Positions 1 to 64,000 of a DNA stretch of 64,000 nt are shown here, in pieces; positions within the stretch are counted from its first letter, which is position 1; each line of letters opens with the position of its first letter. Source of the stretch: Malacoraja senta (lineage: Eukaryota); the NCBI GenBank assembly GCA_038087875.1, contig CM075993.1, positions 2,048,001 through 2,112,000 on the forward strand. Reading direction: 5' to 3'. A program made the position numbers and the translations under genes. The notes under the pieces are model-generated. The model saw nothing but the letters and a program-made list of their open reading frames with translations, did no database searches and was not told where the DNA came from.

Positions 1-187
1 ACGCTAACGGCAGGTACTCGGGAAACGCGGTAAGCTCGGGAAGACTCGTGAAGATTTTTCAACATGTCGAAAAATGTCCACGAGAGCCCCGAGTACCTAC
101 GAGCGGCCATTACCGTAAATCTCCGAGTTCGAATCAGGGCAAACTCGGGAGAACTCTTGCATTAGCTCGTACAGTGGGACAGCCCCT
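1..187. mobile_element. PIF/Harbinger-type MITE, right part (cut by window edge)
   Basis: Ends in CAGTGGGACAGCCCCT followed by TTA. Subterminal sequence resembles the element at 20800-21158. Confidence 0.7.
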
Positions 188-254
188 TTAGAAAAATTTG
201 CCTGTAACGGCAGAGTTACAGCCTCACAGGTCCAGATACATGTGTTTGATTCTG

Positions 255-537
255 TTTAGTTTGGAAATACAGCACAGAAACAGGCCCTTCGGCCCAACAA
301 GCCCGCAACCGACCAGCGATCCCCGCACACTAACACACTAAGGACAATTTACACTTATACCGAGCCAATTAACCTACAAACCTGCACGTCTTTGGAGAGT
401 GGGAGGAAACCGGAGCACCCGGAGAAAATCCACGTGGTCACAGAGGGAACATGCAAACTCCACACAGACAGCACCTGAGGTCAGGATCGACCCGGGTCTC
501 TGGCGCTGTGAGGCAGCAGCTCTACCGTTGCACCACT
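255..537 (-). mobile_element. tRNA-derived V-SINE (HE1-like)
   Basis: Minus strand has a tRNA-like head (GGTAGAGCTGCTGCCTCACAGCGCCAGAGACCCGGGTCGATCC), V-domain-like core and CR1-like tail ending in AAACT repeats. Confidence 0.85.
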
Positions 538-649
538 ATATTTTTTTAAACTAAACTAAAGTCCTAGTCAAAATGTATCACGCAACTAAAAATTATTAAA
601 ATAGACAATCATGTTATTATCACAATATTGTTTGTAAGAGCTTTAGTGT

Positions 650-762
650 AATATGCCGTCACGATTCACATAAGGCTACAACAACAAGATTGCTAAATCC
701 AATTCATTGGCTGTGCAGCATTTTTGGGATGTCCTGTCATCAATGATGCTATATAAATGCAA
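650..762 (+). mobile_element. Old L2-tailed SINE/L2 3' remnant (Deu-SINE-like tail)
   Basis: AATTCATTGGCTGTG...TTTGGGATGTCCTG...GCTATATAAATGCAA resembles L2-derived SINE 3' tails; degraded. Confidence 0.5.
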
Positions 763-994
763 ATGTAATGTGCATGCAAACGCCAGGGGTTGTAACTCTG
801 CCAGAGTCAATTATATCTCTCAATGAGGCTGCCAGTAATCAAAGAGCTCTCTAGACATGCACTGTGGTAATAGCCTAGTGTCACAAGGTTCAGCATCTGA
901 GGAGCCTGAACATCAAATACTTTACACTCAACATTTTAATTCTCCGTCCCATTCCCACGCTGACTCGTTACCACAGCCACGTATGTTTTGTCGG

Positions 995-1388
995 TGTAGG
1001 AAGGAACTGCAGATGCTGGTTTAAATCGAAGGGAGACACAGAATGCTGGAGTAACTCAGCGGGACAGGCAGCATCTCTGGAGAGTGACGATTCGGGTCGA
1101 GACCCTTCTTCAGACTTCCCGGCGCCTCCCTTCTATCCCGGGATTCCAGCTCCGGTTCCAGACATCCCAGTTACTCATTTGCATATCTTTCATTCATTGT
1201 TCTTTTATCTCTCCCCATCACCGTCTATATCTCTCGTTTCCCTCATCCCTAACCAGCCTGAAGAAGGGTCTCGACCCGAAACGTCACCCATGCCTTCTCT
1301 CCAGAGATGCTGCCTGTCCCGCTGAGTTACTCCAGCTTTTTGTGTCTATCTTAGGTTTAAACCAGCATCTGCAGTTCCTTCCGACACA
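995..1388. mobile_element. Penelope-like element 3' UTR between inverted pLTR copies
   Basis: 995-1116 is largely the reverse complement of 1255-1388. The intervening sequence resembles the 3' UTR following GIY-YIG fragments elsewhere (57583-58420). Confidence 0.8.
1258..1285 (+). ncRNA. Minimal type I hammerhead-ribozyme-like motif in Penelope pLTR
   Basis: CTGAAGA-A-GGGT(CTCG)ACCC-GAAA-CG-TC: CUGANGA and GAAA core boxes, stem II, palindromic ACGU stem III. Stem I pairing is weak. Confidence 0.55.
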
Positions 1389-1596
1389 TTCAACCTATTA
1401 CCTGTTTCCCGACATCCACAGTTCCTCTGAGCTCTCGATGGTAAAATCCACAGGCTTTTACCATCATGGTTGGAATAAAGCCCAGAGATAAGAAGGAAAA
1501 GTGCGAGACAAGTATAAAAAGCCAGAGGGAGGAAAGAAGCAGGGAGGTGGGGGTGTGGAGAATGGAAATAGGTGGGAATATCGGCAGAGTAGGAAT

Positions 1597-2670
1597 AGTA
1601 GTAATAGGCCCCCCTCGGTCATGACTGACCATGGGTGATGTATCCTGGTCAGATGCAAGCCCGGGCGATGTCATATGGAGGACAGGCTGTTGCCCCATGC
1701 AGCACGTCCCCCCTCTCCACGTCGCTGATCGATCCAAAGGAACAGCAGGGCCGTTACAGTTTGGCACCAGCGCCGTCGCTGCCAGGAGCTGCCAGAGCGA
1801 GGTTAGAGATTAGAGATTAGAGATTCCTTTATTTGTCATTCAGACCTTTCGGTCTGAACGAAATTTCGTTGCCTGCAGTCATACATATAATAATAAATGA
1901 CAAAACACACAATAAACACAAATTAACATCCACCACAGTGAGTTCACCAGGCACCTCCTCACTGTGATGGAGGCAAAAGTCTTAAAGTCTCTGTCTCTTC
2001 CCGCTTTCTTCTCCCTCTGCGCTGAGGCGATCCAGGCTTCTGATGCTGTGACCCCGCCGGGCGACGGTAAGCCAGTCCCGCGGCCGAATCCATGCTCCGC
2101 GACGGGCCGGCTCAAACTCCGCGGCCCGGGGTGGTCGAAGCTGCCGAAGCTGCCGCCCTCCAGTCCAGCGGACGCAGCTGTAGTTGCGGGAGCCCCAGAA
2201 AAACAGGTCACCAACCTGTGACCTGCGCGCTCCCGACGATGTCGTCCACTGGGCCCGCGGCCGAGCCTCCGGATTCAGGTCGCCACCAGTGTCCTCGGTC
2301 GCCACCGCCGGAACGCCACCGCAGCCCCGAAGTTGGCCAGCCTCGCGCTGGTAAGTCCTGGCTCTGCCTCCGGAGCCTCGAGGTCGGTCGGTCGCTCGCA
2401 GTTGGAGTTGGAGGCCGGCAGCTCCGCCATTTTGGCCTCAGCGCAGACGGAGGCCAACAGTGTAGACAACGACGAACTGCCTTACGGGCTCCGACTCCGG
2501 ATTTTCTTGAGGTTTACTCCTGGAGCCTTTTCCATGACCGGATACGGCCACAAGCCAGTGGAGGTTTTAAATCAGAGTTTTCCCTCTCCTAGATGGACTG
2601 CCTTCCCAGGCGTGACGAGCCCCATCTGCCCAAGACACGTGGGGGCGGGAGCGTCTACCTTCCCCGCATA
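1597..2670 (-). mobile_element. Non-autonomous bipartite RTE-derived element (family B), split by insertion 1805-2460
   Basis: Minus-strand head GGCTCGTCACGCCTGGGAAGGCAGTCCATCTAGGAGAGGGAAAACTCTG resembles RTE 5' UTRs. The 3' end ACCCATGGTCAGTCATGACCGAGGGGGGCC is shared with family A. Confidence 0.6.
1805..2460 (-). mobile_element. Non-coding retroposon with GC-rich head and Rex1/Babar-like tail
   Basis: Minus strand begins with GC-rich sequence containing CAAAATGGCG and ends GAATGACAAATAAAGG plus AATCTCT repeats. Confidence 0.55.
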
Positions 2671-2710
2671 AGGGAGGGGGATTTTGAGGGGAGGGGCGGT
2701 TGTCAGAGGG

Positions 2711-2895
2711 CATAAGGTCATAAGTGATAGGAGAAGAATAAGGCCATTCGGCCCATCAAGTCGACTCCACCATTCAATCATGGCTGATCTATCTCTCCCT
2801 CCTAACCCCATTCTACTGCCTTCTCCCCATAACCCCTGACACCCGCACTAATCAAGAATCTATGTATGTCTGCCTTAAAAATATCTCCACAGCCT
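2711..2895 (-). mobile_element. CR1 LINE 3' fragment
   Basis: Matches the reverse complement of the 3' end of 4805-5255. Confidence 0.8.
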
Positions 2896-3278
2896 CGAAG
2901 GGCCGAATGGCCTACTCTACTCCTGCACCTTTTATCTATGTTTTGATTTCTAATGTTGCCATTTCATAGACGCCAGCTTGATAATATTTGAATACTGTCT
3001 CCTTCCTCCACACAAATATGCGCCAATCTCCAGTCAGTATTTGCATTATCTATATATGCTGAGAGTACCCGTGCATATTTACCATGGATGAGCCAACGGC
3101 CTGTCATCAGATCAAACACTAACAGAAGTCACCTTAATTGCTATTCACTCTTTCACTTCAATCACAAAGGCAATCCTTGGCCGCCATCCAAGTCATGACT
3201 TTTCAAAAGCATCAAAGGAACATTCTTGAACCTGACTGAGCTTGTTGGAGCAACAACTTCTCGATTTCACCCAAGATA

Positions 3279-3610
3279 GAAACATAGAAAATAGGTGCAG
3301 GAGTAGGCCATTCAGCCCTTCGAGCCAGCATCGCCATTCAATATGATCATGGCTGATCATCCAAAATCAGTACCCCGTTCCTGCTTTCTCCCCATATCCC
3401 TTGCTTCCGTTAGCCCTAAGAGCTAAATCTAACTCTCTCTTGAAAACATTCAGTGAAGTGGCCTCCACTGCCTTCAGTGGCAGAGAATTCTACAGATTCA
3501 CAACTCTGGGTGAAAAGGTTTTTCTTCATCTCAGTCCTAAATGGCCTACCCCTTATTGTCAAACTGTGTGACCCCTGGTTCTGGACTGCCCCCACATGGC
3601 GAACATTTCT
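3279..3610 (-). mobile_element. CR1 LINE 3' fragment
   Basis: Minus strand encodes the CR1 ORF2 C-terminus (TRGHSL..RGRPFRTEMKKNLFTQ) plus 3' UTR. Confidence 0.85.
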
Positions 3611-3629
3611 CCTGTTGGGACTAGTTTTG

Positions 3630-3885
3630 TTTACGGCGCCAGAGACCCGGATTCGATCCTGACTACGGGTGCTGCCTGTGTGGAGTTTGCACGTTCTCCC
3701 CTTGACTTTGTGGGTTTGCCCCCACATCCCAAAGGCGTGCAGGTTTGTATGTTAATTGGCCCTCTGTAAATTGCCCCTGGCGTGTAGGGAGTGGATGAGA
3801 AAGCGGGATAACATAGAACTAGTGTGAATGGGTGATCGATGGTTGCCGTGGACTGGGTGGGAGGAAGGGACTGTATCTTTCAATC
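3630..3885 (+). mobile_element. V-SINE, 5'-truncated
   Basis: GCGCCAGAGACCCGGATTCGATCCTGACTACGGG plus V-domain-like core. Confidence 0.75.
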
Positions 3886-4254
3886 AGAAAAACCTTCTAT
3901 GTTGGTTATTCCAAGTTTGGCCAAGCAATATCCATTAAAACAGTGCAACGAAAGCAGAACCTCCGTACCAATTCATCAAAGCAAAGTCTAGTTCATTAAG
4001 AGCGTCTGCATACTTTCAAGAGTGTTATTGTAGATGGAGGCAGTTAATTGTCTTAAATGTCCGCAAAAAAAACATTGACATGGGCTAATGAAGCAAATCC
4101 TGTCTCAGCCTGCGTTAACAGTTGCCAATTAAGATACTTTGTCCAGGCAGCCAGGGTTATGGTCTCACCTGGAAATCAACTAGGTAAGTAATTTGTCGTT
4201 CTCTGGCTGCTTCACTCACATACACTTGTGCGTTGTGGAGATTAAATCATTTCC

Positions 4255-4790
4255 ATCACTCAGATGCGCATTTTATTGGGCTTGGATTGCGAACAGCTCC
4301 AACCCAAGACCCGCGAGAAATTGCAGCGAATTGTGGACGCAGCCCAGACCGTCGCACAAACCAACCTCCCCTCCATTGACTCCATCTACACCTCACGCTG
4401 CCTCGGCAAGGCCAGCAGCATAATCAAGGACCAGTTGCATCCCGGCCACTCCCTCTTCTCCCAAATCTCCCATTGGGCAAACGGTATAGAAGTGTGAAAA
4501 CGCACACCTCCAGATTCAGGGACAGTTTCTTCCCAGCTGTTATCAGGCAACTGAACCATCCTACCACAACTAGAGAGCGGTCCTGAACTACTATCTCCCT
4601 CACTGGAGACCCCCGGACTATCTTTGATCGGACTTTGCTGGCTTTACCTTGCACTAAACGTTGTTCCCTTATCATGTATCTGTACACTGTAAATGGATCG
4701 CTTGAAACCTTTCCGCTGGCTGGTTAGCACGCAACAAAAGCTTTTCACTGTACCTCGGTACACGTGACAATAAACTCAACTCAAACTGAA
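4255..4790 (+). mobile_element. Rex1/Babar LINE 3' fragment
   Basis: REKLQRIVDAAQTVAQTNLPSIDSIYTSRCLGKASSIIKD..HPGHSLF; tail GTGACAATAAA. Confidence 0.8.
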
Positions 4791-4804
4791 CCTTCGGTAC
4801 ACCT

Positions 4805-5255
4805 GACATAGGCTAACCTATGATGAGCGTTTGTCGGCACTGGGCCTGTACTCGCTGGAGTTTAGAAGAATGAGGGGGGACCTCATTGAAACGTACAGAA
4901 TAGTGAAAGGCTTGGATAGAGTGGATGTGGAGAGGATGTTTCCACTAGTGGGAGAGTCTAGGACTGGAGATCACAGCCTCAGAATTAAAGGACATTCTTT
5001 TAGGAAGGAGACGAGGAGAAATTTCTTTAGGCAGCAGGTGGTGGATCTGTGGAATTCTTTGCCACTGAAGGCTGTGGAGGCCAAGTCAGTGGATATTTTT
5101 AAGGCAGAGATAGATAGATTCTTGATTAGTACGGGTGTCAGATGTTATGGGGAGAAGGCAGGAGAATGGGGTTAGGAGGGAGAGATAGATCAGCCATGAT
5201 TGAATGGCGGAGTAGACTTGATGGGCCGAATGGCCAATTTCTACTCCTATTCCTT
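4805..5255 (+). mobile_element. CR1 LINE 3' fragment
   Basis: LGLYSLEFRRMRGDLIETYRIVKGLDRVD...GYGEKAGEWG-type C-terminus plus 3' UTR. Confidence 0.9.
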
Positions 5256-5639
5256 AATAAACTAAACTCAAACTGCTCAACGTACAGTATATATCAGATT
5301 TCATGATGTATTATATGTGGATTTGACTTTTAATCTTGGAATTAAGAAGTCAATTGAGGAAATGCAGAGTAGTGCCAAACAAGTGCTCCATTGTTGAAGG
5401 CAGCAGACTTTTGGTTTAAAAATTGAACTCATATTAATATGTCACGGAAAGCTCAGCAGTTAAATTTATCAAGCTGAAAAATAAGATAATTATATTGCTT
5501 TTGCAAAAGATAATTTTCATATGGAAGCCTTCTTCCTGTGTGTATTGTGAGCATATCTTCAAGGCATAGACATCTAGAATTAAACCCAGTCAAAACACAC
5601 CCAGATGCATTAGTAAACTCAAATTCACGCGAAGTCCAG

Positions 5640-5883
5640 AGGCCGCGCTGGTTGGAGCTCCGACTCTGGCGATCTCGCATCCCAGGCTCCGCGGTGTTTT
5701 AAATCGAGCGCCGCCCGCTGCTGGACGCTCCGCAGCCACAGCTCCTCGGATGTTGGAGTCGGCGGTCACAGTTTAACGCACGGCGACCCGGGTAGGGCAC
5801 CGCCCGCTCCGTGATGGTGTCGTAGCGCTGCCCCGCCGCCGGAGCTGTAGTCCCAGCCGATCCAGGCAGGAAACGCCGCTCTG
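5640..5883. repeat. GC-rich retroposon fragment related to 34176-35019
   Basis: Shares GATGTTGGAGTCGGCG and CAGGAAACG(C/G)CGCTC motifs with 34690-34912. Confidence 0.5.
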
Positions 5884-5884
5884 G

Positions 5885-6200
5885 TAAATATATACACACA
5901 TGAATAAATAAACAGATAATGTGCAAATAAACAGATAATGGGCTATTAATGTTCAGAGTTTTGTTTGAGTTGAGTTTAATAGCCTGATGGCTGTGGGGAA
6001 GCAGCTATTCCTGAACCTGGATGTTGCAGTCTTCAGGCTCCTGTACTTTCTGTATCTGTACCTGTACAGGGACCACACTTACTAAACATTTCACTGGTTT
6101 GGGAAATCTTGAGATCAAGAAAATTGTCACGCTAGTGAGTGCTCCCGCTCTTGCGAAACTTTAACACAAGTAGAATGCTTCATAAATGCAACGGTAGAGT
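5885..6200 (-). mobile_element. Rex1 3' end fused to ~150 bp of unknown sequence (copy 1)
   Basis: Near-identical to 19863-20180, including the non-Rex1 portion. Confidence 0.75.
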
Positions 6201-6566
6201 CAGCACAACAGAATATAGTAGGCATTGACTACAAAACAGATCAGTGTGTCCATATATACATATACACACATAAATAAGCAGATAAAGTGCAATAGGCTAT
6301 TAAAGTTCAGATTTTTGTTTGAGTTGAGTTTAGTAGTCTGATGGCTGTGGGGAAGCAGCTATTCCTGAACCTGGACGTTGCAGTCTTCAGGCTCCTGTAC
6401 CTTCTACCTGAAGGTAGCGGGGTGATGAGTGAGTGGCCAGGATGGTGTGGGTCCTTGATGATGCTGCCAGCCTTTTTGAGGCAGCGACTGCGATAGATCC
6501 CGTCGATGGTGGTGAGGTCAGAACCGATGATGGACTGGGCAGTGTTTACTACTTTTTGTAGTCTTG
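6201..6566 (-). mobile_element. Rex1/Babar LINE 3' fragment
   Basis: RLQKVVNTAQSIIGSDL...PSGRRYRSLKTATSRFRNSCFPTAIRLLN. Confidence 0.85.
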
Positions 6567-6756
6567 TCACAGCAGAATTTAACTACCTGGTGGAAACACT
6601 ATGTAATGGGGGTAGAATTATCTTTCTTGCTTAAGGAGATGTTTTCAACTCCACAAACAGGGAGTTACTGAGGCAAAAACCCAAGAATAGAAGAAATCTT
6701 GGTTACGTTAAAATCATTCTTCACAATTACTTCCTATTAAATTTGGAAACTAAATT

Positions 6757-6930
6757 CCAAATGCAAATTGGAGGAACAGCATCTCATATTTCGCTTGGGC
6801 AGCTTACAACCCAGTGGTATGAATCTTGATTTCTCTAACATCAAGTAAGCCCTGCATTCCCTCTCTCTCCATCCCTCCCCCACCCAAGTCGTACCAGCTT
6901 GAAAGCCGTCTTGTTGAGTCTCATTGTCTG
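6757..6930 (+). mobile_element. Penelope-like GIY-YIG C-terminus and 3' UTR
   Basis: KCKLEEQHLIFRLGSLQPSGMNLDFSNIK*, matching 62724-62963. Confidence 0.8.
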
Positions 6931-6933
6931 TAA

Positions 6934-7047
6934 AGGGCCTGTCCAACTTGGCCGTCACTTACGCGACAGGCGGATAGTGACTGACGGGCGACAGTCGCAC
7001 GCATCATCATGCGCCCGCACAGCCGTCTGGAGCGCGTGACGTCATTT
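6934..7047. mobile_element. Harbinger-type MITE, left part
   Basis: TAA|AGGGCCTGTCCAACTTGGCCGTCA, similar to 16236-16420. Confidence 0.65.
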
Positions 7048-7141
7048 GAAGGTAGACACAAAAGGCAGGAGTAACTCAGTGGGACCGGCAGCATCTCTGG
7101 AGAGAAGGAATGGATGATATGTCGGGTCGAGACTCTTCTTC

Positions 7142-8040
7142 TCGTATTGAGGATGCTAGGAGGCTGCAAGGTGACTTGGATAGGCTGGGTGAGTGGGCCA
7201 ATGCATGGCAGATGCAGTATAATGTGGATAAATGTGAGGTTATCCACTTTGGTGGCAAAAACAGGAAAGTAGACTATTATCTGAATGGTGGCCGATTAGG
7301 AAAAGGGGAGATGCAACGAGACCTGGGTGTCATGGTACACCAGTCATTAAAAGTAGGCATGCAGGTGCAGCAGGCAGTGAAGAAAGTGAATGGTATGTTA
7401 GCATTCATAGCAAAAGGATTTGAGTATAAGAGCAGGGAGGTTCTACTGCAGTTGTACAGGGTCTTGGTGAGACCACACCTGGAGTATTGCGTACAGTTTT
7501 GGTCTCCTAATCTGAGGAAAGACATTCTTGCCATAGAGGGAGTACAGAGAAGGTTCACCAGACTGATTCCTGGGATGTCAGGACTTTCATATGAAGAAAG
7601 ACTGGATAGACTCGGCTTGTACATGCTAGAATTTAGAAGATTGAGGGGGGATCTCATAGAAACTTACAAAATTCTTAAAGGGTTGGACAGGCTACATGCA
7701 GGAAGATTATTCCCGATGTTGGGGAAGTCCAGAACTAGGGGTCACAGTTTAAGGATAAGAGGGAAGTCTTTTAGGACCGAGATGAGAAAATCATTTTTTA
7801 CACAGAGAGTGGTGAATCTGTGGAATTCTCTGCCACAGAAGGTAGTTGAGGCCAGTTCATTGGCTATATTTAAGAGGGAGTTAGATGTGGCCCTTGTGGC
7901 TAAAGGGATCAGGGGGTATGGAGAGAAGGCAGGGATGGGATACTGAGTTGGATGATCAGCCATGATCATATCGAATGGCGGTGCAGGCTCGAAGGGCCGA
8001 ATGGCCTACTCCTGCACCTATTTTCTATGTTTCTATGTTT
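7142..8040 (+). mobile_element. CR1 LINE, 5'-truncated, open ORF2 C-terminal ~265 codons (stop 7946)
   Basis: LQGDLDRLGEWANAWQMQYNVDKCEVIHFG...LVRPHLEYCVQFWSP...RRLRGDLIETYKIL; TTTCTATG tail. Flanked by inverted pLTR arms 7048-7141 and 8041-8140. Confidence 0.95.
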
Positions 8041-8044
8041 CAGT

Positions 8045-8072
8045 CTGAAGAAGGGTCTCGACCCGAAACGTC
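8045..8072 (+). ncRNA. Hammerhead-like motif, intact core
   Basis: CTGAAGAAGGGTCTCGACCCGAAACGTC. Confidence 0.55.
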
Positions 8073-8654
8073 ACCCATTGCTTCTCTCCAGAGATGCTGC
8101 CTGTCCCGCTGAGTTACTCCTGCTTTTTATGTCTATCTTCCAAAGCTGAGACGCCCAAATTTGATGAAGTCTGACTAGCCATCGTGCCATTTTATTGTAA
8201 TAAATACTAAATTGTTTACGGCAACAGGAATCACTGCTAATACGTTGGCGATTTCACAAAGGCATTATGTTTTGCGGATGATTTTCTGTAATTTTATGGT
8301 GGATTTACTGCTGAGGTCCAGGATTTACTGTGTTTAGATATTTCTAACTAGTGATGGAATAATAAAGATCCTCTCTGTGAACAAGCAGAGGTGCAAGTGT
8401 CACGTTAATCTTGACATTGATTATTCGTCACCTTGTCTGGCAAGAAGTTACAGTACATGGGCACCATCTGTGAAACTGGAGTAATTATCACTCAGCTTAA
8501 TCACCTGCTGGAGGAACTTAACCTACACGAGCATGCAGTGATTTAGGAGAGATAGGAGCCACTTGGCCCATCGTGTCCATACTAGCTCTTCAATGCTATG
8601 TAATAAATTCCATCCTACTACACTCTCCCAATTTAGTTCAATTTAGTTTATTGT

Positions 8655-8981
8655 GTGAAGAAGGGTTTCGGCCCGAAACGTTGCCTATTTCCTTCGCTCC
8701 ATAGATGCTGCTGCACCCGCTGAGTTTCTCCAGCATTTTTGTGTACCTGCTGGAGAAACTCAGCGGGTGCAGCAGCATCTATGGAGCGAAGGAAATAGGC
8801 AACGTTTCGGGCCGAAACCCTGAAGGAAATAGGCAACGTTTCGGGACGAAACCCGGAAGGGTTTCGGGCCGAAACGTTGCCTATTTCCTTCGCTCCATAG
8901 ATGCTGCTGCACCCGCTGAGTTTCCCCAGCATTTTTGTGTACCTTCGATTTTCCAGCATCTGCAGTTCCTTCTTAAACAAA
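8655..8981. mobile_element. pLTR-only fold-back element
   Basis: Direct and inverted pLTR segments; TSD TAGTTTATTGT at 8644-8654 and 8982-8992. Confidence 0.8.
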
Positions 8982-9000
8982 TAGTTTATTGTCACGTGTG

Positions 9001-9330
9001 CTGAGACCCTGGTTCGATCCTGACTGTGGGTGCTGTCTGTGCGGAGTTTGTACGTTCTCCCCGAGACCTGCGTGGGTTTTCACCGGGAGCCCCGGTCTCC
9101 TCCCACACTCCAAAGACGTGCAGGTTTGCAGGTTGATTGGATGGTATAATGTAAAAAATTGTCCCTAGTGTGTGAAGGGTGGTGTTGATGTGTGGGGATC
9201 GCTCAGACTGAAGAAGGGTCTCGACCTGAGACGTCGCCCATTCCTTCTCTCCAGAGATGCTGCCTGAGTTACTCCAGCATTTTATGTCTATCTTCGGTTT
9301 AAACCAGCATCTGCAGTTCATTTCCTACAC
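9001..9330 (+). mobile_element. V-SINE fragment (9001-9203) followed by pLTR copy
   Basis: V-domain core, then CTGAAGAAGGGTCTCGACC...CATCTGCAGTTC. Confidence 0.7.
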
Positions 9331-9968
9331 TGTAGTGTTCCATGTATCACCATTTCATCTGCACATTTTGCAAGAAGCAATTTTTGTTTTCATTCGATAT
9401 AAAAAGTAGAGTGAATTCAATTTTAGATACTGATCCAGCCAAATATAACTTGGAGCATATGGAGATGACATGTTCTAATGGTCTTGTGTTTAGCACGTCT
9501 AGCTGGCTTGCAGTCTTTACCAAAGTCCCAGAGCTAGACAGATCTATTAAGGTGATGTGTGCGCGGAAACTCTGAACAGAGATTGAAAGGACTGAGCATT
9601 CATGTCTAAACTATTCGAGGCAGAGTAGCGTCTCACCAATTCCTGATTGCCGTAATCAAGGGAAATTATTCAGTCTTGTTGCTTTAACCTGGACCGAGCT
9701 CTCAGTGTCAAAGCTCATCTTGTCAGGAGAGCTCGGAATTCCTTTCCCGGTGAAGCTTGAACGGGTCAACATTGATGTTACCTGAGGAACCTGGTCTGCT
9801 TTGATGGTCTGCCTCCTAAATGAAGAGCTACTTTCGGAAGTGGCTAGATAGCTTTGGACAGCAATGTTAGGTAAATTTGAGCCCCTGTGATGTGCCCTCT
9901 ATGTAGCAATATAACCCTCAACGTGCCAAATGGCAGAGGCAGCACTAAAGGAAATGTGGCATGAGATA

Positions 9969-10263
9969 TGGCACGGTGGCACAGCGGTAGAGTTGCTGCC
10001 TCACAGCGCCAGAGACCCAGGTTTGATCCTGACTACGGGTGCTGTCTGTGCGGAGTTTGTACGTCCACCTGCGTGGGTTTTCTCCAGGAGCTCCGGTTTC
10101 CTCCAAAACTCCAAACATGTAGGTTCATTGGCTCCGGGTAAAATTGTAGATTGTCCCTAGTGTGTGTTGGCTGGTGTTAGTGTGCGGGGATCGCTGGTCA
10201 GCGCGGACTCGGTGGGCCGAAGGGATGGTTTCTGCTCTGTATCTCTAAGCTAAACTAAACTAA
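9969..10263 (+). mobile_element. V-SINE, near full length
   Basis: GGCACGGTGGCACAGCGGTAGAGTTGCTGCCTCACAGC head to CTAAA-repeat tail. Confidence 0.9.
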
Positions 10264-10464
10264 CGTGAGCAAATACTTGCCTGCTGCTCACTAGCTGACA
10301 TGTGTAATACTTACAATGACATGAGTGGAGGCCATTCGGCCCGTCGTGGCCATTCTGACACCGAGTGAGAAATGCTACCCTTCTTACCTTCCATGCTTGT
10401 CATCTCCCTCTGATCCACTCACCTACATTAAGTGGTGATGTACAGCAGCTCATTAACCTACCAA

Positions 10465-11193
10465 AAAAAGACACAAAGTGCTGGGGTTACTTAGCGGGTC
10501 AGGCAGCATCTCTGGAGAACAAGGCGAGGTGACGTTTCGGGTCGGGACCCTTTTTCAGAATCTGAAGTAGGATCCCGACCTGATACGTCACCTATCCATG
10601 TTCTCCAAAGATGCTGCCTGACCCGCTGAGTTACTCCAGCACTCTGTGAAACGTCACCTATCCATGTTCTCCACAGATGCTGCCTGACCCGCTGAGTTAC
10701 TCCAGCACTCTGTGAAACGTCACCTATCAATGTTCTCCACAGATGCTGCCTGACCCGCTGAGTTACTCCAGCACTCTGTGAAACGTCACCTATCCATGTT
10801 CCGGCAGCATCTATAGGGCGAAGGAAATAGGCAACGTTTCGGTCCGAAACCCTTCCGGGTTTCGGCCCAAAACGTTGCCTATTTCCTTCAGGGTTTCGGC
10901 CCGAAAGGTTGCCCATTTCCTTCGCTCCACAGATGCTGCCTGACCTGCTGAGTTACTCCAGCACTCTGTGAAACGTCACCTATCCATGTTCTCCACAGAT
11001 GCTGCCCGACCCGCTGAGTTACTCCAGCACTCTGTGAAACCTCACCTATCCATGTTCTCCACAGATGCTGCCTGACCCGCTGAGTTACTCCAGCACTCTG
11101 TGAAACGTCACCTATCCATGTTCTCCACAGATGCTGCCTGACCCGCTGAGTTACTCTGTCACTTTGCGACTTAATTTGTAAACCAGCATCTGC
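10465..11193. repeat. pLTR-derived tandem array, 66-bp units with one 190-bp composite unit
   Basis: GAAACGTCACCTATCC unit starts at 10648, 10714, 10780, 10970, 11036, 11102; preceded by an inverted pLTR arm. Confidence 0.9.
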
Positions 11194-11194
11194 C

Positions 11195-11523
11195 GTTTAG
11201 TTTGGTTCAGTTTAGTTTAGTTTCGAGATTCAGTGCGGAAACAGGCCCTTCCGCCCACCGGGTCCGCGCTGACCAGCGATCCGCGCACCTTAACACTATA
11301 CCACACGCTCGGGACAATTTTTACACATACACCAAGCCAATTAACCTACAAACCTGTAGGTCTTTGGAGTGTGGGAGGAAACCGAAGATCTCGGAGAAAA
11401 CCCACTCAAGTCACGGGGAGTACGTGCAAACTCCGTACAGACAGCACCCGTAGTCGGCATCGAACTCGGGTCTCCGGCGCTGCATTCGCTGTAAGGCAGC
11501 AACCCTACCGCTGCGCCACCGTG
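11195..11523 (-). mobile_element. V-SINE, full length
   Basis: Complete head, core and tail on the minus strand. Confidence 0.9.
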
Positions 11524-12004
11524 ACGTTCTTTGTTTCTGCTACGAATGCAAGTCAGACACTGAAAATTCATTAAATTAAAATCGTTTTCTCTCCACACGA
11601 TACAAATGCATTACATTTTTAATGAACTTGAATCAGCAGCAATGAATCATTGGAATTTAAGCTTCTCAATTTGATCTGGACCCTACTGAGGAGTAGAACT
11701 TGCTCAAAGCAGGCAAACCTTGAAGTGACTTCACAGTGGAGCAGCAGAAACAAGGAACTGCAGATGCTGGTTTACAGAAAATGGCACAGAGTGCTGGAGC
11801 AACTCACCGGGTCAGGCAGCATCTCTGGAAAACTTGGAGAGGTGGCGTTTCGGGTCGGGAGTGGGTTCAATTTACAAACCATTATGTCTTGGGACTTGGG
11901 GAAAAAATCTGAGCACTCAGAAGAAAAACATATAAAGCAAATCCATAATTCTTAGCAAATCATTAAGATGATTATTGAATTTTTTCCCAATATATAACAA
12001 ATAT

Positions 12005-12735
12005 ATGTAGGTGGAGGGAACTGCAGATGCTGGTTTGCAGCGTTGGATTAACTGAGTGGGTCTGAAGAAGGGGTTTCCTGACCCGAAACGTCACCCGTCC
12101 ATGTTCTCCAGAGGTGCTGCCTGACCCGCTGAGTTACTCCAGCACTCTGTGAAACGTCACCTATCCATGTTCCGGCAGCATCTATAGAGCGAAGGAAATA
12201 GGCAACGTTTCGGTCCGAAACCCTTCCGGGTTTCGGCCCAAAACGTTGCCTATTTCCTTCAGGGTTTCGGCCCGAAAGGTTGCCCATTTCCTTCGCTCCA
12301 CAGATGCTGCCTGACCCGCTGAGTTACTCCAGCACTCTGTGAAACGTCACCTATCCATGTTCCGGCAGCATCTATAGAGCGAAGGAAATAGGCAACGTTT
12401 CGGTCCGAAACCCTTCCGGGTTTCGGCCCAAAACGTTGCCTATTTCCTTCAGGGTTTCGGCCCGAAAGGTTGCCCATTTCCTTCGCTCCACAGATGCTGC
12501 CTGACCCGCTGAGTTACTCCAGCACTCTGTGAAACGTCACCTATCCATGTTCTCCACAGATGCTGCCTGACCCGCTGAGTTACTCCAGCACTCTGTGAAA
12601 CGTCACCTATCCATGTTCTCCACAGATGCTGCCTGACCCGCTGAGTTACTCCAGCACTCTGTGAAACGTCACCTATCCATGTTCTCCACAGATGCTGCCT
12701 GACCCGCAGTTTCTCCAGAGCCTTGTGTCTTTTTT
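12005..12735. repeat. pLTR-derived tandem array, two 190-bp units and 66-bp units
   Basis: Unit starts at 12151, 12341, 12531, 12597, 12663; hammerhead-like core at 12062-12092 heads the array. Confidence 0.9.
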
Positions 12736-13213
12736 TAGAACTAGCGAATGCTTTTCAAAGATCATTCTCCGAGATGAACTCCATTGAATTTGAACTTTGT
12801 ACATCACCATAGCAACCGTTGGCAAATCACTCACAGGCCGGCTTTGTTTCCAATACACAGAGCAAAACTGGAACTTCAAATATCGAGAGCTTCCGAGCTT
12901 TGGGCTTCTCTGCTTCCTATGTTGAACTGAATTAAATTGAACACACGTGAAATCACAGTGAAATCCTTTGCTTGCTTAACCGAGGTATACAAATAGTGAC
13001 CACATAAAGGGCGCGGACAAAGTTACAAATTACACCCCCACCGGCACCAGGTCCCCCTTTTGTTCTCCCTCCCCCCCCCTCCCGCCTCCGTCGCACCGAC
13101 CCAGGCCCCGCCCGCGAGGCTCCAGCGCCGGCCCACGAGGCTCCAGCTGCGGCTTCTCAGCGGCACGCTATAGTCCCGGTCATTCCAGTGGTTCTCTGAT
13201 CTCGCTCCGACCT

Positions 13214-14157
13214 TAGATTAGAGATACAGCTCAGAAACAGGCCCTTGGGTCCGGGCCGACCAGCCCTCCCCGCACATTAACACTATCCTACGCACGCAAG
13301 CCAATTTTTGCTTCTACCTACGAACCTGCACGTCTTTGGTGTGTGGGAGGAAACCGAAGATCTCGGAGAAAACCCACGCAGGTCACCTGGGAGAACGTAC
13401 AAACTTGGTACAGTTGGGATCGAACCTTGGTCTCCGGCGCTTCAAGCGCTGTAAGGCGGTAACTCTACCGCTGAGCGACCGTGCGCCGTTCTTCAAAACC
13501 CTACTCCCATCCCCTTACACTTCATGGTCAAACACTCCAATGTCCACACAACGCCCATCATGACGGTTTGCTTCTCCAAGGTCCACATCCTCCAGTATCT
13601 CAGTCCTCTAATTGGGAAGTTGCACCTGCTTTAGACTTTAGACTTTAGAGATACAGCGCGGAAACAGGCCCTTCAGCCCACCGAGTCCACACCGACCAGC
13701 GATCGTCCCGGACACTAACACTATCCTACACACACTAGGAACAATTTACAATTTTACCGAAGCCCGTTTTCCTGCAAACCTGTAGGGAGGAAACTGGGGA
13801 ACCCGGGGAAAACCCACGCGGTCACAAGGAGAGCATACAAACTCCGCAAAGACAGCACCATTTGTCAGGATCAGAATAATGTTATTTTACCCTTTTACAG
13901 AACAGCTTAGTTTTAGAGTCCGCACCGACAAGCGATCACCCATTTACTAGTTGTATCCTACACCCTAGGGGATTTGCGGGAAGCCAATTAACCTACAAAC
14001 CTGCGCGTCTTTGGAATGTGGGAGGAAACCGGAGAAAACTCACGCCGTCTACGGGAGAACGTACAAACTCCGTACAGACAGCACCCGTAGTCAGGATCGA
14101 ATCCGGGTCTCTGGAGCTGTGAGGCAGCAACTCTACCGCTGTGCCACCGTGCCGCCT
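13214..14157 (-). mobile_element. Cluster of three V-SINE copies (about 13214-13487, 13630-13875, 13915-14157)
   Basis: Each shows SINE core and/or tail on the minus strand. Confidence 0.8.
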
Positions 14158-14554
14158 AACAGCTGGTTGGTCTTCAAGGGGTAATGTCTATAAGTTGATA
14201 GCTGTAAGCCACTGCAGGTAATTACTACTGGATGATAGCATGCACTTTAAATATCAACTGTCACACGCGGACAGATAAAATAGTGCATTTTATTTGTTCA
14301 TTCAGATGAAAGTTATTGGACATATTCTAAGTTAATTGAATTTCATGATGTTGCTCGATTCACAATGGAACCATCTATTGACATCAGTTGTTTTTGACAA
14401 TGTATCATGAGGTTTAAAGGGCAATGGAAATGAGAAAGATTTTTCACCAATGAAAGAATTTTCTGAATTTGGGAATGGGAGGATATTTCACAGAGCAACT
14501 TCTCGTTATTCCAGAAATAGTAACAATATCTCATAATGCCTTTTGACTGGATAT

Positions 14555-14840
14555 TGTTTCGTTTAGAGATACAGCGTGGAAACGGGACCTTTGGCCCCCC
14601 GAGTCCGCGCCTTCCAGCGATCGCCCGCACACCAGTTCTATTCTACACAATTTACAGAAGCCAAGTAACCTACAATCCCGCACGTCTTTGGGGTGTGGGA
14701 GGGAACCGGAGCACCCGGAGGGAACCCGCACGGTCACAGGGAGAACGTGCAAACTCCACGTGGACAGCACCCGAGGTCAGGATCGAACCTGGGTCACTGC
14801 AACTGTAAGGCAGCAGCTCTACTGCTGTGCTCCTGTGCCC
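14555..14840 (-). mobile_element. V-SINE
   Basis: Head, core and tail recognisable. Confidence 0.85.
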
Positions 14841-14943
14841 TTTTAAAGTGTTAAATCATAAGTCTATGTAAGAGTAGGTGAGGCAGAGAGAGGGTGGATT
14901 GTCACTATTTCGTGGAAATGTCTAGAGGCAATGGGTTTAAGTT

Positions 14944-15370
14944 CTCCGTGGATTGTCACCTTGTCGTGGTGGAGAAGCTTGTGTGGTCCTGAGATCCTGA
15001 GAGCGATGCTGTCTGGAGCGATGCTCCTGGTGGGGCCACCCATGGCGGTAAGGTCGAGGGGGAGGTCTGGTCTCTGACAAAGAGCGATCCAACCAAGACC
15101 TCAACGGTGGAACAGGCGGAGGACGATGGCTGACCTTAGTGGAGCGTCACAACGGCTGGGAAGGCGGATGAAGGCTGCAGCAGAAAAGGGACTCTGGTCG
15201 TCTTGGACTCCATGCCACTGGATCCTGACCCAGATCTGTCAAGGACCGTGGGGTGGCTGTCTGTGCACCAGTCTCCCCACGTTAAACAAAGTCACACACA
15301 GGCGTCCTCCATAGAGGGAATAGCACCCTGGAGACACCCATGGTCAGCCACGACAGAAGGGGGCCTAAGA
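14944..15370 (+). mobile_element. Non-autonomous bipartite RTE-derived element (family A, copy 1)
   Basis: CACCTTGTCGTGGTGGAG...GGGCCACCCATGGCGG...CTGACAAAGAGCGATCCA resembles RTE/Bov-B-type 5' UTRs, joined to an RTE-like 3' end; second copy at 30885-31586. Confidence 0.7.
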
Positions 15371-15539
15371 AATAAGAAGGGTTTAAGTTGAGAGGAGGAA
15401 CGATTTTAAAAGAGTTTGCAAGGCAAGTTTACTTACACAGGGAGAGGTATGTATCTGGTCTGCACTGCCAGGTATGTGGTGGAAGCAGACCTAAGAGAAA
15501 TGTTTAAGAGGCATTTAGACAGACACATGAACAGGCAAA

Positions 15540-15780
15540 GTAAGTAAGTAAGTAAGTAAGTTTATTGGCCAAGTATTCACATACAAGGAATTTGCCTTGG
15601 TGCTCCGCCCACAAGTGACAACATGACATACAGTGACAGTTACGGATGACTCAGAAAACACTAAACATTAATAATAATAAAACATTAATGATAAAACACC
15701 ATTGATCAAGCATGTGAACCAACAAAATACAGATTTTTGGCTGTTGAGTAGAGCAACTACTCGTGGATAAAAACTGTTTG
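15540..15780 (-). mobile_element. Rex1/Babar 3' UTR fragment
   Basis: Reverse complement of the 61830-62080 tail; AAGT-repeat end. Confidence 0.7.
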
Positions 15781-15872
15781 GATGGCGCAAAGGATGGAGT
15801 AATATGCACTGTGCAGGCAGATACAGTATGCTGGGCCACAGGGGTACAATACTATGTTCTATTTTCTATGTT

Positions 15873-16235
15873 AGGGTGGCACAGTGGCGCAGTGGTAGAG
15901 TTGCAGCCTCACAGCACCAGAGACCCGGAATTGATCCTGCCTGTACGGAGTTTGCACGTTCATCCTGTGACTGCGTGGGGTTTTCTCCGCCTGCTCCAGT
16001 TTCCTCCCACACTCCGAAGTCGTGCAGGTTTGTAGGTTCATTTGGCTTTTTGTAAATTGTCAATGAAATTTCAATGTATTTCTGAATGAATTGGCGTACA
16101 TGAATTATAGGTGAATTGGCGTCAGTAAAAATTGTAAACTGTCCCTAGTGTGTGTAGGATAGTGCTAGTGTATGGGGATCGCTGGTCGACGTGGGCCAAA
16201 CAACCTGTTTTCACGCTGTATCTCTTAAAGTCTAA
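15873..16235 (+). mobile_element. V-SINE
   Basis: Head, core and tail; a MITE is inserted in the tail. Confidence 0.8.
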
Positions 16236-16420
16236 AGGGCCTGTCCTACTTGGCCGTCATTTGCGCGTCACGCAGATGGCGAGCGAAGATTTTGTACATC
16301 ACAAAATCCTGGGACGCCGCGCGCATCACGTGCGTGTCATGATGCGCTCGTCGTGCGTCGTGACGCGTAAATGATGACACGTAAATTACGCGCAAATGGC
16401 GGCCAAGTGGGACAGGCCCT
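16236..16420. mobile_element. Harbinger-type MITE (185 bp)
   Basis: TIRs AGGGCCTGTCCTACTTGGCC / GGCCAAGTGGGACAGGCCCT; flanks TAA/TTA. Confidence 0.8.
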
Positions 16421-17509
16421 TTAAGTTCAAGCTCAATATTGATGAAATGTCAATGTATTTGTGTACGGGGATCGCTGGTCGGCGCGGACCCGGTGGGCCG
16501 AAAGGCCTGTTTCCGTGTTGTATCTCCAAACTAAACTGACCTGAACTAAACCTCTGATGCTGCACTCTGCCAGCAGACTGTGGCCATGTTGGGGAAGTGA
16601 TTGAGGGCCACAGGAGACCTCTGGCATGCCGCCCCTTTCAGTCTGTTTGCTATTTCTCAGCTGTTCTGTTGAGATTTGCATTAAGTTGATCCTATCCGTC
16701 TGTGAGTCGAACGTCTGCTGGCTTGGCTGAAGCTCCCATCTCCAACAGCCCATTCGCTGCCCTGTGCAAATGTTGCAGATGTTGCCTTCTATGCATCTGG
16801 ACCAATAAGCAGGAATAGAAAGCTGAGAGGCTGAAGCGGATTTTTATCATTTTGCGAGATTAAAGCACGTATGTTGTACTGTGTAAGATTACACGTATGA
16901 TTACATGCCCCTAAATGGAGACAGAACCCTTCTGTAAGTATGTATGTATACAAGAGAGAGTTAGATTTAGCTCGTAAGGCAAACTGAATCAAGAGATATG
17001 GGGAGAAAGCAGGAAGAGGGTACTGATTTTGGATGATCAGGTATGATCATATTGAATGGCGGTGCTGGCTCAAAGGGGCCGAATGGCCTACTCCTACTCC
17101 TGCATCTATATTCTATGTTTCTATGGTTCTAGTGTTGTCAACCAACTCTCATGAGAAACGTCATACATTCATCCTCAGAGTTAATTATCCTCACTATTAA
17201 TTCCAGCATATATATATATATATATTAATATCCTCAGAAAACATCTGAACTCTTGAGTGGATGCTGGATTTTAAAAGTGCTAGAAAAATTTCCCTGCACC
17301 GTGGTGCAGCGACAGAGTTACTGCCTCACAGGATCAGAGACATGGGTTAGATTCTGTGACCACATGGGTTTTCTCCAGGTGCTCCGGTTTCCCTCCACCT
17401 TCCAAAGACGTACAGGTTTGTAGGTTAATTGGCTTTGGAACAATTTGTACATTGTCCCTAGTGTGTAGCATATCAAATTTGTGTATGGCATCCAATTTGA
17501 CTATGTCCA

Positions 17510-18073
17510 TAAGTTCAGAAGTGATAGGAGCATAATTTGGCCATTCGGCCCATCGGGTCTATGCCACCATTCAATCGTGGCTGATCTATCTCATTCTCCT
17601 AACCCCATTCTCCTGCCTTCTCCCCATAACCCCTGACACCCGCACTAATCGAGAATCTATCTATCTCTGCCTTAAAAATATCCACTGACTTGGCCTCCAC
17701 AGCCTTCTGTGGCAAAGAATTCCACAGATTCCACAGATTAAAAATAGCAGAGTCGGGGGATATGGGGAGAAGGCAGGAACGGGGTACTGATTGGGGATGA
17801 TCAGCCATGATCACATTGAATGGCGGTGCTGGCTCGAAGGGCCAAATGGCCAACTCCTGCACCTATTGTCTATTGTCTATTGTCTATTCACCACCCTCTG
17901 ACAAATGAAATTCCTCCTCATCTCCTTCCTAAAAGAACGTCCTTTAATTCTGAGGCTGTGACCTCTAGTCCTAGAATCTCCCCCTAGTGGAAACATCCTC
18001 CCCACATCCACTGCATCCAAGCCTTTCACTATTCCGTATGTTTCAATGAGGTCCCCCCTCATTCGTCTAAATG
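17510..18073 (-). mobile_element. CR1 3' fragment with a nested opposite-strand CR1 tail (about 17740-17886)
   Basis: Minus-strand ORFs 17877-18062 and 17599-17862 are CR1 C-terminal peptide; the nested piece ends in TATTGTC repeats. Confidence 0.8.
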
Positions 18074-18702
18074 CTAATCTGCCAACCCTCCCACTAACTC
18101 TTTACTCAAAGATATCCTAATATCTGAAATCGAGTCCCTTAATCTCGCAACCAAAGTCATCTATTCACTATTAATTGGTGCCCTCCCTTATATCACTCAT
18201 TTACAGGTGCCCGCTGCTAATTCCCCTGTGTCCTGGTGATTTCAATCAACTGATTATGATTATTATGTGTAGTACGTGTATTACGAGTCTAACGTGTATC
18301 ATGTTGAAATTGGCTTTTGATTTTTTAATTTATGTATGTGCATATATGTTATGTATTTTTCTTTTCTTCTTTTTTTAATCGTTCGGAATAAAAGATATAA
18401 CAATAATGAAAGATACAATAATACAAAAAAAAAATAATAATTACAATTCTTTTCAATAGAAAGAAAATCCTTCTTTCAACTATTTGACCCACTTCAGTGT
18501 GTTCGTGATAAATCTCCCGAGAAGTCACAGGGACACTTTGGAGTCCATAAAATTATTTATTAAAGTCATAAATTGCAGGAAGGATATTAGTACTCCGGGC
18601 AAGTTGTCCACAATGAATGCATAATGAGAAAAGAGTCTAATGCTCGCATAAAGGACAAAGTTGGAGACTTGATCATGTTCAGATCTGTAGTTAAGATCTA
18701 AG

Positions 18703-19397
18703 GTAGACAAAAATGATGGAGAAACTCAGCGGGTGAGGCAGCATCTATGGAGCGAAGGAATAGGTGACGTTTCGGGTCGAGACCCGGAAGGGTCTCGACC
18801 CGAAACGTCACCTATTCCTTCGCTCCATAGATGCTTCCTGGTCTCGACCTGAAACCTCACCTATTCCTTCGCTCCATAGATGCTTCCTGGTCTCGACCCG
18901 AAACCTCACCTATTCCTTCGCTCCATAGATGCTTCCTGGTCTCGACCCGAAACGTCACCTATTCCTTCGCTCCGTAGATGCTTCCTGGTCCCGACCCGAA
19001 ACGTCACCTATTCCTTTGCTCCATAGATGCTTCCTGGTCTCGACCCGAAACGTCACCTATTCCTTCACTCCATAGATGCTTCCTGGTCTCAACCCGAAAC
19101 ATCACCTATTCCTTCGCTCCATAGATGCTTCCTGGTCTCGACCCGAAACGTCACCTATTCCTTCGCTCCATAGATGCTTCCTGGTCTCGACCCGAAACCT
19201 CACCTATTCCTTCGCTCCATAGATGCTTCCTGGTCTCGACCCGAAACGTCACCTATTCCTTCACTTCATAGATGCTTCCTGGTCTCGACCCGAAACCTCA
19301 CCTATTCCTTCGCTCCATAGACGCTGCCTCACCCGTTGAGTTCTCCAGCAATTTTGTCGACCTTCGATTTTTCCAGCATCTGCAGTTCTTTCTTACA
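18703..19397. mobile_element. pLTR fold-back element containing an 11 x 49-bp tandem array
   Basis: Units from 18791 to 19281 at 49-bp spacing; TSD AGTTAAGATCTAAG at 18689-18702 and 19398-19411. Confidence 0.9.
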
Positions 19398-19459
19398 AGT
19401 TAAGATCTAAGTTTCACTTTGGCCCACCTTGTCCACTTTTGCCCACCTACACGAGGTCC

Positions 19460-19672
19460 TACACACACTAGGGGCAATTTACAATTTTATCGAAGCCAAT
19501 TAACCTACAAACCTGTGCGTCTTTGGAGTGCGGGAGGAAACCGGAGCACCCGGAGAAAACCCACGCAGGTCATGACGAGAACGTACAAACTCCGCACACA
19601 CAACGCCCATGGTCAGGATGGAACCCGGGTTCTGGCGCTGTGAGGCAGCAGCTCCACCCGCTGCGCCATGTG
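19460..19672 (-). mobile_element. V-SINE
   Basis: Core and head on the minus strand. Confidence 0.8.
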
Positions 19673-19739
19673 CAACGTGGACTATCATATACAGGTGACA
19701 GAACATCATTCCATCATTCTACGCATCTCATATCATTAC

Positions 19740-20180
19740 AAGATTCAGAGAGTTTATTGTCATGTGTCCCAGATAGGACAATGAAATTCTTGGTTTGCTT
19801 CAGCACAACAGAATATAGACGCATGACTACAGAACAGATCAGTGTGTCCATGTACCATTGTATAAATATATACACACATGGATAAATAAACAGATAAAGT
19901 GCAAATAAACAGATAATGGGCTATTAATGTTCAGAGTTTTGTTTGAGTTGAGTTTAATAGCCTGATGGCTGTGGGGAAGCAGCTATTCCTGAACCTGGAT
20001 GTTGCAGTCTTCAGGCTCCTGTACCTTCTGTATCTGTACCTGCACAGGGACCACACTTACTAAACATTTCAATGGTTTGGGAAATCTTGAGATCAAGAAA
20101 ATTGTCACGCTAGTAAGTGCTCCCGCTCTTGCGAAACTTTAACACAAGTAGAATGCTTCATTAAATGCCACGGTAGAGTC
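19740..20180 (-). mobile_element. Rex1 3' end fused to unknown sequence (copy 2)
   Basis: Rex1 tail plus the same ~150 bp as at 6050-6200. Confidence 0.75.
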
Positions 20181-20243
20181 GCATAGTTGTCCATGGGCTG
20201 GGTGCTGCATAAGCACAGCCATCAATCTGATTGAAAAATAATT

Positions 20244-20372
20244 GGGGTGGGAGATTGCAACCTCCACGTGGTCCGACGAATGCAATCAACCCGGCGAGCA
20301 CAGTCAAATATGATCAAATAGAACAAGTTGTCCGACAACTTTACGCTGTGCACGCCATACGCACGAAGAAGG
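20244..20372 (+). repeat. Possible LINE 3' end (Ingi/Vingi-like tail)
   Basis: Ends GCACGCCATACGCACGAAGAAG. Single copy in window; assignment is from tail resemblance only. Confidence 0.3.
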
Positions 20373-20799
20373 AGAAACATAATTACGGTGGTAGTTGCAT
20401 TCAAACAGTGAAAGCAGGAAGTTAAACATGTTAACTGTGGCGTTATAAACATAAGATGTGATACTATTCCAGCGCATCAGGTGTCAACTTCAGATGAAAT
20501 GATTGCACCTCTTAACCTGTTGTGTGTTGACATGTCACAATTCACAGTGTCAGTTCTGTGGCTAACAACGCCAGACCCTCTGTCTCAGTATGGATTGAAA
20601 CCCTCACTTATTCCTGGCATAATTGCAACAAAGAGAATAAGATCTCTTGCATTTTTGCGGAGCTGTGAGGAGCGATATGCACGATTTGTGTGCAATAATT
20701 GACGGCGTCAGAATCGGCCACACAGCGGAACAGATTTGTAATCCCCTCTGTGACCAAAATGAGGCCATTTGATGTCAGCCGGAGACCACTGCAATCTTC

Positions 20800-21158
20800 A
20801 GCCCCTGTCCCACTGTACGAGGTAATTCAAGAGTTCTCCCCGGTTTTCCCCTGATTCGAACTCGGAGAATGTCCTAAGCTGGTCCGTAGGAGTACGTGGA
20901 TGTCTCGTAGCGGCTCGTACGAGTAAAGTAACCAGGTTTTTTCATCGGACAAGTGATTTTTTTACTCGTCCATCCATGACAAAAATGTCCACGAGTAAAA
21001 AAATACTTGTGATGAAAAAAATGGTTACTTTTTACTCGTACGAGCCGCTACGAGACATCCACGTACTCCTACGGACCCGCTACGGACATTCTCCGAGTTC
21101 GAATCAGGGGAAAACCCGGGGGAACTCTTGAATTACCTCGTACAGTGGGACAGGGGCT
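20800..21158. mobile_element. Harbinger-type MITE, almost fully palindromic (359 bp)
   Basis: TIRs AGCCCCTGTCCCACTG / CAGTGGGACAGGGGCT; 3-bp TSD TTC on both sides. Confidence 0.9.
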
Positions 21159-21216
21159 TTCCTCCCAAGCCTGGGTCATATGTTGCAAATTCTGGAATGG
21201 CTTTACTTGGCAGGTC

Positions 21217-21435
21217 ATAGAGTGATACGCCGTGGAAACAGGCCCTTCGGCCCAACTTGCCCACACCAGCCAACAATGTCCCAGCTACACTAGTCCCACC
21301 TGCCCGCATTTGGCCCATATCCCTCCAGACCTGTCCTATCCATGTACCTGTCTAACTGTTTCTTAAACATTGGGATAATCCCTGCCTCAACTACCTCCTC
21401 CGGCAGCTTTTTCCATACACCCACCACCCTTTGTA
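21217..21435 (-). mobile_element. CR1 3' fragment (second subfamily)
   Basis: Similar to 41848-42200; tail resembles the SINE tail (GAAGGGCCTGTTTCC). Confidence 0.75.
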
Positions 21436-21459
21436 TAAACAGGCTACCCTGTTGTAATT

Positions 21460-22145
21460 TGGGATGTCGTAGGTGCTGTCGTAGGTTGTCGCCAGGTTAA
21501 CATAGGTTGTCACCGGTAGACAAAAATGCTGGAGAAACTCAGCGGGTGAGGCAACTTCTATGGAGTGAAGGAATAGGTGACGTTTCGGGTCGAGACCAGG
21601 AAGCATCTATGGAGCGAAGGAATAGGTGACGTTTCGGGTCGAGACCAGGAAGCATCTATGGAGTGAAGGAATAGGTAACGTTTCGGGTCGAGACCAGGAA
21701 ACATCTATGGAGTGAAGGAATAAGTGACGTTTCGGGTCGAGACCCTTCCGGGTCTCGACCCGAAACGTCACCTATTCCTTCGCTCCATAGATGCTGCCTC
21801 ACCCGCTGAGTTTCTCCAGCATTTTTGTCTACCTTCGATTTTCCAGCATCTGCAGTTCCTTCTTAAACAATAGGTTGTCGCTGGTGTTTAAGAAGGAACT
21901 GCAGATGCTGGAAAATCGAAGGTAGACAAAAATGCTGGAGAAACTCAGCGGGTGCAGCAGCATCTATGGAGCGAAGGAAATAGGCAACGTTTCGGCTCGA
22001 AACGTTGCCTATTTCCTTCGCTCCATAGATGCTGCTGCACCCGCTGAGTTTCTCCAGCAGGTTGTCGCTGGTGCTGACTTCGATGCATTCCATTGTCCTA
22101 GTCGCTGGCAGTCGCCTAAAAACTCGCCTAAGTGGGACAGGCCCA
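21460..22145. mobile_element. Harbinger-type MITE right part, interrupted by two pLTR fold-back elements (21516-21870, 21887-22058)
   Basis: Ends CCTAAGTGGGACAGGCCC; interior resembles 26202-26602 in reverse; TSD AGGTTGTCGCTGGTG at 21872-21886 and 22059-22073. Confidence 0.75.
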
Positions 22146-22654
22146 TGACTCTCTGACTCTGACATGCCCCAGCATCACCTTTGTTGCTTTAGCCTCGATG
22201 CTATTTTTCATCGAGCGAATCCCTGTGAAGAGCGTCAGAGATTGTCCTTGCCACAGTGACACATCAAATGGATGTAGTTATTAAAATGTTCCCCGGCGGC
22301 CAGCAATAAATATTTACAGAAAATTATTGCACAAGCCCGCGTTTCAAAAGACAATCACAGCTCATTCTAAAACCCATGAAGTGGGGAAGTGGCGTTAGTT
22401 TCCAGACTCCCATCACTTGAGACTTCTGAAGTTCAGGTGCAAAACCATGCAATTACAATTTGATAATTAAAGCAATTATTAAGCATAATAATGTTAAATC
22501 ACCAAACACGATACATGTTTCCAAAGATCAAACCGATCTCAATTTGAAACACAGTAATTAAGCCTGGCAGTGCTTCTCGATGTACAGAACATGTTTTCGG
22601 GCTCATTAATAGAGAATAATTGAAGTCTTCACCAGAAGATAACACATCGTAGAT

Positions 22655-22953
22655 GAGGTCACGTCGGGGGGAGTTCCCCCCGGCCACGGGTACCATGTAA
22701 TCCCGTGCTACCCGCTCCATGGTCGGATAGTCGGCGACTAAACCGTCTTCCCCACCTGGTCTGCCAGGTGTGGAGGGGGCTGTGGACCCCCAAACCTACA
22801 AACCTACAAACCTACAAACCAGGACCAAAAACAAGACCTGGCAAAGGGCGGATGAGCTCCCAGCGAGCCAACGGCCATCCACACTTCAGTAGAAGTTGCG
22901 ATCACTGTCGTACGTAGCATTGTAAGGCACCGTGCCCGTTGATGTTTTCAACA
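22655..22953 (+). mobile_element. Probable non-coding retroposon whose tail seeded the GAT array
   Basis: GC-rich ~300 bp segment in AT-rich context, running directly into (GAT)n; family not identified. Confidence 0.35.
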
Positions 22954-22986
<33 letters not shown>

Positions 22987-23059
22987 CTGATGATGATGAT
23001 GCTGATGATGATGCTGATGATGATGATGATGATGATGATGCTGATGATGATGATGATGC

Positions 23060-23118
<59 letters not shown>

Positions 23119-23137
23119 CTGATGATGATGATGATGC

Positions 23138-23187
<50 letters not shown>

Positions 23188-23228
23188 CTGATGATGATGA
23201 TGATGATGATGATGAAGATGAAGATGAA

Positions 23229-23262
<34 letters not shown>

Positions 23263-23263
23263 C

Positions 23264-23304
<41 letters not shown>

Positions 23305-23323
23305 CTGATGATGATGATGATGC

Positions 23324-23364
<41 letters not shown>

Positions 23365-23405
23365 CTGATGATGATGATGATGATGATGATGAAGATGAAG
23401 ATGAA

Positions 23406-23439
<34 letters not shown>

Positions 23440-23458
23440 CTGATGATGATGATGATGC

Positions 23459-23499
<41 letters not shown>

Positions 23500-23500
23500 C

Positions 23501-23541
<41 letters not shown>

Positions 23542-23572
23542 CTGATGCTGATGATGATGATGATGATGATGC

Positions 23573-23658
<86 letters not shown>

Positions 23659-23735
23659 CTGATGATGATGATGATGATGATGATGAAGATGAAGATGAAG
23701 ATGAAGATGAAGATGAAGATGAAGATGAAGATGAT
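22954..23735. repeat. (GAT)n trinucleotide microsatellite, ~780 bp, with GCT and GAA variants
   Basis: Directly visible. Confidence 0.98.
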
Positions 23736-23854
23736 AGAAGAGATCATTGTAATTTTTTTTGATAAATTACTCTCATTGGATTAAATGGAAACAGCATAGC
23801 TTGAACATTAATTAAAGAATGTGTCTAATTACTATTGATACTTTGAAAAGTTAT

Positions 23855-24120
23855 TTTTAGGAAAGAGATGAGGAGGAATTTTCTTAGTCAGAGGGCGGTG
23901 AATCTGTGGGATTCTTTGCCACAGAAGGCTGTGGAGGCCAAGTCAGTGGATATTTTTAAGGCAGAGATAGATAGATTCTGGTTAGTATGGGTGTCTGGGG
24001 TTATGGGGAGAAGGCAGGAGAATGGGGTTAGGAGGGAGAGATAGATCAGCCGTGATGGAATGGCGGAGTAGAGTTGATGGGCCAAATGGCCTAATTCTGC
24101 TCCTATCATTTATGACCTTC
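23855..24120 (+). mobile_element. CR1 3' fragment
   Basis: Matches 4995-5255. Confidence 0.85.
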
Positions 24121-24883
24121 TGACCCACTGCGTTCCTCCAGCAGTTTGCTTTTTGCTGTGTGGGTGTTGTAAGATGCTTATGCCTGGATATGCCGCAATC
24201 TCTGCTTATCCCTCTATTCCTCAAGAAATCAAATGGCCTTGTCAGTTTGGCCTCTACATCGGAAGACAATCACTTAATTGTGTTGACTAACTCCTACAGG
24301 AGAGGCTCATTTGCAGAGTTTTGTTACACCAGCAATGAAAAAAGCCCTTGGCTACAATTTTGAAACTGTTTGCACGAATGATTTGTCAACCGTCGCGACT
24401 CCCGTCAGATCAATAAAGGGTTGTTTCAACAGAAGGTTGCCCTGGAATTTTAACATTGTACGGAGTCACAAGAGAGAATCTATTGATGCCCGTGCAGTCC
24501 TTGCCCTAATGAGAGGCAAGGTCGCCAAAGCCTCGAGAGAAAGGCTTGTGTGTCTATTCTCAGGACGACACAAAGGACTTAACTACAAACAACCTTAACA
24601 AGTGTCGTTGCAGTTGAAATATGACTGCTAATGTGCACAGACAAGGTTCAACAAATGTAATACTGATTAAAAGACAAATCTTGGCTACAACACCAGGGAT
24701 TAACAGAAGAAGAAAAAAAATGCTGTTGATAGAAACATCTGTGGAGGGAAGTGGAAGGTTGATGTTTAGGGTCAGGACCCTTCTTCAAACTCTGGTTTAT
24801 ATTTTGCTTGATGTTCCAGCATCTGTAGTCTCCTGTGACAACAGGGATAACTCTGCTGTTCTTTCAATTCATGGCATAGACTA

Positions 24884-25530
24884 GCACAGCGGTAGAGTTG
24901 CTGCCTTACAGACCCGGGTTCGATCCTGACTACGGGCGCTGTCCGTACGGAGTTTGCACGTTCTCCCCGTGACCGCGTGGCTTTTGTCCAGCTGCTCCGG
25001 TTTCCTCCCACATTCCACAGCCGCACAGGTTTGTAGGTTAATTGGCTTTGGTAAATTCTCCCTCTACTGTGTAGGATAGTGTGTGTAGGTCAGTCTGAAG
25101 AAGGGTCTCGACCCAAAATGTCGGCCATTCCTTCTCTCCAGAGATGCTGTCTGAGTTAGTCAAGTCAAGACAAGTCACATTTATTTATATAGCACATTTA
25201 AAAAACAACTCTCGTTGGCCAAAGTGCTTTACATTTGTTATAAGAATAGCATAAACAAAACAAACTACATACATATATACACGTGGCCCTCACTCAGAGG
25301 ACGTCAGGAAAGGCTTGGGAGTATAGATAAGTCTTTAGTCTTGACTTAAAAGAGTCGATGGAGGGGGAAGTTCTGATGGGAAAGGGGATGCTGTTTCAGA
25401 GTCTAGGGGCTGCAACCACAAAGTTGTGTCTATCTTCTGTAAGATAGTGCTTGTGTACGGGGTGATCGATGGTCGGCATGGACCCGTGGGCCAAAGGGCC
25501 TGTTTCCATGCTGTATCTCTAAAAGCTAAA
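24884..25530 (+). mobile_element. V-SINE split by a pLTR copy and an L2 fragment
   Basis: SINE head/core 24884-25085, tail about 25438-25530. Confidence 0.7.
25155..25423 (-). mobile_element. L2 LINE 3' fragment
   Basis: Minus strand FVVAAPRL..SIPFPIRTSPSIDSFKSRLKTYLYSQAF; tail GTGCTATATAAATAAA. Confidence 0.8.
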
Positions 25531-25769
25531 ATTAAAGCCACATCTATCTCCACCCAAAAGAGTAGATGACTCACATCTGGGCGCTCGTATTTTAATAGTA
25601 CTACATTCACTCAGCCATAATATTACTCAGTCATTTTCTGGAATTAATTGATAGTATTACAACTCAATTTTTTTTTCAGTATGATTCATCTTTCCGTTTC
25701 CATCACTCCCACTTCTCCATCCTCATCTGAAGCCATGGTGCTCCAATTATCCCTGACTGCAGGGATCGT

Positions 25770-26200
25770 AAAGATAGCGGAGTCAGGGGATATGGGGAGA
25801 AGGCAGGAACGGGGTACTGATTGGGGATGATCAGCCATGATCACATTGAATGGCGGTGCTGGCTCGAAGGGCCGAATGGCCTACTGCACCTATTGTCTAT
25901 TGTCTATTGTCTATTGACCATGCTTCTTCAGGAAGAAGATTCCAACCTTCAATATCCCTTTGTTTCAAAATTAGTTTCCTGATTTTTATTCCTTGATGGC
26001 TCAGACCCAACTTTAAGGCAGCATTATTTAAGAGGGAGTTAGATGTGGCCCTTGTGGCTAAGGGGATCAGGGGGTATGGAGAGAAGGCAGGTACGGGATA
26101 CTGAGTTGGATGATCAGCCATGATCATATTGAATGGCTCGAAGGGCTGAATGGCCTACTCCTGCACCTATTTTCTATGTTTCTATGTTTCTATGTTTCTA
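25770..26200 (+). mobile_element. Two CR1 3' tails (about 25770-25915 and 26025-26200)
   Basis: GATCAGCCATGATCA..TGAATGG core; TATTGTC and TTTCTATG terminal repeats. Confidence 0.8.
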
Positions 26201-26201
26201 T

Positions 26202-26602
26202 TACCCTGTTCTCACTTAGGCTATTTTTAGGCGACTGTCATAGTCGTAGCAGGACGCCGAAAAACCGGCTATAAAATTTGAAATAGAATCATTATTTAAA
26301 CAACAACAAAAAATCCGAAGTCAGCATCGGCGACAACCTACGTTAACCTGGCGACAACCTACGTTAACCTGGCGACAACCTACGAGAGCACCTACGTCAG
26401 GAGAAGTCAAGCTACGCTCATTGGCGTCAAGCCAACTGTTGCCGAAAAGTTTTGAACGTTTCAAAATCCAGCAGCGACCAGAAAAACGCTACGACTCTTT
26501 GGGCGACTGAGGAAGACTACTCACGACCGTACAGGCGACACCCCGGCAACCATGTGGTGACAGCCCAGTCGCCTAGAAAATCACCTAAGTGGGACAGGGG
26601 CA
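26202..26602. mobile_element. Harbinger-type MITE
   Basis: Degenerate left TIR TACCCTGTTCTCACTTAGG, right TIR CCTAAGTGGGACAGGGGCA; internal 21-bp duplication. Confidence 0.7.
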
Positions 26603-26604
26603 TA

Positions 26605-26850
26605 AAGTAAGACATTGGAGGAGATGGCCGATGGGGTGAGAGGTGAGGACCAGCGGAAGGCCTTCATTGTTCCATTTGGTGTGGGGGGGGGGGGTGGGGG
26701 GGGGGGGTGGAGGGAGGGAGGGAGAGTGAACTGCAGGACACTGAGGAGATGTTGGTGACAGATCTATCCACCACAACTGAGGAGAAACCTTGTTTACTGA
26801 AGGAACAGGACATCTCAGATGTTATAGAGAGGAAAATCTCACCTTGGGAG
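26605..26850 (-). mobile_element. Degenerate Penelope-like ORF fragment
   Basis: Minus-strand NEGLPLVLTSHP resembles the PLVLTFHP motif preceding Penelope GIY-YIG domains. Confidence 0.5.
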
Positions 26851-26924
26851 CAGATACGCTTGTTCTTCTTTGGTATTTCCATCAGGGAAAAAAAATCCTC
26901 TCTGTTGATCTTAAAGCATCTGAC

Positions 26925-27280
26925 AAGTTCATGTTCACAACTTATAGGAGCCACTTGGCCCATCAAGTCTACTCCGCCATTCAATCATGGCTGATCTATC
27001 TTTCCCTCTCAACCCCATTCTCCTGCCTTCTCCCCATAACCCCTGACACCTGCACTAATCAATAATCTGCCAATCCACGCCTTAAAAAATCCCCATTCAT
27101 TTGGCCTCCACAGCCGTCTGTGGCAATGAAATCCACAGATTCACCACCGTCTGACAAAAGAAATACCTCCTCATCTCCTTTCTGAAGGAACGTCCTTTAA
27201 TTCTGAGGCTGTGCCCTCTGGTCCTAGACTCTCCCACTGGTGGAAACATCCTCTCCACATCCACTCTATCCAGGCCTTCC
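26925..27280 (-). mobile_element. CR1 3' fragment
   Basis: Reverse complement of 4910-5255. Confidence 0.85.
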
Positions 27281-28076
27281 CAAACACCTCACCAGTCATC
27301 TCCCCATCGCCTATTCTCAGGGAGCTGTCAGTGCAATACTTACCCTGTAAATTGGAAACTTAACCTTGTGTTTCTTATCCTTTTTATGCATGCAAGTCCT
27401 AATACCTTAGCTCACTTATCCTTTCCAGTCTGCTGCATAGGCGCATAGAGAACTTAACGATACAACTTAACGGCAGATGTCCCAGTAAATCATTTTTGAA
27501 ACATTATGTAGGTTCCAGTGGAAAATACTGATAAGAATGAGTGAATGCACAGTTCAAAATGAAAGAATCTTACAGCAATAATGTTATCTTGGTTTACCGC
27601 ACTCGAGAAAAATACCTTTTGAAAGGACTCATGTCTCCTGCTCCAGATAGTTGATACAAATTAATCCTTTTATCTCTCTTGGTCAACTAGAGCATCAAAC
27701 CCTCTAAACTCATGCATTTTATATGTATATAAAGCTCAGATGGAACTTGTCAATGAAGAAATGAACACTGTAGGGTTGGATTCCACCTTGGAATATGTTC
27801 GACATGTTTCGCTCTTTTGAATTATTAAAAGATAACATTGAGTGTTTTGGAAGTTCTGCAGATGATTTGATTTTGATGCAATATGTTCCTTTGCCTGCGT
27901 TGTCATGGCAAACCGGTGTATGATGTTGGGTAGCTGACCGATGATCAGCCTGGCTAAAGGCCACGAGGGGATGATGAAAATAATATCCGATCTAAGATCA
28001 TACGCACAGGAAAGAATAACTTTCCAAATTTCTGGTGGGGCGGCACGGTGGGGCAGCGGTAGAGTTGCTGCCTTAC

Positions 28077-28539
28077 AGCCCCTGTCCCACTTAGGAGACC
28101 TAAACAGCAACCTCTGGTGACCTTGCCCGCCACCCAAATAAAAATCAAGGTCGAGGTGACCTGCAACCTCCTACCACCTCCCACGCATATGTTGAAAACC
28201 TTCCTCGACTATGAAGAAAACCGGCTTCGACTAGACCTGCGACTAAAAAATTATCGATTATTAAAATGGCAACCTATTTTTAGTCGAGGCTGGTTTTAAT
28301 CACGATGAAAAAATAGCAGCAACCGAGATGAAGCCTCGACCTCGCGGAAACCACTTTCGACCATTAGGGAGAGTGACCAAAACCTCCGGTGACCTCATGG
28401 AAACCTTGGGTGGCGGGCAAGGTCACCAGAGGTTGCTGTTTAGGTCTCCTAAGTGGGACAGGGGCTGTAAGGCAGCAACTCTACCGCTAAACAGCAACTC
28501 TACCGTTGCTGTTTAGTTCACCTAAGTGGGAGAAGGGCT
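28077..28539. mobile_element. Harbinger-type MITE inside a V-SINE head, with rearranged right end
   Basis: TIRs 28077.. and ..28466, then inverted copy of the left flank and a second degenerate TIR ending 28539. Confidence 0.8.
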
Positions 28540-28561
28540 TTACAGCACCAGAGACACGGGT

Positions 28562-28720
28562 TTCGTTTAGTTTAGAGATACAGCGCGGAAACAGGCCCTT
28601 CGGCCCACCAGGTCCGCGCCGACCAGCGATCCCAGCACACTAACACTATCCCAAACACACTAGGGACAATTTTTACATTTACCAAGCCAATTTACCTACA
28701 TACCTGTACATCTTTGGAGA
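28562..28720 (-). mobile_element. V-SINE 3' half
   Basis: Tail and part of core. Confidence 0.8.
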
Positions 28721-28724
28721 ATAC

Positions 28725-29153
28725 AAGACTAGGCTTGTATTCACTGGAGTTTAGAAGGATGAGGGGGGTCTTATAGAAACACATAAAATTATAAAAGGAC
28801 TGGACAAGATAGATGCAGGAAAAATGTTCCCAATGTTGGGCGAGTCCAGAACCAGGGGCCATAGTCTTAGAATAAAGGGGAGGCCATTTAAGACTGAGGT
28901 GAGAAAAAACGTTTTCACCCAGAGAGTTGTGAATTTGTGGAATTCCCTGCCACAGAGGGCAGTGGAGGCCAAGTCACTGGATGGATTTAAGAGAGAGTTA
29001 GATAGAGCTCTAGGGGCTAGTGGAGTCAAGGGATATGGGGAGAAGGCAGGCACGGGTTATTGATAGGGGACGATCAGCCATGATCACAATGAATGGCGGT
29101 GCTGGCTCGAAGGGCCGAATGGCCTCCTCCTGCACCTATTTTCTATGTTTCTA
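28725..29153 (+). mobile_element. CR1 3' fragment
   Basis: MFPMLGESRTRGHSLRIKGRPFKTEVRKNVFTQRVVNLWNSLP. Confidence 0.9.
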
Positions 29154-29540
29154 ACTAGACGTCAGGTGGTGAAGCATGAAGCCTAGCGCTAGATCAGCTT
29201 GATATCCTTCTGACAACTCGTGCTGTTAATGGATTATTTCGACGTGTCTAAGTGCATTCAGAGGAACATTTAGAAGCAATTAAAATGCATTAAAATAATT
29301 TATTTAAATTAAAAAATAATAACTGTATTTGAAATCTTCACGGTTAATTGAAACATTAATACTCACTCAAGAAAGTAAATGAACAAATCACTTGGCAACA
29401 TTTACCTTTGCCGTGTAAGTCATCGATTTAGTTTTAAATGAAGGAGACAATGTTGGATGTTATAAAGTCATAGGAGCAGAATTAGGCCATTCGGCCCATC
29501 TAGTCCACTCCGCCATTCAATCATGGATCTTCACATCTTA

Positions 29541-29911
29541 AGGGCCAGTCCCACGGGCATGCGACTCCATGCGGCAAGCGCGACCTAACCGCAAGCGGGG
29601 GCCGCGCGGAGGTCGCGGGGACGGTCCCACTTCGATCGCCGGAGCCGTATGGAGTTGTGCGGAGCTGGTCCCGACATCGCGCGGGGCTCCGAAAAACTGA
29701 CACCGTTCAAAAATTCCGCGCGGCAACGGCCTGCCGGCCCGCAGCCGCCTCGAGACCGTGCGCACCGTCTTGACGTCACTCGACCTCCGCTCGGCCCCCG
29801 CTTCCGGTTTGGTAGCGCTTGCCGCATGCAGCCGCATGCAGCCGCATGCTGGTGGGACCGGCCCTGTACGGGGATCACTCGACCTCCGCGCATGCCCGTG
29901 GGACAGGCCCT
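29541..29911. mobile_element. Harbinger-type MITE, GC-rich (371 bp)
   Basis: TIRs AGGGCCAGTCCCACGGGCATGCG / CGCATGCCCGTGGGACAGGCCCT; TSD TTA on both sides. Confidence 0.85.
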
Positions 29912-30884
29912 TTACACACTATCCAGTTCCATCGTAGGAACATTTATAATTCCTTTCATAAAATATACTGCAGTCCATAAACCCTCGAGTCCATAAACTT
30001 CACGGCTTGAGCCAGTTAGAAATGTAACTGGATATAAAGTGGTGTTCAGTCTATGAAGAATACTTCACTATTGTTTAAGGTCAGTCAGGTTTTCTAACAT
30101 AGTGCACTAATCAATCCATTCAGCATCTCTGTATAACACACTATCCAGTATAGAATGTATCATAAGGCTTGATTCATAGTGTCTCTAACATAATGTATAC
30201 AGTACCTCAGTGAATAATCTGTTTCTGTTCTGACCATCAAACGAACTTTTCCACCTCCGAAGGAATTCTTCTCATCAGAAGTCCTTCCACAACAGTAGGA
30301 CTGCGTGAGGTTCCCAGATTAGCCTCCACAGGTCACCCAAAACCAACAGTTCAAGTGAAAAACAGGACATAGACACAAGGAAGAGACTCAAAACTCAACG
30401 GGCCAGGCAGCTTCTCTGGAGAAAGGGAATAAGTTTTGGGTCGAGATCCTTCTTCGTCCCGAAGCAGGGCCTTGATCCAAAGAGTCTGAAGAAAGGTCTC
30501 GACCCAAAACATGAGTCTGAAGAAGGGCGTTTAGTGTAGATTGGGCATGTTGGTCGGTGTGGGTAAGTTGGGCTGAAGGGCCTGTTTCCACACAGTGTAA
30601 CTCTGACTCTAAGATTCCATTGTCTAGCACTAACCAAATACTTAACCACCCTCCCACCCCACCTCCTCCAAAGGTCTGGTGATCTCTAAGTGACAATGGG
30701 GCAGTGTCCCACCTAGAACCCCTCTCTGTGAATTCCACAGGTAAGTGATTTGGAAAATGACCACTTGGAATAAGATGACCACTCACAGATGCCAACTCTG
30801 CATCTCCCTCTCCCTCCTCCTCGAAAGACCATTGTCCAATTCATCTCATTAGCTCCTTATAACAGATATTGCTGGAATACTAAT

Positions 30885-31586
30885 CTCCGTGGATTGTCAC
30901 CTTGTCGTGGTGGAGAAGCTTGTGCGGACCTGAGATCCTGAGAGCGATGCCGTCTGGAGCCATGCTCCTGGTAGGGCCACCCATGGCGGTAAGGTCGAGG
31001 GGGAGGACTCTGACAAAGAGCAATCCAACCAAGACCTCAACGGTGGAACAGGCGGAGGACGATGGCTGACCTTAGTGGAGCGTCACAACGGCTGGGAAGG
31101 CAGATGAAGGCTGCAGCAGAAAAGGGTCTCCTGACTGAAACTCAAATTAAGGATTAGATGAAAAGTTATATTTTAAAATGTACGAATAAATCTCCAACGT
31201 TGTACTTTTAGTAATTCATTCCATTCTTCTTTATCAACCCTTTTTTACTTTTTCTGTTATTCTCTTATTTTCTACCTATATATATTTTTTTAAATACTAG
31301 CGGCTGAGCGAATATCAATCGATAATATTAGTAATGTGGGAATGATATACATGAAATGTTTTCAATATGATATGTACCTGCCTCTAATTTAAAAAAAAAG
31401 TTAAAAAAAAAAAAAGGGGTCTTCGGTCGTCTTGGACTCCATGCCACTGGATCCTGACCCAGATCTGTCAAGGACCATGGGGTGGCTGTCTGTGCACCAG
31501 TCTCCCCACGTTAAACAAAGTCACGCACAGGCGTCCTCCACCCTGGAGACACCCATGGGCAGCCACGACCGAAGGGGGGCCTAAGA
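30885..31586 (+). mobile_element. Bipartite RTE-derived element family A, copy 2, interrupted by a poly(A) insert
   Basis: 30885-31131 and 31416-31586 align to 14944-15370. Confidence 0.75.
31132..31415 (+). mobile_element. AT-rich poly(A)-tailed insert, probable L1-type 3' UTR
   Basis: A-rich tail at 31391-31415; imperfect TSD AAAAGGGTCT / AAAAGGGGTCT. Confidence 0.6.
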
Positions 31587-32509
31587 CTGTCTTTAAGCAT
31601 CCCATGTTGTTTTATTACTTTAACAGATTGCTGCAAATATACGATTGATGTTATACGTACAATTTCCTCAGGAGAGGAATAATGCCTTTGGGGAAATGTC
31701 CCCTTTCTGCGAGGGTAAAATGGATCTCATGTTATTCGTTCTGATGTGAAAGCTTTGAATTGACAGAACATGCAGTGTAATGTAGACAGCAAATGACAAG
31801 AGGGATTTCAATGGAGATTTCAAGGAGGAATCAGTTACATGACAGAAGATTGATGGTTCCATCTGTACTTTAGAAGAATGAATTTCAGATGCAGAGCATA
31901 ATACGCTGTTGTTGGCTTGAAGCGCCTAAACAACCCAGGTTCATTCCTAAGCAGTGGCCAGTGCATTGTTGGCTCCATAGCAGAAGTGTCCACAAGCGGG
32001 TCTGGAAACTGGAAGTATCCCGAGCTAATTCTGCTACCACCATCATCTATTGCAACAAGTGATGGCTCCCACTGATTGTCACCGGAAGCTTGCGTCCTTT
32101 GCAGGACGGACGATGACAGCGATGTCAACGTTTGTAACAAGATGGACGTGAAAAAGAAGAAGTGCATTGTTCTAGATGTGGTTGGTGGACAACACGGTGC
32201 CGTAGCTGGTAGAGTCCCTGCCTCACAGCGCTGGAGACCCAGGTTCGATCCTGACATCGGGTGCTGTCTGCGTGGAGTTTGCACGTTCTCCCTGTGACCG
32301 GGTGCTCCAGTTGCCTCCAACATCCCTAAGACTTTTGGTCTTTGCAGCTGGCGTAGGAATGAACTGCAGATGCTGGTTTAGACCAAAGGTAGACACAAAA
32401 AGCTGGAGTAACTCAGCGGATCAGGCAGCATCTCTGGAGAAAAGGAATGGGCGATGTTTGGTGGTTGGACCCGAGGACTCATTTCCACATTGTGTTACTC
32501 TATGACACT

Positions 32510-33250
32510 CTTTGCCACTCTCCCATATACCTATAAACCTGTCCTATCCATGTACCTGTCTATACCTGTTTCTTAAACGTTGCGATAGTCAATAGACAAT
32601 AGACAATAGACAATAGACAATAGACAATAGACAATAGACAATAGACAATAGACAATAGACAATAGGTGCAGGAGTAGGCCATTTGGCCCTTCAAGCCAGC
32701 ACCGCCATTCAATGTGATCATGGCTGATCATCCCCAATCAGTACCCCGTTCCTGCCTTCTCCCCATATCCCCTGACTCCGCTATCTTTAAGAGCCCTATC
32801 TAGCTCTCTCTTGAAAGCATCCAGAGAACCCGCCTCCACTGCCCTCTGAGGCAGAGAATTCCACAGACATACTCCCAATAGTCCCGGCCTCAACTACCTC
32901 CTCCGACAGCTCGTTCCAAACACCCACCACCCTTTGCGTGAAAAAGTTACCCCTCAGATACCTATAAAATCTTTCCCCCTTCTCCTTAAACCTATGCCCG
33001 ACTCCCCCACTCTGGGCAAGAGATTCTGTGCGTCTACCCGATCTATTCCTCTCGTGATTTTATACACCTCATTAAGATCCCCCCCCTCATCCTCCTGCGA
33101 TCCAGGGACTAGCGCGAGCCTGCTCGAACTCTCCCCAAATCTCGGACACTGGAGTCCAGTTACAAGCTTGTAAATCATCTCTGCACCTTTTCTAACTTGA
33201 CAACATCTTTCCCATAACATGGTGCTCAGAACTGAACACAATACTTTAAA
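32510..33250 (-). mobile_element. CR1 fragment with nested CR1 tail (32590-32868, about ten ATAGACA repeats)
   Basis: Minus ORF 32954-33241 contains GDLNEVYKITRGIDRVDAQNLLPRVGES. Confidence 0.8.
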
Positions 33251-33252
33251 TG

Positions 33253-33489
33253 TTTAAGAAGGAACTGCAGATGCTGGAAAATCGAAGGTAGACAAAAATG
33301 CTGGAGAAACTCAGCGGGTGAGGCAGCATCTATGGAGCGAAGGAAATAGGCAACGTTTCGGGACGAAACCCTTCCGGGTTTCTTCCCGAAACGTTGCCTA
33401 TTTCCTTCAGGGTTTCGGCCCGAAACGTTGCCTATTTCCTTCGCTCCATAGATGCTGCTGCACCCGCTGAGTTTCTCCAGCTCTACCTG
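33253..33489. mobile_element. pLTR-only fold-back element
   Basis: TSD CAATACTTTAAATG at 33239-33252 and 33490-33503. Confidence 0.85.
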
Positions 33490-34024
33490 CAATACTTTAA
33501 ATGCCTCCTCACCAATGTCTCATATATCTCTCGTTTCTCTTTCCCCTGACTCTCAGTCCGAAGAAGGGTCTCGACCCGAAACGTCACCTATTCCTTCTCT
33601 CCAGAGATGCTGCCTGTCCCGTTGTGTTGCTCCAGCTTTTTGTGTCTATCTTCACCTAACTGCAGCACGAGTTACTCCAACAATTTCCGCCTATCTTTGA
33701 GAAAACTGATCTTCTGTTCAATATTTAGAGCTGCTAAAAATAATGAGCTTGATTCCATTTTTATTACAATTACTCGGTTCGCAGGGTATGTTGGGAAGAA
33801 TGTGCAACTGGCCATGAATACAAGGCACTAACCCATCTGAGCAATTCAAATGGCATATTAAAGCTGGAAGGTTAGTTATGGTCATTGCCTGGAAGTTGGT
33901 TAAAACCATAAAACTATATATGAGAACCTGTTATAATTTACACAATATTCCGTTTTAGTTTTATGTTCTAGATGTTAGTTCATTTTTTTTGAAGTGTAGA
34001 TCCACACCTCTATTATATCCCATA

Positions 34025-35180
34025 GTTTAGTTTAAAGATACAGCATGGAAACAGGCCACTCAGCCCACCGAGTCCATGCCGACCGGCGATCTCTGCACTC
34101 TAACACTATCCTACACACACTAGGGACAATTGACACTTACACCAAGCCAGTTGACCTACAAACCCGCACGTCTTTATAATAATAATAATCATCATTTTAT
34201 TTACTGGCGCCTTTCTAAAACCCAAGGACACCTTACAATGCATAGAATCACAAAAAAATACAAAACACATAATCGGAATAAATTAAATATAAAAACACCA
34301 CAGTACACAAATCAAGGACAGAATTCAATTTCAAGAGCACCAAAAGAAAATAAGAAACACAATTTGAGGAGAGAGCAGCGGCGACCAATTCGCGCCAGCG
34401 TCCACTCTCCCCTCCGACCGCCATCTTGTACACGGACTGACAGGCACAGGCACAGCACACAAAATCATCCCCCCACAATGACCACCACTGTGGGGGAAGG
34501 CACAATGTCCAGTCCCCAACCCAGTTCTCCCCAGAGTCAGGCCCATCGAGGCCTCCACGGTTGCCTCTACGGAGGCCCGATGTTTCTGGCCGTCGGGACA
34601 GTCCTCGCAGCGGCTGGAACGGACGGTTTCCCAGCGGAGTCGATGGCACCTGAAGCCGACAGGGCCGCGCCGATTTGGAGCCACGAGGCTCCCGATGTTG
34701 GAGTCGGCGCCGCCGCCCGTGGCTGGTCGCTCCGCAGTCCCGCAGCCCGGAGGTGTTGAGCTCGGCGGTCCAGCTCACCGGAGCTCCAGCGCGTCGATCC
34801 AGCGCGGCGACCCAGGCAAGGCATCGCCCGCTCCGTTCCGCGATAGCGCTCCAGCGCTGTGCCGCCACCGAAGCTGAAGGTGCTGGGCGGTCCCCGTCAG
34901 GAAACGGCGCTCCATGCCCGCTGGTAGGCCACGAGGATGGGTCGACGAGGCAGCCTGGAGAAAAAGCTGCCTCACCGACCAGGTAGGGACCTAGAAATAG
35001 TTTCCTCCTTACCCCCTTACTTTGGAGTGTGGGAGGAAGGAAGATCCTGGAGAAAACCCACGCGGTCACTGGGGAGGATGTACAAACTCCGTAAAGCCAG
35101 CACCCGTAGTCGGGATCGAACCCGGGTCTCTGGCGCTGTAAGTGCTGCAAGGCAATGATTCTACCGCTGCGCCACCGCTG
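34025..35180 (-). mobile_element. V-SINE split by an 850-bp insert
   Basis: Tail half 34025-34175 ends CACGTCTTT; resumes TTTGGAGTGTGGGAGG at about 35021. Confidence 0.8.
34176..35019 (-). mobile_element. Non-coding GC-rich retroposon with L2-like tail
   Basis: Minus 3' end AAGGTGTCCTTGGGTTTTAGAAAGGCGCCAGTAAATAAAA plus ATT repeats; GC-rich body. Confidence 0.6.
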
Positions 35181-35246
35181 CAAATTTAAGGATGGTGTGA
35201 TGGGCAGAAATACAATCTCACAAAGTTCACCCATTGTGTATGCCTC

Positions 35247-35655
35247 TGTGTAGGAAGGAACTGCAGATGCTGGCTTACAGCGAAGATAGACACAAAATGC
35301 TGGAGTAACTCAGCGGGACAGGCAGCATCTCTGGAGAGAAGGAATGGGTGACGTTTCGGGTCGAGACCCTTTTGCAGACTGAGAGTCAGGGGGTGGGAAA
35401 CGAGAGCTATGCAAGGGTAAGGTGTGAAAATGAGAGAACAAAGGGGATGAAGATCAAGGAAGATGTAGACTGGATCAATGTTAGCTCGGGGAAGGTGACA
35501 ACGAGGCATGCAATGTAAAATTTCATCAAGAGGACAGTCAGACTGGTCGGAGAACCAGGATAGGGGAGGGATGGGGAGAGAGAGAGAAAGCAGGGGTTAC
35601 TTGAAGTTAGAGGTCAATATTCATGCCACTGGGGTGTAAGCTGACCAAGCGAAAT
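35247..35655 (-). mobile_element. Penelope-like 3' end (GIY-YIG end, UTR, pLTR)
   Basis: Reverse complement of the 57583-58420 and 60150-60428 sequence. Confidence 0.8.
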
Positions 35656-35825
35656 GCCTCATGCATCTGTATTTTTTCCAGCTGCACAAATTCCTTCCTT
35701 CATTGCGTCCAGGGTTATGTTTAGAGATGGAAACAGGCCCTCCAGCCCAACTCATCCACGCTGTCCAAGTTGCCGAACGAAGCTAGTTCCAGTTGCCTGC
35801 ACCTGACCCATATCCTGCTCCCAGC

Positions 35826-36030
35826 AGAGTGAGATGTCCGTGAGGGACAGTTGCCGACTGGCCCGCTCCAGACTGCAGGAGTAAGTGCTGGGAGACGCAC
35901 TGAAGCTAGATACAGCCAACGCCAAGGCTCTGTGGGGGAGGACCACAGTCTAGGATCCTTCCCACTGCAGGACATTGAGGGCCTGAGTCCACTGGGCCCT
36001 CCCCCACAAACATGGGAAAGGGTAGCCTTC
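35826..36030 (+). mobile_element. Tx1-clade LINE ORF2 C-terminal fragment
   Basis: SEMSVRDSCRLARSRLQE*VLGDALKLDTANAKALWGRTTV*, resembling Tx1 ORF2 ends; one internal stop. Confidence 0.6.
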
Positions 36031-36137
36031 AGGTGTTAGGGCCATACAGTGGTGCAGCGGTAGAGTTGCTGCCTTACAGCGCCAGAGAACAGAGTTCGAT
36101 CCTGATTACGGGTGCTGTCTGATTGGAGTTTGTATGT

Positions 36138-36587
36138 TAGACAATAGACAATAGACAATAGGTGCAGGAGTAGGCCATTCAGCCCTTCGAGCCAGCACCG
36201 CCATTCAATGTGATCATGGCTGATCATCCCCAATCAGTACCCCGTTCCTGCCTTCTCCCCATATCCCCTGACTCCGCTATCTTTAAGAGCCCTATCTAGC
36301 TCTCTCTTGAAAGCATCCAGAGAACCTGCCTCCACCGCCCTCTGAGGCAGAGAATTCCACAGACTCACCACTCCCTGTGAGAAAAAGTGTTTCCTCGTCT
36401 CCGTTCTAAATGGCCTACCCCTTATTCTTAAACTGTGTGGCCCCTGGTTCTGGACTCCCCCAACATCGGGAACATGTTTCCTGCCTCTAGTGTGTCCAAG
36501 CCCTTAACAATCTTATATGTTTCAATGAGATACCCTCTCATCCTTCTAAACTCCAGAGTGTACAAGCCCAGCTGCTCCATTCTCTTT
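36138..36587 (-). mobile_element. CR1 3' fragment inserted in a V-SINE (36040-36743, +)
   Basis: CR1 C-terminus and TATTGTC tail; SINE halves on either side. Confidence 0.85.
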
Positions 36588-37029
36588 GTGTTCTCCTTGT
36601 GACTTCAGTCAATCACCCCTAGTGTGTAGGATGCAAAACTGGGATAAGATAGAACTAGCATTAAAGGGTGATTATTGGTAGGGGTGGACTAGATGGGCCA
36701 AAGGGCCTGTTTCCACACTGTATCTGTAGACGAAACTAAACTATGAACCACGAGGGGCAAATAAATGGCAAGGATACTTTAACTAAGGATGAGTGTAACA
36801 TTATTGAATGTATAGAGAATATATGAAGAATATTTGAACAATTTTTATCCTTATATGTATTTTTTCATCAGAATATATATTTTTTGAAATTGAAAAAAAT
36901 GCCATAATCGACACGATCTGCATTTCCTATGGTAGCTGATTAAGGATCGCCAATAGTGCCAACTTCAAAACTGGCGAGTATAATTCAAATTAATTCAAAT
37001 TTCATTAAATTAATTTTGACTTAATTCAA

Positions 37030-37450
37030 AATAAGTCTACTCCGCCATTCAATCATCGCTGATCTATCTCTCCCTCCTAACCTCATTCTCCTGCCTTCTC
37101 CCCATAACCCCTGACTCCTGTACTAATCAAGAATCTGTCAATCACCGCCTTAAAAATATCCACTGACTTGGCCTCCACAGCCTTCTGAGGCAGAGAATTC
37201 CACAGATTCACCTCCCTCTCACCGAAGAAATGTCTCCTCATCTCCTTCCTAAAAGAACGTCCTTTAATTCTGAGGCTGTGACTAGTCCTAGACTCTCCCC
37301 ACTAGTGGAAACCTCCTCTCCACATCCACTCTATCCAAGGCTTTCACTATTCTGTGCGTTTCAATGAGGTCCCCCCTCATTCTTCTAAACTCCAGCGAGT
37401 ACAGGCCCAGTGCCGACAAACGCTCATCATAGGTTAACCCACTCATTCAC
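37030..37450 (-). mobile_element. CR1 3' fragment
   Basis: Reverse complement of 4810-5220. Confidence 0.85.
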
Positions 37451-37899
37451 TGTGGCGACCTTTCTTCTGCTCCTAATTTCTTGGTTTTAGATGTTACTAC
37501 CATTGCATTTCCAAAAATAAATGGCAGCAGGTCCAGAATAATAATTCACGATAAAGAAAATAAATGTATAATGTATAACATTACAAATCAGTGACCCTTA
37601 CAATCAATTAACGTTAATAGACATAAGATTTCAAGGTCCATTAATCAGGCATAAGTCCAAATTTTCAATCATTGTTATGGCACGGACAGCATTAAAAATA
37701 ACACTGAGGGAAGATCACGCTGTGGCATTTAGTGTAAGAAAGAACTGCAGATACTGGTTTATACCGAAGGTAGGCACAGAATGCTGGAATAACAGCGGGT
37801 CAGGCAGCATCTGTGAAGAAGAGGAATAGGAGATGTTTTGGGTCGGAACCCTTCTTCAGACTGAAAGATAGAAGTTGGGGTGCATGGAATAACTTGAAG

Positions 37900-38478
37900 T
37901 GAGCACATCAGCGCCTCTACTTCCTGAGAAGATTACGGAGAGTCGGTTTGTCAAGGAGGACTCTCTCTAACTTCTACAGGTGCACAGTAGAGAGCATGCT
38001 GACCGGTTGTATCGTGGCTTGGTTCGGCAACTTGAGTGCCCTGGAGAGGAAAAGACTACAAAAAGTAGTAAACACTGCCCAGTCCATCATCGGCTCTGAC
38101 CTCCCTTCCATCGAGGGGATCTATCACAGTCGCTGCCTCAAAAAGGCTGGCAGCATCATCAAGGACCCACACCATCCTGGCCACACACTCATCTCCCTAC
38201 TACCTTCAGGTAGAAGGTACAGGAGCCTGAAGACTGCAACGACCAGGTTCAGGAATAGCTACTTCCCCACAGCCATCAGGCTATTAAACCTGGCTCGGAC
38301 ATAACACTGAACTTTACTAGCCAATACTGTTATTTGCACTTTATCAGTATGTTGACCATTGTGTATATATTTATAGAATGCCTTGTAGTAAATGCCTACT
38401 ATGTTCTGTTGTGCTCAAGCAAAGCAAGAATTTCATTGTCCTACCAGGGACACATGACAATAAACTCACTTGACTTGA
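37900..38478 (+). mobile_element. Rex1/Babar LINE 3' fragment
   Basis: QRLYFLRRLRRVGLSRRTLSNFYRCTVESMLTGCIVAWFG...FPTAIRLLN; tail CACATGACAATAAA. Confidence 0.9.
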
Positions 38479-38510
38479 GAACCTCCACCACTAATGTACT
38501 GAATAAAGAC

Positions 38511-38670
38511 AAAAGATAGACACATAATACTGGAGTTACTCAGTGGGACAGGCAGCATCTCTGGAGAGTAGAAATGGGTGTTCCAGCAATGTTGCCTGTC
38601 CCGCTGAGTTACTCCGGCTTTTTGTGCCTATCTTTGGTTTAAACCAGCATCTGCAGTTCCTTCCTACACA
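38511..38670. mobile_element. pLTR-only fold-back element
   Basis: TSD TACTGAATAAAGAC at 38497-38510 and 38671-38684. Confidence 0.8.
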
Positions 38671-38960
38671 TACTGAATAAAGACTTTATGTATCTACAGC
38701 TCCACTCTACATGTGGCTCATAAGGTCATAAGGCCATAAGGTCATGTGATTGGAGCAGAATTAGGCCATTCGGCCCATCAAGTCTACCCCGCCATTCAAT
38801 CATGGCTGATCTATCTCTCCCCCCTAACCCCGTTCTCCTGCCTTCTCCCCGTAACCCCTGACACCTTCAAAGCCACGATAAAAATCTGAAAATCTTTGTG
38901 CCGAGTAAAGCTGCCGGATTTAAACAGTAAAGGGGGAAAAAATCCCTGTTTGCATCTAGT

Positions 38961-38988
38961 CTGAAGAAGGGTCTCGACCCGAAACGTC
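38961..38988 (+). ncRNA. Hammerhead-like motif, intact core
   Basis: CTGAAGAAGGGTCTCGACCCGAAACGTC. Confidence 0.55.
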
Positions 38989-39354
38989 ACCCATTCCTTC
39001 TCTCCAGAGATGCTGCCTGTCCCGCTGAGTTACTCCAGCATTTTGTGTCTATCTGTTTTCATGTAACTTCCCCACAGCTTTGCTGTACTAATGCTATTTC
39101 CCTTGAAGGGTAATGTAATCTATTCCTGCTTCTATTTCCAAACTTTAGAATAGATATCTACTTGGGTATTAAATTAAACCTGGACCCAAGCCAACTCGAC
39201 CTTTAGAAATTTACAGAATAGACTTGCAGGCAAATTGCTATTTATCAAGTGCCACAAATGTGCAGCTAGCTATTCAAGCTGCTGTCTCTCAATCCCATTC
39301 TCCTGCCTTCTCCCCGTAACCTTTGAGACCATTCCTAATCAAGTACCTGTCAAC

Positions 39355-39655
39355 TTCCCTTCATCCTGCCAAATGGTATAGGTGTGAAAACGCACGCCTC
39401 CAGATTCAGAGGCAGTTTCTTCCCAGCTGTAATCAAGCAACTGAATCATCCTACCACAACCAGAGAGCAGTGCTGAACTACTATCTATCTCATTGGTGAC
39501 CCTCGGACTATCCTTGATTAGAATTTGTTGGCTTTAACTTGCACTGAAATGTTATTCCCTTATAATACACTGTAAATGGCTCGATTGTAATCATGTATTG
39601 CCTTTCCGCTGACTGGATAGCTCGCAAGAAAAGCTTTTCACTGTACCTCGGTATA
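39355..39655 (+). mobile_element. Rex1/Babar 3' fragment
   Basis: Aligns to 4470-4760. Confidence 0.75.
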
Positions 39656-40412
39656 AACTTTAATTCATTGATCTTTACCTCTCTACATCATCGTCTATAT
39701 CTCTCGTTTCCCTTATCCCTAACCAGTCTGAAGAAGGGTCTCGACCTGAAACGTCACCCGAAACGATAAGGAAGTGTGAGGTGTGAAAACAGGGCAGAGG
39801 GGATAGAGATCAAGGAAAATGTGGAATAGATCTTTGTTAGCTGGGAGAAGGTAACAACTGATATCCCAACATCAGTCTGAAGAAGAGTCTCGACCGGAAA
39901 CGTCACCCATCCCTTCTCTCCAGAGATGCCGCCTGTCCCGCTGAGTTTCTCCAGCATTTTGTGTCTATAATCCAGGGGAACTCTGCAGTTACATCATGTG
40001 AAACTAAGTAGAGTTTATTGCCATCTAGTGGCCCAAAGCAAAGTGATGTGAGTAACCTTGAGATTACAAGGGACAGGTTCAGGAGTCGACTCAAGTTGAC
40101 TTTATTGCCGGAGACACAAGTACCGCAAGATAGAGGTACAACTAATAATCTTGCTTCATTTTACTAAATATCACCAGCCAGATGTGTTGGAAGGACCTGC
40201 AGATGCTGGTTTACACTGAAGATAGACACAAAATGCTGGAGTAACTCAGCGGGACAGGCAGCATCTCTGGAGAGAAGGAATGGGTGACGGTTCGGGTCGA
40301 GACCCTTCTTCAGACTGATCCATATCCCACAATTCAAAGCATATCCATGTGCCAATCTAAAAGCCTCGTCAACTATCGTATCTGCCATAGAAGTGAATTT
40401 GAATGTGAATTT

Positions 40413-40647
40413 TAGTTTAGATTAGAGATACAGCGCGGAAACAGGCCCTTCGGCCCACCGAGTCCACGCCGACCAGCGATCCCCACACATTAACACAACC
40501 CTTTACACACTAGGTGACAATATTACACACACACCAAGCTAATTAACCCCTACAAACCTGTACATCTTTGGAGTGCGGGAGGAAACCGAAGATCTCGGAG
40601 AAAACCCCACGCAGGTCACGGGGAGAAGGTACAAACTCTGTACAGAC
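40413..40647 (-). mobile_element. V-SINE, 5'-truncated
   Basis: Tail and core. Confidence 0.8.
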
Positions 40648-40838
40648 AATGCTAATACATAAGAGTGTACTTAATAAGAGCAGAGGATTCTGTAAGCCCC
40701 CGGAAACCCAACGCAACCACTGGAATATTCTGGAAGTTCTGAACATTCTTAAGGCAGCGGTTGGCGGATCATAGATAAGCAAGGAGGTGAAAGGTTAAAG
40801 GTCGACAGATTTGTTAGGGTCGAGATTGCAGTCAGATC

Positions 40839-41233
40839 CAAAGATCCTATAGCGAGCAAGATAGACCACTCGACGAAAAAAACGTAGTACGGTCACGGGC
40901 AGATTCATGGGTAATTTTCGGCCCCATTTCCGTAACCGGCTTCCGTCTCCGCACCAAAGATCCCGTAGCGGAGCAAAGATAACTAGTGCAAAGACGGAAG
41001 ACGGTTACGGAAACATCCTGGTAAAAATAAAAGTTCTTTGGTAAAAATCTTCTCCTCATTTTCAGAATTATAATTTATTAACACAAACTGTTCCCCCGCA
41101 ACGTTGATTACACTGCGAGTCGGGTCGGGTCGGGTCGGGTTACTGAAATGGATGAAAAAAAGGCCCACGTTCCGCTCCGTTGCGTACTACACATCAGCCC
41201 ATTGCATTATCTTGCTCCGCTATAGGATCTTTG
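40839..41233. mobile_element. Non-autonomous DNA transposon with 8-bp TSD (copy 1)
   Basis: TIRs CAAAGATCCTATAGCG.. / ..CGCTATAGGATCTTTG; TSD GTCAGATC/GTTAGATC. Confidence 0.85.
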
Positions 41234-41542
41234 GTTAGATCTGCAAAGATCTTATTAAATGTCAGCAATAGCTTACGGGCCTAAGTGACCTACTCCAGCT
41301 CCCGATTCATACGTGCATGTGGAGAAAGGAAATTAAACCAGGTGCTTCAATATCTATTTGCTTACAGAACATGGTCTAAAGGGAGAAGATGGGCCAGCAG
41401 TTAATCAGGACTTTGCACGAATCCATGGCGTAGATTGACTGAGTGTGACAAAACCTCTCTGGACATTTATCCACTTTGCTGCTTCAATAGTATACAGTAA
41501 AACTGTGACAACTCTGGTAATCCAGCGGCCATTTTTAGTTTA

Positions 41543-41769
41543 AGGGCCTGTCCCACTTGGCGACTTTTTTCGGCGACTGCCAGCGTCATATCAGGGTCGC
41601 TGAAAGATTTTGAGTGTTTCAAAATCCAGCAGCGACGGAAAAAATGTTGCGACACTTGAAAAAACACCGCGCGCCAATACGCCATCACGCCGCAAATTTT
41701 TCGGTGACCTGATACGTCAGTCAATGATGCCGCCAGTCACCGAAAAAAACGGCAAGTGGGACAGGCCCT
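41543..41769. mobile_element. Harbinger-type MITE (227 bp)
   Basis: TIRs AGGGCCTGTCCCACTTG / CAAGTGGGACAGGCCCT; TSD TTA on both sides. Confidence 0.85.
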
Positions 41770-41847
41770 TTAGTTTAGATCAAAGATAGATACAAAATGC
41801 TTGAGTAACTCAGCGGGTCAGGCAGCATCTCTGGAGAGCAGGAATGG

Positions 41848-42200
41848 AGTCGTAGAGTGATACAGTGTGGAGACAGGCCCACCCGGCCCAACTTGTCCAC
41901 ACCGGCCAACATGTCCCAGCTACACTAGTCCCACACGTTTGGTCCATATCCCTCAAAACCTGTCCTATCCATGTACCTGTCTAACTGTTTCTTAAATATT
42001 AGGATAGTCCCAGCCTCAACTACCTCCTCTGGCAGCTTGTTCCATAAACCCACCACCCTTTGAGTTAACCTTCAGATTCCTATTAAATCTTTCCCCCTTC
42101 ACCTTAAACCTATGTCCTCTGATTCTCGATTCACCTACTCTGGGCAAGAGACTCATTGAATCTACCCGATCTTTTCCTCTCATGATTTTGTACACCCCTC
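41848..42200 (-). mobile_element. CR1 3' fragment (second subfamily)
   Basis: Similar to 21217-21435 and 32510-33250. Confidence 0.75.
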
Positions 42201-42231
42201 ATAGGTGACGTTTCATGTCGGGACCCTTCTT

Positions 42232-42550
42232 AGTTTTAGATTTCGATTAAGATACAGCACGGAAACAGGCCCTTCGGCCCACCGAATACGCACCAACCAG
42301 CGATCCCCGCGCATTAACACTATCCTACACACACTAGGGACAATTTACATTTACACCAAGCCGATTATCCTACAAACCCGCACGTCTTTGGAGTGTGAAA
42401 GGAAAGCGAAGATCTCGGAGAAAACCCACACAGGTCACGGAGAGAATGTACGAACTCCGTACAGACAGCACCCGTAGTCAGGATTGAACCCGGGTCCCTG
42501 GCACTGCAAGCTCTGTAAGGCAGCAACTCTACCGCTGCGCCACCCTGCCG
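42232..42550 (-). mobile_element. V-SINE, full length
   Basis: Head, core and tail. Confidence 0.9.
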
Positions 42551-43229
42551 ACCACAAGTCTTCAGACTGCAAAATAGAGGAGGGGGGGGGGGGGGGGGGA
42601 ATGTGCCCTCTAGTCCTAGTGGAAATAGTCCGCTATTTCCACATCAACTCTTATCTAAGCCTTTCATTACCCGGCAGGTTTTCAATGAGATTTCCCCCCC
42701 CCCACCCCCCGCATCCTTCTAAAGTTTGCCACAACAGGGCGAGTGCCTCTGGTAGCTTTGTGCACCGGGTCTTGCAAAACAAGAAAATGTGAAAAAAAAA
42801 ATGAAAAAAAAAAGTGTTGAGAGACACTGTGAAGATCGGCTGGTCCCGAAAAGACAAGAAGATGATTAAAGTGCCAAGGGCTCTTTTAAGCGGGGGAACA
42901 ATGTGGAGAGTTAATTTGTCCCCGCTGAGATGAGAGATAGGAATTTAATGGTAGACTTGGGACATCAATTGAGCCGGCCCCCCTATTATAACAAGTGCAC
43001 TTCCGTGCTATCTTTAAAATTACCAGCAATTTCTCTTGAGCGCAATGCTCCTGAGACTCGAGGCTGAGTTGGTGCGGTTCTAAAGGAATGCCAGGAATGT
43101 ATTTATCAAACTGCGGACACAGGAATCCTGAAACACTAGCCCTTAATAAACAAGTCTGAAGAAAGGTCTCGACCCAAAATGTCACCTATACCTTTTCTCC
43201 CAGGATGCTGCCTGACCCGCTGAGTTACG

Positions 43230-43562
43230 TAGAAACATAGATGCAGGAGTAGGCCATTCGGCCCTTCGAGCCAGCACCGCCATTCAATATGATCAGGGCT
43301 GATCATCCTAAATCAGTACCCCGTTCCTGCTTTCTCCCCATATCCCTTGATTCCGTTAGCTCTAAGAGTTAAATCTAACTCCCTCTTGAAAACATCCAGT
43401 GAATCGGCCTCCACTGCCGTCTGTGGCAGAGAATTCCACAGATCCACAATTCTCCGGGTGAAAAGGGTTTTCCTCATCTCAATCCTAAATGACCTACCCC
43501 TTATTCTTAAACTGCGACCCCTGGTTCTGGACTCCCTCAACATCGGGAACATTTTTTTCCTG
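43230..43562 (-). mobile_element. CR1 3' fragment
   Basis: MFPMLRESRTRGRSLRIRGRSFRIEMRK...GYGEKAGTGY. Confidence 0.85.
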
Positions 43563-43847
43563 CATTTTGTGTCTATCTTCAGAAAACACTGCCAATGCAC
43601 GGCGGTCCAGATAGCATCTGCTGAGGTAAGATTGGATGAGGCATTTCAACTTGGTCAACATCACCAAAGTTATGTGTAGGAGGGACCTGCAGATGCTGGT
43701 TTACACCAGAGATAGACACAAAATGCTGGAGTAACTCAGCGGGACAGGCTGCATCTCTGCAGAGAAGGAATGGGTGACGTTTTGGGTCGAGACCCTTCTT
43801 CAGACTGAGACTCAGGGGAGAGGGAGTCTAGAGATATGGAAGGGCAA

Positions 43848-44057
43848 AGGGCCTGTCCCACTTCCACGACCTAATTCACGACCTCTGCCGAGTTTGCCCT
43901 TGGCTCATACTCGCAGCATGGTCGTCACGAGGTCGTAGGTAGGTCGTGATGCTAGTCGTAGGTACTCGTGGCATCAAGTAGGTCGGGCGTTTTTTTCTAG
44001 CCTGATGAAAAATGTCCACGAGGTGGTGGATTAGGTGGTGAAAGTGGGACAGGCCCT
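43848..44057. mobile_element. Harbinger-type MITE inserted in a Penelope 3' UTR
   Basis: TIRs AGGGCCTGTCCCACTT / AAGTGGGACAGGCCCT; flanks CAA/TAA. Confidence 0.8.
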
Positions 44058-44557
44058 TAAAGGTGTAAAAACGACAGATCAAATGACAAGGAATTGTAGG
44101 AGTGTTTAAGAAGGAACTGCAGATGCTGGAAAATCGAAGGTAGACAAAAACGCTGGAGAAACTCAGCGGGTGCGGCAGCATCTATGGAGCGAAGGAAAAA
44201 GGTGACGTTTCGGGTCGAGACCCTGAAAGGGTCTCGACCCGAAACGTCGCCTTTTTCCAGGAAATGTAGAATGGTAGATTGTTGGCTGAGGGGAAGATGA
44301 TAACGAGGCGTAGGGTTTCTCACTGTTAAATTGGCTCCAGTGTGTGAGTGAGTGGAAGAAGCTGGGAGTTGATGAGAAGGCAGGGAAAAATAAAATTGGG
44401 ATTGATGTAGAATTAGTGTAAATGGGCCAGTTGTTGGTGTGTGCTTACACGCATGTGTGTACGTGTTTACAATGTACATATGCCCAGCACATGTGTTTAT
44501 GTATGTACATGCGTTATGTGTGTGTATAGATGCATCTGCATGTACATGTGACTATAG

Positions 44558-44566
44558 GTGTGCACA

Positions 44567-44636
<70 letters not shown>

Positions 44637-44822
44637 AGTGTGTGTGTGTCTATGTGTGTGTGTGTATGTCTAAGTGTGTGTGTGTGTGTGTCTATGTGTG
44701 TGTGTCTAAGTGTGTGTATGTCTACATTGTATGTGTGTTTGTGTGTGTATGTGTGTGTCTATGTGTGTGTTTATGTGTGTACGTGTGTTTGTGTGTTTGT
44801 GTGTATTTGTGAGTATGTGTGT

Positions 44823-44855
<33 letters not shown>

Positions 44856-45008
44856 TATGTGTGTACGTGTGTGTGTACGTGTGTGTGTGTATGTGTGTGT
44901 TTATGTGTGTACGTGTGTGTGTGTGTGTGTGTGTGTGTGTCTATGTGTGTACGTGTGTGTGTACGTGTGTGTGTGTCTATGTGTATGTTTATGTGTGTAC
45001 GTGTGTTT
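44558..45008. repeat. Compound (TG)n microsatellite
   Basis: Directly visible. Confidence 0.95.
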
Positions 45009-45018
45009 GTGCCTCCTT

Positions 45019-45021
<3 letters not shown>

Positions 45022-45057
<36 letters not shown>

Positions 45058-47189
45058 TTATTTATTAGAAGTACATACATTACATTAATACTCGTCATTT
45101 ATATCTTCTTACAATTAATGTACTCCCTTTATTTATTTTTTTACACTAGAGAAAGAAAAGATTGAAAGAGAGAAGAAAGTGAAGGAAAAAGTGCAAGTGT
45201 AGAAAAGTGTAGAAAATGTAACAACAAAAAAGGACGAAGACCCTATAAGAGCGAAATTAAAAACAAAAAGAAAAAGAGTTAAGAAATAGGCCCTAAGAAA
45301 AGAAAAGAGAAAGAGAAAAAAAGAGAAACAAATGTTTTTTTTTTTTTTGAGCATCACGTAAATAGGACATACCAACTCTTCAACTATCATCCCCCCTTAC
45401 CCGACCTCAATTTTTTTATTTTTTTAAAGTACTTTTGCACCCTATGTTTGTAATAATTCTATAAATGCAGACCACGTCAGGTGGAAGTGATCTGGTTTAC
45501 CTGCTAGGAGGAGTCTTATCTCTTCAAGGTGTAATGTTTCAGACATATTTGAAATCCACATATTTATAGTTGGTATTGGAGCCTTCTTCCAAAATTTTAG
45601 AATTAGCTTTTTTCCAGTTATTAACCCATAATCCATTAATTTCTTTTGAAACACATTTAGTTCTGGATCATCTTCCGTTATTCCGAAGATAATCCATTCT
45701 GCTTTGGGTATCAGTCTTGTTTTAAATAACTTTGTAAAGATTTCAAAAATTTCATTCCCAAATTTTTGAATTTTTGTACAGAAGACAAATGAGTGCGCTA
45801 TAGTTGCTTCTTGGGATTGACATTTATCACAAATAGATGATACGTTTGGGAAAATTTTATGAATTTTAGTTTTCGAATAATATAATCTATGTAAAATTTT
45901 AAATTGTATTAAAGTGTGTCTTACATTAATCGAGCATTTATGCACTTTTAATAAGTATTCATTCCAACTTTCCTTTGAGATTTTAATAGCTAACTCTTGT
46001 TCCCAGTCTCTTCTGATACCCTCCGTAGATGGTATTTGTACATTTAAGATAATATTGTACAAATATGATATTAAGTTTGCTGATTCCGCTTTTATCTGCA
46101 TTGCCTCGTCCAGTACATCTGCTGGGTTATTATGATGATCTTTTATATATTTTTTCAAATAGTCGCATATTTGAAAGTATTTAAAATATTGATTATTTCC
46201 GAGTTTATATTTTATTTGTAATTGTTGAAATGAAAGTAATTTTCCAGTTTCATACAAGTCACCAAGCGTTTTAATTCCTAGTCTATCCCATTGTGTATAA
46301 GCTTTATCTATAATAGAAGGACTAAACGAAGGGTTATTGACTATAGGTAATAAAAGTGATAAATTTCTTAATTTTAAATTTTGTTTTATTTGTTTCCAAA
46401 TACGGATTGTACTATGAATAATTGGGTTCTTATTATAGTTTATGTTATTCAATTTCATTGGAGAGAGGAGGATCGCTCCAATGTTTCTAGAGGAGCAATC
46501 CTCTTTCTCCATTACAATCCAGTCTACTTGCTGGGCGGAGTTATCCATCAGTTGAATCATGTTTTTAATATTTACTGACCAATAATAATACATAAAATTA
46601 GGTAGTGCTAGACCCCCCAATACTTTAGATTTATTCAGATGGGTTTTTTGTATTCTATGTGATTTATAGTCCCATATAAAATTAGTGATATCTGAGTCGA
46701 GTTTTTTAAAAAACTTCTTAGGTAAGTATATAGGAATTGATTGAAATAGGTATAAAATTTGTGGTAAAAAGATCATTTTTATTGCGTTTATTCGGCCTAT
46801 TAAAGACATCGGGAGCGTTTTCCAGAATTTAATTAATGTATTTAGTTTATTAAGTAGGGGGTCGAAATTTGCCCTGAGCATACCTTGATATGTTCTGGTA
46901 ATTTCGATTCCCAAATATTTAAATTTTTCTGTAGCTATTTTAAAAGGGAATTTTAAAAGATGTGTTGAATCTTTCGGTTTTATTGACATAATTTCACTTT
47001 TATTCCAATTTATTCTATATCCAGAAAAAGATCCGAAGTCTTCAATTAAATTTAATATATTTGGTATAGTGATTTGAGGTTTTGTAATATACAATAATAT
47101 ATCATCCGCGTATAAAGATATTTTATTATATGAGTCTTTAGTATTATATCCATGAATATCAGGGTGTATTCTAATTTTTTCTGCTAGCG
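45022..47189 (-). mobile_element. L1-clade LINE, 5'-truncated; ORF2 frame open from 47190 to the stop at 45442
   Basis: KISLYADDILLY RT motif at about 47090-47125; CDKC..H..C zinc knuckle; poly(A) at 45022-45052; 13-bp TSD GTGCCTCCTTTCT at 45009-45021 and 47190-47202. Confidence 0.95.
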
Positions 47190-47544
47190 GTGCCTCCTTT
47201 CTATAACAAATATCAATGTATTCAGTCCTGATCTAATTTAACCTGCTTATTACAATTAGCGACACTTTGTAAACAGCCTGTGCCTGTTTTTAATGAAGTG
47301 CACTTTCCAGTGGATTGTTATTTTAATAATTTGAACAATTAATTGGAACCTAAGCAACTCAATGTACTTTCTAATTAGTTTCTGTTTGTATTCTTAAGCT
47401 ACTGTGAAGAATGTCAGCTTTTTTCTTCAGGAAACTCCCCCATCCTCCGTCTGGTTATCATCGGCCACAGCCCCCCCCCCCCCCCCCCCCCCCCATATTG
47501 AGAATGGGGTAACAGGGGTGTTTTATCCTTCATCTGCAGTTAAA

Positions 47545-47955
47545 AGGAATTTAGAAGAATGAGAGGGGATCTTATTGAAACATAAAAGATTATTAAGGGA
47601 TTGGACACGCTAGAGGCAGGAAACATGTTCCCCATGTTGGGGGAGTCCAGAACCAGGGGCCACAGTTTAAGAATAAGGGGTAAGCCATTTAGAACAGAGA
47701 TGAGGAAAGATTTTTTTACCCAAAGAGTTGGGAATCTGTGGAATTCTCTGCCTCAGAAGGCAGTGGAGGCCGATTCTCTGGATGCTTTCAAGAGAGAGTT
47801 AGATAGAGCTCTTAAAAATAGCGGAGTCAAGGGATATGGGGAAAAAGGCAGGAAGATGGTACTGATTGTGGATGATCAGCCATGATCACAGTGAATGGGG
47901 GTGCTGGCTTGTAGGGCCGAATGGCCTACTCCTGCACCTATTGTGTATTGTCTAT
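47545..47955 (+). mobile_element. CR1 3' fragment
   Basis: MFPMLGESRTRGHSLRIRGKPFRTEMRK. Confidence 0.9.
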
Positions 47956-48324
47956 GGTTAATCCCATCCAATCCAGTCTTTGTGATCCATTAACCAGATG
48001 CAGAATGACAATAGACAATAGCTGTAGGAGTGGGCCATCGGCCCCACGAGCCAGCACCGCCATTCAATGTGATCATGGCTGATCATCCACAATCAGTACC
48101 CCGTTCCTGCCTTCTCCCCATATCCCCTGACTCTGCTATCTTTAAGAGCCCTATCTAGCTCTCTCTTGACACCATCAGACTGAGAATTGAAAACCTCGGC
48201 CTTTGTTTTGAATGTCATCCCGTTCTCATTCTCTGACTCCACACCAACGTTTGTGAAAGGTGTCCTTTCATGTCATCACAGGGTCTACATAAATTCATGT
48301 CTTTGTCCTTGAATCATGTCATGT

Positions 48325-48868
48325 CATAAGGTCATAAGTGATAGGAGCAGAATTAGGCCATTTGGCCCATCAAGTCTACTCCGCCATTCAATCATGGCTG
48401 ATCTGTCTCTCCCTCCTAACCCCATTCTCCTGCCTTCTCCCCATAACCCCTGACACCCGTCCTAATCAAGAATCTATCTATCTCTGCCTTAAAAATATCC
48501 ACTGACTTGGCCTCCACGGCCTTCTGTGGCAGAGAATTCCCCAGATTCACCACCCTCTGACTAAAGAAATTTATCCTCATCTCCTTCCTAAAGAAACGTC
48601 CTTTAATTCTGAAACTGTGACCTCTAGTCCTGGACTCTCCCACTAGTGGAAACATCCTCTCCACATCCACTCTATCCAAGCATTGCACTATTCTGTACGT
48701 TTCAATGAGGTTCCTCCCTCATCCTTCTAAACTCCTGCGAATTCAGGCCCAGTGCCGTCAAATGCTCATCATATGCTAACCCACTCATTCCTGGGATCAT
48801 TCTTGTAAACCTCTTCTGGACCCTCTCCAGAGCCAGCACATCCTTCCTCAGATACGGTGCCCAAATGT
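48325..48868 (-). mobile_element. CR1 3' fragment
   Basis: LDRVDVERMFPLVGESRTRGHS...GYGEKAGEWG. Confidence 0.9.
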
Positions 48869-48942
48869 ATGAATTGGTGCAGACACTAAATGCTGGAGTA
48901 ACTCAGCGGGACAGGCAGCATCTCTGGAGAGAAGGAATGGGT

Positions 48943-48970
48943 GACGTTTCGGGTCGAGACCCTTCTTCAG
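48943..48970 (-). ncRNA. Hammerhead-like motif, intact core
   Basis: Reverse complement reads CTGAAGAAGGGTCTCGACCCGAAACGTC. Confidence 0.55.
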
Positions 48971-49780
48971 ATTGAATTGGCATGACTGCAGGTAGACAAA
49001 AGTGCTGGAGAAACTCAGCGGGTGCAGCAGCATCGATGGAGTGAAGGAAATAGGCAACGTTTCGGGCCGAAAGGCATGACTGGAATTGGCTAAAGAATTA
49101 AAAATTCACATCAACCGTTGCTGAAGAAACTGTCCATTGCAGAATGAAACTCACAAACATGATATTAAAGTTTCGATTTCATTCTGAAGTCTTAAGTCAG
49201 GAGATTTCTGATTAAAACGGAACACTTGCACAAAGTGGCAGAAACAACAAACCATAATTGAGTTTTTCACAGTGGGACAACACAGAGCCTTCCATCAAAT
49301 CTTAGCTTCCTGCATCCAAAACACTGGGAAGGAACAACAGGCAATTTGTGCATTATATAAGTACAAATTAAACATTATAGTAGATAAATAAAAGAGACTT
49401 GGTCTTCTGGGAAAACGCCTGCTTGAACGGTCTTGATGTTCACAAGGCGGATTAAATTAGTGGATTAAATTATCATCTGCTTCCACACTCTGCTATAAAT
49501 AATTCCATAATGTATTTTGCAATGAAGTATTTAATCTACCTCGCCGAATGAACTGTTTAAAGAACCGCTACTGCTCTGATTCATATCTATCTGTCATCAC
49601 CAATAAATGGATTCTCTAGTGTTTGTAACTTGGCTGTTTAAGGGAGCTAGCTTTGTGCAAATGGACCATCGTGATTAACATCACTACACAACCACAGTTT
49701 AGTTTAGTTTAGAGATGCAGCGTGGAAACGGGCGCTCTGCCCCCCCCCCCCAATGAAATCACACCCAACCTCAGGCTTAA

Positions 49781-49883
49781 ACACGCACACACGCACACAC
49801 ACACACACGCACACACACGCACACACACACACGCACACACGCACACACACACACACGCACACACACGCACACACACACACACA

Positions 49884-49935
<52 letters not shown>

Positions 49936-50120
49936 CACACACACGCACACACACACACACGCGCACACACACACACACACACACACTCACACTCACACTC
50001 ACACACACACACGCACACACACGCATGCACACGCACACACACACACATACACAGATACACACACTCACATACACACACACACGCACACTCACATATGCAC
50101 ACGCACACACACGCACGCAC

Positions 50121-50161
<41 letters not shown>

Positions 50162-50417
50162 CACACACACGCACAAACACACACATACACAGACACACAC
50201 ACTCACACACACACACACACACATACTCACATACGCACACGCACACACACGCACACACAGACACACACACACACACTCACACTCACACACACTCACACAC
50301 ACACACACATACACACACACACGCACACTCACACACACACATGCACACACACATACACACACACACACACACTCACACACACACATGCACACACACACAC
50401 ACACACTCACACACACA

Positions 50418-50469
<52 letters not shown>

Positions 50470-50548
50470 CACTCACATACACACACACACGCACACTCAC
50501 ACACACACCCACACACACACACACGCACACACACACACACACACACAC

Positions 50549-50581
<33 letters not shown>

Positions 50582-50611
50582 TACACACACAGACGCACAC
50601 TCACACGCACG

Positions 50612-50702
<91 letters not shown>
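49781..50702. repeat. Compound (CA)n microsatellite, ~920 bp
   Basis: Directly visible. Confidence 0.97.
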
Positions 50703-50703
<1 letters not shown>

Positions 50704-51569
50704 TTCAGTTGAAGTGTCAGTGAATAGTTGCTAAAGAATGATTTTCATTTCCCCATCACTTCTCATCCTGCCCCGCATTACGGAGTTTTCTCTGCTTAAA
50801 TAGCAAACCCATCAGTGAGTGAAATGGATGTGTTTACGATAGTCTCTCATCACAATAGCTTCCCTGCTGGTTGTACGTAGGGCCTGCCTGCAAATTTAAA
50901 TCTGTATAGTGGAAAGAAATGATTGAAAAAAATCATCACTGACTAACCTACAAAAGTATTATTTTCACTCCCATCACCACGATCCTCCCTTCATAACACA
51001 CATTTCACGTCCGGAGAATGGACTGGTTAAGGAAGATCCTGAATCATGTCTCTTTGTAATGATGTTTCTTTATTCTTCCCGACAATTTATTTTGTCTATA
51101 TGCTCCATCTTTGAATTATATCCATCTCAGCAGGCGGACACTATGATTAAATTAAGAGCCTTCCACATTATGGGATGCCATTATCCAGGTATTTCGCTCA
51201 TCTCACCGTTAACAGAAAATCAGTCTCTGGTGCTTGGCATCAGTCCACGACAAAAGCAAAGTAATAAAAAAGCCTTAAGCTTTCATTTGAAAACAGATTT
51301 CAATTTGGCGGCTCAGAAGACTTCCTAAACTCATGGTAGACAAAAATGCTGGAGAAACTCAGCGGGTGAGGCAGCATCTATGGAGAGAAGGAATAGGTGA
51401 CGTTTCAGGTCGAGACCCTTCTTCAGACTCAAACTCAAACTCAAACTTTAAACTCAGGGAATCTTTAAAAGAAGATGTTGCCTACAGGGGAAAGATTACA
51501 GGTTATAATCTCTCCTGATCGCTGAGCATCCAAAATAAATGAACGTAATATCCTTGAACAATAAGCACA

Positions 51570-51693
51570 AGAGTCAAGAGTGTTTGATCGTCACGTCCCA
51601 GATAGAACAATAACATTCTTACTTGCTGCAGCACAACACAATATGTAAACATCGTACACTGTGGACAATATAATAAACCAGAGCGAAAAAAGC
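51570..51693 (-). mobile_element. Rex1/Babar 3' tail
   Basis: Reverse complement of 59920-60015. Confidence 0.65.
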
Positions 51694-51730
51694 TGTGTGT
51701 GTGTGTGTGTGTGTGAGTGTGTGTGTGTAC

Positions 51731-51781
<51 letters not shown>

Positions 51782-51786
51782 TGTGC

Positions 51787-51843
<57 letters not shown>

Positions 51844-52058
51844 TGTGCGTGTGTGTGTGCGTGTGTGAGTGTGGGTGTGTGTGTGTGTGTGTGTGTGTGA
51901 GTGTGGGTGTGTGTGTATGTGTGTGTGCGTGTGTGTGTGCGTGTGTGTGTGTGTGTGTGTGCGTGTGTGTGCGTGTGTGTGTGCGTGTGTGTGCGTGTGT
52001 GTGTGAGTGTGTGTGTTTGTGTGTGTGTGTGTGAGTGTATGTGTGTGTGAGTGTGTGC

Positions 52059-52095
<37 letters not shown>

Positions 52096-52097
52096 TA

Positions 52098-52141
<44 letters not shown>

Positions 52142-52244
52142 CGTGTGTGCGTGCGTGCGTGCGTGCGTGTGTGTGTGTGTGTGTGTGTGTGAGTATGTGT
52201 GCGTGTGTGCGTGCGTGCGTGCGTGTGTGTGTGTGTGTGTGTGT

Positions 52245-52326
<82 letters not shown>
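51694..52326. repeat. Compound (TG)n microsatellite
   Basis: Directly visible. Confidence 0.97.
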
Positions 52327-52328
<2 letters not shown>

Positions 52329-52843
52329 TAGTTCCCTCATTAGAAATTGGCTCCCAATGCTTCAATGATAAGCGTGAGCCGTCTATCTTGTGTCTATTGT
52401 GTAATTAGAATGAAAGACATGACAGAGTCCGGCTCATACACTGTGATTGAAAGAAGGTACTGGCCTTTCAAAATATCCTATTTCTATTGAGCTGTAAATC
52501 TGTCATTTTGCATTGCTGCCGCCAGCCCATTCTAGGCATCACTCTTCTTTCTCAGTACAGGACGAGTTTTGATAAGAATTCGGAAGTATAAAATGACATT
52601 AAACATTAAACATTTAAATGACGTCAGACAACAGAGTTCATTAATTGTGTTAATTGGCATTCAAATCTTTAAACTTATAATGAAAACTTCCTTAGAATAT
52701 TGAGGAGATTTGTTAAGTCAATAAACATTGAGTGTACTTCTACAGATGTGCATTATTGAACAGCGGGACATGTGGTTTTCCTGGGGGGGGGAGGGCATCG
52801 AACATCGGGGGGGGGTGGGGGGGGGGAAATAACACCTTATTCA

Positions 52844-53071
52844 TGCTGGAGAAACTCAGCGGGTGAGGCAGCATCTATGGAGCGAAGGAAATAGGCAACG
52901 TTTCGGCCCGAAACCCTTCCGGGTTTCGCCCCGAAACGTTACCTATTTCCTTCAGGGTTTCGGGCCGAAACGTTGCCTATTTCCTTCGCTCCATAGATGC
53001 TGCTGCACCCGCTGAGTTTCTCCAGCATTTTTGTCTACCTTCGATTTTCCAGCATCTGCAGTTCTTTCTTA
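52844..53071. mobile_element. pLTR-only fold-back element
   Basis: TSD AACACCTTATTCA/AACACTTTATTCA at 52831-52843 and 53072-53084. Confidence 0.8.
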
Positions 53072-53212
53072 AACACTTTATTCACCTTGGGTTTAATCTT
53101 TATTGATCAGGATTATGTTTATTAACAATATAGAAAAAGAAGAAATGGGATAGAATTACGTATTTTCCGTCTATACAGCATCAAAGTAGCGGGACACCAA
53201 AGTAGACACTTA

Positions 53213-53714
53213 AGGGGCTGTCCCATTTGGGCGACCTAATTGGCGAGTTTAGAAGAGTTTGAAAAAATGACATGTTGAAGACCTCCTTCGACTACGTTGA
53301 AGACTAGCTACAACTAGCTTCCGGAAAATTGGACACCGAATAGTTGAGAGTGAAGACGACCTCCTTCGACCTCCCTTCGACCTCCCTTCGACTATGTTGA
53401 AGACTATCTACGACTACCTTCGACTACCCTCGATTACCTACGACTAACATGCCGACCTACTACGACTAAACTTACGAGTAAAAAAAGTATCGATTTTTTC
53501 CACGGCGACCCTTATTTTACTCGCGGGCATTTTGTAACATATTGAAAAAAACGCCACAACCTAGCTGAGGCCTCGAGTACGCGGAGACCACTCTCGAGCA
53601 TGAAGGAGAGTTACAAAGACCTCCTACGACCTTGTGTCGACCATGCTGCGAGTATGAGTCCAGGGCAAACTCGCCGGAACTCGCGGATTAGGTCGCCCAA
53701 GTGGGACAGCCCCT
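53213..53714. mobile_element. Harbinger-type MITE (502 bp)
   Basis: TIRs AGGGGCTGTCCCATTTGGGCGACCTAAT / ATTAGGTCGCCCAAGTGGGACAGCCCCT; flanks TTA/TAA. Confidence 0.85.
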
Positions 53715-53717
53715 TAA

Positions 53718-54000
53718 CTGTGGAATCACCCATTGTCTGGTTTGACAACTCGAACGCCCAAGAGCGAAGGAAAGTAAAAAGAAGGGTAGACACTCCTTGG
53801 TCCATCACAGGCACAGTCCTCTTCACCGTCGAAGGGATCATAGAAGATACTGCCTCAAAAAGGTGACCGATATCATCAAAGACCCACAACATGCTGGCCG
53901 TGCTCTAATTTCACAGCTACCATTGTCCCAAAGTCTTGACCAGCGGATTTAAGACTAGCTTCTTTCCAAAAGCCATTAGGTTTCTTGAACACAACACAAC
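53718..54000 (+). mobile_element. Degenerate Rex1/Babar fragment
   Basis: IVWFDNSNAQERRKVKRRVDT; ATCATCAAAGACCCACA. Confidence 0.65.
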
Positions 54001-54282
54001 ACTATCCTCATTGTGAAATTCTAGGTTCATGCTGGTTTAAACCGAAAATAGACACAAAAAGCTGGAGTAACTCGGCGGGACAGGCAGCATCTATGGAGAG
54101 AAGGAATGGGTGACGTTTCAGGTGGAGACCCTTCTTCAGAGTCAACCTCTATGGACTGTGTTTGGTACACCAAGGACTTGGGGTTTTGCTTTGCATGAGT
54201 ATTGCAGCTATTAGTTAAATTATTATTTTTTATTTATATAATCTATACTAATTATGGATAAGAATACATATATTATCTAGGT

Positions 54283-54414
54283 GTTTAAGAAAGAACTGCA
54301 GATGCTGAAAAAGGTAGACAGAAATGCGGGAGAAACTCAGTGGGTGAGGCAGCATCTATGGAGAGAAGGAATAGGTGACGTTTCGTGTCGAGACCCTTCT
54401 TCAGATGGATGTGC
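54283..54414 (-). mobile_element. Single pLTR insertion
   Basis: TSD TATATTATCTAGGT at 54269-54282 and 54415-54428. Confidence 0.8.
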
Positions 54415-54459
54415 TATATTATCTAGGTATTTTGTTTGAGTTTTTTCTAGGTTTTATTT

Positions 54460-54768
54460 TTAGAGATACAGCGTGGAAACAGGCCCTTCGGCCCACCGAC
54501 TCCGCGCCGACCAGCGATCCCCGCTCATTAATACTATCCCACACACACTAGGGACAATTTACAATTATACTGACAATTTTACATTTATTACCAAGCCAAT
54601 GGACTCACAAACGTACGTCTTTGGAGTGTGGGAGGAAACCGAAGATCTCGGAGAAAACCCATTCAGGTCATGGGGAGAACGTGCAAACTCCTCACAGACA
54701 GCACCCGTAGTCGGGATCGAACCCGGGTCCCTGGCGCTGTGAGGCAGCAACTCTACTAACGCGGCGCC
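54460..54768 (-). mobile_element. V-SINE
   Basis: Head, core and tail. Confidence 0.85.
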
Positions 54769-55084
54769 TCTTTAAGTAAGTTCCTCCATATCTGGCTTTG
54801 ACAACCTCTCTGCTTCTCAAGGGGTTTGTGCAATTCACTAAGTATCACAATTGAATTTTCGATGTACTTATATTGAGTGATCTTCGCTGAAGACATCATT
54901 ACTAATTCTGGAGCATAGCATTAATCCTCAGCTAACAAATCGATCAAGGTTTTTTTTAAATCTGCAATGTTGTCTTACACTGATCATCCTGTTACAGGAT
55001 ATATGAGCTGTAGGTGAACAGTAGCCACAAAGTGCTGGAGTAACTCAGCGGGTCAGGCAGTATCTCTGGAGAGAAGGAATAGGT

Positions 55085-55112
55085 GACGTTTCGGGTCGAG
55101 ACCCTTCTTCAG
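55085..55112 (-). ncRNA. Hammerhead-like motif, intact core
   Basis: Reverse complement reads CTGAAGAAGGGTCTCGACCCGAAACGTC. Confidence 0.55.
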
Positions 55113-56036
55113 CCTCTGACTATGAGTTGTGAGTGTTCTTTGAAGCATTCCTAGGGGTAAGATGTTATATTATTATGCCAGAACATTTGGGAATAACTGC
55201 TTTATTCTACTTTTTCCTTTTGATTTGCAAACATTGTACCAACACTAAATAAATCCGCAGAGATTCCTTGGATTTCATTTTTCAAAACAGAGGTTCATAA
55301 AATTACGAGAAGCATAGATAGGATAGATAGAATCTTTTATCCCGCTACCAGGGGTATCTAAAACTCGAAGGACAGGTTCAAGGTGAAGATAGACACAAAA
55401 TGCTGGAGTAACTCAGCGGGACAGGCAGCGTCTCCTGAGAGAAGGAATGGGTGACGTTTCGGGTCGAGATCCTTCCTACGCAGGTTTAAGGTGACAGAGG
55501 AGACATTCAAAAAAGATATGAAGGGTGTTATTCATACTGATGGCGATTCAGATCTGGATCGAACTGCTAGTGGAGGTGGTGGAAGCAGATATAATTGCAA
55601 TGCATCAAAGGTCTTTGGACGAGTACTTAGATGGGAAAATATGTTGATATACAGACATAATGACCAAGAAGAAAGTGCTGGAGGAACTCAGAGGCTCAGG
55701 CAGCGACTGGGGAGGGAATGGACAGAAGACGCTTCGGGCTGGGGCCCTTCTTCGGACTGATTGGAGCAGAGGAGGAGGAGGCTTGGAAGGAGGGTTGTGG
55801 TGTAGGAAGGAACTGCAGGTGCTGGTTTAACCCGAAGGTCCACACAAACCGCTGGAGTAACTCAGCGGGACAGGCAGCATCTCTGGAGAGAAGGAATGGG
55901 TGACGTTTCCTTCTCTCCTGACTACATTTTATGATGGCGGAGCAAGGCCGAAGCCCCCTTAGATCTCGAGGCCCTAAGCTTAAGCCTATGAAGCGTATAT
56001 GTAAATCCGGCCCCTGATTTTATCCCTGTACTGTAA

Positions 56037-56212
56037 TGGGCCTGTCCCACTTAGGTGATATTTTGGGCGACTACAGGTGACTGCCGCAAAATTTTCAACA
56101 TGTTGAACATTTTTTGGCGACAATTTTTGATGTCGTAGCTTGTCGTAGGTGAATTCCATTAAAACTAGTCCCTGGCAGTCGCCTCAAGAGTCGCCTAAGT
56201 GGGACTGGCCCT
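56037..56212. mobile_element. Harbinger-type MITE (176 bp)
   Basis: TGGGCCTGTCCCACTTAGG / CCTAAGTGGGACTGGCCCT; flanks TAA/TTA. Confidence 0.75.
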
Positions 56213-56674
56213 TTAATAATGGGAGTAATATCAGAAAATAACCAAGTCTGAAAAGTGGAAAATAATTTAAACCATTCAACCATCTAGATTGTGACATGGA
56301 ATTCACAGCTGAGTTGCAGTTCTATTGGTCATGTCATGCACAGCTAATCTTCTTGTTGGGTATATATTTTCCGTGCGACACTCTCTACTGTGTCCCTGCT
56401 GCGTAACAATGTTCAGATCACAGATTCACAGCCGTCTTCCACCCTAATTGAGCAGAACTATTTTTTCCTGAGACTAATGGTGGCAGATGAGCAGTGGAAA
56501 GGCATGCATTAATAACAGAGACTGGAACAGTAGCCATGTACTGTAAGGAGCAACCAGGCCTCATTACTAAAACAACCTCGACCACTTCCTCACTGAACAT
56601 GGATCCCCTGCCAAGGTGGCTGTTATGTTATTATTTAATGTTATTGGATTTAGTTTAAGAACACTGTGTTTTGA

Positions 56675-57360
56675 GGTCACAGTGTAAGAATAAGGGGTTA
56701 GGCCATTTAGGACTGAGATGAGGAAACACTTTTTCACCCAGAGAGTTGTGAATCTGTGGAATCCTCTGCCACAGAAGGCAGTGGAGGCCAATTCACTGGA
56801 TGTTTTCAAGAGAGATCAGATATAGCTCTTGGGCTAATGGAATCAAGGGATTTTCCATGAATGGACACGCTGTACCTGCTGCATCACTGTGCATCATGAG
56901 GACCATGGCTTTATTTCAAGGAGGGTTATGGTCTGAGCGCAGGTATATGGGACTAGGGGAGAATACGTGTTCGGCACGGACTAGAAGGGTCGAGATGGCC
57001 TGTTTCCGTGCTGTAATTGTTATATGGTTATATGGTTAAGTCATTATATTCAGCGATGTAGAGTGTGTCCGGACAAACATAGAAAATAGGTGCAGGAGTA
57101 GGCCATTCAGCCCTTCGAGCCATCACCGCCATTCACTGTGATCATGGCTGATCACCTAAAATCAGTACCCCGTTCCTGCTTTTCCCCCATATCCCTTGAT
57201 TCCATTAGCCCCAAGAGCTAAATCTAACTCTCTCTTGAAAGCATCCAGTGAATTGGCCTCCACTGCCTTCTGTGGCAGAGAATTCCGCAGATTCATAACT
57301 CTCTGGGTTTAAACGTTTATCTTCATCTCAGTCCTAAATGGCCTTCCCCTTATTCTTAAT
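56675..57360. mobile_element. Cluster of CR1 3' fragments (56675-56850 +, 56920-57040 +, 57075-57360 -)
   Basis: CR1 C-terminal coding and 3' UTR motifs. Confidence 0.75.
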
Positions 57361-57582
57361 ATCTTTAGATCTTCAAGGAACATGTTTTGCTGCTCGCCGC
57401 TCTGTAATTTTCCCAGATTTTTAAAGAGCACAAGCGCATCTTGACCTAGATTTTGTTCCCCTTAATAAATTATTAACCTGATATTTCTCACCAATAATCA
57501 GGCCAAAAATATATTTCTGGAACCCATTTCACTTTCATTTCTCACACAACAACAACTTCATTTTATATAGCACCTTTAACCA

Positions 57583-58420
57583 TTCTGTCCTGGGCCTCCT
57601 CCATAGCCAGAGTGAGGCCAAACGCAAATTGGAGGAACAGCATCTCATATTTCGCTTGGGCAGCTTACACCAAAGATCCTATAGCGAGCAAGATAGTCCA
57701 CTCAACGAAAAAGACGTAGTACGGTCACGGGCAGATTCATGGGTAATTTTCGGCCCCATTTCCGTAACCGGCTTCCGTCTCCGCACCAAAGATCCCGTCA
57801 TAGCGGAGCAAAGATAACTAGTGCGGAGACGGAAGCCGGTTACGGAAACATCCTCGTAAAAATAAAAGTTCTTTGGTAAAAATCTTCTCCTCATTTTCAG
57901 AATTATAATTTATTAACACAAACTGTTCCCCCGCAACGTTGATTACACTGCGGGTCGGGTCGGGTTTGTTCCGGTTACGGAAATGGATGAAAAAAAGGCC
58001 CACGTTACGTTCCGTTGCGTACTACACGTCACCCCATTGCATTTAGCAGGAGTGGTCTATCTTGCTCCGCTATAGGATCTTTGGCTTACACCCCAGTGAT
58101 ATGAATATTTATGTCTCTAACTTCAAGTAACCCCTGCTTTCCTTCTCTCTCCATCCCCTCCCCCACCCCAGTTGTTGTGCTAGTTTCATTGTTGTCCTGG
58201 TGACTTTCTAACATTGGCCCATTTCCTTGATCATTGTTACTTCTTCACATATCTTTCATTCATTTGTTCTACATTTCTCGAATTCACCGTCTATATCTCT
58301 CCTTTCCCTTTCCCCTGACTCTCAGTCTGAAGAACCGCCTCGGCCCAAGACATTAACTATTCCTTCTCTCCAGAGAAGCTGCCTGGCCCGCTGTGTTACT
58401 CCAGCTTTCTGTGTCTATCT
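57583..58420 (+). mobile_element. Penelope-like 3' end interrupted by a DNA transposon
   Basis: SVLGLLHSQSEAKRKLEEQHLIFRLGSLH, resuming after 58091; UTR and degenerate pLTR follow. Confidence 0.8.
57671..58083. mobile_element. Non-autonomous DNA transposon with 8-bp TSD (copy 2)
   Basis: Same TIRs as copy 1; perfect TSD GCTTACAC at 57663-57670 and 58084-58091. Confidence 0.9.
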
Positions 58421-58452
58421 TGAAAACTGGTATCATCCCCTAATATGAGACA

Positions 58453-58745
58453 TTTCCACTAGTGGGAGAGTCTAGGATTAGATGCCACAGCCTCCCAATT
58501 AAAGGATGCTCCTTTAGGAAGGAGATGAGGAGGAATTTCTTTAGTCAGAGGGTGGTGAATCTGTGGAATTCTTTGCCACAGAAGGCTGTGGAGGCCAAGT
58601 CAGTGGATATCTTTAAGGCAGAGATAGATAGATTCTTGATTAGTGCGGGTGTCAGAGGTTATGGGGAGAAGGAAGGAGAATGGGATTAGGAGGTAGAGAT
58701 AGAAGGGCTGAAGGGCCTCTTTCTGGCCGGGTGTCTCTATGATTC
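58453..58745 (+). mobile_element. CR1 3' fragment
   Basis: FRKEMRRNFFSQRVVNLWNSLPQKAVEAKS. Confidence 0.85.
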
Positions 58746-59204
58746 TTTGACTTTAAGAAATAGAAAGAGACAGAGAGATTTAGAGAGAGAAATAGTTGAA
58801 AAAAGAACCGGTGTACCTCTTTGTAAAAGCTGCAGAAGAAAGCTTTCAGGATAAGATGTCATGAATTATTTTCGAACTCACTGACAGGATTTCTTGATGG
58901 TCCACAGCTGTATTGAAACCAATAACGGAATATGAATACCGGAAAGACTTTGAAGTGAAGTAATTGTGTGGGTGATTTGAGGCCTTTGATGATACACTGA
59001 CCCAGCATAGATTATATGTGATAAAACAGAGAACTATAATACCTTGTGAAAGGATCAGGAAACATCAGGGCTCCCCGTATCTTGTACTGATGGAGTCGTT
59101 CTGGGAAACCCAGAGCCAGCAATCCATAAACAGCAATCTTTTTAATAAAGTTATATATTATTGGTTTTTATTATTGTTGTTATCGCACTAGTATAGTTTA
59201 TTTT

Positions 59205-59221
59205 TTGTGTGTACATAGTTA

Positions 59222-59259
<38 letters not shown>

Positions 59260-59264
59260 GTGTG

Positions 59265-59314
<50 letters not shown>

Positions 59315-59336
59315 TGTGTGTGTGTGTGTGCGTGTG

Positions 59337-59377
<41 letters not shown>

Positions 59378-59504
59378 GTGTGTGTGTGTATATACATATA
59401 TATATGTGTGTGTGTGCGTGTGTGTGTGTATATATGTGTGTGTGTATGTGTGTGTATATATATGTGTGTGTGTGTGTGTATATATATATGTGTGTGTGTG
59501 TGTG

Positions 59505-59547
<43 letters not shown>

Positions 59548-59566
59548 GTGTGTGTGTGTGCGTGTG

Positions 59567-59607
<41 letters not shown>

Positions 59608-59608
59608 G

Positions 59609-59641
<33 letters not shown>

Positions 59642-59817
59642 ATGTGTGTGTGTGTATATATATGTGTGTGTGTGTATATGTGTGTGTATATATATGTGTG
59701 TGTGTGTATATATGTGTGTGTATATATGTGTGTGTGTATATATGTATGTGTGTGTGTGTGTGTATATATGTATATATATATGTGTGTGTATGTGTGTATA
59801 TATATATAGGCATGTGA

Positions 59818-59879
<62 letters not shown>

Positions 59880-59880
59880 T
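59205..59880. repeat. Compound (TG)n/(TA)n microsatellite, followed by a Rex1 tail (59880-60015)
   Basis: Directly visible; tail GGGACACATGACGATCAAACACTCTTGAC. Confidence 0.95.
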
Positions 59881-60149
59881 GTGTACTTGTGAGTATATTT
59901 GTGAGTATACTTTTCCTCTGGTTTATGTACTATGTGTACATATTGTGTTGTGCTGCTGCAGTAAGAATGTCATTGTTCTATCTGGGACACATGACGATCA
60001 AACACTCTTGACACTTGCTAAATGTTTTCTGCTGGATATCAAAGAGCCTTTATAACAGCACACAACCAACACTGAGAATATACCCAGTTATTTCTTGGGT
60101 GTAGGTTTATGCTTATTATTGTCATGTGTACTGAGGTACAGTTTACTTT

Positions 60150-60428
60150 GGGCAACCCAGCGGTATGAATATTGATTTCCTCTAACTTCGAGCAACCCTT
60201 GCTTTCCCTCCCTCTCCGTCCCTACCCCACCCTAGTTCTCCGACTAGTTTCACTGTCCTCCTGATTCATTTTACTGATTCTATGCCCCATTATCTCGTCA
60301 CTCTGGTCTCCCTCTCCCCTGACTTTCAGTCTGAAGAAGGGTCCCAACCCAAAACGTTGCCCATTCCTTCTCTCCAGAGATGCTGCCTGTCCCGCTGAGT
60401 TACTCCAGCATTTTGTGTCTATCTTCAG
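60150..60428 (+). mobile_element. Penelope-like 3' end with pLTR
   Basis: CCCAGCGGTATGAATATTGATTTC, UTR, CAGTCTGAAGAAGGG. Confidence 0.8.
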
Positions 60429-60494
60429 TGCAAAACAACACCTTTACACATCAGGAGACTTAGAACTTACAGTGTCATAAAATACATCAGGTGT

Positions 60495-60797
60495 AGTTTA
60501 GTTTAGTTTGGAGGTACAGAGCGGAAACAGGCCCTTCGGCCCACCGAGTCCGCACCGACCAGCGATCCCCGCACATTAACACTACCCTACACACACCAGG
60601 GACAATTTACACTTATACCAAGCCAATTAACCTACAAACCTGTGGAGTGTGGGAGGAAACCAAAAATCTCATAGAAAACCCACACGGTCACGGGGAGAAC
60701 GTACAAACTCCGTACAGACAGCATCCGTAGACGGGATCGAACCCGGGTCTACTGGCGCCGTGAGGCAGCAACTCTACCGCTGCGACACCGTGCCGCT
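60495..60797 (-). mobile_element. V-SINE, full length
   Basis: Head, core and tail. Confidence 0.9.
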
Positions 60798-61479
60798 CTC
60801 TCAGGGGGAGAAAAACGTGTGGAGGTGATTGCTTCATTTTTTAAATCTAATTCTTCCGTGACATTTTCCAAAAGCATATCACCTCCCCACGCAATGGTCA
60901 CTTCTCTTTCAGTAGAAAGGCCCGCTAATTAGAATTTAAACAGAGTCCCGGCTTCGATCCTGACCTCGGGCCTAACAATGCTCCACTTCATCAACCCAGC
61001 CACAGTGAAGAAATCTCAACGCCACTCATCAAAGCCGTGAGCCCATGTGTATTCTCCGTCTCAGGCATCAGATTGTTATCATCAAAAAAAATTCTTGGAT
61101 GAAGAAAGAAGCAATTGGTGACTGAGGGCCTTCAAATGGAGATTGATATCTTCTTATTTCCTCTTGGCTTTTTTTTTATAGTTCTCTGCTGTTGCCTGCT
61201 CGATCTTATGGCATTTCCTAGTAACTGTCTGATGAGTGATGAAGGAGACTTGTTTTTGATAGCAGCTGTAAACACACTGCTGAAGAGTTGTGCTCCGAAC
61301 ATTATCCATCGTGTTTCAGACCACAATATCCGGCATAGCCTCCATTAAATGATATCAAATGTGTATCTGTGTTTATTTTTAATTCTTCCATGACGAGCCG
61401 CCATCTGTTAGCCATCCATAACTTCCCTGCAATCTACAGATTGCCTTCCTGATTCAGAACACATTTAATAGACGACAAA

Positions 61480-61640
61480 CGGGTGGTACAGCGCTAGAGT
61501 TACTGCCAGAGACCCGGGTTCTATCCTGGGTCTCGGGTTCTTGTCTGTGTGGAGTTTGTCCGTTCTCCCTGTGACTGCGTGGGTTTTCTCCGGGTGCTCC
61601 GGTTTCCGCCCACACGTGCGGGTTTATGGGTTAATTGGCT
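61480..61640 (+). mobile_element. V-SINE fragment
   Basis: Degenerate head and core. Confidence 0.7.
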
Positions 61641-61699
61641 TGTGTTATTTACCACACTGAGTCCACACTGACCATCGATCACTCATTTACACTAGTTCC

Positions 61700-62080
61700 A
61701 TATTTTGAAGCGGCCAGGAAGCAAGCGGGCAAGATCATCTCTGACCCCTCTCACCCTGGCCACAAACTCTTTGAATCACTTCCCTCTGGAAGGCGACTCC
61801 GGACTGTCAAAGCTGCCACAGCCAGACATAAAAACAGTTTTTATCCACGAGTAGTTGGTCTACTCACAGCCAAAAATCTGTAGCCTCCCTTTGATCTGGT
61901 ATTTTGTTGGTTCACATGCTTGATCAATGGTGTTTTATCATTAATGTTTTATTATTATTAATCTTTAGTGTTTTCTGAGTCATTCGTAACTGTCACTGTA
62001 TGTCATGTTGTTACTTGTGGGCGGAGCACCAAGGCAAATTCCTTGTATGTGAATACTTGGCCAATAAACTTATTTACTTA
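61700..62080 (+). mobile_element. Rex1/Babar 3' fragment
   Basis: ARKQAGKIISDPSHPGHKLFESLPSGRRLRTVKAATARHKNSFYP; tail TTGGCCAATAAACTT. Confidence 0.85.
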
Positions 62081-62109
62081 TCTCACTTTCGCATCCACTC
62101 CCTGCACAC

Positions 62110-62390
62110 TCGGAGTTGCTGCCTTACAGCGCCAGAGACCCGGGTTCGATCCTGCCTACGGATGCTGTCTGTACGGAGTTTGCCCGTTCTCCCATGTGAC
62201 TGCGTGGGTTTTCTCCGGGTGCTCCGGTTTCCTCCCGCATTCCAAAGACGTGCGGGTTTGTGGGTTAATTGGCTGCAGGTTACATTGTAAATTGGCCCCA
62301 GAGTGTAGGAAAGTGCTAGTGTACGGGGTAATCGTTGGTTGGCGTGGACTCGGTGGGCTGAAGGGCCTGTTTCCACTCTGTACCTCCAAA
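62110..62390 (+). mobile_element. V-SINE
   Basis: Partial head, core and tail. Confidence 0.85.
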
Positions 62391-62723
62391 CCTCCTGTAA
62401 GTAAAAGCTGCAAGGAAAATGTTGTTAATCTTACACAGCCCAGCTTCAGGGAAGTCCAGTGGTGAGGAATAGATTATAAATGGAGCCGAGAAAATTCCAA
62501 TTTGCCACACAAGCATAAAATTGGGGATAAGATAACCGATGTGGAATCAGATTCCCATCGGAGAAAGCACTAGCTGTCAGTTGTGGTGAAACCAAAGGAC
62601 ATGTTCATCAGACGGATTCAATTACAACAGAGATCTCTATCACAAACCTGCTTACATTGAAAATCGACTTTCTTTTTTTCATCCACAGCGAAAATATTCC
62701 ACTGAGCAGAACTCACTCAACCC

Positions 62724-63110
62724 AAGCGCAGGCTCGGCGATCGTTTCGCTGAACACCTCCGCTCAGTCCACCTAAACCTACCCGATCTCCCGGTGGCTCA
62801 GCACTTTAACTCCCCCTCCCATTCCCAATCTGACCTTTCTGTCCTGGGCCTCCTCCATTGTCAGAGTGAGGCCCAGCGCAAATTGGAGGAACAGCACCTC
62901 ATATTTCGCTTGGGCAGTTTACACCCCAGCGGTATGAACATTGACTTCCCTAACTTCAAGTAGCCCTTGCTTTCTCTCTCTCTCCAACCTCTCCCCCTTC
63001 CCAGTTCTCCCACCAGTCTCACTGTCTCCGACTACATTCTATCTTTGTCCCGCAGCATCTCTGGAGAGAAGGAAGTGGCGACGCTTCGGGTCGAGACCCT
63101 TCTTCAGACT
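62724..63110 (+). mobile_element. Penelope-like GIY-YIG endonuclease C-terminus (62724-62963), UTR and inverted pLTR
   Basis: KRRLGDRFAEHLRSV..PVAQHFNSPSHS..SVLGL..QRKLEEQHLIFRLGSLHPSGMN, 80 codons including stop, no internal stop. Confidence 0.9.
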
Positions 63111-63704
63111 GGTCATTGTTAGCTGCGGGCTGAATGAAAACGTGCTACACAAGTCTGTGTTGAAAAGCCTTTGAATAAGATTCATTAGGTACTGAAATTT
63201 GTTTGAATTCTCCCTGAAATGTGTTACACGACACACAGTTGCTTTTGAATCACTTGAAATCGCAAGAATTAACAAGAGTTAATATTTGCACTGGGATTTT
63301 TTAACATCATTGCTGACAAGACCTGTATTTATGGTCCATTCCTGATTGCTCTGAAACCCAGTGGCTTGTTAGACCATTGTTGAGATCAGTTAAGAACCAG
63401 TGGGCTATAAATTCTTTTGTATAGTGTGAAGTTTTTACTGTGTCACCTCAAGGAATTTAATCTAAATTCCAATTATGAAATGCAATTGGCTTTTTGGGGG
63501 TGGGTCACACAGGTTTGAACATTTTTTTATTGGCTTCTATGTGTTTCTAACATGAAAGCAGCAGAAAAAATGCTTCAAAGTCAAATGGCTTGCTATTCGG
63601 ATTTGAGCTCAATTAGTTGCATGCAGCAAAAATCAAACGCTGGAGAGGAATGGGCAGTTGATGTTTTCATTCGAGACCCATTCTCATGTATTGTCACAAA
63701 ACAT

Positions 63705-64000
63705 AATTCATGTTCATAAGTGATGGGAGTAGAATTAGGTCATTTGGCCCATCACAAAAGTCCACTCCGCCATTCGATCATGGCTGATCTATCTTTCTCT
63801 CATAACCCCATTCTCCTGCCTTCACCCCATAACCCCTGACACTCGTACGAATCAAGAATCTATCTATCTCTGCCTTCAAAATATCCACTGACAGCATCCA
63901 CAGCCTTGTGGAGTAGAATGGCAATGAATTCTGAAGATTCACCACCCTCTGACTAAAGAAATTCCTTCTCATCTCCTTCCTAAAGGGCCTGTCCCACTTA
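63705..64000 (-). mobile_element. CR1 3' fragment with a MITE left TIR starting at 63984
   Basis: MRRNFFSQRVVNLQNSLP; TAA|AGGGCCTGTCCCACTTA at the window end. Confidence 0.8.

What the first reader, a model, noticed from the sequence alone, without database searches (positions are those of the whole stretch)
33239..33503. pLTR-only fold-back mini-elements that insert independently with ~14-bp TSDs
Seen: elements made only of pLTR sequence, often as inverted arms, are bounded by direct repeats: 8644/8982 (11 bp), 18689/19398 (14), 21872/22059 (15), 33239/33490 (14), 38497/38671 (14), 52831/53072 (13), 54269/54415 (14). None has coding sequence. Inference: a non-autonomous, MITE-shaped but retrotransposed family mobilised by Penelope RT/GIY-YIG. 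Inverted pLTRs are known for Penelope; whether this stand-alone hairpin family is described I cannot determine.
Basis: partly seen in the sequence, partly recalled or inferred. Interest (0 to 1): 0.7.

Follow-up and report, generated by a model that had tools for sequence, protein, structure and literature searches.

The report
Hairpin mini-copies of Penelope retrotransposon ends
These are short hairpin-shaped insertions made from the end of a Penelope-like retrotransposon in what is probably a skate genome; their shape follows a known Penelope pattern, but several share an identical centre, which suggests the hairpins themselves get re-copied.

Summary
Real. Six of the 7 listed direct repeats are exact; the seventh matches 12 of 13. 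At 33239 the 14-mer occurs once in the interrupted CR1 reading frame, so it is a true target-site duplication (TSD). The unit is the 3' end of a Penelope-like element (PLE): sister copies run on from a GIY-YIG C-terminus and 3'UTR and carry a minimal hammerhead motif. An inverted end, a ~35-nt tail on one side and a TSD are the described PLE insertion pattern, and non-autonomous pLTR derivatives are described. Less ordinary: (1) 5 of 8 TSD-bounded hairpins share one exact inversion joint, 3 with the same 34-bp duplication and 2 with the same 49-bp array, so hairpin cores look inherited rather than remade; (2) the tail sits on either arm; (3) 7 of 8 short arms stop at two fixed sites; (4) TSDs flank 8 of 11 two-arm loci but 3 of 29 single arms. 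Likely mechanism: PLE RT/endonuclease copies hairpin RNAs, priming from both target nicks (inferred). Not a uniform MITE-like family. Orthologous empty sites and Repbase/Dfam status remain untested. New variant of a known kind.

The parts
33239..33252 (.). Left TSD (14 bp; last 2 letters shared with the element's tail end)
33251..33375 (-). Long arm: PLE 3'-terminal repeat from hammerhead stem II to the 3' end, with the ~35-nt tail (33251-33286); lacks the CUGA half of the hammerhead core
33365..33382 (+). Head-to-head inversion joint (CCCTTCC/GGG), identical at 8848, 10846, 12217, 12407, 52910 and, in the sister subfamily, 18779 and 21739
33376..33409 (+). 34-bp internal duplication beside the joint, shared with 8644, 10803, 12174, 12364 and 52831
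33409..33489 (+). Short arm without tail; ends CTCCAGC then TCTACCTG (7-nt skip, one extra G)
33490..33503 (.). Right TSD (14 bp)
33130..33519 (-). Target: decayed CR1 LINE ORF2 remnant interrupted by the element
33520..33657 (+). Separate single-arm PLE end (subfamily B, part of 3'UTR, tail-less, no TSD) in the same CR1 remnant
8644..8992 (.). TSD-bounded (11 bp) three-arm element: single arm, then hairpin with the shared joint and 34-bp duplication
18689..19411 (.). TSD-bounded (14 bp) hairpin, subfamily A2, shared joint plus 11 x 49-bp array; tail on the array arm
21502..21884 (.).
21872..22073 (.). TSD-bounded (15 bp) simple fold-back at the natural palindrome of hammerhead stem II (arms overlap 15 bp); re-uses the target of the preceding element
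38497..38684 (.). TSD-bounded (14 bp) hairpin of subfamily B with its own apex
44089..44269 (.).
52831..53084 (.). TSD-bounded (12 of 13) hairpin with the shared joint and 34-bp duplication; tail on the duplication arm
54269..54428 (-). TSD-bounded (14 bp) single arm with tail and intact hammerhead core; not a hairpin
10459..12736 (.). Two arrays of a third subfamily (66-bp units) that captured three copies of the shared hairpin core; no TSD found
62712..62957 (+). Longest PLE GIY-YIG C-terminal remnant in the window; its end and 3'UTR match the copies at 35247-35655, 58086-58421 and 60153-60427, which continue into the terminal repeat

Best explanation
They are insertions made by the RT/GIY-YIG protein of a Penelope-like element (probably Neptune type) acting in trans on short non-coding RNAs from the PLE 3' end. 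Shown: PLE ancestry of the unit, true TSDs, fixed end sites, shared cores. Inferred: the endonuclease makes staggered nicks about 10-15 bp apart; one nick primes cDNA at the tail end of one arm; the other nick primes the opposite strand at an internal, tail-less start site of the inverted arm, so both outer ends of the insert are PLE start sites and a TSD results. When no second arm is available the 5' end is usually joined by repair without a TSD. At least two hairpin source elements (joint + 34-bp duplication; joint + 49-bp array) were copied repeatedly, in both directions, while other hairpins (21872, 38497, 44089) have their own apexes and may have folded back at insertion. My split: PLE-made insertions with true TSDs 0.93; inherited cores 0.7; two-nick priming at start sites 0.55.
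For: GIY-YIG end + 3'UTR + terminal repeat contiguous in 3 window copies; homologues carry PLE RT motifs and GIY-YIG. Minimal hammerhead-like motif in 20 copies, 0 in 100 shuffles. Exact joint at 6 + 2 places, 0 in shuffles; same 34-bp duplication in 6 of 6 A-type joints and same 49-bp array with the same variant letter in 2 of 2 A2-type joints. The two arms differ at the same 2 letters in the same direction in 33239 and 52831, which a fresh fold-back would not give. 7 of 8 short arms end at reference positions 76-78 or 86-92; tail and tail-less ends are also loose-end hot spots in contigs of the same and related species (38671: 916-1057 contigs in 3 runs; 35282: 1215-1428 in 3 runs). 1-4 letters shared with the TSD at most ends, on both sides. 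TSD of 11 bp or more at 8 of 11 two-arm loci against 3 of 29 single arms, Fisher p = 2.7e-4, though most single arms (18 of 21 compared) are 90-99% like their nearest relative, so age alone does not explain it. The purified anole PLE protein cleaves and extends both strands and starts at two internal sites that define the tail (PMC11167929).
Against: Only one 64-kb window: 5 TSD-bounded loci share the joint. 8644 lacks the arm asymmetry and begins with a 5' end, not a start site. No both-tailed source hairpin was seen, although swapping the tail between arms needs one (or two RNAs). 3 of 11 two-arm loci have no TSD and 44089 ends off-site. The end windows were chosen after seeing the data. The A and A2 subfamilies are not joined to a PLE ORF anywhere in the window (only B is). 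Laying contigs gave no empty orthologous site and did not show the joint (most rows cut).
Confidence: 0.6

Rival explanations
1. No hairpin family exists: every element is a severely 5'-truncated PLE (or single-arm) insertion whose inverted arm is made afresh by self-priming or template switching, and hammerhead stem II makes the RT stop and turn at the same letter each time.
For: 21872 folds back at a natural palindrome with a 15-bp overlap, as described for rotifer PLEs (PMC3846280). Single arms start at a fixed 5' hot spot next to the hammerhead (917-1709 loose ends at 38958), and most A-type arms in runs X2 and X3 continue upstream as normal single arms (33409). The same joint occurs in two subfamilies.
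Against: The 34-bp duplication (6 of 6 A-type) and the 49-bp array with its variant letter (2 of 2 A2-type) are subfamily-specific and base-exact; arms of one element differ in a shared way; the core was also captured into a third subfamily's array.
Confidence: 0.25
2. Mobilised by L1- or CR1-type machinery with twin priming.
For: TSD length fits L1 (own knowledge); the window holds an RT-bearing LINE ORF at 45442-47232 and CR1 remnants.
Against: No poly(A) or microsatellite 3' end at the tail (8644 has 2 extra A); ends fall on the PLE tail sites; arms are the same sequence twice, not adjacent segments as in L1 twin priming (own knowledge).
Confidence: 0.07
3. Post-insertion rearrangement, gene conversion between copies, or assembly error made the hairpins and spread the core.
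For: Very high local density (about 50 loci in 64 kb); the 10.4-12.7 kb arrays show local duplication; inverted repeats trouble assemblies (PMC8557442).
Against: TSDs close exactly on the two outer arm ends; arms differ by point changes; unique flanks at each locus; CR1 frame restored across 33239.
Confidence: 0.05
4. A true MITE moved by a DNA transposase.
For: Short, non-coding, inverted repeats, TSD.
Against: Arms are unequal so the termini are not inverted copies; TSD length varies (10-15 bp); length varies 160-723 bp; sequence is a PLE 3' end.
Confidence: 0.03

Closest known systems
Canonical EN+ Penelope-like element insertions with inverted pLTR and tail (Arkhipova et al. 2013, PMC3846280; Craig et al. 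2021, PMC8557442; Schostak et al. 2008, PMC2377424)
   Same: 5'-truncated, head-to-head inverted end, 30-40-nt tail at one end only, palindromic or overlapping junction, TSD (8-10 bp in rotifer), some copies without TSD joined by microhomology.
   Different: Here no ORF at all; the inverted part is not free in size but shares a base-exact core between dispersed loci; TSDs are longer (10-15 bp).
Non-LTR retrozymes / non-autonomous pLTR derivatives (Cervera and de la Pena 2020, PMC7229834; Li et al. 2026, bioRxiv 10.64898/2026.07.22.740005)
   Same: Non-coding, pLTR-derived, hammerhead-related, TSDs longer than 4 bp, proposed to use PLE enzymes; reported in one chondrichthyan.
   Different: Retrozymes are head-to-tail repeats with a complete hammerhead in each unit; these are head-to-head, and the joint, the 34-bp and the 49-bp units all lack the CUGA half of the core.
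Minimal hammerheads of PLE ends (Cervera and de la Pena 2014, PMC4209133)
   Same: Core boxes, extra base 5' of stem II, no helix III; paper notes pairs on opposite strands 100-700 bp apart and many single motifs from truncated PLEs.
   Different: Stem I pairs poorly here by eye; activity untested; hairpin elements have lost the core.
Non-autonomous Chlamys PLEs such as MRC1 (PMC8557442)
   Same: Non-autonomous elements sharing the 3' end of an autonomous PLE.
   Different: Head-to-tail pLTR-forming insertions in a green alga, not fold-back minis.

Membership tests
EN+ PLE-derived insertion | Sequence continuous with a PLE RT/GIY-YIG ORF end | tested here: met
   Subfamily B: 3 copies with ORF end + UTR + repeat; homologues with GIY-YIG (1 of 5 at the Pfam cut-off). 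A/A2 linked only by similarity to B (about 80-89%).
EN+ PLE-derived insertion | 30-40-nt tail present at one end only | tested here: met
   35-nt tail on one arm in 8 of 8 TSD-bounded hairpins.
EN+ PLE-derived insertion | Inverted 5'-truncated copy head-to-head, TSD | tested here: met
EN+ PLE-derived insertion | Minimal type I hammerhead in the terminal repeat | tested here: inconclusive
   Core boxes and stem II present in 20 single-type copies; Rfam lists no hammerhead match among 66 rows; stem I weak; cleavage not testable.
Neptune clade | CX2-5CxxC linker before GIY-YIG; RT phylogeny | tested here: inconclusive
   Linker seen in homologues P0002 and P0004 but not preserved in the window; no RT remnant found.
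Non-LTR retrozyme | Head-to-tail units each with a complete hammerhead | tested here: not met
   49-bp, 34-bp and 66-bp units start after the CUGA box.
Non-LTR retrozyme | Circular RNA intermediate, self-cleavage | not testable with these tools
   Only contigs of DNA or unlabelled runs were laid.
MITE | Matching terminal inverted repeats, fixed length, fixed-size TSD | tested here: not met
   Unequal arms, 160-723 bp, TSD 10-15 bp.
Annotated Repbase/Dfam family | Match to a curated consensus | not testable with these tools
   No such library offered.

The most novel reading that the evidence does not exclude
Non-coding hairpin RNAs that have lost the ribozyme replicate as self-contained parasites of a PLE: either arm can serve as the first start site, and the second target nick primes on the new cDNA (or on an antisense RNA) at the tail-less site. 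They would be a natural, high-copy read-out of how PLEs make their second strand, inverted end, one-sided tail and TSD.
Probability: 0.35. Interest if true: 0.6.

Novelty: new variant of a known kind. Interest (0 to 1): 0.4.

Why it matters
How PLEs make the second strand, the inverted end and the one-sided tail is still open (PMC11167929 calls the later steps unvalidated). A genome packed with 200-bp versions of the structure, with fixed cores, variant-marked arms and a coupling between second arm and TSD, allows these models to be told apart by counting, and gives a minimal RNA substrate for the existing in vitro assay. For annotation, such copies look like MITEs or miRNA precursors (sub-threshold Rfam miRNA matches) and should be filed as PLE products.

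Tried and rejected
No whole genome is held, so no genome-wide catalogue. Pattern scans of metagenome, prokaryote-genome and viral collections found 0 matches. Laying 4 of 24 listed runs on 32700-39300 was swamped by repeats (15 of 32,495 joints shown); relatives cover the unique flank at 33629-34053 but no shown contig bridges 33239 or 38497, so no verdict on orthologous empty sites. DNA-level search for paralogous empty sites in the window found 0 of 11; two were then obtained from the CR1 frame and the PLE UTR. A search for distant TSDs up to 4 kb upstream of 33 arms found only the 3 already known close ones as credible; the other hits lie 0.7-3.4 kb away, two plainly in other repeats, and were not pursued. 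Rfam: only sub-threshold miRNA-type hairpin matches, rejected as shape matches. Pfam did not recognise the two window GIY-YIG remnants tested (0 of 2). Single arms show no unusual folding (z -0.05 to -1.8). The first null for TSDs was inflated by simple repeats and was replaced by a masked one.

Full report
Observation. All seven direct repeats are at the stated places; six are exact and 52831/53072 matches 12 of 13. The enclosed DNA is terminal-repeat sequence only, bar 9 letters in 54269. Six are two-armed, 54269 is a single arm. Under one search rule, 4 of 1000 random masked flank pairs gave a repeat of 11 bp or more. The element in question (33239-33503) reads: TSD, long arm on the minus strand with tail (33251-33375), inversion joint, 34-bp duplication (33376-33409), short arm on the plus strand (to 33489), TSD; it folds at z -17.7. 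It interrupts a CR1 ORF2 remnant whose frame reads TLVRRHLKY on one side and HLKYCVQF on the other, against LVRPHLEYCVQF in the CR1 copy at 7056: the 14-mer was single before insertion. A second check: the 11-mer around the hairpin at 44103 is single in the paralogous UTR of the 35247 copy.

Identity of the unit. A profile search finds 88 pieces of a 125-140-nt repeat in the window, in about 50 loci. Three copies (35247-35655, 58086-58421, 60153-60427) continue upstream through a 3'UTR into the last codons of an ORF. The longest remnant of that ORF (62712-62957) has 21 homologues among 57 candidates, the best named from skates, so the host is probably a skate or ray (inference). Homologues carry PLE-type RT motifs (recognised from my own knowledge), a Cys linker and a GIY-YIG domain; the linker suggests Neptune/Nematis type by the definition in PMC8557442 but is not preserved in the window. 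Twenty copies match a minimal hammerhead layout (CTGAAGA, extra A, stem II, GAAAC, GTC/GTT), as described for PLE ends (PMC4209133); Rfam did not report it. Copies end with or without a final 35 nt, the PLE tail; both ends are loose-end hot spots in contigs of the same species and of relatives (38671 and 35282). There are at least three subfamilies (A, A2, B; a fourth forms the 66-bp arrays at 10.4-12.7 kb); only B is seen joined to the ORF.

What is known. An inverted truncated copy at the 5' end, a 30-40-nt tail at one end, palindromic junctions and TSDs are typical of PLE insertions (PMC3846280; PMC8557442; PMC2377424; PMC8969392). Non-autonomous pLTR derivatives are described as retrozymes (PMC7229834; bioRxiv 10.64898/2026.07.22.740005) and in Chlamydomonas, and close opposite-strand hammerhead pairs were noted in 2014. 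So shape and origin are ordinary.

What goes further. First, shared cores. The exact inversion joint occurs at 6 places in subfamily A (8848, 10846, 12217, 12407, 33365, 52910) and 2 in A2 (18779, 21739). All 6 A joints carry the same 34-bp duplication and both A2 joints the same 49-bp array with the same variant letter. Three A joints lie in one local array region, so the independent TSD-bounded cases are 3 + 2 of 8. In 33239 and 52831 the two arms differ at the same 2 letters in the same direction; 8644 has equal arms there. Second, the tail is on opposite arms in 33239 versus 52831 and in 18689 versus 21515. Third, 7 of 8 short arms stop at reference positions 76-78 or 86-92 (windows chosen after inspection), and most ends share 1-4 letters with the TSD. 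Fourth, TSDs of 11 bp or more flank 8 of 11 two-arm loci (none at 10459, 12014, 994-1388) and 3 of 29 single arms (p = 2.7e-4). Left out of both counts: fragments under about 60 nt and the decayed cluster at 30368-30513 (no TSD). Of 21 single arms compared, 18 are over 92% like their nearest relative and most are 94-99%, so decay alone does not explain the missing TSDs.

Mechanism. Most likely (0.6): PLE protein nicks both target strands 10-15 bp apart, primes first-strand cDNA at the tail end of one arm and primes the other strand at a tail-less start site of the inverted arm, on the cDNA or on an antisense RNA. This fits the anole PLE protein, which cleaves and extends both strands and starts at two internal sites bounding the tail (PMC11167929). 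Hairpin source loci are copied in both directions; a both-tailed source or two RNAs are needed to swap the tail, and neither was seen. The main rival (0.25) is fresh fold-back at each insertion with a stereotyped turning point; it fits 21872, 38497 and 44089 well and the shared duplication and array badly. L1/CR1 mobilisation, later rearrangement and a true MITE are unlikely.

Limits. One window, no genome, no Repbase/Dfam. The read-laying run was swamped and gives no orthologous empty site. Eight literature searches listed no paper on re-copied fold-back PLE minis or on this skate family; most subscription papers are outside that library. Seen: main text of the 2026 preprint (3 of 5 parts), of PMC11167929 and PMC4209133 (2 of 4 parts each); passages of PMC3846280, PMC8557442, PMC7229834, PMC2377424, PMC8969392; a term search of bioRxiv 10.1101/2025.06.08.657570 with no hits. 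No supplements were read; those of the 2026 preprint and PMC4209133 may list this repeat.

Verdict. Real, PLE-made, mostly the known insertion pattern at minimal size, with fair evidence that particular hairpins are themselves propagated. New variant of a known kind; interest 0.4.

Noticed in passing
window 21502-22073: Two hairpins of different subfamilies sit tail to tail with three copies of the same target sequence (first with 2 CpG-type changes): a second insertion re-used almost the same nicks in opposite polarity.
   Followed up: partly
window 33482-33490, 48987-48993, 8742-8752: The same letters TACCTG(C) end the tail-less arm of 33239 and 48987 and form the tail-to-tail joint of 8644; may point to a zig-zag multi-arm source element.
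   Followed up: no
window, single arms such as 8040, 38958, 39872, 40183, 48880: Many single copies begin at the same place just 5' of the hammerhead core with unrelated DNA upstream and no TSD; 917-1709 loose ends at 38958 in 4 runs. A fixed 5' end that is not the predicted cleavage site.
   Followed up: partly
window 10459-12736: 66-bp and 190-bp arrays of another PLE-end subfamily with the hairpin core captured three times.
   Followed up: partly
window 62706-63111: GIY-YIG remnant and UTR on the plus strand joined to a terminal-repeat piece on the minus strand; no TSD found.
   Followed up: no
window 45442-47232 (-): 596-aa open frame with RVT_1 and zf-RVT matches: 3' part of a LINE ORF2, L1-like by my reading.
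   Followed up: partly
window 20852-21106 and 43847-44030: Another inverted-repeat family (ends like AAGGGCCTGTCCCACTT at 43847-44030), unrelated to the PLE end, possibly a true MITE; one copy splits a PLE UTR.
   Followed up: no
window 22954-23735, 44567-45011, 49781-50700, 51694-52326, 59222-59898: Long simple repeats (ATG-type and CA/TG-type) that produce spurious long frames.
   Followed up: no
window 994-1388: Two tailed B arms head to head around 53 unrelated letters and 85 nt of UTR; no TSD found.
   Followed up: partly
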